NCBI GenBank assembly: GCA_040753575.1
Contig: JBFMEC010000004.1
Span: 1-36,923 of the forward strand
Direction: 5' to 3'
Source of the DNA: Nitrospirota bacterium
Lineage (GTDB): Bacteria > Nitrospirota > Thermodesulfovibrionia > Thermodesulfovibrionales > SM23-35
Length of the DNA: 36,923 bases
Shown piece by piece: positions 1 through 36,923 of the stretch; positions within the stretch are counted from its first letter, which is position 1; each line of letters opens with the position of its first letter. The notes beneath the pieces are model-generated. The model was given only the letters and a program-made list of their open reading frames with translations, had not been told where the DNA came from and did no database searches. A program made the position numbers and the translations under genes.

Positions 1-124
1 TAACCGCAGCTCACAAGTCGGCCTGTCAATCCCGATGTGGAAACCACTGACTGGAGAGCCGGATGCGGGAAACTCGCACGTCCGGTTCGGAGGGAGGGGA
101 GGCGAAAGCCTTCTCTACCCCTAT
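1..124 (+). mobile_element. Group II intron, 3' end (domains V and VI; 5' part lies outside the window)
   Basis: 56-88 GAGCCGGATGCGGGAAACTCGCACGTCCGGTTC is a canonical domain V with the AGC triad. It is followed by a domain VI hairpin GGAGGGAGGGGAGGCGAAAGCCTTCTCTACCCCTAT with a bulged A and an AT terminus at 124. Confidence 0.9.
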
Positions 125-216
125 CAGGAGGAGTGTTATTGTAAAAGACGAGTTAGATACACAACAATAGGTATCTAATATATAAGGAAATATGTTTTGA
201 TGTTTAAATTTAAGTT

Positions 217-1317
217 GTGGCAATGAAGATGAGCAATTTGCGGGTCACTTATCCAATCCCTTTATCCATAATCTTGCATATTCTTGTTTTTATGGTTGTT
301 GCCGGTATCGGCGGATTTGAATTTGTCGATTTATCTTCTAAGGAGATATTTATTACAGACATTGTTTCAGGAAAGCCAGAGATGCCACAACTTGCGAGGT
401 CGATAAAGGATAAACTTTTAAATAATCTGACGGTTACAGAAGACAAGGCAGAAGAAATAGCTGATCAGGTTGTCGAAGAACAGGTTCTTGAGGAATCCCA
501 GGAAGAGAAAGATTCTGTCACTGAGAAAGAAGCTCCTCACGCAGAGGAGAATACTTTAAAGAAGGAGAATGAAGAAAAGTCTTTGATAAATAGCCTGACA
601 GAAAAGGGAGAAAAGGAACCTGTTGTGCCGAAGACTCAAGAAAACTCGGTCAAGATATTGAAGCACGCCAAGGAGAAGCTCGATTTTGATATATACTGGC
701 TTGGAATCAATGTAGGAAAGGCAAGTCTCGAGGCCGTAAATAATAATGGAACTTTGAGAATTGTCTCGCAGATCTATTCTACCCCCTTTATATCCACATT
801 TTATAAGGTCGAGGATTATGCGGAAAGTAAGATCGTTGATGGAATGCCTGTCAACTTCAGGATCAAGCAGCATGAAGGAAGATACAGAAGTGATAAAGAG
901 ACGATATTTGATATGAACAATAGAAAAGTTTTGTTCATTAATTATCTCAAGGAAACGAAGGATGAGCATGCCATCACAAGTCCGGTTTTGTGGGATGTTA
1001 TTTCAGGCTTCTATTATTTGAGAACCCAATTTTTAGGAATGGGGAAGACTGTTTATGTCGCCATCTTTGACAGTAACAAATTTCTTAATGTTGAGGTCAG
1101 TGTATTGAGGAAAGAAAAGATCGTCCTTCCCGGCCATGGTGAAGTGGATACGTTAATAGTAAAACCGATGCTTAAATCTGAAGGGTTGTTTCAGAAAAAA
1201 GGTGATATTTTGATCTGGCTTACAGATGATGAATTAAAGATCCCTGTCAGAATCGAAACGGAGGTTTCTGTCGGAAGAGTGGTGGCTGAATTGAAGATCT
1301 TATCAACAGAGAATTGA
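217..1317 (+). CDS. DUF3108-domain protein with N-terminal membrane anchor and acidic linker
   Basis: 366-aa ORF: hydrophobic N-terminus, Glu/Lys-rich linker, and a C-terminal E.L.F.I.W.GI.VG.A...W.TDD..KIPVRI pattern typical of DUF3108. Confidence 0.75.
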
Positions 1318-2012
1318 TGGTCTTCATAATCCTTTTTTCATTATTTTTGTTTCCTCTCTTAGCATCCGATCCCTATATTCTAAAAAGGCAGGTAATGATT
1401 GAGCATGATATCAAGGGAAGAGGGATAAAGGATAAAAGGGTGCTTGATGCGATGGAAAAGATCCCCAGGCATCTTTTCGTTGATGAACATTTAAGGGATA
1501 GGGCCTATGGGGATTATCCACTTCCCATTGGAGAAGGACAGACAATATCGCAACCTTATGTTGTTGCCCTTATGACAGAGGCCTTAAAGTTAAAGCCAAC
1601 AGACAGAGTCCTGGAAATAGGAACAGGCTCCGGTTATCAGGCGGCGGTGCTGGCAGAAATCGTAAAGGAAGTGTATACGATAGAAATCAGGAAGTCTCTT
1701 GCCGGCAGGGCGGCAAAAAGACTTAAAGGCCTTGGTTACGGGAATATAAAAGTGAAATATGGTGATGGATATTTTGGGTGGGAGGGATTCGCACTTTTCG
1801 ATGCGATAATTATTACTGCCGCTGCAAACCATATTCCACCACCCTTGATCAAACAACTTAAAGATGGCGGGAGGCTCATAGTTCCTCTGGGAAGTACTAT
1901 CTATTATCAGACTTTAACCCTTGTGACAAAGAAAAAAGGTGAAATCAAAGTCGAACAGATGGGACCAGTGGCCTTTGTCCCGATGATCGGGGAGGCAGAA
2001 AAAGGAAGGTAA
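1314..2012 (+). CDS. pcm: Protein-L-isoaspartate(D-aspartate) O-methyltransferase
   Basis: Motifs [50 protein letters not shown] and FVPM. Confidence 0.95.
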
Positions 2013-2020
2013 AAGTATTT

Positions 2021-4402
2021 TCAGGTTGGTCTCTTCAGAAAAATTCTAATTATGCTGTAAGCCATCAGATAAGAAGCTGCGCCGAACCATAAAACCATTT
2101 TGAATCCTGTTGAAATGGCTAATAGGATAGTCAAAATAGGTGCAAGGACCGAAAGGCAACCATTTATCGCCCATGCCCAGGGAATTAAAGATTCATTCTT
2201 CTCACCGAGGATTCTTAAGCCCAGGGGAAAAGGTATTCCCATAAAAAGACCGAGTGGCATAAATATAAGAAATACTGAAGCGATCTTCAATGTTATTGGA
2301 TATGGAGAAATGACATTCGTGATAGCCGGAATAAACAAACTATAAAGGATGATAATAAAAGTGAGAACAACAATTATGTGAGGGCTTCTTAAGCATGAAA
2401 TCCTGTAGCTCAGAAGACTTCCAATGCCAGAGCTTATGAGTATTGATGTAAGGACCGTTGCCACGGCATAGGATGGGTGTTCGAGGGGCAGGATAAGCTT
2501 CTGAATTAGAGACACTTCAATAAACATAAAGCCAATGCCCAGGAAGGCGAAGTAGGGCAGTAGTTGATGTACATTTTTCCCCTTAGCCTTAACCTTAAGT
2601 TTTGTAATTGCGGGCAAAAGTATGAGAAGGAGGCTCAAAAAAAGTACCTGAACAAAAACGGCTGGAAGGATATATCCTTCCTCAATAAAATACTGCCATT
2701 TCTCTCCCATAATTTTATAAATGTCTTTGATGTTTTTTAGCTTCAAATAATAATGAAAAAAGGGACGATCATCACTAACAGGCCTTATATCAAAGATGTA
2801 ACGATTAACAAAAGAACTTCTTGTTTCAGGATTCAGGATGCTCTTAAAAGCAAAGAAATATTCATTTGAGGGCATCCGAACATAAACGTTGCTTTCCTCT
2901 TCTTTGATGCCAGGATAATATATTAAATCAAACCACATTTCTTTTGAGAATTTCTTGATGACCTCTGTCTCATTAATAGAAAGGGGAGACTTTTTTACAA
3001 GTATACATATGCTTCCCCAGGTGCGAAGGGCTACAATATGTTTTTCAACGCCCTTAATACCTGATCCCTCCAGAGATGTAACAATTGTATTTATCAGTCT
3101 GAATTCTATTCTTGGCGGCGGCAATATAAAAAGGTTTATGCTTAGAAGGCCTTCCGGTTTCAGATGGTCTATGTATTCCCTGAAGGCTTCAACCGTAAAT
3201 CTGTAGTCCTCTGATATTCCGAAAGATCCAGAGGGAACGGCTCCCATTAATGAAATATCAATAATATCAAATCTTCCAAAATCTGAACTGAGCCATGATC
3301 TTCCAAGACCCGACCATGTATTCTGTGAATAAATCCGCCCCGATAATTCACCGAGGTCTTTTTTGATCACCTCTATGAGCTGGGAATTACTTTCGATCTT
3401 ATATATATTTGAAGAACCATAATATTCGGCAACCAGTATTTGAAGTCCTCCCTTCGGGTCAAGAATTAATACGTCCTTCGTTGAACCTATCTTATAAGGA
3501 AGCGCTGACGGCAAGTACTTGAGAAATTCCAGGGGACTGCGGGAAAAAGATTTTCCCTCGCCCTTGGAGGTTATAGCATTAATGTCTCCTCCATCTATTG
3601 AAAACCCTATCTGTTCGGGAAGTGACTCAAGATACCTGAGGCTCAGGCCAGGGGCAAAACGCACTGCGCTACTTTTGAAGGTGTCTATCCTGGAGAAGGG
3701 GCTGAGATAGGTTTTAAGATGTTCGGCTCCGGGATACCTGAGGGCAACCTGAAGCCCCTTGTAGGGAGAAATCCTTATCTCTGTAAAAGATGGATCAAGG
3801 ATCAGCACAGAGAAGGTCAATAATATTGTGATCGAAGAAATAATTCTCAGTCTTTTCCCGGAGGCAATAAATGCTGAAAGGAATGCAATTGAAGAAATCA
3901 CAAAGACAGCCCTATCAGGCACCAGGATTGTTAAAAGATATAGAACTCCTAATGATCCTGTGCCAGCACCAAGAAGGTCAGCGCCGTAGAGAAGGCCTGA
4001 TTTCTCGCTTATAAAAGTAAAGGCCGTTGCAATGATCAAGCCCGTGAAGAAGAAGGGAATTGAAAGTGCAACATAATAAAAGCCGATATAAAGTAGTTGC
4101 ATTCTGTCCCAGGGGAGCCTTACCGGATCAAAGGGTATCTGATTTGAAAGAAGATAGCTTAAAGAGATACTTGTGCCGAGGAGCAGACTATAGATACCAG
4201 TGTTAGAAAGGTTTCTCAGTTTTGGATTCAGAGACAGGATTGTCCCGCTTGCACCGAGGCCAAGCATGGCGATACTTATAATCATAAATGCAAAGTGATA
4301 CCAGAGAGAAATAGAAAAGATCCTTGTAAGCGTTATTTCGTAGGCAAGGCTCGAAAGGGAAGTAAGGAATATGACAAGGAATATCCTTCGATCTTTAATC
4401 AT
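2021..4402 (-). CDS. Multi-pass membrane protein with central spermidine-synthase-like SAM-binding domain
   Basis: 793 aa with N- and C-terminal TM bundles (LAYEITLTRIFS, LYGADLLGAG, GMPFP-like GIPFPLG, WAWAINGCLSV) and central FTVEAF / DDRPFF motifs. Confidence 0.8.
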   Translation of the reverse strand: MIKDRRIFLVIFLTSLSSLAYEITLTRIFSISLWYHFAFMIISIAMLGLGASGTILSLNPKLRNLSNTGIYSLLLGTSISLSYLLSNQIPFDPVRLPWDRMQLLYIGFYYVALSIPFFFTGLIIATAFTFISEKSGLLYGADLLGAGTGSLGVLYLLTILVPDRAVFVISSIAFLSAFIASGKRLRIISSITILLTFSVLILDPSFTEIRISPYKGLQVALRYPGAEHLKTYLSPFSRIDTFKSSAVRFAPGLSLRYLESLPEQIGFSIDGGDINAITSKGEGKSFSRSPLEFLKYLPSALPYKIGSTKDVLILDPKGGLQILVAEYYGSSNIYKIESNSQLIEVIKKDLGELSGRIYSQNTWSGLGRSWLSSDFGRFDIIDISLMGAVPSGSFGISEDYRFTVEAFREYIDHLKPEGLLSINLFILPPPRIEFRLINTIVTSLEGSGIKGVEKHIVALRTWGSICILVKKSPLSINETEVIKKFSKEMWFDLIYYPGIKEEESNVYVRMPSNEYFFAFKSILNPETRSSFVNRYIFDIRPVSDDRPFFHYYLKLKNIKDIYKIMGEKWQYFIEEGYILPAVFVQVLFLSLLLILLPAITKLKVKAKGKNVHQLLPYFAFLGIGFMFIEVSLIQKLILPLEHPSYAVATVLTSILISSGIGSLLSYRISCLRSPHIIVVLTFIIILYSLFIPAITNVISPYPITLKIASVFLIFMPLGLFMGIPFPLGLRILGEKNESLIPWAWAINGCLSVLAPILTILLAISTGFKMVLWFGAASYLMAYSIIRIFLKRPT

Positions 4403-4495
4403 GCATTAAAGAAATTATAGCAATAATAGACGATTGGGTTGCTTTATATTTTTTGGATACGGGTATAATTATAAATAGCCCGGCAGGAATGAAAT

Positions 4496-5359
4496 ATGGC
4501 AAATTCCATTGCTGAAAAAATAGTCCTTTATTTAAGGATGATCAGGTTTTCCCATTCTATCTTTGCCCTTCCCTTCGCCTTCACCGGAGCAATTATAGCG
4601 GCCCATGGAATCCCTTCCCTGAGGCAGATATTTTGGATCACCGTAGCAATGGTCGGGGCAAGATCAGGGGCTATGACTCTAAACCGTATAATTGATAGGG
4701 AGATAGATAAGGCAAATCCACGGACCGCTAACAGGGAAATTCCAGAGGGTGTTATTAATGTAGGGGAAGCGGGTTTTTTTACCGGCATTTCTTTTGCCCT
4801 TCTCATTTTAGCAGCATATATGTTGAACCCCCTTTGTCTAAAGCTTTCTCCTCTGGCATTGATGATACTTTTTTTATACTCCTATACAAAGAGATTCACC
4901 TGGGTATCCCATTTTGTTTTAGGGTTAGCTTTGTCCGGGGCACCTCTGGGTGCCTGGATAGCGGTAAGGGGTACCTTTGACCCTGAAATAATTCCGATGG
5001 TAGTAGCCGTTGTATTCTGGCTGGCAGGCTTTGACACGCTTTATGCTTTGCAGGATATCGAGTTTGACAGATCTTATGGGTTATATTCTATACCGACCAG
5101 ATTTGGAATAAGAAAGGCTTTATTGTTTGCTAGGATATCCCATCTTATTACATTTCTTATGCTCACCTCCTTAGGAATTCTCTTTAGATTAGGTCTCTTT
5201 TACTGGATCGGATTGATAATTGTTGGAGGGCTTTTCATTTATGAGCATTCTCTTGTTAAAGAAGACGATCTGAGCAGACTCGATATGGCCTTTTTTAACA
5301 TGAATGGATATATAAGTATGACCGTTTTTATCTTCACGTTGCTGGATTATTTATTATGA
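4496..5359 (+). CDS. UbiA-family prenyltransferase (MqnP/4-hydroxybenzoate polyprenyltransferase-like)
   Basis: FSHSIFALPFA, NRIIDREID..NPRT, YSYTKRF, FDTLYALQD.EFD and AFFNMNG motifs. Confidence 0.9.
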   Translation: MANSIAEKIVLYLRMIRFSHSIFALPFAFTGAIIAAHGIPSLRQIFWITVAMVGARSGAMTLNRIIDREIDKANPRTANREIPEGVINVGEAGFFTGISFALLILAAYMLNPLCLKLSPLALMILFLYSYTKRFTWVSHFVLGLALSGAPLGAWIAVRGTFDPEIIPMVVAVVFWLAGFDTLYALQDIEFDRSYGLYSIPTRFGIRKALLFARISHLITFLMLTSLGILFRLGLFYWIGLIIVGGLFIYEHSLVKEDDLSRLDMAFFNMNGYISMTVFIFTLLDYLL

Positions 5360-5390
5360 AACATCTTTTTAAGGTGTGATAAAATAATTT

Positions 5391-5636
5391 ATGTCTTTGA
5401 AAGAGAGCTGTCCTGGAAGCAGAGAAATAAGGGCCCCCTATCCAGAAGAGATAAGATGTTTCTGGTGTGATACTGTATCCGAGATATGGTCCGACGAGGT
5501 GGAGATCGTCTGCAAAGGATGCGGAAGAATGATATCGCGAGACATGAAAGCCACCTGCATTGAATGGTGCCCCTTTGCGAAGGAATGTGTCGGCCTTGAG
5601 AAATATGAGAGGCTGATGAAGGGGAAAAAGAAATAA
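5391..5636 (+). CDS. Small Cys-rich, probably metal-binding protein
   Basis: 81 aa with CPG, CxxC, CxxC and CxxxC...C clusters. Confidence 0.7.
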   Translation: MSLKESCPGSREIRAPYPEEIRCFWCDTVSEIWSDEVEIVCKGCGRMISRDMKATCIEWCPFAKECVGLEKYERLMKGKKK

Positions 5637-5869
5637 ATACCATCGGGATACATTTTGATTATCTTATCCTTTAATATAACAAATAAGTAAGGCCATTAGA
5701 GCCTCCTTGATATGACAGACCCACAAATGTATTTCATTTCCTAATTATGATTGTACTAAGAAAATTGCTCCTCTGGTACGTTTGATTTTTTCTCTCTTAG
5801 CTTTCTTGGATATTTCTTAATATTTTTGAAGACATTAATAGAAATATTTTTTATAATGATTATCGTTAA

Positions 5870-6121
5870 ATGAATAAAGGAGGAATTATGGCTAACGGAA
5901 TGATTGTCACCTATGGGTGCGAAAAGTGTGGATCAGAGATAGTTATTACAAAAACAGGCGAAACCCTGCTAAGTCCTATCTACTGTTGTGGTGTGCGAGT
6001 AACAGAAATATCTACTGTTGCAAAAAAACCCGCAAAAGCGAAAGAGAAACCAATAAGAAAGGTAGTTAAAAAGGTCGTCAAAAAACCTGTGGCAAAAAAG
6101 AGGGCATCCAAAAAGAAATAA
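5870..6121 (+). CDS. Desulforedoxin-like N-terminal domain plus Lys-rich tail (likely start at ATG 5888)
   Basis: YGCEKCG...IYCCG pattern followed by KKPAK/KKVVKK repeats. AAGGAGG Shine-Dalgarno precedes ATG 5888. Confidence 0.7.
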   Translation: MNKGGIMANGMIVTYGCEKCGSEIVITKTGETLLSPIYCCGVRVTEISTVAKKPAKAKEKPIRKVVKKVVKKPVAKKRASKKK

Positions 6122-6222
6122 TAGAGGTTGATTTGCACGTTCTCTGAGACTGTCTTGAAGATTGCGGTATCATCAAAAAGAATTTATCTAATTGGCTCTG
6201 GAGTGTGCAGGTCATATAGAAT

Positions 6223-6267
6223 TGGCGGGGTGGACGGGACTTGAACCCGCGACCTCTGACTTGACAG
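6223..6267 (-). repeat. Duplicated 3' half of tRNA-Asp (att-like direct repeat of 9080-9124)
   Basis: 45 bp identical to 9080-9124 except one base; it runs from the anticodon loop to CCA. Confidence 0.92.
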
Positions 6268-6369
6268 AACAATACCGCCTTACTTACCCTTTTTTGTCAA
6301 TGGTTGATTTTATCAGGAAAACAGCTATTTATGAGGATCTACGGGTTTTTAGCCATTATTGGAGGTGAT

Positions 6370-7713
6370 TTACTCTGCCACACCACACGACATGTTCTCA
6401 GCGCCTTGTATCACCTGCAATCTCGTTATCTCATTCTTTAAGTTTTTCACGTCCTCCTTTATGTTCTTTCGATATCCAAAGTTCATCGTTGTATAAAGCA
6501 GTGGGTGCGACAAGGCGCAGCTCAACCTTTTTGCAATGGAACTTATCTTATAGAATTCCCTTCTTACCCATAGATGACCTTCCATTAGCTCTTGAGGCGT
6601 CATGTTTTTTGGTTTGAACACGACTGTGCTGTGATCATAGTATTTCCAATCTTCCGTGAGCAACCTTCCTTCTTTTTTGAATCTATCATAAATCTTAGTA
6701 CCAGGATAGGGTGTCAGGACATTAAATGAAACCGTTGCGATTTTGTTTCTCATTAAGAATTCTAACGTATCTTCAAATATGGATTTATCTTCCTCATCAA
6801 AGCCAAACACCATGGATGCATGAAAGACGATTCCATACTCTCTCACTTTTTTGATTGCATCATCGTTCGCTGAGAGTTGTTTGATGGATTTTCTCATCCG
6901 CTGTAGTGCGCTTGTTGAAACTGTTTCTAATCCGAAGAACAAAGCTACGCAGCCGCTCTGAGCAGCAAGTCTCATCAGTTCAGTATCGTTCACAAACGAG
7001 ATAGATGCCTGCCCAACCCACCGTATCTTGAGCGGCTCAAGAGCCCTGAAAAGTTCTTTTGCGTATTTCGGATTACCAATGATATTGTCATCAAGGAATA
7101 GAAATTTCTTCCCTTTGGATGCCTCAATATCGCTGACGACTTTCTCTACAGGAAGTGACCGAAGTTTCCTTCCAAAGAATTTCGGTACACAACAGAACTC
7201 GCAATCATACGGACAACCTCTCGTCGTAACTATCGGCATTACATTGAATATCCCACTGGATTTTGATGTGAGTTCTCGGCGAGGCAGCGGATAAGGGGAT
7301 ACATTAGGCTGATGCGATTTATAAAACCTTTGCAGATTCCCATGCTCAAAATCCTCGATGAGTGTTTCCCAGGTGTCCTCTGCCTCACCAATCACGACGG
7401 CGTCAGCGTACTGAATTGCTTCTTCGGGCAGGACAGTCGGATGAACGCCGCCTATCACGACGGTTCTCCCTCTTTTTCTGAATTCCGCCGCCATCCGATA
7501 AGCTCTTGGAGCATTTGAAGTCATTGTGCTGATGCCAACGATATCGCATTCCTCGTCAAGATTGACCTTCTCGAGTTCCTCTTCAACAATTTTTACATCG
7601 TAATGTGATGGCGTGAGGGATGCAATAATATTGAGTGCAATCTGCGGTATTCGAAGAGCATGCGGATAGCGGAGATGCTCATCCCGACAAGGAGAAACTA
7701 ATAATAGCTTGAT
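6370..7713 (-). CDS. B12-binding domain / radical SAM protein (frame extends 63 codons upstream of the ORF-track Met to an ATC codon)
   Basis: CPYDCEFC radical SAM motif, GGVHPT and VIGEAE B12-binding motifs. The upstream frame reads IKLLLVSP...LTPSHYDVKIVEE...DIVGIST. Confidence 0.88.
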   Translation of the reverse strand: MKLLLVSPCRDEHLRYPHALRIPQIALNIIASLTPSHYDVKIVEEELEKVNLDEECDIVGISTMTSNAPRAYRMAAEFRKRGRTVVIGGVHPTVLPEEAIQYADAVVIGEAEDTWETLIEDFEHGNLQRFYKSHQPNVSPYPLPRRELTSKSSGIFNVMPIVTTRGCPYDCEFCCVPKFFGRKLRSLPVEKVVSDIEASKGKKFLFLDDNIIGNPKYAKELFRALEPLKIRWVGQASISFVNDTELMRLAAQSGCVALFFGLETVSTSALQRMRKSIKQLSANDDAIKKVREYGIVFHASMVFGFDEEDKSIFEDTLEFLMRNKIATVSFNVLTPYPGTKIYDRFKKEGRLLTEDWKYYDHSTVVFKPKNMTPQELMEGHLWVRREFYKISSIAKRLSCALSHPLLYTTMNFGYRKNIKEDVKNLKNEITRLQVIQGAENMSCGVAE

Positions 7714-8178
7714 GCTTGGTCCTTTCTACTTTGTAATTCTTCGGAGGCAGTTTCATAGAAAACCTAAGATGTATCTGTACATGAATGTGTGCCTAACGAA
7801 CCGGAACTTAGCCACCGCGACAAGTTATTCCTTACTTAAGTTGTACCCCTAGAGCAAAACAATTCTCAGCTAACTCGTTCACTCCGAAATTATACGAATA
7901 GTTTCGTCTATCCAACCATTTTTTGGGGTTATATCCGAAGTATTTCGGATATTCCACCTATGAATTACTGGTTATAATCTACACCATTTTGACTATTTAA
8001 GAAAGTGAGAACTACAAGGAAGGAAGAACTTGGGTAAAAGACTCATTAAGTTTAGCTAAGATGACTTGGTGTAGCAAATAAGACAATTGAGAATTTTATT
8101 GCACGGCGCAATCCGGCTTTGTGAGAGGAGCCAGGGGAGGTTTTCACCTCCGTCCAGCTCGGTCCCGTACATTCAACG

Positions 8179-8595
8179 TTAGTGAACATCGCATTTGGCG
8201 CGAGGGCCGCTGATACTAATCCACATAACCATAGGATTGACATCTCCGACTTGGTCTAATGGGTCAATTTTGATTGTGTCATCAACCCCTTTTTCGGTTG
8301 CTATATATTGTGTGAAGCTACGTGAGTCGCCTGTAGGTACTCTGAATATGATCGAGTCACCGTCTTTGAATACAATGTTTATCCTATCCTCGACCGCACT
8401 GAAATTCGTTGCCAGTATGTAAAGTTGGCATTTACTTGCGCAAGAGCACGTAACATAGTCATCAGTTTGACTTGTAAAGAGTGCAAAATCTGCCCCACCA
8501 GGGGGACCAGCTTGCGCCATTCTCCCAAAGGAAATGAAAGCTGACATTAAGGCTACAATTACAACTATTATGAACTTCTTGATGTTCATATTCAT
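8179..8595 (-). CDS. Secreted hypothetical protein
   Basis: 138 aa with a signal peptide (KK, hydrophobic core, AQA) and GGAGG Shine-Dalgarno upstream. Confidence 0.75.
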   Translation of the reverse strand: MNMNIKKFIIVVIVALMSAFISFGRMAQAGPPGGADFALFTSQTDDYVTCSCASKCQLYILATNFSAVEDRINIVFKDGDSIIFRVPTGDSRSFTQYIATEKGVDDTIKIDPLDQVGDVNPMVMWISISGPRAKCDVH

Positions 8596-8714
8596 GACTT
8601 CCTCCTTTTTTGTTTTTTATCCCTCATGCCTCAACTACCTCTGAAAATTAAAAATGTAATCCTTCCTTTCTGAGCTCATAGCTCATGAGTTGATGTGTAG
8701 TGCATCGGACTAAA

Positions 8715-8790
8715 GTAAACATCTCGGATCTCGTTCTATATCCGCCGGTTTCCGCCCCCTTCTCACGGAGGGTTTAGCTTTATCGGGAGA
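8715..8790 (-). ncRNA. Putative cyclic di-GMP-I (GEMM-I) riboswitch, 3' part atypical
   Basis: Minus strand CCCGATAAAGCTAAACC-CTCC-GTGA-GAAG-GGGGCGGAAA matches the GEMM-I P2/GNRA/junction core. It lies between a sigma70-like promoter and the secreted-protein gene. Confidence 0.55.
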
Positions 8791-8807
8791 GCCTTATCTA
8801 TAACTTT

Positions 8808-8836
8808 TTTATATCAAATAGACATACCTTTGTCAA
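8808..8836 (-). promoter_or_regulatory. Sigma70-type promoter for the riboswitch/secreted-protein transcript
   Basis: TTGACA-N17-TATAAA with an extended TG. Confidence 0.6.
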
Positions 8837-9079
8837 TTTAAAGTTATTAAACAGCTATATAATATAAAAATTTGGATCAAGGCAAAATGGGAATTTACCT
8901 TATTGCTTTCTGGTTGTAATGTTGTGTGGAGGGGTAATGTTCCAGTGCCCTTAAAAGACAATAAAGAAGTAGAGAATTTGCAAGCGATCGGATGATTGGG
9001 GCTGGTTGCGAAAAAACTCTTGACAAAAATAGGGAACAATGGTTAACAACCGAAACCCATTGATTATAAAGGGGATTTA

Positions 9080-9157
9080 TGGCGGGGTGGACGGGACTTG
9101 AACCCGCGACCTCTGGCTTGACAGGCCAGCGTTCTAACCGGGCTGAACTACCACCCC
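9080..9157 (-). tRNA. tRNA-Asp(GTC)
   Basis: Cloverleaf GGGGTGGTAGTTCAG...CTGGC-CT-GTC-AA-GCCAG...GGTTCAAGTCC...CCA. Confidence 0.97.
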
Positions 9158-9238
9158 GTAGAGGCAGTCAACAGTTACTAGTGAACAGTTGTCAGTCTTT
9201 ACTGAACGCTAACCGCTATTCACTGATCACTGTCTTCA

Positions 9239-9314
9239 TGGTAGGCGGAACAGGGATCGAACCTGTGACCTCAGCCTTGTAAGGGCTGCGCTCTCCCATC
9301 TGAGCTATCCGCCC
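9239..9314 (-). tRNA. tRNA-Val(TAC)
   Basis: Cloverleaf GGGCGGATAGCTCAG...CAGCC-CT-TAC-AA-GGCTG...GGTTCGATCCC...ACCA. Confidence 0.97.
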
Positions 9315-9328
9315 ACAATAATATGACT

Positions 9329-9358
9329 ATACTATTAGAAAGCCCTCTTTAGTGTCAA
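9329..9358 (-). promoter_or_regulatory. Probable promoter of the tRNA-Val/tRNA-Asp operon
   Basis: TTGACA-N18-TAGTAT just upstream of tRNA-Val. Confidence 0.5.
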
Positions 9359-9397
9359 TCGGTTGCAGAATAGAGGTAGCGAGCCGTAGAATATTAA

Positions 9398-10276
9398 ATG
9401 ACCTATCTCTGGGTAGCATTGTCTTTGACATCAGCCTTCACCCTCGCCACAAGTGATGCCCTTACAAAGAAAGCACTCACCCATGGTAATGAATATCTTG
9501 TAGCATGGTTTAGACTTCTTTTTTCATTACCCTTACTTTTGATCTTATGGTTTTTAATTCCCTTGCCAAAAGTTGATATTGAATTTTATAAGGCCTTTAT
9601 CTTAGCATTGCCTCTTGAGATTCTCGCAATAGTTTTATACATAAAGGCCCTCAGGATTTCCCCGCTCAGCCTGACACTTCCATTCCTTTCATTAACTCCC
9701 TTATTTTTGATTTTCATTTCATATCTCGTGTTGGGCGAGAAAGTTTCATTCCTTGGCGGAATAGGTATTATTTTTCTTGCCTGCGGAAGCTATAGCCTTA
9801 ACATACACGAGTTCCGAAGAGGAATCCTTGAGCCCTTCAAGGCCATAACGAAGGAAAAGGGTTCAATCCTGATGATAGCTGTTGCTGCGATTTACAGTAT
9901 CACTTCCTCACTGGGAAAGATGGCCATTGAACATTCGTCACCGCTGTTTTTTGGGATCACATATTTTTTGACAGTAGCCATAATTTTTGGACCCATTGCA
10001 TTGTGGATGGGAAAGGCCGATCTTGGAAATTTTCTCGCCGGAAGACAATTTAAAGGTCTGCTTGTACCGGGATTCTTCTACGGGATTATGATAGCTTCTC
10101 ATATGCTTGCAATGAGCCTTACGAAGGTTGCCTACATGATTTCCGTAAAGAGGTTTAGCCTGTTAATTGGTGTCATATATGGCTATATTTTTTTCAGGGA
10201 AAAGAATATAAGAGAAAGATTTATAGGTGCAGTATTGATGTTTGTTGGCTTCGTAATAATCGTTATGGGAGCATAA
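9398..10276 (+). CDS. EamA/DMT-family transporter
   Basis: About ten hydrophobic segments in two repeats; SPLSLTLP.LSLTP and LGEK motifs. Confidence 0.9.
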   Translation: MTYLWVALSLTSAFTLATSDALTKKALTHGNEYLVAWFRLLFSLPLLLILWFLIPLPKVDIEFYKAFILALPLEILAIVLYIKALRISPLSLTLPFLSLTPLFLIFISYLVLGEKVSFLGGIGIIFLACGSYSLNIHEFRRGILEPFKAITKEKGSILMIAVAAIYSITSSLGKMAIEHSSPLFFGITYFLTVAIIFGPIALWMGKADLGNFLAGRQFKGLLVPGFFYGIMIASHMLAMSLTKVAYMISVKRFSLLIGVIYGYIFFREKNIRERFIGAVLMFVGFVIIVMGA

Positions 10277-10283
10277 CGGAGGG

Positions 10284-11387
10284 TTATGCAGAGAAAGCGG
10301 TCTGTATTGTCCTTATGAAGTTATCGACCAAGAACGGATTGAAAGAACTTCCGGCATCACTCTTCATTATGTAAAGTATTTCCTTTATTTCCAATTCTTT
10401 TCTATAAGGTTTTTGTCTCCTCAAGGCATCGAAGAAATCTGAGATTGAAACGATCTGACTAACAAAGTGTTGCTTCTTCTCGGCCACTTTGAATTTTGGA
10501 TATCCTTGACCATCATACCTGAGATGATGTTCGAATGCCACTATCGGAGCGAGAGGTGTCAGCCCCTTTATCCCTGCAAGATGTCGAGCTCCATATAATG
10601 GATGCCTTCTTATCTCTTCCCAATCTTTCTCGTTAAGCACCCCTTTCTTTCCCAGTATGTCCTTTGAAATAAAAAGCTTTCCCACATCATGCAGAAGTCC
10701 TGCTACTCCTATGTCACGCAAAAGTTCATCCTTTATACCGAGGGACTCTGCTTGGAACATGGTAAGTACTGCCACGTTAGTCGCATGCGTGTAAGTATAT
10801 TCGTCATGAGACTTTACGGGGCTTAACAATTTAAGGATGCTTGCCTCTTTCTTGAAAGCAACGATGAAGTTTACCACTATCTCCTCAAGTCCCGCCGCGT
10901 TGAGCTTCTTGAAAGGCGAGATGTCTTGATACGCTTCCTTAACCATTTTAACCTGCTCTGAAATGAAACCGTCCGCAGGAAGATTGGCATCTATTTGATG
11001 TCTTAGTAGGGAGACATCAATAACCCCTGTCTTGATATGCGGATAGGTTTTTACTTCGGAATCCATTTCTGAAAAATTGGCAATAAACTGTTTAATTTCT
11101 GAAAAAGTAATTCCTGTCAGGAAGTCAACGCGTGAAATCCCTTTCTTTTTAAGACGCTTAATGAGGTTGATCCCTTGAAGTCCTGGTTCTCTGATAGGTC
11201 TTTTGTTCACCACAAGGTCATCCTGTATAATAATTACTTCGAGGCTGTCGGATTCTCTGAGAAGTTCGTTCAAAATTGAAAGGACTTTCTCTGTTAGATC
11301 ATCCACAGAAGCATGTTCCTTCGAATAGAGAGAGCAAGTGGATATCGCAGACATGAACGTTGAAATGAACTTCTTTATGGTATCCAT
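10284..11387 (-). CDS. HD-GYP domain protein (cyclic dinucleotide phosphodiesterase family)
   Basis: YTYTH..NV, LLHDVGK, HHLRYDGQGYP and SDFFDAL motifs. Confidence 0.9.
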   Translation of the reverse strand: MDTIKKFISTFMSAISTCSLYSKEHASVDDLTEKVLSILNELLRESDSLEVIIIQDDLVVNKRPIREPGLQGINLIKRLKKKGISRVDFLTGITFSEIKQFIANFSEMDSEVKTYPHIKTGVIDVSLLRHQIDANLPADGFISEQVKMVKEAYQDISPFKKLNAAGLEEIVVNFIVAFKKEASILKLLSPVKSHDEYTYTHATNVAVLTMFQAESLGIKDELLRDIGVAGLLHDVGKLFISKDILGKKGVLNEKDWEEIRRHPLYGARHLAGIKGLTPLAPIVAFEHHLRYDGQGYPKFKVAEKKQHFVSQIVSISDFFDALRRQKPYRKELEIKEILYIMKSDAGSSFNPFLVDNFIRTIQTAFSA

Positions 11388-11397
11388 TTGAATAAGT

Positions 11398-13542
11398 TTA
11401 AGCCTTCTTCAACCGTAATGATTCTTCCCTGATATATTGATTTTTGGACTTTAATCCCGCCTCTATCAAATCTTGAATATCTCTATAAGGGTAATTCTTT
11501 AGCGTACTGTATATCTCTTCTTTAAGTTCCTCCAGAGCCTTTCTGAAGAGGATGCTCCTTTCTGAAAGAATATCCCTTAATATATCGAGAGCACGGGGAT
11601 CACGTATATCACCGAGAGCCCTGACTATGGAAATCTTGTCATTAAGATCCGTACCTGTAACGCCCCTCTTTCTCAACATTTGAGTCAGATCAGCAACGAC
11701 TTCTTTCACTTTGAAGGCCCCTGAAAGGGCTATAGCCTGTTTGACGATTTCTCTCGAATCAGAACGAAGAGAGTCCCTGAGCGCTTCTACACCATAACTA
11801 TCTTTAGCATTGAGGAGACATTTGATAGCTTCAAGGCTCACCTTTCGGTTTTCGTGATAGCAGTAAGGTCTGACATGGGGAATAATCTCACTGTTATTGC
11901 ACCCACTGAGGATATATAGCATATTTCTCTTCACAAACCATCGACCGTCACCGAGACGTTTTACCGCTTCAGGGATTGTCCTGTCACCGAAATGTTTTAT
12001 CAGATCGATAAGGAATCTCCTGATAGCCTGTGAATCTTCCTCGATAAGGGCATCCATCAAAGGTGAAATTATCCTGTCCCCATAATGGTCACAAAGAGCG
12101 ACTGCTTCCTCCCTCATCCGCCTGCCGAGGATCCTGAGGGAATCGACAAGTTTCGAGATAAATCCTGGCGAATAGCAATACTGTAACGCCTCGGAAGTTA
12201 GTTCAGGAAAGATGTTTTCTTCGGCATTTTGTTCCAGGACCCTTAATGTCCTTAGAACCAGTCTGTACTGACCTGTCCATATGATTTGCTCCAACTGCTC
12301 TTTGATGGTTGCGATAAAGTGTTTATATTCTTCTTCCGAGACACTGTCAGATGTGAGGAGTTCAAGGATTATCAGATTAAAATCTTTATCGATATAATCA
12401 TCGGTGCATTCTCTTTTTAATTCATCAAATTCAGCGATGATTTCAGAAGTGTCATACTCCAGAAGTCTCTTTATCTCTTTCTGGTATGTCTCATTCACAA
12501 AGACCTCAGAAATATCTTTGTCAAAAAGGTCAAACATCGCAGAAGGAAGGGATATGTCGTCGACTACAAGACTTCCTTCAAAGACAGGTGTTTCAATTCC
12601 ATCCCGCCTGAGCCTTGATAATTTATTGAGGAGGTTTTTAAGGGCCTCCGGTATGGCCAATTTTTGTTCGTTAATAGTGTCAAGGAACCTGATGACTTCC
12701 TCTATTGACAATTCCTTGAGAGCCTTCTCCGTTAGTTTTATATCTTTAGAAATAGTTCTGACGGTGGAGGAGAGAAACTGCTTCTTTAATTCAGGTCGAA
12801 GCTCATTAATAAAAGCCATCAGTTTTTTCAATTCCCCACCCGAAAAAGCCCTTTCTGAAGATCTTCTTACGTAAGTAGTAATGATCTTCTCATAGGACTC
12901 TTCTCTGAAGTTATTATTTGTGGTAGTCCTGTTCATGAGCCCTGCAAGTATCCTTGGAGGGATCTCACACATTTCATCGGATATATCTCCAGTCTCAGTA
13001 CCCGTAAAGAGCTTGTAAATATAACGTTCCCAGAGGTGAACATAGGGCGGCGTAACAGTTTTGCCGTCCTTGAAAGAAAATAATCCATAGTCAATAAATC
13101 CCGCTTTGATATGGACAAAATTGCGTTCTTTAAATCGCTCCTGGAAAGTGCTTTCCGATAAGTCCTTGAAATTTTCTGATATCAAGAGGTGAAAATCGTA
13201 AAGTTCATCTTTTCTCAGACCTGATAGGAATGTAATGTAGGCGATGTTCATCCTGTTCAGAGTGAGAGCAAATTCTCTGTAAACAGGATTTTTCTTGTCA
13301 AGATAGTAATCGTCAACAATAAGAATGTCTTTTGCGATGGCGAGAGTAATTTCGGGTCTTAGTTCAAGAAGTTTTTGCAAAAGGTCAAAGGCCCTGCTGA
13401 GAGACTTTTCGACTGAAGGATGATCTTTTGGATAAACTGATACGTTTCGGCGTGAGATGTTTAGCTCGATTATTGCATCACCGAGCAACTGGGCATCAAA
13501 GGGAATTTTCTTCCTCTCATCAGCCATGTTGTAAATTAACAT
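11398..13542 (-). CDS. HEAT-repeat protein (co-transcribed with the HD-GYP gene)
   Basis: 714 aa: N-terminal YP.DHP motif and C-terminal HEAT-like repeats (D.RWFVKRN, VRALGDIRD). Confidence 0.8.
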   Translation of the reverse strand: MLIYNMADERKKIPFDAQLLGDAIIELNISRRNVSVYPKDHPSVEKSLSRAFDLLQKLLELRPEITLAIAKDILIVDDYYLDKKNPVYREFALTLNRMNIAYITFLSGLRKDELYDFHLLISENFKDLSESTFQERFKERNFVHIKAGFIDYGLFSFKDGKTVTPPYVHLWERYIYKLFTGTETGDISDEMCEIPPRILAGLMNRTTTNNNFREESYEKIITTYVRRSSERAFSGGELKKLMAFINELRPELKKQFLSSTVRTISKDIKLTEKALKELSIEEVIRFLDTINEQKLAIPEALKNLLNKLSRLRRDGIETPVFEGSLVVDDISLPSAMFDLFDKDISEVFVNETYQKEIKRLLEYDTSEIIAEFDELKRECTDDYIDKDFNLIILELLTSDSVSEEEYKHFIATIKEQLEQIIWTGQYRLVLRTLRVLEQNAEENIFPELTSEALQYCYSPGFISKLVDSLRILGRRMREEAVALCDHYGDRIISPLMDALIEEDSQAIRRFLIDLIKHFGDRTIPEAVKRLGDGRWFVKRNMLYILSGCNNSEIIPHVRPYCYHENRKVSLEAIKCLLNAKDSYGVEALRDSLRSDSREIVKQAIALSGAFKVKEVVADLTQMLRKRGVTGTDLNDKISIVRALGDIRDPRALDILRDILSERSILFRKALEELKEEIYSTLKNYPYRDIQDLIEAGLKSKNQYIREESLRLKKA

Positions 13543-13581
13543 AAAATGCCAAAAAACAACAAAGAATATATATACTAAATC

Positions 13582-14343
13582 ATGTTCCGGGTGCTCTTGA
13601 TGGCCGCTTTTTTATCAATCTCTATCCCTGTCTATCCCTTTATATCTGATGATGAAACAGCCTCTTTTCAGAGAAAGCTCGAAGGAAAACCTCCTGGAGA
13701 ACGTATTGCCTTCTGGGCTGAAAAGTTTCTCGGCACTTCTTATGATCCAGACCCGCTTGGTGAATATGTAACTAAAAAAGTGATTGTTGCCGATGAGCGA
13801 GTTGATTGTATGTATTTAGTTTTTAGGGTCCTTGAACTTAGTCTCGGTAGAACCCCGGCGGAGTCTTTAGAAATTGCCCTGGATAAAAGATTTGTGGACA
13901 GAGGAATCATGGTAGATGGAAAGATTGTCAATTATGAAAATAGATTTCAATATGGAGAAGACATGATTGACAGCGGCAAATGGGGTAAAGAGATTACAGA
14001 AGAAATAAGTTCAATCACGGAGATAGAAGGTTCAAGAGGAAAGAAGAATGTGAGGATTATCTCCAGGGAGACCATGCAAGCTCTTTTTGATAAAGAGGGT
14101 CAGCATAAGAAGACCTTGCCTCTTCGGAGTGGAGATATTCTTTTTTTTATTAAATATCCTGAAAAACGGATTGCCGATGAGATTGTCGGACATATTGGTA
14201 TCATAAAAGAAGAAGCTGGTATTTTGTATCTTATTCATGCCAGTGGGATCAAAGACCGGGGAGGTACGGTTAAAAAGGTTCTATTATTGGAATATATCAA
14301 ATCTATGCCTTTTGCCGGGATAAGGGTAAGCAGATTTGACTGA
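13582..14343 (+). CDS. Exported DUF1460/NlpC-P60-like amidase
   Basis: Signal peptide; FLGT.Y, VDCM, GHIGI and LIHAS catalytic pattern (Cys-His-His). Confidence 0.75.
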   Translation: MFRVLLMAAFLSISIPVYPFISDDETASFQRKLEGKPPGERIAFWAEKFLGTSYDPDPLGEYVTKKVIVADERVDCMYLVFRVLELSLGRTPAESLEIALDKRFVDRGIMVDGKIVNYENRFQYGEDMIDSGKWGKEITEEISSITEIEGSRGKKNVRIISRETMQALFDKEGQHKKTLPLRSGDILFFIKYPEKRIADEIVGHIGIIKEEAGILYLIHASGIKDRGGTVKKVLLLEYIKSMPFAGIRVSRFD

Positions 14344-14487
14344 ATGATTTTATTTACTTTTCCTTCTCTGGAATTTTGTTAGCTTTCTCAGTTTTTTGTG
14401 TTTATGCTTGCTCATCTTTTTTTTACGCCACTTTACAACACTTCCCACGCAACAACCTCCTCTTTCCAATTAAGGTCAAGAACCATT

Positions 14488-17400
14488 CTAATGAACAGTG
14501 CTAAAGGATTTTGCCTGATCCATGAATGCCTCAAGTTGTATCTCTGTAGTAGGCGAATCAGTTCCATCATAGGGCAGACTAATACAGGGGACTCCGAAGT
14601 CGCTGCTCACACCTCTCAGTATGGCCGTTACGATGGTTCCGGGCATACAACCAAAGGGCATGGCGTTTATAATGCCTGAAGCCCCTCTCTCTAAAAGATC
14701 AATACATTTTCCGATACTTAAGATGGCCTCTCCCTCAAAGGAACTGTGTATATAGGAAGATGCCTTCTTCATTATCTCTCTGGTCTCAGGTTCTTTCAAT
14801 GTCTTTAAAAGGCCCTTAAAATATTTTGCAAATCTGTGCTCTATTCTCTTTTGAAAGAATTTTTTTAAAAGAAATTCAATAATAGCAGACTTTTCCTTTT
14901 TTAACAATGCCTTCTTTAAGCCCATGAAGTTTACGTAATAAATCCACTCTTCCACAGGTGCAAGCCATACCTCGCCGCCCAGTGCTTCAACCTTGTTGAT
15001 GAGATCTTCGTTAGAGAACCTGTGCGATCTGACAAAGATCTCACCAATTATACCGATGAGAGGATTCCTGTCTTTAAAGATCGGGAGATTTTCGAAGTCT
15101 CTCCTCATATCCTTAAAGATAGTTTCCAGATTACTATTGTTATTTCTTAGAGTTTGATATAACTTTTTCGAATAACTCTGATAGAGTTCATTGGCAGACC
15201 CTTTATATCTTTCGTATGGTCTCGTCTCATGAAGACATTTGTTCAAAAGTTCGTAAGCGATGATCCCTTTCCATGCATGCATCGTGAAATCCTTACCAAC
15301 AATTCCAAGATCAGTGTAAAAAGTAGTATCCTGGGTGGGTGCGAATATAGGAACATCGGGATAGCCAAGTTCATCAAGGACAAACCTATGAAAGATATTG
15401 TACTGGCCGAATCGACAGGGGCCGGTGCCGGAAGGCATAAAGAAGGCTGTTTTTTCTGGCATGAAGTTCGGTTCCATAACTTTCTTTACCATATCACCGG
15501 TAGTAACGGCACAGGGATAGCATTCTTTGCCAGAGACATATTTTCTTCCTATATCTATAGTTTTCCTGTCAGACTCAGGCAGGACTTCAGCATCTACCCC
15601 GCACCGCTGGAAGGCTGCTGCAAGGGCGAAGGCGTGATCGGCCATGCGAGGGATATAGATAGTACGTTTTGATTTGCTACTGATGAGAGTCGGTTGATAT
15701 CCTGTTATTTCTTTATCTCTGGTAACAACAGGCAACTTGTGGCTCTTGATTTTACTCTTAATGCTATCAATGAAGGCCTCACACCTTGTTATTATTCCTG
15801 CGTCTGCACTATGTTCGTCTATCTCAATATGAAGAAATGGTTTCTCCCCCATCTCTTTTCTGAAGTATTTGAGTATGAAAGAGTCTGGTCCACAGAGAAA
15901 ATTGCCAAGATAGAGGGCATAAAGGTTTTCGATATCCTTTATGAACCTTGCAGCCTTGAGTATCCTCTGTCCGGATATCCAGTACATGTTTGGCCATTCA
16001 TTCTCTATTGTGTATCTTTCCAAAGATATCATATCCATGGGGATTGATAGGATGCCCAGATCTCCAAGTTTCTTATGTATCTCCAGATTCATGCCGCTGT
16101 CAAAGGCGTTATAGGCCCTTCCAACAATCACAACAGTGATATCTTTAATTGACGATGCAATCTCACTCCACTTTGCCTTTAAGGCATTATTAAACTCCTC
16201 CTGTGCCTTCTGGGCAGAGTCAATCCCGCTTAATATGCTGGATTTTTTGACTCTAAAGGGCCTGAAGGCCCTTCTGAGTTCTTCTAAAAGATATCTTCTA
16301 TCACGCCTCATATTAATTACGGGAGTAATCAGTCGGATTCCATTAAAGGCGATCTTCGAAACATAAGGGATTGTCTGAGTATGGGGACAGGCAAGTCCCC
16401 TTTCGAAAGGGTCCTCGGGAGTATTAAGATTGATAAAACTTGGAAGTAACAGGGCGTCCACGTTTTGCTCGATTAGATGTCTAATATGTCCATAAGCCAC
16501 CTTAACAGGGAAACATGCCTCCGAAAGGACACTTTCAAGACCGAGATTGACGATCTGGCGGTTTGTCTTCGGGGATACATTGACTTCGAAACCAATCTCA
16601 CTGAGTAAAGTAGTCCAGAAAGGTAGATAATCCTGGAAAAAGAATATATAGGGAATGCCAATTCTTAGCCCTGGAGATCTGTAGTTCGCGCTTCTGCTCT
16701 TCAGCTCTTCAGATCTTTCATTATGTGCTTTCCACAGCATTTCATCTCTGAAGGAAAAAAGATCGGGAATATCTGATTTTCTTTTCTTTCTTACATCATA
16801 TTTTTCGCATCTACCACCATAAAAGAGAAGTCCCTCTTCGCCAGTAATCTTTACCCTGTTTATATCACAAACATTCGGGCAGCCCTTACATTCAAAGGAG
16901 GAGATCTCATAGGGGCATCTGGATAACTCAAATCCCTTAAAGGATGTTTTATATGCTGAGTACCGGGATTTCACATGCCGCATAGAAATTAAGGCCATGC
17001 CAATGGCACCTGCGACTTCATGATGAAGTGGAACGGTTATCTTTTTATTGAGATATCTTTCAAAGGCTGCCACTACTGCCTTATTAAAGGCAACTCCTCC
17101 AAGGAATTGTATATTCTCACCTATGGGCTTTCCCACAACAACTCTGTTTATGTAATTCTGGACTATGGAGTAGGAAAGGCCTGCAAGAAGGTCATTTTTT
17201 TCAACCCCCTTCTGGAGGTTTGCCATAAGAGAATTCTCCATGAAGACAGTGCACCTTTCACCGAGCCTGCAGGGATTTTTAGAAGAAAGAGCGGCCTCCT
17301 CAAATTCTTCCTTTATTGAGATGTTCAGTTTTTCAGCCTGCTCTTCGAGAAAGGAACCCGTTCCGGCCGCACAGGCCTTATTCATTTCAAAATCAACGAC

Positions 17401-18777
17401 AACACCATCTCTAAGAGATATATATTTTGAATCCTGCCCTCCTATCTCGAAGATCGTATCAACTGTCCTGTCGAAAAAAACTGCTGCCGTTGCATGAGCG
17501 GTAATCTCATTTTTAACGATATCCGCACTTACATAATCGGCAATCATATATCTGCCTGATCCGGTAGTACCGACTCCCATTATCTGGACTTTATCTCCAA
17601 TCTCCTCTGCTATTTCTGCCAGTCCCAGATTAACAGCATCTATAGGTCTGCCGGCTGTCATAAGGTATCTCTTTGCGAGAAGCCTTCCGTGCTCATCTGT
17701 CACAGCGAGATTGGTACTGATAGAACCAATATCAATGCCAAGGTAAGCCTCAATTCGTTCGGAGTTCTTAATCTCCCCACCCGCACTTTTTTCAAATCCC
17801 CCCATCCCCTCCTTACTAAAGGGGGGCGACGGGGGATTATCGAAGGGTAAGGAGGAATTTGAAGGAAGATTTGACTGATGACTGATGATTATTGACTGAA
17901 AATGCTCCATCAGAGGTGGGTGTCCTGTTTCAACAAGTCTCGGCGATTTCAAGAATTCTTCGAGCCCTGAAAGGTCAAAGTGCTGTATATTCTCACTATG
18001 CTTATCCTTCAATGCAGCGCCTATCGCTCCCATGAATGCATAATCTTCAGAAACAAAAAGTTCATCGAGTCCAAAGATTTCCTTAAAGGCCCTCACCATA
18101 CCCTTATTTGCGGCAACACCTCCTTGAAAGGAAACAGGGGATACAATTCTTCTGCCCCTCAATATCGTCCCTTTGAAATTTCTTGCTACGGCAAAACATA
18201 AACCCGATACAATATCCTCCAGGGGTGTTGCAATTTGCTGTTGATGTATCATGTCAGATTTTGCAAAAACGCTGCACCTTCCTGCAATTCTTGCGGGCTT
18301 TTTTGATCTAAGAGCAAGCTCTCCAAAATCTTCAATAGTAAGCCTTAGCCTCTCCGCCTGCTGGTCAAGAAATGAACCCGTTCCAGCTGCACAGACAGAG
18401 TTCATCGAAAAATCTTTCACAGAACCGTCTTTACTTAAGAGTATGAGCTTTGAATCTTCTCCACCTACTTCAAATATTGTCTTTATCCGGGGATAGAGTT
18501 TAGATGTGGAATAAGCTTGAGCTACAATCTCATTAACCGGTTTTATCTTTAGAACAGAGGCTATCAGCTTTCCCGCAGAGCCGGTGACCGAGAGTGAAAG
18601 GTTCTCTTCCTGTGACTCATCAGCAGCGACCACTTTAAGGAGTTCAAGAGCAACACTTAAAGGATGACCTTTATGTCTTTTATAGAGATTGTGAAGTCTT
18701 TTCTCTTTTTCATCGATAACGACGAGTTTTACACTAACAGATCCGGCATCAAGACCGATGAACTTTAGCCCTCTCAT
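14488..18777 (-). CDS. 2-hydroxyacyl-CoA dehydratase activase-type protein (tandem BadF/BadG/BcrA/BcrD ATPase domains plus DUF2229-like domains)
   Basis: Two copies of GxDxGS.S.K/N, E.GG.DSK, MN..CAAGTGSFL and RC.VF; C-terminal CFP, CGPDS and PFGCMPG. Confidence 0.92.
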   Translation of the reverse strand: MRGLKFIGLDAGSVSVKLVVIDEKEKRLHNLYKRHKGHPLSVALELLKVVAADESQEENLSLSVTGSAGKLIASVLKIKPVNEIVAQAYSTSKLYPRIKTIFEVGGEDSKLILLSKDGSVKDFSMNSVCAAGTGSFLDQQAERLRLTIEDFGELALRSKKPARIAGRCSVFAKSDMIHQQQIATPLEDIVSGLCFAVARNFKGTILRGRRIVSPVSFQGGVAANKGMVRAFKEIFGLDELFVSEDYAFMGAIGAALKDKHSENIQHFDLSGLEEFLKSPRLVETGHPPLMEHFQSIIISHQSNLPSNSSLPFDNPPSPPFSKEGMGGFEKSAGGEIKNSERIEAYLGIDIGSISTNLAVTDEHGRLLAKRYLMTAGRPIDAVNLGLAEIAEEIGDKVQIMGVGTTGSGRYMIADYVSADIVKNEITAHATAAVFFDRTVDTIFEIGGQDSKYISLRDGVVVDFEMNKACAAGTGSFLEEQAEKLNISIKEEFEEAALSSKNPCRLGERCTVFMENSLMANLQKGVEKNDLLAGLSYSIVQNYINRVVVGKPIGENIQFLGGVAFNKAVVAAFERYLNKKITVPLHHEVAGAIGMALISMRHVKSRYSAYKTSFKGFELSRCPYEISSFECKGCPNVCDINRVKITGEEGLLFYGGRCEKYDVRKKRKSDIPDLFSFRDEMLWKAHNERSEELKSRSANYRSPGLRIGIPYIFFFQDYLPFWTTLLSEIGFEVNVSPKTNRQIVNLGLESVLSEACFPVKVAYGHIRHLIEQNVDALLLPSFINLNTPEDPFERGLACPHTQTIPYVSKIAFNGIRLITPVINMRRDRRYLLEELRRAFRPFRVKKSSILSGIDSAQKAQEEFNNALKAKWSEIASSIKDITVVIVGRAYNAFDSGMNLEIHKKLGDLGILSIPMDMISLERYTIENEWPNMYWISGQRILKAARFIKDIENLYALYLGNFLCGPDSFILKYFRKEMGEKPFLHIEIDEHSADAGIITRCEAFIDSIKSKIKSHKLPVVTRDKEITGYQPTLISSKSKRTIYIPRMADHAFALAAAFQRCGVDAEVLPESDRKTIDIGRKYVSGKECYPCAVTTGDMVKKVMEPNFMPEKTAFFMPSGTGPCRFGQYNIFHRFVLDELGYPDVPIFAPTQDTTFYTDLGIVGKDFTMHAWKGIIAYELLNKCLHETRPYERYKGSANELYQSYSKKLYQTLRNNNSNLETIFKDMRRDFENLPIFKDRNPLIGIIGEIFVRSHRFSNEDLINKVEALGGEVWLAPVEEWIYYVNFMGLKKALLKKEKSAIIEFLLKKFFQKRIEHRFAKYFKGLLKTLKEPETREIMKKASSYIHSSFEGEAILSIGKCIDLLERGASGIINAMPFGCMPGTIVTAILRGVSSDFGVPCISLPYDGTDSPTTEIQLEAFMDQAKSFSTVH
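17791..17844. repeat. GC-rich palindromic element in-frame inside the activase gene
   Basis: AATCCCCC...CCCCTCCTT-ACT-AAAGGGGGG...GGGGGATT hairpin; encodes DNPPSPPFSKEGMGGFE in the inter-domain linker. Confidence 0.7.
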
Positions 18778-18857
18778 AGATAGGAAGATTATACCAATTT
18801 TATTTTTTTTCTTAAATTTTCGATTACTTCTTAAATTATGGCTTTCGATGAAATTTA

Positions 18858-21578
18858 TTGATATTTGAGAGTCCTTTTCAGATAATGGATATAAATAACA
18901 TGACTGAAAATACTATTCAAGCACTATTTCTAAGGGCTGTCTCGGAATACGGTAGAAATATCATCTTCAGTTATTTCGACACAAAATGGAGAGAGATCAC
19001 TTACGATGAACTTCTGACGTGGACAAAAAGGATCGCCTCCTATCTTTTAGAATCCGGTATAAGCGCGGGAGATAGGATCGCAATCATTGCCGAAAACCGA
19101 CCCGAATGGTGCGCTGCCTATCTTGCCATATCGATGTCTGGTGGAATTGCTGTTCCCATAGATGCCCAGCTAGGGTCAGAGGAGATCAGAAATTTCCTTG
19201 CCGATTCTGAATCAAAGGTAGTCTTTCATAGTTCAAAGACCCAAAAAAGTGTAAAAAAGGCAGTTGAAGAACTTCTTTCTTTTCACTCTGCACTTCTCAC
19301 TTTAATAGATTTTGATTCTCCTGAATTTGAAGAGATCAGTAAAACCAGAGAAGTAAGTAGTTATCCGGAAGTTTCAGAAGAAGATGTAGCATCCATTATC
19401 TATACATCGGGAACAACGGGGATACCAAAAGGAGTAGAGCTTACGCATAAGAACTTTTGTTCAGATGCTGAAGCTATAGCAGAGGTCAGCATTGTTACAG
19501 AGAAAGACAATGTGCTGGCCGTGCTGCCCTTACATCATACCTATCCATTCATGTGCACCTTCATTGCTCCTCTTTTTCATGGTGCTTCCGTTATATTCAC
19601 ACCAAGTTTGAAGGGTCCTGAACTTTTATCAACCATAAAGGATAAAGCGGTAAGCGTTCTCATCGGAGTACCACAAATGCTGGAACTGATAAGAAACGGC
19701 ATCGTGAACAGAATAAAGCAATTACCCGGACCATTCCCAAAAATAATAGACAGTCTTTTAAGACTCTTCTGGAATCTCAAGCAATATCCTGGTATAAATC
19801 CCGGCAGGTTAATCTTTAGATCAATCCACCGAACCTTCGGAAAGAACTTCAGGTTTTTTGCGAGCGGAGGTGCAAAGCTTGCTCCGGCGGTGATGAAAGA
19901 CCTTGAGGCCCTGGGATTTGCCGTTGTTGAAGGTTATGGCCTCACTGAGACTTCGCCCGTTGTCACCTTCAACCCTATTAAGAAAAGAAAACCCGGTTCT
20001 GCGGGCAAGCCTCTTCCCTCTGTAGAGATAAAGATAGTAGATCCCGAAACTCATAAAGAGTTAGAAACGATGAAAGAAGGGGAGATTGCCATACGAGGTC
20101 CTATGGTTATGAAGGGATATTACAGGAATCCTCAGGCGACAGAAGAGGCGATAAAAGCTGGATGGTTCTTCAGCGGTGATCTGGGATACCTAAACAAAGA
20201 AGGCTATTTGTTCATAACAGGAAGATTAAAGGAGGTAATTGTTCTAACTTCAGGAAAGAATGTTTATCCCGAAGATGTGGAAAGACAGTATAAGGGGATT
20301 CCTCTTATAAAGGAGATATGCTTAATAGGTCTTGAAGAGAAGGGCCTTGTCGAATCTCTTCATGCAGTGGTAGTGCCGGATTTCGAATATGCAAAGAAAG
20401 CACGGATCGGTAATTTACAGGAAGCACTGAAATGGCAGATAAATAATATTTCCCTCCATTTGCCTCCCTATATGAGGATAAAGGGTTTCACCATTTATCC
20501 AGACCCTTTGCCAAAAACTCCCCTCGGCAAGGTCAGGAGGTTCATGGTAAAGGACCTGATGAAGGTCAGGGCTGAAGAGGTAAAGGTGAAGGGAGAAGAC
20601 AGGAGGCTCATGGAAGATGAGATAGGCAGAAAGGTCGTTGAATGCATAACGCCATTACTTAAAGAAAAGATCCCGATTCATTCAACGGATAACCTCGAAC
20701 TTGATCTTGGTCTTGACTCTCTTGCCAGAATAGAACTTGTGGTTTCGCTCGAAAGGGCATTTTCAATGAAACTCCCTGAAACATTTGCCTCAGAAATACA
20801 GACCGTGGAAGAACTCGTCAGCAAGATAAAGGAATATGGCACCCCTGTGGCTATCGGAATCGAAAAGATGCCGGAGTGGAAAGAGATATTAATTCAAGAA
20901 CCGAGTCTCGATGAAAGGGAAAAGGTCGGCTTTCATCACGGATTCCTAGGATGGTTCATAATCCTGATCTGCCTGATAACAATAAAATGTTTTTTGAAGA
21001 TATTTTTCAGACTGAAGGTGGAGGGTCTCGAAAATCTGCCTGAAAAGGGGCCTTTTATAATCGCCCCAAACCATACGAGCTATCTTGACGGGTTCAATGT
21101 TGTTGGCGCGCTTCCCATAAAATCATTCAGGGATTTCTATTCTCTTGGTTTTCAAAAATACTTTACGGGCAGACTTAAAGAGTCCTTTGCAAAACTTGCC
21201 CATATTATCCCCATAGACCCTGAAACCTATCTTAGCAAGGCATTACAGATGGCTTCCTATGTCCTGAGAAAAGGGAAATCTCTGTTGATATTCCCTGAAG
21301 GAGGAAGATCCTATGATGGTGAATTAATGGAATTCAAAAAGGGAGTCGGAATCCTATCACTGGAACTCAATGTGCCTGTCATTCCAACTTATATCAAAGG
21401 CTCCTTCGAAGTTCTTCCGAGGGGCGCTATATTCCCGAAGTTCAGAGAAATGAAGGTCATCTTCGAAAAACCCCTTTTCCCATCCGAATTAGACCTATCG
21501 AAAAAGCCAGAGGAAATAGACAAATATCAGTTCTTTGCCAATGAACTGAGGGAGAGGGTAAAGAGTCTGAAACGATAA
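18858..21578 (+). CDS. Long-chain acyl-CoA synthetase - acyl carrier protein - 1-acylglycerol-3-phosphate acyltransferase fusion
   Basis: YTSGTTG.PKG and GYGLTE (AMP-binding), DLGLDSL (phosphopantetheine Ser), NHTSYLD and FPEG (PlsC). The true start may be ATG 18886 or 18900. Confidence 0.92.
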   Translation: MIFESPFQIMDINNMTENTIQALFLRAVSEYGRNIIFSYFDTKWREITYDELLTWTKRIASYLLESGISAGDRIAIIAENRPEWCAAYLAISMSGGIAVPIDAQLGSEEIRNFLADSESKVVFHSSKTQKSVKKAVEELLSFHSALLTLIDFDSPEFEEISKTREVSSYPEVSEEDVASIIYTSGTTGIPKGVELTHKNFCSDAEAIAEVSIVTEKDNVLAVLPLHHTYPFMCTFIAPLFHGASVIFTPSLKGPELLSTIKDKAVSVLIGVPQMLELIRNGIVNRIKQLPGPFPKIIDSLLRLFWNLKQYPGINPGRLIFRSIHRTFGKNFRFFASGGAKLAPAVMKDLEALGFAVVEGYGLTETSPVVTFNPIKKRKPGSAGKPLPSVEIKIVDPETHKELETMKEGEIAIRGPMVMKGYYRNPQATEEAIKAGWFFSGDLGYLNKEGYLFITGRLKEVIVLTSGKNVYPEDVERQYKGIPLIKEICLIGLEEKGLVESLHAVVVPDFEYAKKARIGNLQEALKWQINNISLHLPPYMRIKGFTIYPDPLPKTPLGKVRRFMVKDLMKVRAEEVKVKGEDRRLMEDEIGRKVVECITPLLKEKIPIHSTDNLELDLGLDSLARIELVVSLERAFSMKLPETFASEIQTVEELVSKIKEYGTPVAIGIEKMPEWKEILIQEPSLDEREKVGFHHGFLGWFIILICLITIKCFLKIFFRLKVEGLENLPEKGPFIIAPNHTSYLDGFNVVGALPIKSFRDFYSLGFQKYFTGRLKESFAKLAHIIPIDPETYLSKALQMASYVLRKGKSLLIFPEGGRSYDGELMEFKKGVGILSLELNVPVIPTYIKGSFEVLPRGAIFPKFREMKVIFEKPLFPSELDLSKKPEEIDKYQFFANELRERVKSLKR

Positions 21579-21588
21579 GACCCTTTCT

Positions 21589-21743
21589 TTTTTCCTCATC
21601 CTAAAATAATCGGATTCCCTTTAGTCAGAACAATGTCTGTATTTCCTAAACTGCATTATTTGGGTTAGTCGGAACACGCAGTTTCTCAATAGCTTCCACC
21701 TTATTCAAAAGACATGAGATGATGTCTCTGCTGCCAGGTGTGT
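21589..21743 (-). pseudogene. Remnant pieces of a second copy of the MBL-fold nuclease gene
   Basis: 21589-21632 matches 22629-22672 (gene 3' end, 4 mismatches in 44). 21712-21743 matches about 23596-23627 (internal). Confidence 0.75.
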
Positions 21744-21887
21744 CACATAGTCTTCAAACATATCAGGAAAACGTTTTTTAAACTTAAGCGCAATGCCCGT
21801 GCCCATAATGCCGACAGTGTTTACCGTATTTACAAGTGTCTGGCACTTAGATTCAAACAAATCGCCGACTGAAACTTCAATCATCAA
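21705..21887 (-). pseudogene. Truncated macrodomain (DarG-like ADP-ribosylglycohydrolase N-terminus)
   Basis: GDLF...LVNTVNTVGIMG.GIALKFKKRFP matches DarG-type macrodomains. Similarity stops after about 48 aa where the MBL remnant begins. Confidence 0.8.
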
Positions 21888-22237
21888 TCGCCATATAAAT
21901 CATTGAATATTTTTTTAACTGTTTTTTCTAATGGAACTAAATCTTCCTCAATCGTCTGCCAGACAATATTGAGGTCAATACCAAAATATTCATGAATAAG
22001 CTTGTTCCGCATTCCAATTATTTCCTGCCACGGCGCCTCTGGATATTTCTCCCAAATATTCTGTGGAATTTTGTTTGCTGCCTCCCCGATAATTTCTATA
22101 CTTCTCACTACAGCTTTAAAGGTCTTTCTATCTCGAACAAAATTTTCAAACGGCATCCCTTTCGTGAATTCTTTTATATCAGTTATTGATTCCAGTATAT
22201 CATTAAGATAATCCTGCAACAGTCTCTCTTCAGACAT
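21884..22237 (-). CDS. HEPN (DUF86/HepT-like) ribonuclease toxin
   Basis: AVVRSIEIIGEA, PWQEIIGMRNKLIHEYF (RX4H motif). Confidence 0.93.
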   Translation of the reverse strand: MSEERLLQDYLNDILESITDIKEFTKGMPFENFVRDRKTFKAVVRSIEIIGEAANKIPQNIWEKYPEAPWQEIIGMRNKLIHEYFGIDLNIVWQTIEEDLVPLEKTVKKIFNDLYGD

Positions 22238-22523
22238 ACTTTACCTCTTGAAGAATCCTTTTGCCAATATAGGGCTTTAAAGCCTTCTTTGTTACAAGAT
22301 CAACTTTGATGCCGAGTATGTCGGAAATTCTATTTTCCAGTTTTATGAATTTCACAAAACCTATGGGTTTTTCTAGTTCGATAAGAACATCTACATCGCT
22401 GATTTTTTCCTGCTCGCCTCTGACATAGGAGCCGAAAAGCCCAATTTCTTTAACCCCGTACTCCTTCTTCAAGTCTTCCTTGTGTCGCTTAATTATTTCC
22501 TTAATTTCTTCAAAAGTCTTCAC
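22230..22523 (-). CDS. Minimal nucleotidyltransferase (MntA-like) antitoxin
   Basis: GLFGSYVRGEQ...SDVDVLI and KVDLV motifs; overlaps the HEPN start. Confidence 0.93.
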   Translation of the reverse strand: MKTFEEIKEIIKRHKEDLKKEYGVKEIGLFGSYVRGEQEKISDVDVLIELEKPIGFVKFIKLENRISDILGIKVDLVTKKALKPYIGKRILQEVKYV

Positions 22524-22579
22524 TTTGACCTCTTAACCCTTTATAATTATACCCTATTTACAATTGGCGTTATGTAATA

Positions 22580-22624
22580 AACAATCTGGTCGATGAGCCA
22601 GTCGGGTTTACGGAGTTTTTCTTC
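22580..22624 (-). pseudogene. Short remnant of an R-M enzyme C-terminus (copy of about 25350-25394)
   Basis: 24-bp exact match AACAATCTGGTCGATGAGCCAGTC with 25350-25373; reads EEKLRKPDWLIDQIVY. Confidence 0.7.
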
Positions 22625-22635
22625 GACCTTTTTCC

Positions 22636-24201
22636 TCATCCTAAAATAATCGGGTTCCCCTTAGTTGGAACATGCAGCTTCTTTGAATCAATATTTCTTT
22701 TGAAAAACTCGGGGTTCTCCGTATGAACGGGGATGACAAATTGTGGGTCAATAGTTTCGATGAGTTCTAATAGGTCTGGACCCGTAATGTGCCCGGATGA
22801 ATGAAACCCTTGTTCTCCATCAGGCACTTTTCCTGTATTGACATCAGGCACTCCCATGGGCTGCATCTGGAACAGGTTTAGCCAGTTTCTTAGTCTAACA
22901 ATATCGAACTTTTGTTCCTCGTCGAAAGCTTCGCTTGAAGAGTAGATATACATTGTCCCGGGTTCGGGATCAATCTCTATGAGCTCATTGATATCCCAGA
23001 AGCTAAAACAAAGGATATAATCAGCACCATCCTTTTTTACCTCTTGAGGATCAACACATCTGTGTTCATATCTGGCATATACCTGCTCTTCCCATTTATC
23101 GAGGCGCTTTGGCTCCTTATAAAGATAAACTACTTCGTCTTGCTGTGGTGGGATAATCAGGTCTGAAGCCAGCGAAGCAGCTTCCAAAAGATAAATATCT
23201 TTGGCTGTGACTACCAGCTTTCGTTTGCAGTCTTTTGCTATTTCTCGGAATGTTAAAAGGCGCTCAAGATTTCTCGGACCGAAGTCTGCTATAACGAGAC
23301 TGCTGCAGTTTTGAATAACATCAAGTGCTCTGGCATAAACCGTAGCTTCATCAATAGCACTATCCACATCGACATGAGTGCCCTCACAAATCAGAGCAAG
23401 GGGGTTCAGAGCTCTGGCTGCCTCTGCAAATGCTCTGGTAAGTGAGCTATGTTTGCCATGTGTTCTTAAATCCCCTGTATAAACGACCCTACCCTGGCTT
23501 GTTTTCAAGGCAAAAGCTGTGGCGCCGAATATTGAATGGTCTACCGGGAATGCTTTAATTGGCAAGCCCGCAATGGTTTCTACCTTGGTCAAATTACATG
23601 AGACAATATCTCTGCTGCCAGGTGTGTTTCCCCAGAATTTGCATCCTTCTTCAGAAGGGTCAAAATCGCATACCTTAAAAGGACGTTGCTGCGCTTCAAA
23701 TTTCCTATAATTACCTGACTGAAGTAGACCGTCGCTTTCTACTTTAGGAATTAGATAGCATACTTCCTTCTCAAAGTCTGATTTTGATGAGTCTTGGATT
23801 GCCTTAGCAATATATGCGGTACAAAGGCTGGACACTATTGGAATATCTTGACGAAGGAAAGAGATATATCCGCTGTGGTCTAAATGAGCGTGGGATAAAA
23901 GAACCCCATGGAGTTCAATCTTACGGATTGGATAAGGAACACGCACTCTTGACCAGATATCGATAGTCTCTATTTCTAAGTCTTGCCTATAGATACCCTG
24001 TAGAGGAGGTAGCAAGCCCATGTGTAACATGTCGAGCAGTCCTCGCCGAGGGCGTGGGACCAAGTACTCTTCAAAATACTTGTTACGAAGATTAAAATTA
24101 ATGCCGAAGTCAAAAAAGAGGTTAATTCCCCTGTCTTCCAGCAGAATTTTGTTCCCCCCTATTGTATCTGCTCCATCATATACTGTAACAGTGACCATCA
24201 T
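22636..24201 (-). CDS. Metallo-beta-lactamase/beta-CASP nuclease (RNase J-like)
   Basis: IGGNKI, FDFG, SHAHLDH, VDHS, YTGD, HSSGH and IPVH motifs. Confidence 0.88.
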   Translation of the reverse strand: MMVTVTVYDGADTIGGNKILLEDRGINLFFDFGINFNLRNKYFEEYLVPRPRRGLLDMLHMGLLPPLQGIYRQDLEIETIDIWSRVRVPYPIRKIELHGVLLSHAHLDHSGYISFLRQDIPIVSSLCTAYIAKAIQDSSKSDFEKEVCYLIPKVESDGLLQSGNYRKFEAQQRPFKVCDFDPSEEGCKFWGNTPGSRDIVSCNLTKVETIAGLPIKAFPVDHSIFGATAFALKTSQGRVVYTGDLRTHGKHSSLTRAFAEAARALNPLALICEGTHVDVDSAIDEATVYARALDVIQNCSSLVIADFGPRNLERLLTFREIAKDCKRKLVVTAKDIYLLEAASLASDLIIPPQQDEVVYLYKEPKRLDKWEEQVYARYEHRCVDPQEVKKDGADYILCFSFWDINELIEIDPEPGTMYIYSSSEAFDEEQKFDIVRLRNWLNLFQMQPMGVPDVNTGKVPDGEQGFHSSGHITGPDLLELIETIDPQFVIPVHTENPEFFKRNIDSKKLHVPTKGNPIILG

Positions 24202-24461
24202 CCATTCATCTCACAATGACTGCCATTAAATATTGATCTATAATCTTTAGCAAAATATGTCAATTGTTGATTTGTTAGGAAGTTACCGTTTCTTTCATAG
24301 ATAAAATACTTTTTGCATGTCTGCATGCCATGCCCTAAGTTTCTCTGCTGAGAAATTCCGGCAAGAAAGAGATATAGACAATTTTGTATTCATAGAGGGA
24401 ACGAGAAAAAACATATAAATCAAAAACTTATGTACTGCTTTTGGCGAATTCATTTTAAAAT

Positions 24462-25266
24462 TCACACTACTTTTATTTTATAACGCCATTTTATAAATCT
24501 TTCAATTATGCCCTCTGGGATTGCTCTTGGGCAATCAACAGGCATACTTAATACTTCGGTAATTCTCTTTACTAAGGCAGCCTGCCCGAATGGGTATATC
24601 TGCTTTTCAAAAATCATTGCATAGCCCCCTCTTTTAATTATCGCAAAATTGTAACAGCGGCCTAAGTCCTAAATATTCGCAAATTTCTAGTTTAATAGAA
24701 AGTTCATCTTCATCTATATAATCGAACGTATTTTTCACCTCACATCCGTAAACTATTCTGTCTTTTTCTATTATGAAGTCTAAATCATGATTAGTTTTTA
24801 TCCACTTTTTCCCTTTGAACTCATTTATGTCTTGTCCTTGCGAAAAGAAGCCTTTTGCTATTAGCGCGTTAAAAAACAGAACATCTGCTTGTTCTCCACA
24901 AGCCATTGCTATTTCGTGGTGTGAGTATTCTCTAATCACTTGGATAGCCTTTTAGTTGCTCTTTTGTAATACCTATACTTTGGATTAAAAACAAATTTAA
25001 ACCCTTGTTCCTTTTGCTAAAGGAACCTCAACCTCTTCCATCTTCAAACGGCCTTCTTCTATAAGTTCTCTTATTGCTTTTGCGGTTATCCAGTGGAAAA
25101 ACTGTTTTTCAAATGTCACTTCTAATTGCTTAATGTAAAAGACAGCCTGAGGATTTTGTCTGAAAAAACTTTTTAGACTTTCTTTAGCTTCGTCTATCTT
25201 TACATCTCTGGGCCACTCTTCTACATCGTAATAATCACTATAATCATAAAACTCTTCGTCAAACAT
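24462..25266 (-). pseudogene. Frameshifted PD-(D/E)XK nuclease-like gene
   Basis: ORFs 24997-25266 and 24634-24939, plus a C-terminal frame (IIKRGGYAMIFEKQIYP...ERFIKW), join through about three frameshifts. DLDF...CEVKN catalytic-like motif. Confidence 0.65.
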
Positions 25267-25286
25267 CGGTCCTTACGATAGATTAT

Positions 25287-25547
25287 TTATTTGCATAGAG
25301 AATTTTCGACTACTTGAATCTCCCCATCTGTTAGTCCATAGAGTTTATGAACAATCTGGTCGATGAGCCAGTCAGTTTTGTAGAGTTTTTCTTTCAAGGG
25401 CAAAAGTTTTGATAGGGATTTTTCGTATTCGGATCTGATGTTTTCATAAAGCTCCCTGGATTTGAGATTTGCCCCGATTCTGTTTCTGTTTTTCTCCAGA
25501 ACTTTCCAGAAGTCTTCAAAAGATAAATGTTCTTCCCTCTTTCTCAT
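25287..25547 (-). pseudogene. Orphan C-terminal fragment of a type IIG/Eco57I-like restriction-modification enzyme
   Basis: KTDWLIDQIVHKLYGLTDGEIQVVE matches the ID..VY.LYGLT.EEI..VE terminus of that family; no N-terminal part is present. Confidence 0.75.
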
Positions 25548-25649
25548 AGTCTTCTACGTAAGAAAGCTTATTAACCCTATCCAGAGCTTCCTCAACAATC
25601 ATCCAACGTGTAAAAGTCTCAGACATAGATTTATTCAGCAGTAAATACA

Positions 25650-26780
25650 CTAATTATCCCCCAATAACATTTGTATCTCGTTTAATAAAATTACTTCTTT
25701 ATCCCTGTAATGTTCTGGGACGTTCAAAAAATATTCCCATGCATTATTCAATATAAGAACAATACTTGACTTTTGGACAGATGTCGAAGATTGCTGGATA
25801 TATGATTTTAATTGAATTTCCTGACATGCTTTATAAGTATACTTTGCTAAAGATTCAATTAACTGATCGGGATAGCAAAGTCTATATTCCTGTGGTTCAA
25901 TATTACCTGCTATAGACTTATAATGATTCCATTTTTCTTCCATTTTATTATTACCAATTTTTAGTAATCTCATCATTGCAAAGATTCCCCTCATACGTGA
26001 TTCATCTGAAGGATGAATAGCTCCTTCATAAAAACCTGGATAATAAATATTCCGAGTCATTCCAGCACAAAGGCGTAGATGTTGCCAGCCAAAGGCTGGA
26101 CCAGTTATATAAGTTGCAATCATATCTGATATAAATTCCTTGACCCAGCGGTCTTTCCATTGTTCAAAAAGGTGCATATATCCCTCAATATATCTGTTAG
26201 GTTTCTGTTCTCTTTTAACCCGCTGTATTTCGGCTCTGATATAATCTTTCAATTCCTCCAGAAATTTTGTAAGAAGCCTATCTTCGTATTTGTACAATAA
26301 GATATGACCTAATTCATGGCAGAGGTCAGGAAGGCCTAATAGAAAATCTGATTCCAGAGTTGATGAGCAAATCAGATTAAAGTCAGGTTTTGTCCAATAA
26401 TACTGGTTACTAAAACATGCTATTAAAGGTGGTGGTAATGGATAATTTATTTCTTTTACCAGAAGTTTACAAAACCTTGTAATCTTCTGGTCTGTCTTGT
26501 TGTAACGGGTAACGAATGGCACAGGAAAGGATTCGATGAAATGTAATCTTTCAACTAAACGATTATAGTCTTGTAAATGGTTTTGAAGTAGCTGTAAAGC
26601 GCCAAAAGCAGGGTCCTTGAGGATTTGTTGTGCTTCTATAGTTATTTTTTCGAGTCGTTCGATAATTTCACCAATATATTCTCTAACATCTTCATGATAA
26701 CTCTCTTTACTTACTAACAGCCTTAATACATCACATCTACTTAATAAGTCTATCAAAAGTCCTTGAAGGAACTGATCCAC
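25650..26780 (-). CDS. HEXXH zinc-metallopeptidase-like protein (pAgo operon gene 5)
   Basis: LCHELGHILL, downstream KEFISD (third ligand Glu) and HPSDESR, as in M48/ImmA-IrrE-like gluzincins. Confidence 0.7.
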   Translation of the reverse strand: MDQFLQGLLIDLLSRCDVLRLLVSKESYHEDVREYIGEIIERLEKITIEAQQILKDPAFGALQLLQNHLQDYNRLVERLHFIESFPVPFVTRYNKTDQKITRFCKLLVKEINYPLPPPLIACFSNQYYWTKPDFNLICSSTLESDFLLGLPDLCHELGHILLYKYEDRLLTKFLEELKDYIRAEIQRVKREQKPNRYIEGYMHLFEQWKDRWVKEFISDMIATYITGPAFGWQHLRLCAGMTRNIYYPGFYEGAIHPSDESRMRGIFAMMRLLKIGNNKMEEKWNHYKSIAGNIEPQEYRLCYPDQLIESLAKYTYKACQEIQLKSYIQQSSTSVQKSSIVLILNNAWEYFLNVPEHYRDKEVILLNEIQMLLGDN

Positions 26781-26783
26781 TTT

Positions 26784-27227
26784 TCATTTTCTCCACATCT
26801 CTCTAAATATTCGAGAAGTTTCTGAATCCGCTAAAGCACAAAGTTCGTCCAAAAATTTTATATCTTTATCAATAACTTTATCTATTCCAAGCTCAAGGTG
26901 CCTCTGTACTTCTTTTAAGTCCTGAATATAAAAATTAAATTCTCCACTCTTAGCCTCTCTAATCTTTTCGATAAAACTGCCAGGTATACCTCTTTCCACT
27001 TCTTCACCATGAAAATTTCGTGGTTTTTCAAGCAATAATAAATCCTCGATGCCATGTAGGATTTCGCATAGGTTTTCTATATTGGATTCAACATCCCTTC
27101 TATCTATTAATTCACAGCCAGGAAGTTTATAAAACAACTTTTTTACAATAATAGTTGCCTTATTAATCCGTTCTGAAAGATGTGAACTTGTTTTATATCC
27201 ATGAGACAGAATACCTAATTCACTCAT
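26784..27227 (-). CDS. Small, probably all-alpha hypothetical protein (pAgo operon gene 4)
   Basis: 147-aa ORF; its start overlaps the pAgo stop (ATGA) and it ends 3 nt before the next gene. No recognisable motif. Confidence 0.8.
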   Translation of the reverse strand: MSELGILSHGYKTSSHLSERINKATIIVKKLFYKLPGCELIDRRDVESNIENLCEILHGIEDLLLLEKPRNFHGEEVERGIPGSFIEKIREAKSGEFNFYIQDLKEVQRHLELGIDKVIDKDIKFLDELCALADSETSRIFREMWRK

Positions 27228-29593
27228 GACTTCACCTCCATATTCATTTCAGAATCATCTTCCAATTCCTCTTTTTCATCCCATTCACTTTCATAAATGG
27301 CTTCATCAAGCTCAAACTTGCTCGCAATAGGCTCTAAGAGATCATCGGCGAGCCTTATTGTAACTGGAAGCCTGCCGCACTTATCAGGGGATGACCATAT
27401 AAGTTGAGAAAGATTAAAAATATCCTCAATGACCTTTTTAATATCAAGATTCCCATCAGCTATGACAGCGTGTAAAGGTTTAACCGTGCCCTGCGATATA
27501 AAGGGGCGCCCTGTATTACAGACTATTGCCTCTTTTGAACTGAGTAAAAAATAACTGCCAAGTGTAGAATTATCATATGGAGTATCTGTCCTACCTTCAA
27601 CAAGGCGAACATGATAGGTTCGAGTTTTCCGAATTTCAACTATACCTGTTATTACGTCAGATGGTAAGATGCCTTCTCTTTTTAAAGCCTTAAAAGCATC
27701 CTGTGCACCATCTATCTCTGATAATCCTGTACGTCCATCCCTATGGATAACAATTGAACCAGGCGAAAGCTTTAAATGGCGAAGGTCTTCCTTTAATGCT
27801 TTAGAAAGAATGGTAAAAATTTGGCGACGGGAAAGCCTTTCTTTCTGTGAGCAACGATAATCTCTAAAATAACAGTCCTTTCCATTATTATAGATAAAGG
27901 TAAAACCTGCAATCTTATTTAAAACATCAATGCCGATATAAACATCGTAGTTTAATGGTGTTTTCAGTGCCCAAAGCCATTTTCTGTTAACCTGTAGTAG
28001 GCCAAAGGTGGTATTCTTGATATAAGATTTATATTTTTGTTGAAATTCCTCTTTGACATTATATCTTGTAATTCCGTTGTCAACTTGAGGGGCATAATGT
28101 TGCTTTATTTTTTGCTCTTGAGCACATTGAAATTGGAAATTAGGCCAAAGTTCCCTTTTTATATAATCATGCAGATCTGGCTTAGCATCTTCAGGTAGAA
28201 CAATCAGTGCGTAACCCTGTTTAATATTTGCGTTATCAAGGGCAATTTTTATTGCGTGAAATTGTTTGTACAGGGTTTTGCAGTTGTTATTGGAATATAC
28301 AACCCTTTTAGGGTTATAGGGATTTGGGTTTAACTTTTGAACCTCACATTTCAATCTTTCTATATAATCCTCTTGAATATCTCTTGGAAGAGTCTCTGGG
28401 GAAATAATATATTGAGCGTCAAATGGCGTGGTATTTAAAGGACCAGCATCTTTATCAAATAATAGCTTTATCCGCTCTTTACCTAAGGATAAATAGCTTA
28501 CACCATGATCTTCGCGGTTTCTACAGACGTGAAGAACCTGTCCTTTACCAAAAATCTGATCAGGAATATAGAAAAAATCCTTCTTTTTCTCTAATGGTTT
28601 TTTAGATATTTTGATAGGAATACCGTTTAAATCTGTTTTCTGGAAATAATTTTCAAGAATTTTCTCAATCCGCTCAAACCGCTCTGTAGGAGATAAAATG
28701 GTTTTCTGATGGAGTTTCCGAACTTCAGGGGCATCGGTAGAATATTTTAGCTTGCAAAGAGCTGCAGCGCCATAATACTTTTCTGATTCCTTCCCAGGAT
28801 AGCGGTAAAGAATCGCCTCACTATCAGGGTTTAAATTTCTTATATAATCTGGAGAATTATAAGGAAAATGATTCTTTGTATAGGTGTAAACATCAATAGG
28901 TTGACCAGTATTTTTATCAGGAAATCTCTGTTCTCTTATGCTTTTTCCAAGTGGATTTACCAACTGAATTTCAAACCAGTTTTTACTGTGATAGACAAGA
29001 TGTTTTCCTCTGTAATCTAAAAGTTGACGCCCGTTAGCCCTTTCCATTAGCCATAATTTATCAACGTATCTATTAACTATATCGATCGAAAGAAACAGTA
29101 TGGCATTAGCCGGCACTACAGAAAAGATAAAGCCCTCATAAATATCAACAGTAGACAAAGAGCCAAGAGATAAAGGCTCCTTCTCAAAATATCTATGAGA
29201 TCTCCCCCACAGGGAGACGTCTTTCATTAGAGGGCTACGTAAAGAGTATTCCAAAAAACTTAGCGCCACAGGTAGACTTTTTGATTCGAGCTTGTTAAAG
29301 GACAAATGGTGAGTTAGGTTCTCTGGCCTTAATTCTGCGATATGGCGGATTACCTGATATTCAGACTTTTGAATTATTGTATCCCTAGGGATCGTAAATA
29401 TGATTTCGGGCCTGGTACTTACAAGTGCTACTGGCTGTTTGAGTTCGTAAATCAAATTTTTTCGTAGCAGTTCGACATTTTTTTCGTATGTTTCATCTTC
29501 TGGAAGAGAAACTTTTACAAATCTATACTCACATTTCAAATCTGCAAGGTTTTCGATCGCAAAAAGATTAAAACAATGACGGCTCATTTTCAA
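27224..29593 (-). CDS. ago: Long prokaryotic Argonaute (N-PAZ-MID-PIWI), catalytic DEDD tetrad apparently intact
   Basis: 789 aa. PIWI motifs VYIGIDV, QKERL, IVIHRDG, IVEIRK, QGTVKPL, DIFNLSQL.W and RLPVTIRLAD; MID-like LHDYIK...FQC. Start is TTG 29593 or ATG 29587. Confidence 0.92.
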   Translation of the reverse strand: MKMSRHCFNLFAIENLADLKCEYRFVKVSLPEDETYEKNVELLRKNLIYELKQPVALVSTRPEIIFTIPRDTIIQKSEYQVIRHIAELRPENLTHHLSFNKLESKSLPVALSFLEYSLRSPLMKDVSLWGRSHRYFEKEPLSLGSLSTVDIYEGFIFSVVPANAILFLSIDIVNRYVDKLWLMERANGRQLLDYRGKHLVYHSKNWFEIQLVNPLGKSIREQRFPDKNTGQPIDVYTYTKNHFPYNSPDYIRNLNPDSEAILYRYPGKESEKYYGAAALCKLKYSTDAPEVRKLHQKTILSPTERFERIEKILENYFQKTDLNGIPIKISKKPLEKKKDFFYIPDQIFGKGQVLHVCRNREDHGVSYLSLGKERIKLLFDKDAGPLNTTPFDAQYIISPETLPRDIQEDYIERLKCEVQKLNPNPYNPKRVVYSNNNCKTLYKQFHAIKIALDNANIKQGYALIVLPEDAKPDLHDYIKRELWPNFQFQCAQEQKIKQHYAPQVDNGITRYNVKEEFQQKYKSYIKNTTFGLLQVNRKWLWALKTPLNYDVYIGIDVLNKIAGFTFIYNNGKDCYFRDYRCSQKERLSRRQIFTILSKALKEDLRHLKLSPGSIVIHRDGRTGLSEIDGAQDAFKALKREGILPSDVITGIVEIRKTRTYHVRLVEGRTDTPYDNSTLGSYFLLSSKEAIVCNTGRPFISQGTVKPLHAVIADGNLDIKKVIEDIFNLSQLIWSSPDKCGRLPVTIRLADDLLEPIASKFELDEAIYESEWDEKEELEDDSEMNMEVKS

Positions 29594-30455
29594 ACCCTAT
29601 GCAAAGCTTTTTAAAATTACAATATTTACAAGTCATCGGACTATTTGCAAAGTCGAAGTCCTGGGTGTCCTTTAAAAATTTAAGCTTTGAACTACTCCGA
29701 AAAATAAAATCTTCAGCATATTCTAAATCATCAGTTGTAAAGGAGTAATGTGTAATCTCGCCTTTAAGTAAATTTGCCTCATATACTTCTGGTATGACTC
29801 CATATCTTTTATAGCCAGCCAAAGAATAAATCAACATTTGCTTTGAATTATCAGATGTTTCGCTGTCCGCTACTTTCCAGTCAATTATAATTGGTCTTTT
29901 TTCATTAAAAAGAAAGAGGTCTATATATGATTCGACAGTTATTACATCGAGTTTGAATAAAAGCGATTTTTGTATTTCAAAGTCGGAAGATTTATAAAGC
30001 ATGTTTAGTAAATCTTTCCACTTACTTAAGTTATCCATACATCTTATGACATTAGAAAATATTTCTGCTATTTCTATATCATTAATTTCTTCTCCATATT
30101 CGTGTTCAAAAAGGGCACAAAATTCGCAGTTTGCAGAAGATTTACTCATTTTGGGTTCGCGATACCTTCTGGCTTTTGAAAAAGAAAACTGTCTTTTCCC
30201 TAGGTCTAAAATTTGATTTGTTACAGTATCCAGATTGAGAGTTTGTTTATTCTTAATTTCTGGTAACACATAGTATTCAATTCCCTTTTCTACAAGACTG
30301 CCCTGCCATTTTTTACAGTTTCGAAGTTGCTTTAAAATATATGCTTCTCTTCGAAAGGGTTCTTTCTGAGCATTATGGTGTGCTAAAACATGGGCAAAAT
30401 AATACTGCCTGTTGCATCTACGAAAAGCGTTGTGGGCTGATATCGACCATTTCAT
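29568..30455 (-). CDS. Cas4/AddB-like PD-(D/E)XK nuclease with a putative 4Fe-4S cluster
   Basis: WS.S....F..C.RQYYF at the N-terminus, YIDL, IIDWK, QMLIY, and C-terminal CKYCNFKKLC. Confidence 0.88.
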   Translation of the reverse strand: MKWSISAHNAFRRCNRQYYFAHVLAHHNAQKEPFRREAYILKQLRNCKKWQGSLVEKGIEYYVLPEIKNKQTLNLDTVTNQILDLGKRQFSFSKARRYREPKMSKSSANCEFCALFEHEYGEEINDIEIAEIFSNVIRCMDNLSKWKDLLNMLYKSSDFEIQKSLLFKLDVITVESYIDLFLFNEKRPIIIDWKVADSETSDNSKQMLIYSLAGYKRYGVIPEVYEANLLKGEITHYSFTTDDLEYAEDFIFRSSSKLKFLKDTQDFDFANSPMTCKYCNFKKLCIGFENEPSLF

Positions 30456-30799
30456 GGTTTTTGTTTTTTCTTTTTTTCCAAGTAGGTTAAGAAATCATCC
30501 CATTCTTCTGGCTTTTTAATAAATTCAGTAGCCTTCCTAAAAAATTGCAATGCTTTTTTATCCGATACTACCTTAGAAAGACTCCCAGGGACTTTATTGG
30601 CAAGCCCTAAAAGTTCAATCTCATCGGCATCAAGGGCCTCAGCTAAGGCTTGAATAGTCTTTATAGATGGGGTATAAGGCAATTGGTCATTCTCTATTTT
30701 GCTTAAATAGGTAAAATCTAATTGAACAATCTCGGCTAACTGCCTTTGTGTCAATTTTTTCTTTTTACGTAAATCACGAATTTTTCGCCCAAATGTCAT
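30452..30799 (-). CDS. XRE-family helix-turn-helix regulator (pAgo operon gene 1)
   Basis: MTFGRKIRDLRKKKKLTQRQLAE...TYLSKIEN...PS...LAEAL. Start chosen at ATG 30799; the stop overlaps the nuclease start (ATGA). Confidence 0.92.
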   Translation of the reverse strand: MTFGRKIRDLRKKKKLTQRQLAEIVQLDFTYLSKIENDQLPYTPSIKTIQALAEALDADEIELLGLANKVPGSLSKVVSDKKALQFFRKATEFIKKPEEWDDFLTYLEKKKKQKP

Positions 30800-30805
30800 A
30801 TATAA

Positions 30806-30834
30806 TTGATAACATATCTTGATGTTGAAGTCAA
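30806..30834 (-). promoter_or_regulatory. Putative promoter/operator of the pAgo operon (possibly leaderless)
   Basis: TTGACT-N17-TATCAA with an extended TG, 6 nt before the XRE ATG; inverted repeat AACAT-N6-ATGTT in the spacer. Confidence 0.5.
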
Positions 30835-30871
30835 GTGCAATTTTAATAGGAGGCACCATATTTCCGTTAAT

Positions 30872-33800
30872 TTATCCAAACAATTCCCCCTGCAACTTCT
30901 GTAAAATCTTGTTCTGCAATTTCTGGCTTGCGATGGAGGAAATGTAGTCGGAGATTATTCGGTCTATTCTCTCCTTAAGCTCTTTAAGTTCAGGAAGGAT
31001 TTTTAATATATATGATTCATCTTTTGGAACCTTTACCACCTCAAGTCCTGATTCAAGCCATATCTTCAAATACTCTGCCTCTACTTCACTATGGCACTCT
31101 ATATGATCTTTATCTGATGAGAGAAGCCACCCAGACCCCTTCAAAAAGTCTTTTTTAATCTGAATTTCTTTTGTGGGATGAAAAAGCTTGACTGTTTTAA
31201 GGCTCTTCTGGTTGAGAATTTTTTCTCTGTAAAAATGACCAAGAAGTTTGTCGCCAAGTTTTTCTTTTATTGTTCTTGTTAAAAGTTCAACATCGATACC
31301 TTCTTTTGCCTTTCCTTTTTTGCCAAAGCTTTTTGCCTTCTCTATCCTTGACCTCACAAGGTCAACAACTGCTCGATAAACCTCAAGCTGTTCATCCTCC
31401 GTCAATCCAAGAATGTCACCCATGATAATTTTGTCAAGTTCTCGACGGTCAGGCTTAACCTTCTCAAGAAAGACTTCATCAGGGGAAACAGATCCAAGCT
31501 CATCAAATATGGATAGAACCTCTCGCGTTTTTAATTTCTCAAAAACAGAGAAGAGTTTTACGTTTGAGATAATTTTCTGAGTAGGAACTCCAAGCATTTT
31601 TAGCCAATATACGTTTGTGTATACCGCACCTTCTCCAAGGTTAGTAATACCACTTATTTCAATTAGTAAAGGAATGATTGTGCTATTTAAAAATGCCAAT
31701 ACAATGTCGTAGTCTTTTTTATTGTGAACTTTGATGAAGAAAAACCTTTTATCACCCCATGTATTTTGCGTTTCATAGACAGCAAATCGGACATTGTAAG
31801 CATCAGACCAAACAAAGTCGGGCTTATCCCAAATTCCCAAATCATACCATCTTTCACCGCGGCTTGCACATGTTGGTCTTAAATGATAGCCTTGTTGTTC
31901 ACCTTTTTTAATCCACCGTAATATATTTGTTTTACTAAGTGCTTTTTTATCTTTATGAATCATTAAGACACGAAATTTTAAATCTTTCCGTTTAACAGTT
32001 ATTGACTTGCATTCCTTTGAACTCTTGATGATGTAATTCGGTAACCATTCACCTTTCTCATTCTTATGCATCCAGAACTCTTTTTCTATGCCTCTCTTTT
32101 TTATTTCTTCTTCAGTAAGATAAAAAAACTCATTAGCTCCTGTCTTAATGCCAAATCTCACATCTGCTTTTTCTTTTAAAGGAACAAGTTTATCTTTGCC
32201 TTTCTCAAGAATCTTAAAGAATACCTCTGGGGCCCTGAGATATTTCCCCCATTTAGAGCCAGTGTATTTATCTTCCTCAGCATCAAAACCTTCTTCCCAT
32301 AGTTCACTTTGCTTTTTGGGATAGATTCTATACTCATCGGTCTGATAAAAATTACTATGAATAAGAATCGTCCTTTTTAGTTTTTCGATGGCATCAAGTC
32401 TTTGCTTTTGTTTCTCCCACATGTCATGGGCAGGAGGAATAAAATGCCTTAATGGCTTAAAAAGATAGACAAACCTTACAAGGTTTTCATCCCTTTCTTT
32501 CTGGTCAGTACACTTTTCAAGGATTATTATGCAGGTGTTAATATCTGCATCCTCAAACCATCGCTCAACCTTAGATTCAATTATCACAACGATTTTGTAG
32601 TTCTTAAGAAATAGCTCTTGAAGTCCCTTCCCATAATCAACATCCATCCATGAATTCGAGACTATAAAGCCAAACCGTCCCCCATCTTTTAAAAACTTTG
32701 TCCCATGAACAAAGAAATAGGCATGAATGCCGGCCCTCTTTGAAATATCAGCCAGTTTCCTTTTCCCTTCAAAAAGGGCTTTGTCTATCATGGATTCTTT
32801 GTAACTCTCTTTCCCTGTGATTTCTGTAATCTCCTCCTGCCTTGTGTAAGGAGGGTTTCCGACAACACAGTCAACAGCCTTTGGATAGGGAATAAGGATC
32901 TTTTTTCCGCTGAGGGTTGCAAGTCCTTTTTTTCGGGCTTCATCTCCACCCATCCTTTCCATTGGAGATAAATTAAAAAAATCTTCATTCAATATTTGAG
33001 GATAATTTTCATCCACCGAAAGGTCATTTACAGCAAGATTTATAGTTGAAAGATGGGCAGGGAACTTGGCAATGTCAACACCCCATAGAGTTTTCAATAT
33101 TTCTTGATGAGGTGTACGAAGATTCATCAGTCTTTTATGCTGATAAGCCCTTACAAGAAAAGTTCCTGCACCACACGCCGGGTCAACCACTGTATCATCT
33201 TCATGCTTAATACAAAATCCCAAGATAAGGTCAACAATATCAGGATTGGTGAAATATTGACCTAAATTATGCCTTTCTTCCTGTGGTATTAATCTCTCAA
33301 AGATTCTTCCGATAATATCAAAGCCTATCTTAGAGAAATCATATCTCTTGAGAATTTTGATAAGCTCTTTTATTTCCTCTACAACTGCCCTGTTTTCTGG
33401 AAAGGCAATCTGGTCAATAAAATCAGTGCTGTATATGGTTTCATAATCGATTTCCTTAAGGACATAATCAAAATACCCCTGAAGGTTTGTTTGCAGAAGC
33501 CCCCCTTTTGTGAGGTCATCTGGAATAGTAAGAGAATCAAGCTGTCCTGATCTTTTGGACTGGAGCACATCATAAAAGAGGATTTTGTTTATGAGAAGGT
33601 ATGCAGTCTGTCTCGCAGCCTTTTCAAAGTCACTATCCGAATAGGTAAACGTCCATTGCTGTTCAACAAACCATTTTTTGAATTTCTTTAAGAAATCAGT
33701 ATTCTTATGTGCTTCGTCTCTTATAATTGGTTTGTAATATCTCGCAAGACGGTATATCTTTTCTTGAAGTCTGAATATTAAGAATTCATCTATTGGTAAG

Positions 33801-34366
33801 AGTGGCTCTGGTTTTATCCCAGTATGAATCCTGACAAGTTCTTCAAGAAATTTTTCAATGCCTTTGAGGATAGTATTTTTAAATCTTGCATCTTCAATAT
33901 CGTCTAAGTTTTCAATGCTTGATAGAGGGAATTTATCAATGATCTGTCTCTCTTCAGGCTCCATCCTGTTTGCCTTTTCAGTGTTAAACCAGATGAGCCA
34001 TTGAAAGTTTGAAGTCGCAAAGTATTTTGCCTTTCTCTTATTTGCCTTTTCCCTTGCAGGGTTCTTTAACTCCTTTTCATCAAATGGGCTGAAATACGGG
34101 GGCTTCAGTTCAATGAGGCATAGTACCCTCTCACTTTTTGGACTTTCAAAAATAACTATATCAGGTTGTTTTCTATCAGCGCCAACGGTCTCCTGTTCAG
34201 CAATACCAAGAGGCAGGTTTCTTTCTTTAATTATCTGATTTATCCACTCAACAAACTTCTGGTTGGCAGTTCGTTCAGTCTTGTGGACACCTATATCAAA
34301 TACTGATGCCTTGAAAATATCTGTTCTGGTCTTACTTGAGATTTTGCCCACTTTTTTACTTTTCAT
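30872..34366 (-). CDS. Type IIG-like fused restriction endonuclease / N6-adenine methyltransferase
   Basis: N-terminal PD...IELK nuclease motif, GQYFT, DPACGAGTFL (motif I), VGNPPY (motif IV), and a C-terminal TRD region (VRFGIKTGANEFF). Confidence 0.92.
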   Translation of the reverse strand: MKSKKVGKISSKTRTDIFKASVFDIGVHKTERTANQKFVEWINQIIKERNLPLGIAEQETVGADRKQPDIVIFESPKSERVLCLIELKPPYFSPFDEKELKNPAREKANKRKAKYFATSNFQWLIWFNTEKANRMEPEERQIIDKFPLSSIENLDDIEDARFKNTILKGIEKFLEELVRIHTGIKPEPLLPIDEFLIFRLQEKIYRLARYYKPIIRDEAHKNTDFLKKFKKWFVEQQWTFTYSDSDFEKAARQTAYLLINKILFYDVLQSKRSGQLDSLTIPDDLTKGGLLQTNLQGYFDYVLKEIDYETIYSTDFIDQIAFPENRAVVEEIKELIKILKRYDFSKIGFDIIGRIFERLIPQEERHNLGQYFTNPDIVDLILGFCIKHEDDTVVDPACGAGTFLVRAYQHKRLMNLRTPHQEILKTLWGVDIAKFPAHLSTINLAVNDLSVDENYPQILNEDFFNLSPMERMGGDEARKKGLATLSGKKILIPYPKAVDCVVGNPPYTRQEEITEITGKESYKESMIDKALFEGKRKLADISKRAGIHAYFFVHGTKFLKDGGRFGFIVSNSWMDVDYGKGLQELFLKNYKIVVIIESKVERWFEDADINTCIIILEKCTDQKERDENLVRFVYLFKPLRHFIPPAHDMWEKQKQRLDAIEKLKRTILIHSNFYQTDEYRIYPKKQSELWEEGFDAEEDKYTGSKWGKYLRAPEVFFKILEKGKDKLVPLKEKADVRFGIKTGANEFFYLTEEEIKKRGIEKEFWMHKNEKGEWLPNYIIKSSKECKSITVKRKDLKFRVLMIHKDKKALSKTNILRWIKKGEQQGYHLRPTCASRGERWYDLGIWDKPDFVWSDAYNVRFAVYETQNTWGDKRFFFIKVHNKKDYDIVLAFLNSTIIPLLIEISGITNLGEGAVYTNVYWLKMLGVPTQKIISNVKLFSVFEKLKTREVLSIFDELGSVSPDEVFLEKVKPDRRELDKIIMGDILGLTEDEQLEVYRAVVDLVRSRIEKAKSFGKKGKAKEGIDVELLTRTIKEKLGDKLLGHFYREKILNQKSLKTVKLFHPTKEIQIKKDFLKGSGWLLSSDKDHIECHSEVEAEYLKIWLESGLEVVKVPKDESYILKILPELKELKERIDRIISDYISSIASQKLQNKILQKLQGELFG

Positions 34367-34649
34367 AATCTTTTAAGACCTGATTAACAATTCTTCGGGC
34401 AATCTCAAAAGCGGCAGCAATTCTTATGATCTTTACATCTCCTAACCCCTTTATCTCAAGAAATTTACTCAGGGGCTGGTTTGCCATGCCTTTAAAAGAG
34501 CCAAATTTACGGAGAATCTCTTTGGCAACATCCTCTGCTGTTTTGCCTTTAGTGCCCGTAGAAATGAGAATTGCCAGAAGCTCCGCATCTGTTAACGATT
34601 CCGCACCAAGTTCTCTCAGTTTTCCGCCTGGATGCATCCATGTTTTCAT
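34356..34649 (-). CDS. Stand-alone RadC N-terminal (UPF0758 HhH) domain protein, copy 1
   Basis: P..KL...GAESLTDAELLAILI.TG and IKGLG..K..I.AAFEI.RR; no JAB/MPN domain. Confidence 0.85.
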   Translation of the reverse strand: MKTWMHPGGKLRELGAESLTDAELLAILISTGTKGKTAEDVAKEILRKFGSFKGMANQPLSKFLEIKGLGDVKIIRIAAAFEIARRIVNQVLKDYEK

Positions 34650-34667
34650 AAAATTCCTTCTACGGAC

Positions 34668-34721
34668 TTATTTAACCACATGGCCTAATTGTATGTCTAT
34701 TAATGTGGATCAATTAGGGAG
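34668..34721. repeat. 54-bp junction repeat, copy 1
   Basis: TTATTTAACCACATGGCCTAATTGTATGTCTATTAATGTGGATCAATTAGGGAG; internal inverted repeat CCTAATTG-N19-CAATTAGG. Confidence 0.95.
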
Positions 34722-34782
34722 GTCTGGGGGCAGGGGCTTGAAAAACTGAAGGTTTTTCAGTGAGCTTGGTTTCCTTCATTTG

Positions 34783-35193
34783 TCATTTCCTCATCTTCAG
34801 AAAAGCCTTTGGTGTAGTGATTTTAATGCCCCTAAACTGCTTTAGAGATAAAAAACTTTTGTCGCCTGTTATTATAAACTTTGCATTAGCCGTGAGTGCA
34901 CATTCTATAAACTTGTTATCTTTTGGATCAGGTGTAACCTTTAGGTTCACTTTTGGTGTGTAAAAATCTGAATGTGCCAGAACAAATTCCAAAATTTCTA
35001 TTTGAAGTTTTATTGGGAAACTAAGTTTCGGGTACGAAAGCGCGACAAAAAGCTCGTTAAAGATTTCTTCTGAGATACAGTTTCTTATTTCTTCTTTTTC
35101 TAATAGCTCAACAACTTCTAAAGGTCTGCCTCCCCATCCAAAGGCAGAAATGAAAATATTTGTATCTATTATTGCTTTTTCGCTCTTGCCCAC
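34783..35193 (-). CDS. PIN-domain toxin (PIN_3 type)
   Basis: IIDTNIFISA, DPKDNKFIECA and IITGD motifs. Confidence 0.92.
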   Translation of the reverse strand: MGKSEKAIIDTNIFISAFGWGGRPLEVVELLEKEEIRNCISEEIFNELFVALSYPKLSFPIKLQIEILEFVLAHSDFYTPKVNLKVTPDPKDNKFIECALTANAKFIITGDKSFLSLKQFRGIKITTPKAFLKMRK

Positions 35194-35411
35194 CTAACCG
35201 CCTCTTCTGCAACTTCAACAGGCAATCTCTTCTTTTTTGTAATTTCTGAGGCTTTTTTATAAATACTTTTTGCAGAAGGCGGGGCAAGCAGCTTTTTCTG
35301 AATAAGAGAATCCATTATTTCCTTTATCTCTTTAAAAGATAGCGTAGAAAGCCCTTCAATCAGTTTCTCTTTTGGTAATTTTATGGCAACATCTGCCACT
35401 ATAACCTCCAT
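35169..35411 (-). CDS. Putative antitoxin of the PIN toxin
   Basis: 80 aa, directly upstream of and overlapping the PIN gene; ends EAVRWAR. Confidence 0.7.
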   Translation of the reverse strand: MEVIVADVAIKLPKEKLIEGLSTLSFKEIKEIMDSLIQKKLLAPPSAKSIYKKASEITKKKRLPVEVAEEAVRWARAKKQ

Positions 35412-35413
35412 TT

Positions 35414-35710
35414 TTATTCCTTATTATACTCTTTTAATACCTGATTAACAATTCTCCTTGCAATCTCAAAGGCAGCAGCAATTCTGATAATCTTAACATC
35501 TCCAAGTCCTTTGAATTCAAGAAACTTCTCAAGTGGCTGGTTTGCCATTCCCTTGAAAGAGCCAAACTTATCAAGGATTTCCTGTGCAACTTCTTCTGCT
35601 GATTTTCCTTTTGTTCCGGTTGAAATGAGGATTGCCAAAAGTTCCGCATCAGTTAATGATTCTGCTCCAAGTTCTCTTAATTTACCGCCTGGATGTGTCC
35701 ATGTTTTCAT
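35414..35710 (-). CDS. Stand-alone RadC N-terminal (UPF0758 HhH) domain protein, copy 2
   Basis: 9 substitutions over 97 aligned residues relative to copy 1. Confidence 0.85.
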   Translation of the reverse strand: MKTWTHPGGKLRELGAESLTDAELLAILISTGTKGKSAEEVAQEILDKFGSFKGMANQPLEKFLEFKGLGDVKIIRIAAAFEIARRIVNQVLKEYNKE

Positions 35711-35728
35711 AGGGTTTCCTTTACGGAT

Positions 35729-35782
35729 TTATTTAACCACATGGCCTAATTGTATGTCTATTAATGTGGATCAATTAGGGAG
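35729..35782. repeat. 54-bp junction repeat, copy 2
   Basis: Identical to 34668-34721. Confidence 0.95.
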
Positions 35783-35829
35783 TTCAGGGAATATAGGATC
35801 TTAAAGGTGGGTGGACTTTAGCTTATAAG

Positions 35830-36039
35830 TTATGCAACTTGAAGTTTCTTTTCCATTAATTTAAGCACATCCTTAAACATATGGGATGCCTTAAATAATT
35901 CCACTCCAATAAGGTTTCCTTTACTATCGAGCTCCATGTTTACGCCGGGAGAAATTTCTACAACTTCTGCTTCTTCCCCTTCTTTTGCAATATATAGAAT
36001 ATCTTCTTCATCATCATAAAAGACCTTGAAATCTTCCAT
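35830..36039 (-). CDS. DUF2283-family protein (putative antitoxin)
   Basis: YDDEEDILYI...EISPGV..ELD..G.LIGVE pattern; start at ATG 36039 via a TAATG overlap with the upstream ORF. Confidence 0.88.
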   Translation of the reverse strand: MEDFKVFYDDEEDILYIAKEGEEAEVVEISPGVNMELDSKGNLIGVELFKASHMFKDVLKLMEKKLQVA

Positions 36040-36194
36040 TATATTTTCCTCCACCTGCCTGATTTTATTCGACTTTCTTTTTGTCCCTCTATAAATCTTT
36101 CCTCTGCATCTTCAAAGATCTTTTTAGGGAGTTCATAATCTATTTTTCTTAAGGCAGTTTTTGTTTTAAGATGTTTTGAATATTTGATTTGCAT
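36039..36194 (-). pseudogene. Short (51-aa) DUF4258/RelE-like toxin partner, apparently internally deleted; absent from the ORF track
   Basis: MQIKYSKHLKTKTALRKIDYELPKKIFEDAEERFIEGQKESRIKSGRWRKI, preceded by GAGAAGG and coupled to DUF2283. Confidence 0.6.
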
Positions 36195-36272
36195 AGTTAA
36201 CCTTCTCTTACCTCATCGTTTTCGGCTATTTTGTCTTTTCTGGAAATAAGGCTTAGGGATTTTTTTATGGAC

Positions 36273-36326
36273 TTATTTAACCACATGGCCTAATTATATG
36301 TCTATTAATTTGGATCAATTAGGGAG
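36273..36326. repeat. 54-bp junction repeat, copy 3
   Basis: Two mismatches to copies 1 and 2; abuts the stop codon of the radical SAM gene. Confidence 0.93.
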
Positions 36327-36327
36327 T

Positions 36328-36923
36328 TCAGGGCAAATTGTGTTCGTAAGCAGAAGGCGGCTTGATATTATATTCTTTATCCAGGCTATAAGCCATAATT
36401 ACGGCTTTGTCTATTTCCTCATAAGGAAAGTCACGTGTACCTAATATAAGATGTGGGGCCTTATCATCGAATTTGAGAGCAAAGTCATGGCTTTTTTCGT
36501 AAAGGACAGTACCGGGAAGGACATGAAGGATACTGAAAATGATTGTTGCAGGCCCTATGTCTATTAATGTTTTGATGGATTTTACAAACTTGAAAAAATT
36601 ATCTCCGGGCAGACCGATAATCAAATCAGTAATCATTTCTATACCATTCTCCCTTAAAAGCCTTGCCGCCCTTCTAAACTTTTCCTCATTGTAATAGCGA
36701 TTAACATTTTTTAACGTCTCTTTATTTACGGTCTGCGGGCCGGTCTCCACACTTTTAACATTAGCTTTCTTGAAAAGGGCTACTGTCTCTTCATCGACAA
36801 ATTCTGCAATGATCTCGATTGTGCGTAGTTCAGTTCCAAAACGGTTAGACCGGGAAATCATTTCTACTATCTTTTGCATTCTCTCCTTTCTAAAGTTGAA
36901 GATAGTGTCAACGAAGTGGAAAC
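36328..36923 (-). CDS. Radical SAM protein, C-terminal part (5'-truncated by the window edge)
   Basis: Frame stays open to the window end (FHFVDTIFN); VETGPQT...L..V.R, DLIIGLPGD and L.VLPGT.L motifs. Confidence 0.85.
   Translation of the reverse strand, partial: FHFVDTIFNFRKERMQKIVEMISRSNRFGTELRTIEIIAEFVDEETVALFKKANVKSVETGPQTVNKETLKNVNRYYNEEKFRRAARLLRENGIEMITDLIIGLPGDNFFKFVKSIKTLIDIGPATIIFSILHVLPGTVLYEKSHDFALKFDDKAPHLILGTRDFPYEEIDKAVIMAYSLDKEYNIKPPSAYEHNLP

What the first reader, a model, noticed from the sequence alone, without database searches (positions are those of the whole stretch)
25650..30834. Five-gene Argonaute system: XRE - Cas4-like nuclease - active long pAgo - unknown helical protein - HEXXH metallopeptidase
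Seen: five co-oriented genes with coupled junctions (ATGA at 30452-30455, a 20-26 nt overlap at 29568-29593, ATGA at 27224-27227, a 3-nt gap at 26781-26783), inside a defence island and visibly more AT-rich than the backbone. Established: long-A pAgos with a DEDX tetrad are guide-directed nucleases, and pAgo plus Cas4-family nuclease pairs have been reported, mainly from cyanobacteria. Inference: the two downstream genes and the dedicated repressor make this an extended architecture I do not recognise as described. It could be a pAgo that both cleaves invading DNA and signals to a protease-based effector or regulatory arm.
Basis: partly seen in the sequence, partly recalled or inferred. Interest (0 to 1): 0.93.

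Follow-up and report, generated by a model that had tools for sequence, protein, structure and literature searches.

The report
Conserved Argonaute operon with hidden protease
This is a complete copy of a widespread five-gene Argonaute operon whose Argonaute belongs to the clade that uses DNA guides to cut RNA, and its last two genes, a small helical protein and a zinc protease, accompany that Argonaute almost everywhere yet have never been studied.

Summary
The same layout recurs in over 100 loci from many bacterial phyla and some archaea.

- **Argonaute:** it has an intact DEDD tetrad. Its closest solved relatives are MbpAgo, PliAgo and VbAgo, which use DNA guides to cut RNA, so DNA cleavage is unlikely.
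- **Prior description:** the HTH, Cas4-like nuclease and pAgo part of this operon type was described in 2022.
- **Downstream genes:** the 147-aa and 376-aa genes match no Pfam, PADLOC, NCBIfam or PHROGs family. Among loci found through the pAgo, the 147-aa gene follows it in 59 of 59 judgeable loci and the 376-aa gene in 53 of 53.
- **376-aa protein:** it is a HEXXH+Glu zincin whose catalytic core looks remotely like the ImmA/IrrE/CapP (M78) peptidases. It lacks their GAF domain.
- **Independence from pAgo:** regulator + p147 + p376 cassettes persist without Cas4-pAgo in 6 of 52 loci, under purifying selection.

My best reading, at 0.4, is a protease-controlled transcriptional switch that cleaves the XRE repressor. 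The rivals are a pAgo-triggered protease effector and an autonomous protease-inhibitor module. I class it as a new variant of a known kind.

The parts
30800..30850 (-). Putative promoter/operator of the operon. Read by eye: TTGACT, a 17-nt spacer, then TG-n-TATCAA, ending 8 nt before the ATG at 30799, which implies a leaderless XRE mRNA.
   Evidence: Sequence. The stretch is almost identical in the nearest relative L062, whereas the supposed upstream coding extension there is broken by ATG>ACG and a 2-nt indel. The consensus scan did not list this site, so it remains an inference.
30452..30799 (-). XRE-family HTH regulator of 115 aa (the ORF is open up to 30859). It has an N-terminal HTH plus a conserved C-terminal helical region carrying an FFRK motif at residues 86-89.
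   Evidence: Pfam HTH_3 8.5e-14. The best PADLOC model is capH at 1.2e-11. Orthologue alignment A5 has 31 sequences. The start was revised.
29568..30455 (-). Cas4-family PD-(D/E)XK nuclease of 295 aa, the Argonaute-associated 'ACE' type. It has one N-terminal and three C-terminal cysteines and a DxK motif.
   Evidence: PADLOC Aga_Cas4-like_Nuc 3.4e-55. Pfam PDDEXK_1 5e-9. Cysteines at 14, 276, 279 and 285. No solved relative by sequence.
27224..29593 (-). Long pAgo of 789 aa (787 aa from ATG 29587) with catalytic tetrad D556, E585, D619, D750 and a canonical-type MID pocket (H475, K479, Q489).
   Evidence: PADLOC pAgo_II 6.9e-157. PDB hits: 9wmd (MbpAgo) 6.3e-103, 8xih 1.1e-102, PliAgo 7r8k 3.7e-70, VbAgo 5.1e-34. 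Tetrad and MID columns in 30 orthologues.
26784..27227 (-). p147, a 147-aa all-helical bundle protein of no known family. Its N-terminus (Met-Ser-Asp/Glu) and a C-terminal LD..L...LD.E....FRKLR-like motif are conserved.
   Evidence: No hit in four libraries. Alignment A3 of 42 sequences. AlphaFold2 pLDDT 93.3. No fold match in the PDB and no usable Atlas hit. Present after the pAgo in 59 of 59 judgeable loci.
25650..26780 (-). p376, a 376-aa predicted zinc metallopeptidase. It has an N-terminal helical region, a three-stranded sheet (119-138), a HELGH helix (H155, E156, H159), a Glu helix (E215), an invariant HP.D..R motif (H256, P257, D259, R262) and an all-helical C-terminal half.
   Evidence: Invariant columns in alignments of 24 and 98 sequences. 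AlphaFold2 pLDDT 97.0. hhalign to an M78 alignment gives probability 76.5 and P 2.2e-5 over residues 119-222, against 2.9 for M48. Seven of 98 family members give sub-threshold Peptidase_M78 hits. The family has 454 representative clusters.
30872..34366 (-). Neighbour, not shown to be part of the system: a type IIG restriction-methyltransferase ending 12 nt before the long XRE ORF.
   Evidence: Pfam N6_Mtase and Eco57I. PADLOC REase_MTase_IIG 1.9e-49. A 58-62% identical gene sits directly upstream of the XRE in L002 and L067.

Best explanation
The locus is a complete member of the conserved operon built around the Argonautes that use DNA guides against RNA targets (the MbpAgo/PnyAgo/PliAgo clade). 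Shown: the gene set, its order, its coupling, its conservation, and the intact catalytic motifs of all three enzymes. Inferred from characterised relatives: the Cas4-family nuclease supplies small single-stranded DNA, and the pAgo loads it and cuts complementary RNA of an invader. Inferred from anatomy: the XRE protein represses the operon from a promoter just upstream of its own leaderless start. The last two genes form a proteolytic control module. p376 is a zincin whose catalytic core resembles ImmA/IrrE/CapP. It cleaves the XRE repressor in its C-terminal domain (candidate site at the conserved FFRK motif, compare CapH F82-R83) and so switches the operon on. p376 lacks the GAF sensor and the cysteine-switch loop of CapP. 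p147, which is always translationally coupled to it, would be the trans-acting sensor or inhibitor that holds the peptidase off until a signal appears, for example single-stranded DNA or an infection cue.
For: Composition and conservation:
- Loci found through p376: 44 of 52 judgeable have Cas4+pAgo upstream.
- Loci found through the pAgo: p147 in 59 of 59, p376 in 53 of 53, Cas4 in 44 of 45 and an adjacent XRE in 31 of 41 judgeable loci. Some contigs in that set are near-duplicates.
- The operon of the biochemically studied RslAgo on a Runella plasmid has the same five genes.

pAgo type:
- The best solved relatives are MbpAgo, PliAgo and VbAgo.
- The DEDD tetrad is present in 29 of 30 orthologues and DEDH in one.

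Protease as regulator:
- H155, E156 and E215 are invariant and H159 is at least 90% conserved across 98 sequences.
- The hhalign match to M78 covers the sheet, the HEXXH helix and the Glu helix. Seven of 98 members give weak PF06114 hits, the most frequent family.
- The XRE's best PADLOC model is capH.
- CapP/IrrE/ImmA all cleave XRE-type repressors (bioRxiv 10.1101/2022.04.27.489752 and 10.64898/2026.05.16.725639, passages read).
- Regulator+p147+p376 cassettes occur without Cas4-pAgo in 6 of 52 loci.
- Two pAgo-less Fibrella copies are 56% identical with dN/dS 0.20.
- No pAgo of this clade was found elsewhere in five such genomes. The same model found it in 3 of 301 genomes.
Against: - An adjacent XRE is missing in 10 of 41 judgeable pAgo-seeded loci, although p147 and p376 are kept in all. 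The peptidase is therefore more constant than its proposed substrate. Optional regulators are usually the less constant part of a defence system.
- p376 does not reach the Pfam M78 threshold and has no PADLOC match at all.
- It has no GAF domain: there are no strands after residue 138.
- It has a 56-residue spacing between H159 and E215, against 29 in CapP.
- Foldseek found no peptidase in the PDB or BFVD.
- The Atlas structure rows nearest to any named family were M48/U49, ArdC-type and SprT-type zincins, at TM 0.26-0.37 by query.
- Repressor and peptidase genes are not adjacent here.
- In Bacteroidota an ECF sigma factor is added, which a simple repressor-cleavage model does not need.
- Distant family members are fused to a CHAT protease domain or carry a second HEXXH region, which hints at protease cascades.
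- No biochemical or expression data exist.
Confidence: 0.4

Rival explanations
1. Effector arm. p147 and p376 are core partners of the pAgo. Binding or cutting of target RNA by the guide-loaded pAgo releases or activates the peptidase, which then cleaves a host or regulatory protein and causes growth arrest or a transcriptional response. This would be an Argonaute counterpart of type III-E Craspase or of CalpL-CalpT-CalpS.
For: - p147 and p376 follow the pAgo in every judgeable pAgo-seeded locus (59 of 59, 53 of 53), more constantly than the XRE (31 of 41).
- The pAgo/p147 and p147/p376 junctions are translationally coupled.
- Pairwise divergence of p376 tracks that of pAgo and Cas4 as closely as those two track each other: Spearman 0.89, 0.89 and 0.90 over 38 loci, whose pairs are not independent.
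- Sigma factors sit in the Bacteroidota operons, as in Craspase and Calp loci (that comparison is recalled, not from a call).
- A distant p376 homologue is fused to a CHAT domain.
Against: - Six of 52 loci keep regulator+p147+p376 with no Cas4-pAgo and intact frames, with dN/dS 0.20 and no pAgo elsewhere in five of those genomes. The pair therefore works without a pAgo.
- The pAgo is itself a nuclease with a complete tetrad, unlike the inactive pAgos that depend on effectors.
- No fused pAgo-p147 or p147-p376 forms were found, which is weak evidence.
Confidence: 0.22
2. Autonomous protease-inhibitor module. p376 is a toxic or infection-sensing peptidase, in the manner of the Lit/U49 protease. 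It is held in check by p147, whose conserved N-terminus (Ser after Met removal) could plug the zinc site. The pair acts as a second, abortive-infection layer that merely shares the operon and the regulator with Cas4-pAgo.
For: - The cassette persists without a pAgo under purifying selection.
- The p147-p376 junction is tight (a 3-nt gap here; 4-nt overlaps in many loci).
- Met1 is invariant and Ser2 nearly invariant in p147.
- The Atlas structure rows nearest to any named family include Peptidase_U49/M48 clusters at low TM.
- pAgo-less cassettes sit in defence-like neighbourhoods, next to caspase-like, subtilase and AAA genes.
Against: - It does not explain why every pAgo of this clade keeps the pair.
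- The profile comparison prefers M78 over M48.
- The inhibitor idea rests on an analogy recalled from metalloprotease inhibitors and was not tested.
- There is no sequence or fold match of p147 to any inhibitor or antitoxin.
Confidence: 0.2
3. Housekeeping of the nucleic-acid machinery. p376 processes or removes proteins on nucleic acid. It could trim the acidic C-terminal tail of the pAgo, turn over the Cas4-like nuclease, or act as a DNA-dependent SprT/WLM-like protease. p147 would be its adaptor.
For: - Two of 98 family members give weak WLM hits.
- Atlas rows include SprT-like, YgjP-like and ArdC-type zincins at TM 0.26-0.29 by query.
- The pAgos of this clade carry acidic C-terminal tails.
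- Papers on VbAgo and MbpAgo concern C-terminus- or dimer-dependent control; I saw only their titles and abstracts in the listing.
Against: - All these similarities are at chance-like levels.
- The pAgo-less cassettes have nothing to process.
- PliAgo, RslAgo, PnyAgo and HpeAgo were active when purified alone from E. coli (PMC9360449, passage read).
Confidence: 0.08

Closest known systems
Operons of the DNA-guided, RNA-targeting pAgos: PliAgo/RslAgo group and PnyAgo/HpeAgo/MbpAgo group (Lisitskaya et al. 2022, PMC9360449)
   Same: The pAgo clade is the same by sequence. The pAgo is preceded by a Cas4-like PD-(D/E)XK nuclease, and an HTH regulator heads the operon. The RslAgo locus on Runella plasmid pRUNSL03 has the same five genes.
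   Different: The window combines an XRE regulator (reported for the PliAgo group) with a canonical H-K-Q MID pocket (as in the PnyAgo group). The passages I read name only the nuclease, the regulator and the sigma factor. The 147-aa and 376-aa genes are not discussed there. The figure and supplements were not seen.
APACE1: cyanobacterial long-A pAgo plus ACE1 Cas4-family nuclease (Mol Cell 2025, PMC12094033)
   Same: A catalytically active long pAgo is co-encoded with, and preceded by, a Cas4-family nuclease carrying the 1+3 cysteine pattern and a DxK motif.
   Different: APACE1 is described as a two-gene system that cuts DNA. Here the pAgo's solved relatives cut RNA and three further conserved genes belong to the unit. 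Whether the nuclease falls in the ACE1 or the uncharacterised ACE2 clade was not determined. The terms XRE, peptidase and helix-turn-helix do not occur in that paper's main text.
[quoted passage not shown]
   Same: An XRE-type HTH protein with a conserved C-terminal domain is in one operon with a HEXXH+Glu peptidase. The best PADLOC model for the XRE is capH. The peptidase core aligns with M78 at hhalign probability 76.5. The module controls or accompanies a defence operon.
   Different: p376 is below every M78 threshold. It has no central HTH-like domain, no GAF domain and no cysteine-switch loop. It has a long insertion between the zinc ligands and extra N- and C-terminal helical domains. 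It always comes with p147. It sits at the far end of the operon rather than next to the repressor.
Guided nuclease plus protease plus sigma factor systems: type III-E Craspase and CalpL-CalpT-CalpS
   Same: The logic may be the same: an RNA-targeting guided nuclease co-encoded with a protease, a small protein and, in Bacteroidota, an ECF sigma factor.
   Different: There is no homology. p376 is a zincin, not a CHAT or Lon protease, and no link between pAgo activity and the peptidase has been shown.

Membership tests
DNA-guide/RNA-target pAgo operon (PliAgo and PnyAgo groups) | pAgo belongs to that clade by sequence | tested here: met
   Best PDB matches are 9wmd (MbpAgo) 6.3e-103, 8xih 1.1e-102, PliAgo 7r8k 3.7e-70 and VbAgo 5.1e-34, out of 7 distinct sequences matched.
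DNA-guide/RNA-target pAgo operon (PliAgo and PnyAgo groups) | pAgo gene preceded by a Cas4-like PD-(D/E)XK nuclease, with an HTH regulator or sigma-70 factor in the operon | tested here: met
   Gene order, PDDEXK_1 and HTH_3, Aga_Cas4-like_Nuc. The description is in PMC9360449.
DNA-guide/RNA-target pAgo operon (PliAgo and PnyAgo groups) | MID pocket motif HKQK (PnyAgo group) or RHSY (PliAgo group) | tested here: inconclusive
   H475, K479 and Q489 are present and shared with the Bacteroidota loci. I did not assign the fourth lysine. The other loci have a different pocket.
DNA-guide/RNA-target pAgo operon (PliAgo and PnyAgo groups) | Uses DNA guides and cuts RNA but not DNA | not testable with these tools
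   This needs biochemistry. It is inferred only from relatives.
APACE1 (long-A pAgo + ACE1) | Catalytically active long pAgo (DEDX) co-encoded with a Cas4-family nuclease | tested here: met
   D556, E585, D619 and D750. Cas4-family hits.
APACE1 (long-A pAgo + ACE1) | Nuclease in the ACE1 clade and pAgo in the cyanobacterial APACE1 subclade | not tested
   No ACE1, ACE2, CtAgo or MaAgo reference sequences were at hand. Both PADLOC Aga_Cas4-like models hit (3.4e-55 and 1.7e-36). The pAgo's nearest solved relatives are RNA-targeting pAgos.
CapH/CapP - DdrO/IrrE - ImmR/ImmA | XRE-type HTH repressor with a C-terminal oligomerisation domain that carries the cleavage site | tested here: inconclusive
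   The HTH is met and capH is the best PADLOC model. A conserved C-terminal helical region with FFRK is present. Oligomerisation and cleavage cannot be tested here.
CapH/CapP - DdrO/IrrE - ImmR/ImmA | Peptidase matches Peptidase_M78 (PF06114) above the curated threshold | tested here: not met
   The window protein has no hit. Seven of 98 family members hit only below threshold, best 7.7e-4. The genome scan with PF06114 finds nothing in the window's genome at 1e-8.
CapH/CapP - DdrO/IrrE - ImmR/ImmA | Remote homology of the catalytic core (three-stranded sheet, HEXXH helix, Glu helix) | tested here: inconclusive
   hhalign of A2 against an alignment of 11 M78 proteins from related genomes gives probability 76.5 and P 2.2e-5 over residues 119-222. 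Against 14 M48 proteins the probability is 2.9, and against the unrelated alignments A3 and A5 it is 0.3 and 0.1.
CapH/CapP - DdrO/IrrE - ImmR/ImmA | Central HTH-like linker and C-terminal GAF domain | tested here: not met
   The AlphaFold2 model (pLDDT 97.0) has only helices after residue 138.
Catalogued defence systems (PADLOC-DB 2.0.0 models) | All components match models of one catalogued system | tested here: not met
   Only pAgo_II and Aga_Cas4-like_Nuc match. p147 and p376 match no model at E up to 0.01. PADLOC's or DefenseFinder's system rules could not be run here.

The most novel reading that the evidence does not exclude
An Argonaute that signals through a protease. Recognition of invader RNA by the DNA-guided pAgo would free or activate the p147-p376 zincin pair. 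That pair then cleaves a transcription factor (the XRE repressor, or an anti-sigma-like partner in Bacteroidota) or a host protein. Guide-directed RNA sensing would thus become a proteolytic switch for transcription or dormancy. This would be an Argonaute analogue of Craspase and CalpL/T/S, built from unrelated parts and kept in bacteria and archaea alike.
Probability: 0.2. Interest if true: 0.9.

Novelty: new variant of a known kind. Interest (0 to 1): 0.68.

Why it matters
The RNA-targeting pAgos (PliAgo, PnyAgo, MbpAgo, VbAgo) have been studied as isolated enzymes and tools. The 2022 paper states that their natural function is an open question.

This analysis shows that their genes virtually never occur without a Cas4-family nuclease, a small helical protein and a catalytically intact zinc peptidase, and that the last two belong to no described family. 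That gives a concrete, testable handle on the biology.

- If the peptidase controls expression through the repressor, D-R pAgo systems join the set of defence operons under proteolytic control, with a new peptidase architecture and a new partner protein.
- If the pAgo drives the peptidase, this would be the first protease-signalling Argonaute system.

Either way, studies that express the pAgo alone probably miss much of how the system works.

Tried and rejected
**Searches that gave nothing**
- Complex prediction of p376 + p147 + XRE, with XRE as the scored partner: no support (score 0.00, mark 0.32, controls not run). This is neither for nor against binding.
- RNA runs holding the locus: none was listed. 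No read-laying run was made, so co-transcription is untested.
- Profile search of p376 alignment A2 against PDB sequences: only chance-level helical matches.
- Atlas search for p147: no usable hit.
- Fused forms of p147 among longer proteins: none found, which is weak evidence.
- p376 relatives in phage records and IMG/VR contigs: none.
- Consensus promoter and terminator scan: no more sites than in shuffles. Repeat finder upstream of the XRE: nothing. The promoter I describe was read by eye.

**Readings considered and dropped**
- p376 as an M48 or HtpX-like peptidase: hhalign probability 2.9.
- p376 as a member of CapP/IrrE: no GAF domain and no family-level score.
- A fixed alternative cargo in the pAgo-less cassettes: their neighbours differ (caspase-like, subtilase plus AAA, GAF/HAMP).

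**Literature on the accessory pair**
- Searches returned no paper whose listed title or abstract concerns a peptidase or a small helical partner in pAgo operons.
- In the three pAgo papers I searched by term, 'peptidase' does not occur.
- Figures and supplementary files of PMC9360449, PMC6299218 and PMC12094033 were not seen and may list these genes as unnamed neighbours.

- The search of earlier findings and the listing of cluster members were closed or switched off.
- The look-up of encoding contigs is marked closed and was not called, so the genomic context of the CHAT-fused homologue P0201 is unknown.


Full report
**Observation**

The window carries five co-oriented minus-strand ORFs:
- an XRE-type regulator at 30452-30859;
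- a Cas4-like nuclease at 29568-30455;
- a 789-aa pAgo at 27224-29593;
- a 147-aa ORF at 26784-27227;
- a 376-aa ORF at 25650-26780.

I read every junction directly.
- ATGA overlaps lie at 30455-30452 and 27227-27224.
- A 3-nt gap separates the TGA of the 147-aa gene from the GTG of the 376-aa gene.
- The Cas4 stop lies 20 or 26 nt inside the pAgo frame, depending on whether ATG 29587 or TTG 29593 is the start.

GC is 0.33-0.39 from about 24 kb onward, against 0.40-0.44 over most of the left part. The right part also holds a type IIG restriction-methylase and a PIN-domain gene, while the left part is metabolic.

One correction is needed. The XRE gene most likely starts at ATG 30799, giving 115 aa. 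Orthologues begin at that methionine. In the closest relative the upstream 'extension' has ACG for ATG and a 2-nt indel, while the DNA around it is nearly identical. By eye that conserved stretch reads as TTGACT, 17 nt, TG-n-TATCAA, ending 8 nt before the ATG. That would be a promoter for a leaderless mRNA. This is my inference; the consensus scan did not list it.

**Gene identities**

- **XRE.** It matches HTH_3 at 8.5e-14. Its best PADLOC model is capH at 1.2e-11, closely followed by other HTH models.
- **Nuclease.** It matches PADLOC's Argonaute-associated Cas4-like model at 3.4e-55. It has one N-terminal and three C-terminal cysteines and a DxK motif.
- **pAgo.** It matches PADLOC pAgo_II at 6.9e-157.
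- **p147 and p376.** Neither matches anything in Pfam, PADLOC, NCBIfam or PHROGs beyond chance-level scores.

**The pAgo is of the RNA-targeting kind**

Against all PDB sequences, the pAgo's best matches are these:
- 9wmd at 6.3e-103;
- 8xih at 1.1e-102;
- PliAgo entries at about 4e-70;
- VbAgo at 5e-34.

9WMD is MbpAgo, which uses guide DNA to cut target RNA (abstract). [quoted passage not shown]

The tetrad D556, E585, D619, D750 is intact. It is conserved as DEDD in 29 of 30 orthologues and as DEDH in one.

In the MID pocket the window's protein and its nearest relatives share H475, K479 and Q489 with the Bacteroidota proteins. That is the canonical type reported for the PnyAgo group. Most other loci have a different pocket, as reported for the PliAgo group.

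RNA targeting is inferred from relatives and not shown.

**What was already known**

[quoted passage not shown] It says they are preceded by a PD-(D/E)XK nuclease distantly related to Cas4. The PliAgo group also has a putative HTH regulator, and the PnyAgo group a sigma-70 family factor. I could not see its Fig. 1b or supplements.

The 2025 APACE1 paper shows that cyanobacterial long-A pAgos cooperate with the Cas4-family enzyme ACE1 in DNA interference. It leaves the ACE2-associated systems uncharacterised. The words XRE, peptidase and helix-turn-helix do not occur in its main text.

My five literature searches aimed at pAgo accessory proteins listed no paper on a peptidase or a small helical partner.

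**Conservation, seeded on the 376-aa protein**

- The family has 115 members at 90% clustering, none with a precomputed Pfam domain.
- It has 454 representative clusters at E up to 0.001, of which 165 are at or below 1e-30.
- A scan of one genome per species gave 58 loci. They come from Chloroflexota, Bacteroidota, Acidobacteriota, Planctomycetota, Verrucomicrobiota, Gemmatimonadota, Spirochaetota, Proteobacteria and Nitrososphaerales archaea.

I used HMMs iterated on the ORFs of these loci and a tally that sets aside six loci with too little upstream DNA. Of the remaining 52 loci:
- 44 have Cas4+pAgo directly upstream (three of these are visibly pseudogenised);
- 1 has only fragments (L009);
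- 1 has a pAgo but no Cas4 hit (L039);
- 6 have neither (L008, L030, L036, L049, L052, L057).

Three Rhodobacterales loci gave no p147 HMM hit. L034 nevertheless has a 117-aa ORF in the same slot that starts with Met-Ser.

**Conservation, seeded on the pAgo**

Two alignments proved too diverse for the metagenome scan. An alignment of six pAgos of the window's own subclade then gave 60 metagenome loci, so this set leans towards that subclade. Some contigs are near-duplicates.

Among judgeable loci:
- p147 is present in 59 of 59;
- p376 in 53 of 53;
- Cas4 in 44 of 45;
- an adjacent XRE-like ORF in 31 of 41.

The ten loci without an adjacent XRE include one with a divergent HTH-fusion protein and one with a 511-aa HTH-like protein upstream. 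They are in fact more constant than the regulator.

Across 38 complete loci, pairwise divergence correlates as follows (Spearman; the pairs are not independent):
- p376 with pAgo, 0.89;
- p376 with Cas4, 0.89;
- Cas4 with pAgo, 0.90;
- the XRE with the other large genes, 0.73-0.77.

**Variants**

In Bacteroidota the operon has six genes. An ECF-type sigma factor (Sigma70_r4_2 at about 1e-10) precedes a roughly 197-aa XRE-like protein, then Cas4, pAgo, p147 and p376.

The pAgo-less cassettes are either XRE-p147-p376 (L008, L057) or sigma-XRE-like-p147-p376 (L030, L036, L049, L052).
- The two Fibrella copies are 56% identical in p376, with dN/dS 0.20 and saturated dS.
- No pAgo of this clade was found anywhere else in five of these genomes. 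The same model found the pAgo in 3 of 301 Bacteroidota genomes, including the positive case.
- The regulator-p147-p376 cassette therefore has a function of its own.

**Mobility**

The system is sporadic.
- Among 41 genomes of the window's family and order, only the window's genome has a full p376. Two others have 37- and 28-residue matches.
- It lies on plasmids in five records, including the conjugative Runella plasmid that carries the RslAgo operon. There the last three genes are annotated 'hypothetical protein'.
- No match was found in phage records or IMG/VR contigs.

**The 376-aa protein**

- In 98 sequences, H155, E156, E215, H256 and P257 are invariant. H159, D152, D219, D259 and R262 are at least 90% conserved.
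- The AlphaFold2 model (pLDDT 97.0) has an N-terminal helical region, three short strands (119-138), the HEXXH helix (151-164), a long helix carrying E215, and only helices thereafter. This is the minimal zincin core plus two helical domains.
- Foldseek found nothing significant in the PDB or BFVD.
- The Atlas found close unnamed clusters at TM 0.80-0.92 by query. The nearest named ones were M48/U49, ArdC-type, YgjP/SprT-type and M78-containing zincin clusters at TM 0.26-0.37 by query.
- Scanning all 98 members against Pfam at E up to 1, the commonest family was Peptidase_M78 (7 members, best 7.7e-4). M48 and WLM followed with 2 members each.
- I built alignments of 11 M78 and 14 M48 proteins from genomes related to the window's and ran hhalign. 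The family profile matches M78 with probability 76.5 (P 2.2e-5) over residues 119-222. In that match E215 falls on the Glu of the M78 'E..AN.FA' helix after a 27-residue insertion.
- Against M48 the probability is 2.9, and against the unrelated alignments A3 and A5 it is 0.3 and 0.1.
- I read this as a divergent zincin whose core is nearest to ImmA/IrrE/CapP. It is not a member of that family. It misses the family threshold and lacks the GAF domain and the central linker that define CapP and IrrE.

**The 147-aa protein**

- It is a confident helical bundle (pLDDT 93.3) with no fold or feature match.
- Across 42 sequences, Met1 is invariant and Ser2 nearly so, followed by Asp or Glu. The C-terminus carries a conserved motif ending in FRKLR-like residues.
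- No fused forms were found, which is weak evidence.

**Mechanism**

CapP, IrrE and ImmA all cleave XRE-type repressors in their C-terminal domains to switch on defence, repair or mobile-element genes. [quoted passage not shown] Here the pattern is similar:
- an XRE protein with a conserved C-terminal helical region, whose first helix carries FFRK at residues 86-89;
- a peptidase with an M78-like core sharing the same operon;
- persistence of the trio without the pAgo.

I therefore favour a protease-controlled transcriptional switch, at 0.4. In this reading p147 supplies in trans the sensing or inhibiting function that CapP has in cis.

The main evidence against is that p147 and p376 are more constant than the XRE, and that the match to M78 is only moderate. 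The rivals are:
- a pAgo-triggered protease effector (0.22);
- an autonomous protease-inhibitor module (0.20);
- a processing role (0.08).

A distant homologue with a C-terminal CHAT domain, and another with a second HEXXH region, show that the fold is also used in other protease contexts. The one complex prediction I could run gave no support and counts for nothing. No RNA data could be found.

**Verdict**

The unit is real, conserved and uncatalogued in its last two genes.
- It is a new variant of a known kind. Its value lies in pointing to two unstudied, near-obligatory partners of the RNA-targeting pAgos.

Noticed in passing
window 30872-34366; L002 1-2400; L067 439-3756: A type IIG restriction-methyltransferase 58-62% identical to the window's lies directly upstream of the XRE gene in two other loci of the same subclade (a Dehalococcoidia genome and a metagenome contig). 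The two systems may travel together.
   Followed up: partly
window 25287-25547; L062 10047-10274: The 86-aa ORF just downstream of p376 weakly matches the C-terminal end of a type IIG enzyme model (PADLOC 1.7e-5). It is 60% identical to an ORF in the same position in the closest relative. It may be a remnant or a small conserved gene.
   Followed up: no
window versus L062 4747-9935: Divergence from the closest relative is uneven. The XRE is 91% and Cas4 90% identical, but pAgo is 72%, p147 74% and p376 76%. This suggests recombination inside the operon or very different constraints.
   Followed up: no
window 22636-24201; L039 9776-11131: A metallo-beta-lactamase/RMMBL (RNase J-like) gene lies about 1.4 kb downstream of p376. 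A 34% identical gene lies convergent next to p376 in the Nitrosotalea locus. This may be coincidence.
   Followed up: no
P0201 (609 aa) and P0226 (799 aa), distant p376 homologues: P0201 carries a C-terminal CHAT (caspase-like) domain (4.3e-9). P0226 has a second HEXXH-containing region. Their genomic context could not be fetched.
   Followed up: partly
L036 9201-11345, L049 9123-12516, L052 9175-12581: In pAgo-less cassettes the convergent downstream neighbours are large protease-type genes: a caspase-like Peptidase_C14 in L036 and a subtilase plus an AAA ATPase in L049. The L052 neighbours are unnamed. They are not the same family in each locus.
   Followed up: partly
L009 6515-7557; L047, L055, L056: The operon shows signs of decay. 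L009 keeps only the first ~108 residues of Cas4 joined near the last ~190 of the pAgo, with XRE, p147 and p376 intact. Three other loci have the genes split into several frames.
   Followed up: no
L122 8450-10629 (Runella plasmid pRUNSL03): Directly downstream of the RslAgo operon lie genes for a multiubiquitin-domain protein, a ThiF/E1-like protein and DUF6527. The CapH/CapP preprint lists a similar gene set among operons with CapH/CapP-like regulators.
   Followed up: no
G009:C24:26765-26875 (L060): A related genome holds only a 37-residue match to the C-terminus of p376 (E 1.3e-7). It is possibly a remnant of a lost copy.
   Followed up: no
window 34426-35193: A PIN-domain gene (PIN_3 2.9e-19) at 34783-35193 (-) lies next to a 107-aa ORF at 34426-34749 (+). 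It is possibly a toxin-antitoxin pair at the edge of the island.
   Followed up: no

Follow-up and report, generated by a model that had tools for sequence, protein, structure and literature searches.

A conserved predicted metallopeptidase and its putative plug accompany an Argonaute of the DNA-guided, RNA-cleaving class

The described operons closest to the locus studied here are those of the DNA-guided, RNA-cleaving (D-R) Argonautes (pAgos), comprising a PliAgo/RslAgo group and a PnyAgo/HpeAgo group, which share with it the pAgo class, a preceding nuclease and an HTH regulator (Lisitskaya et al. 2022, PMC9360449). PliAgo, RslAgo, PnyAgo and HpeAgo are described there as cleaving RNA in vitro as single purified proteins, and a sigma-70 addition in the Bacteroidota branch is also stated. 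The text of that paper names the nuclease and the HTH/sigma factor only and not the two downstream genes that concern us here, which its Figure 1b or supplements may draw. Two further systems resemble the locus in that a pAgo is encoded together with a nuclease of the PD-(D/E)XK or Cas4 family. BPAN (long-B pAgo with bAgaN) differs in having an inactive pAgo, a RecB2-type nuclease downstream of it and, as far as the account in PMC10620215 goes, no protease pair; APACE1 (long-A pAgo with the Cas4-family nuclease ACE1) is presented in PMC12094033 as a two-gene, DNA-targeting operon, likewise with no protease pair in that account. At our locus the catalytic DEDD tetrad of the pAgo is intact and the Cas4-like nuclease lies upstream of the pAgo, so the arrangement is not that of BPAN.

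In CalpL/CalpT/CalpS, nucleic-acid-guided immunity against RNA goes together with a co-encoded protease, a small partner protein and either a sigma factor or a regulator. The same combination is found in Craspase (type III-E gRAMP with TPR-CHAT, Csx30, Csx31 and RpoE), and both systems differ from the present one in using a caspase-like or Lon-type protease and in belonging to CRISPR type III. In the literature searched, no protease was described for any Argonaute system. Switches made of an HTH repressor and a zincin are known as CapH/CapP, ImmR/ImmA and DdrO/IrrE, and the likeness to our locus is a zinc peptidase and an XRE-type HTH repressor tied to a defence operon. These pairs differ from it in their M78 family, shorter ligand spacing, GAF sensor, cis auto-inhibitor, adjacent genes and use as optional or shared modules. 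The active site of CapP is reported to be blocked by an internal cysteine switch, which in concept resembles the plug predicted below (bioRxiv 2022.04.27.489752).

The window, that is, the whole 36,923-nucleotide stretch of DNA that was analysed, carries a tightly packed five-gene cassette encoding, in order, an XRE-family HTH protein, a Cas4-like nuclease, a long pAgo, a 147-aa protein and a 376-aa zincin (Table 1). Neighbouring genes overlap by 4, 26 and 4 nt at the first three junctions, and 3 nt separate the last two. The last two reading frames, the longer with a GTG start, lie where the first-pass annotation had placed them, and its observation that the operon begins with an XRE HTH gene agrees with the Pfam match. 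Searches of Pfam, NCBIfam, PADLOC and the PDB (phmmer) returned nothing meaningful for either the 376-aa or the 147-aa protein.

Table 1. Coordinates of the cassette genes and of the motifs and domains discussed in the text (positions in the window)
Feature	Position	Strand	Evidence
XRE-family HTH regulator, first cassette gene	30452..30859	-	Pfam HTH_3 E 8.5e-14; PADLOC capH profile E 1.2e-11
Cas4-like PD-(D/E)XK nuclease	29568..30455	-	PADLOC Aga_Cas4-like_Nuc E 3.4e-55; Pfam PDDEXK_1 E 5e-9
Long pAgo, DEDD tetrad intact (D556, E585, D619, D750)	27224..29593	-	PADLOC pAgo_II E 6.9e-157
147-aa helical partner, predicted lid/plug of the protease	26784..27227	-	position beside the zincin; no family match
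Partner N-terminal motif MSELGILSHGY (family consensus after Met, SDISVLSHEY)	27195..27227	-	conservation; predicted complex
376-aa M48-like gluzincin, last cassette gene	25650..26780	-	family of 115 clusters; 454 representatives at 50% identity
N-terminal three-helix bundle, residues 1-94, invariant E83, predicted to dock the partner helices	26499..26780	-	model; predicted interface residues 57-84
HELGH, residues 155-159, two zinc ligands and catalytic Glu	26304..26318	-	motif positions; conservation
EFISD, residues 215-219, Glu215 presumed third zinc ligand, in long helix 196-226	26124..26138	-	conservation; model; matches M48 E-x-x-A-D
HPSDESR, residues 256-262, HP-x4-R motif common to M48 peptidases	25995..26015	-	lines up with M48 HPP-x3-R

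By its sequence the pAgo belongs to the published D-R class (PliAgo, RslAgo, MbpAgo), and DNA-guided RNA cutting is predicted for it by homology. Its best PDB matches in phmmer were MbpAgo (9wmd, E 6e-103) and PliAgo (7r8f, E 4e-70), and its tetrad lines up with D563, E592, D626 and D762 of PliAgo; across 19 pAgo sequences D556, E585 and D619 were invariant and D750 was at least 90% conserved. As in D-R pAgo operons, a Cas4-like PD-(D/E)XK nuclease precedes the pAgo and an HTH regulator is present. The nuclease has one N-terminal and three C-terminal cysteines, which is the expected pattern. In the native RslAgo operon, on the Runella slithyformis plasmid pRUNSL03, we found both downstream genes (WP_013921748.1 and WP_013921747.1), annotated as hypothetical. 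Our literature search found no paper discussing the pair of proteins, and PMC13346755 mentions no operon.

Homologues of the XRE protein align from residue 20-23 onward, and translation probably begins at Met21 (30799). An HTH gene stands at the head of 41 of 46 cassettes, 24 of them recognised via Pfam and 17 divergent ones via hhalign (90.9%). In a Bacteroidota branch an extra sigma-70 gene is present, with Sigma70_r4_2 in 17 of 19 second-upstream ORFs. By eye, the pattern TTGACT..17 nt..TATCAA was spotted directly upstream of 30799; it was absent from the list of the motif scan.

The pair formed by the zincin and the 147-aa protein is closely associated with the pAgo. Among genome loci with at least 3.8 kb of sequence upstream of the zincin, 45 of 50 had both the Cas4-like and the pAgo genes, and in 53 of the 60 genome loci the ORF immediately preceding the zincin was a homologue of the 147-aa protein, ~120-150 aa long. 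The pAgo was present in 2 of the 401 genomes of the phylum sample, too few for the reverse count, and a metagenome scan was therefore used instead. Metagenome loci were found via the pAgo alone (the best 80 of 201 relatives), and all 72 with at least 1 kb downstream encoded both the 147-aa protein and the zincin; the nuclease was present in 68/68 and the XRE gene in 55/63. In 46 complete loci the distance matrices of zincin and pAgo correlated as closely (rho 0.86) as those of the Cas4-like nuclease and pAgo (0.84). Within one pAgo clade the pair is universal, and it is so far known from no other. On viral contigs, 26 pattern matches included no relative. A look for expression listed no RNA run among 12 runs.

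Two loci, L058 and L059, are broken fragments, and the former adjoins transposase genes. In Nostoc the cassette was suspected to be part of an Argonaute-guided transposon, but with cas12k further downstream it is cargo, and the idea was rejected. No Pfam domain was found in the extra parts of the longer homologues P0226, P0209, P0145 and P0127, and P0209 is an ordinary pAgo-linked member of the family.

The first-pass annotation had read HELGH, a distal E(FIS)D and HP...R in the 376-aa protein as the gluzincin arrangement, and the motifs are indeed present in that order and conserved. In 118 homologues (24-77% identity), conservation was complete at H155, E156, E215, H256 and P257 and at least 90% at H159 and R262, so the Glu and His residues on which that reading depended are kept. 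All seven residues were invariant in 53/53 full-length copies, namely the window and 52 genome loci (8 of 60 loci were excluded, their gene being truncated, under 330 aa in length or containing X). This conservation indicates that the three motifs are not due to chance. The highest 19-residue Kyte-Doolittle mean was 1.32 for the zincin and 0.71 for the 147-aa protein, in line with the earlier statement that the zincin has no transmembrane segment.

The high-confidence model of the protein has a zincin core, the fold for which a structural check had been proposed. The AF2 model reached a pLDDT of 97.2 for the full protein and 95.6 for the catalytic domain (residues 95-376); it is all-helical beyond residue 151 and has three short strands only, at 119-138. 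With the full model the matches listed by VIA-align were helical bundles, matching residues 1-94, and since these matches swamped the search the domain 95-376 was modelled alone. Against 48,161 chains, the top match of the domain was BepA (Z 7.7, rmsd 4.5, 141 aligned; this Z, below 8, falls in the tool's warning range for common arrangements), followed by ZMPSTE24 (Z 7.4), Zmp1 (7.0), neprilysin (6.6) and the M48-like 3c37 (6.5). Zinc metallopeptidases made up nearly all of the 50 matches listed, with M48 enzymes first. At E <= 0.001, Foldseek found no match of the full model in the PDB, or of the domain in the PDB and BFVD.

Peptidases of family M48 (HtpX, BepA/YfgC, Ste24/ZMPSTE24, Oma1) and minigluzincins show the same co-linear order of HExxH, a Glu ligand ~55-80 residues further on and HP-x4-R. 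In an alignment of 170 columns with 24 M48 domains, the three zincin motifs fall on their M48 counterparts; hhalign of the zincin alignment against the M48 alignment gave a probability of only 12.5% (E 0.0023), and with a cutoff as loose as E 1 the Pfam M48 model PF01435 did not match the zincin. In the ESM Atlas the closest named clusters, which serve as leads only, were Peptidase_U49 (feature score 0.79, TM 0.33-0.51) and M48. The present protein differs from M48 peptidases in being soluble and cytoplasmic with no transmembrane segment, and in having its own N-terminal three-helix bundle, a C-terminal helical domain and a small partner. We consider it highly probable that the last gene of the cassette encodes a soluble zinc metallopeptidase of M48-like type whose catalytic residues are all present and conserved, and which co-occurs and co-diverges with the pAgo.

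The first-pass annotation had instead compared it with ImmA, IrrE and CapP. That this is a classical protease of that M78 family, activated by ssDNA, is very improbable. An HExxH motif followed by a Glu ligand, the presence of an HTH gene in the operon, the capH profile match of the XRE protein and a weak structural likeness of the domain to PprI/IrrE (Z 4.5) are what such a kinship would lead one to expect. However, PF06114 did not match the zincin even at E up to 1, the second His and the Glu ligand are 56 residues apart (H159 to E215) compared with 29 in CapP as given for its H100 and E129 (bioRxiv 2022.04.27.489752), and the model contains no GAF-like beta-rich C-terminal domain. M48 enzymes outrank IrrE in VIA-align, and what the capH profile matches is the generic HTH_3 core. 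The zincin is not a member of the ImmA/IrrE/CapP family, and the comparison with these systems is kept as a functional analogy.

A word-index search with the 147-aa protein gave only 4 relatives, and the family was rebuilt from positional homologues. In the resulting alignment of 57 sequences (mean column identity 23%) Ser2 was invariant, Met1 and Tyr11 were at least 90% conserved, and the N-terminal motif was the best-conserved stretch. The ESM Atlas gave no usable feature match for this protein, and all structural matches were below TM 0.5 by query.

Prediction of the complex of the zincin with the 147-aa protein gave a score of 0.91, and the best of 3 controls scored 0.00. The 0.91 mark was reached by 58/80 solved complexes and 2/110 mismatched pairs, which are rough guides here since our own alignments were used. 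The runs shared at least 88% of contacts, and the pLDDT of the partner was at least 89. In the predicted structure, residues 1-10 of the partner contact zincin residues 127-133, 152, 155-156, 159, 214-215 and 255-256, and thus touch H155, E156, H159, E215 and H256. The earlier suggestion of a toxin-inhibitor pair gains support from this prediction. According to the model, the two co-translated proteins probably form a 1:1 complex in which the helices of the partner lie on the N-terminal bundle and its conserved N-terminus, probably Ser-first once Met is removed, occupies the catalytic cleft and keeps the enzyme off.

N-terminal plug inhibitors of zinc metallopeptidases are known: in TIMPs and in APRin/Inh, the inhibitors of serralysins, the first residues lie in the cleft with the free N-terminus near the zinc. 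The 147-aa protein resembles them in its invariant Ser2 and in the predicted contacts of residues 1-10 with the HExxH helix. It differs in that the folds are unrelated, those inhibitors are extracellular or periplasmic, and the geometry here is a predicted one.

The interface is very large (~136 predicted contacts), as in obligate complexes, which also fits an accessory subunit that is constitutively active. Such a heterodimer could mature or recycle the pAgo or Cas4-like complexes, strip proteins from invader DNA in the manner of SprT/Spartan, which would permit guide making, or hydrolyse a non-protein substrate. Co-divergence of the pair with both pAgo and nuclease is consistent with this, as are the weak neighbours of the zincin, namely Spartan in VIA-align (6mdx, Z 4.5) and the YgjP-like or MPTase clusters of the ESM Atlas. 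We regard such a subunit as unlikely, because the predicted active-site plug favours regulated over constitutive activity and because PliAgo, RslAgo, PnyAgo and HpeAgo cut RNA alone in the in vitro work described in PMC9360449, so that the pair is dispensable for catalysis.

Our preferred explanation is that the pair is a latent protease module built firmly into the five-gene D-R pAgo cassette; we give this explanation a probability of roughly 0.45. In the resting state the N-terminus of the 147-aa protein would hold the zincin inactive. A signal of infection would come first, given perhaps by the pAgo on guide-target engagement, by nucleic acids that the Cas4-like nuclease produces or by a factor of the phage. 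It would dislodge or remove the plug, and the freed protease would then cleave its target. As that target we tentatively prefer the HTH repressor of the cassette itself, placed slightly ahead of an abortive-infection target. Its cleavage would amount to a derepression switch like that of ImmA or CapP made of unrelated parts, which would keep a pAgo potentially able to cut host transcripts at a low level until it is needed.

The position of the HTH gene at the head of most cassettes favours this target, as does the precedent of the CapH/CapP, ImmR/ImmA and DdrO/IrrE switches. On the other hand, the zincin gene is three genes away from the HTH gene, unlike the adjacent capP and capH. A position matrix of the partner N-terminus found no site above shuffled sequences in the XRE, Cas4-like, pAgo and zincin proteins; the idea that this N-terminus is a pseudo-substrate was therefore rejected, and nothing in this comparison points to the HTH protein as the substrate. 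The regulator modules known to date are optional, and different defence systems have them in common. Since the pair is universal in one pAgo clade and so far exclusive to it, a core effector fits its distribution better than a regulator module.

Such an effector, for abortive infection or signalling and similar to Lit or Craspase, is possible but on balance doubtful. RNA recognition by the guide-loaded pAgo would free the plug, and the protease would cut a protein of the host or otherwise from outside the cassette; the target could be a phage protein, a translation factor or something like an anti-sigma factor, and growth arrest or an HTH/sigma-70 transcription programme the outcome. Lit cleaves EF-Tu, and Peptidase_U49, the family of Lit, is with M48 the nearest named cluster among the Atlas leads; however, the Pfam model PF10463 of that family did not match the zincin. 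The co-divergence of the pair with the pAgo also agrees with an effector, a protease silenced by a co-encoded partner, as predicted here, resembles toxin-antitoxin logic, and the sigma-70 gene of the Bacteroidota branch would suit a transcriptional outcome. A precedent is Craspase, which is described as cutting Csx30 under RNA guidance (PMC11106740). In one homologue, P0201, the zincin is followed by a CHAT caspase-like domain, but P0201 may represent two genes read through as one, as there is an internal Met before the CHAT part. Against an effector, the pAgo has an intact DEDD nuclease site of its own and does not require a separate one, and our analysis found no substrate candidate.

A bolder reading is an Argonaute-coupled protease switch that would be to pAgos what Craspase is to CRISPR. 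When the DNA-guided pAgo recognises invader RNA, this would be relayed to the heterodimer of zincin and plug, leading to exit of the plug, cleavage of a regulator or host protein, and an HTH/sigma-70 or abortive-infection response. We think this full sequence of events rather improbable.

D-R pAgos such as PliAgo, RslAgo, PnyAgo, HpeAgo and MbpAgo have been studied and engineered singly for programmable RNA cleavage, and in nature they are accompanied by a conserved protease and its predicted plug. Because a cultured, harmless bacterium carries the pair in its native RslAgo operon, the question of what it does can be tested directly. Should the pair prove to be a switch, a protease arm would be known for the first time in an Argonaute system, and the safety of a pAgo that could cut host transcripts would be explained.

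The cassette lies on the minus strand of the window, and its five genes in order overlap by 4 nt, 26 nt and 4 nt (ATGA) and are then separated by 3 nt. The last gene encodes a 376-aa protein with the motifs HELGH (residues 155-159), EFISD (215-219) and HPSDESR (256-262), preceded by a 147-aa small protein. No hydrophobic stretch of transmembrane grade was found in either protein, the highest 19-residue Kyte-Doolittle means being 1.32 for the zincin and 0.71 for its partner. The first-pass annotation had described the pair as an unknown helical protein and a gluzincin-type protein lacking a transmembrane segment; this description is correct, because the gene layout, the motifs and the hydrophobicity scan agree with it. 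Neither protein is named by any curated profile in Pfam, PADLOC or NCBIfam or by PDB sequences.

Genes of the cassette and its surroundings in the window
Feature	Coordinates	Strand	Remarks
XRE HTH gene	30452-30859	minus	start probably Met21 at 30799
Cas4-like nuclease	29568-30455	minus	PADLOC Aga_Cas4-like_Nuc, E 3.4e-55
pAgo, 789 aa	27224-29593	minus	PADLOC pAgo_II, E 6.9e-157
Small protein, 147 aa	26784-27227	minus	
Zincin, 376 aa	25650-26780	minus	
Type IIG Eco57I/MmeI-like methylase-restriction enzyme, 1164 aa	30872-34366	minus	stops 12 nt short of the XRE ORF
86-aa ORF	25287-25547	minus	directly after the cassette; PADLOC type IIG REase_MTase, last ~77 positions only, E 1.7e-5
HepT-like RNase and MNT nucleotidyltransferase toxin-antitoxin pair	21884-22523	minus	edge of the island, just outside the low-GC stretch
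MBL-fold beta-CASP (RNase J-like) protein, 521 aa	22636-24201	minus	adjoins the cassette
Two near-identical ~97-aa ORFs, RadC N-terminal-like	34356-34649 and 35414-35710	minus	named by eye from sequence

The GC content is ~0.35 across the cassette and defence stretch (~24000-36923) versus ~0.42 elsewhere, which fits a horizontally acquired island, and a sample of 401 genomes of the phylum yielded the pAgo in 2, as expected of a mobile island. The type IIG enzyme and the cassette may travel together, because a 60% identical homologue occupies the same position beside the cassette in a Dehalococcoidia locus (L002:1-2394). Judged by its profile match, the 86-aa ORF may be what is left of another type IIG gene, a hint that insertion of the cassette took place next to or within a gene of this kind. 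The beta-CASP protein matched the type VII Cas14 model weakly (E 4.2e-5, far under the 800-bit cut-off). The doubling of the RadC-like ORFs is a local duplication, and a 136-aa and 80-aa pair between them resembles a PIN toxin with its antitoxin (named by eye from sequence).

A scan with the zincin alignment against one genome per species gave 60 loci in many phyla. When at least 3.8 kb was available upstream, the Cas4-like and pAgo genes were both detected in 45 of 50 loci (tblastn with the window proteins), one of which, L018, retains mere remnants of them; of the other five, two had a weak pAgo match only and three had neither (L017 and the fragments L058 and L059). An ORF of ~120-150 aa ended at or overlapped the zincin start in 53 of the 60 loci; among the other seven, a contig end truncates three. 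An iterative profile search placed 53 of 54 sequences (the window small protein and 52 of the 53 ORFs) in one family; the ORF first picked in L017 stayed outside, and an adjoining L017 ORF matched the window protein by tblastn. In the reverse direction, metagenomes were scanned with the pAgo alignment and the best 80 of 201 relatives were kept. All 72 of these with at least 1 kb downstream encoded the small protein as well as the zincin, the nuclease was present in all 68 with upstream room, and a recognisable XRE protein in 55 of 63; since the 80 are the closest relatives, this reverse association is valid for this pAgo clade only. Pairwise distances in 46 complete loci were correlated (zincin-pAgo, rho 0.86; Cas4-pAgo, 0.84; zincin-Cas4, 0.84; small protein-zincin, 0.66), and none of 200 permutations was as high as any of the four values. 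Because relatedness alone yields such correlations, they show inheritance as a unit, not contact.

Some loci depart from this arrangement. In L017:5407-7291, L018:6271-9077 and L060:3098-4571 the Cas4-like and pAgo genes are mostly or wholly lost, with remnants of both in L018 and L060, while the XRE, small protein and zincin genes are kept; the trio may be able to persist alone, or this may be simple decay. In one homologue (P0201, 609 aa) a CHAT caspase-like domain (E 4.3e-9) lies behind the zincin; since an internal Met precedes the CHAT part, this may be two neighbouring genes read through as one. In three Nostoc genomes (L011:1070-16990, L012:1064-9143 and L013), Tn7-like genes, namely tnsB-like (584 aa), tniB (276 aa) and tniQ (167 aa), come directly before the Cas4-like, pAgo, small protein and zincin genes; the HTH gene is absent from L011 and L012. 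Because the Tn7-like genes adjoin and a cas12k gene lies further downstream in L011, the Nostoc cassette is cargo of a type V-K CRISPR-associated transposon.

The solved structures closest to the window pAgo are MbpAgo (9wmd, E 6e-103; identified through PMC13346755) and PliAgo (7r8f, E 4e-70), both DNA-guided RNA cutters. Its DEDD tetrad aligned to PliAgo D563, E592, D626 and D762, and D556, E585 and D619 never vary among 19 cassette pAgos, in which D750 reaches at least 90% conservation. In the text of section 6, Lisitskaya et al. (PMC9360449) describe the operons of these pAgos as constant in composition, with a PD-(D/E)XK nuclease before pAgo plus an HTH regulator in the PliAgo group or a sigma-70 factor in the PnyAgo group; that section's text makes no mention of the two genes downstream of pAgo. 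The first three cassette genes are already published, and no discussion of the last two was found in the literature searched, which for PMC9360449 was the running text of that section. As described, BPAN, with an inactive long-B pAgo and a RecB2 nuclease downstream (PMC10620215), and APACE1, a two-gene operon (PMC12094033), are unlike the window cassette. The RslAgo operon on Runella slithyformis plasmid pRUNSL03 encodes an HTH protein, a PD-(D/E)XK nuclease and proteins of 801, 125 and 378 aa in that order, the last three annotated as hypothetical. Directly past it (L170:6950-9129), this conjugative plasmid carries genes annotated as a multiubiquitin-domain protein, a ThiF-family adenylyltransferase and DUF6527, which resemble a defence set for ubiquitin-like conjugation. 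One possibility is that the pair acts constitutively, helping to generate guides or to turn over complexes; purified pAgos of these groups are reported in section 6 to cut RNA on their own (PMC9360449), which shows no more than that the pair is dispensable for catalysis.

The zincin family comprises 454 representatives at 50% identity (E <= 0.001); its 115 clusters at 90% identity are all unnamed or "hypothetical" but one, labelled "uncharacterized membrane protein". Across 118 aligned zincins that share 24-77% identity with the window protein, H155, E156, E215, H256 and P257 never vary, and conservation of H159 and R262 is at least 90%. These seven residues, together with E83 and D152, are invariant in all 53 full-length zincins from the genome loci and the window, 8 of the 60 loci being excluded as cut, short or ambiguous. 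The AlphaFold2 model (118-row alignment, pLDDT 97.2) consists of a three-helix bundle (residues 1-94), three short strands (119-138), the HExxH helix (151-164), a long helix bearing E215 (196-226) and a helical C-terminal part. Foldseek with the full model gave no match at E <= 0.001. VIA-align was flooded by bundles pairing with residues 1-94, and therefore residues 95-376 were modelled separately (52-row alignment, pLDDT 95.6) and compared with 48,161 chains. The top row was E. coli BepA (Z 7.7, rmsd 4.5, 141 aligned), followed by ZMPSTE24 (7.4), Zmp1 (7.0), neprilysin (6.6) and the M48-like 3c37 (6.5), and further down by abylysin (5.9), Ste24p (5.8), BlaR1 (5.1) and thermolysin (4.8), with PprI/IrrE and Spartan below thermolysin (4.5 each). 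Every single Z is within the range that the tool labels unsafe; because nearly all of the 50 rows are zinc metallopeptidases and the motifs are present, a zincin fold is the only reasonable reading of the model. When a profile of this domain was aligned with 24 M48 domains found in the genome's relatives, the motifs HExxH, E-x-x-(A)-D and HP-x4-R were in register over 170 columns at an hhalign probability of just 12.5%, so the protein is called M48-like and is not placed within M48.

The small protein evolves fast (mean column identity 23%, 57 sequences) with a fixed N-terminus, in which Ser2 never varies and conservation of Met1 and Tyr11 is at least 90%; the consensus in PliAgo-type loci is SDISVLSHEY. 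Its predicted complex with the zincin scored 0.91 versus 0.00 for the best of three controls. Among solved complexes 58 of 80 score this high, against 2 of 110 for mismatched pairs (a rough guide only, with our own alignments used). At least 88% of contacts were shared between runs, with a partner pLDDT of at least 89. In these models, partner residues 1-10 contact zincin residues 127-133 (edge strand), D152, H155, E156, H159, 214-215 and 255-256, that is, the catalytic cleft, and the partner helices pack on bundle residues 57-84 and helices 162-189 and 198-218. The prediction, which expresses model confidence rather than measured binding, supports binding of the partner to the zincin and agrees with the independent pattern of N-terminal conservation. 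An N-terminal Ser bared by Met removal and set at the zinc site would resemble the TIMP and APRin inhibitors. On these models, our interpretation of the pair is a latent protease whose plug acts in trans.

The main rival, by analogy, is an effector or signalling protease that would be set off by target recognition in the manner of Craspase or Lit. The candidate target for a latent protease is the HTH repressor encoded by the cassette itself. Nearly all cassettes begin with an HTH gene: an HTH_3 protein is encoded directly before the nuclease in 24 of 46 loci, and this place is taken in the Bacteroidota branch by 17 proteins of ~198 aa that lack a Pfam match and are divergent members of the XRE group (hhalign 90.9%, E 1.2e-6), with a sigma-70 gene ahead of them (Sigma70_r4_2 in 17 of 19). 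Against this target, the pair is universal and clade-specific whereas known regulator modules are optional, no look-alike of the plug sequence was found in the HTH protein, and the zincin is outside the M78 family. In its favour, CapP/CapH, ImmA/ImmR and IrrE/DdrO are precedents for cleavage of such a repressor, CapP holding an internal cysteine switch in its own active site, and an RNA-cutting pAgo loaded with a DNA guide obviously needs tight control. For the latent protease with its plug, we infer that some trigger would release the plug and that the zincin would then cleave its substrate, possibly this repressor.
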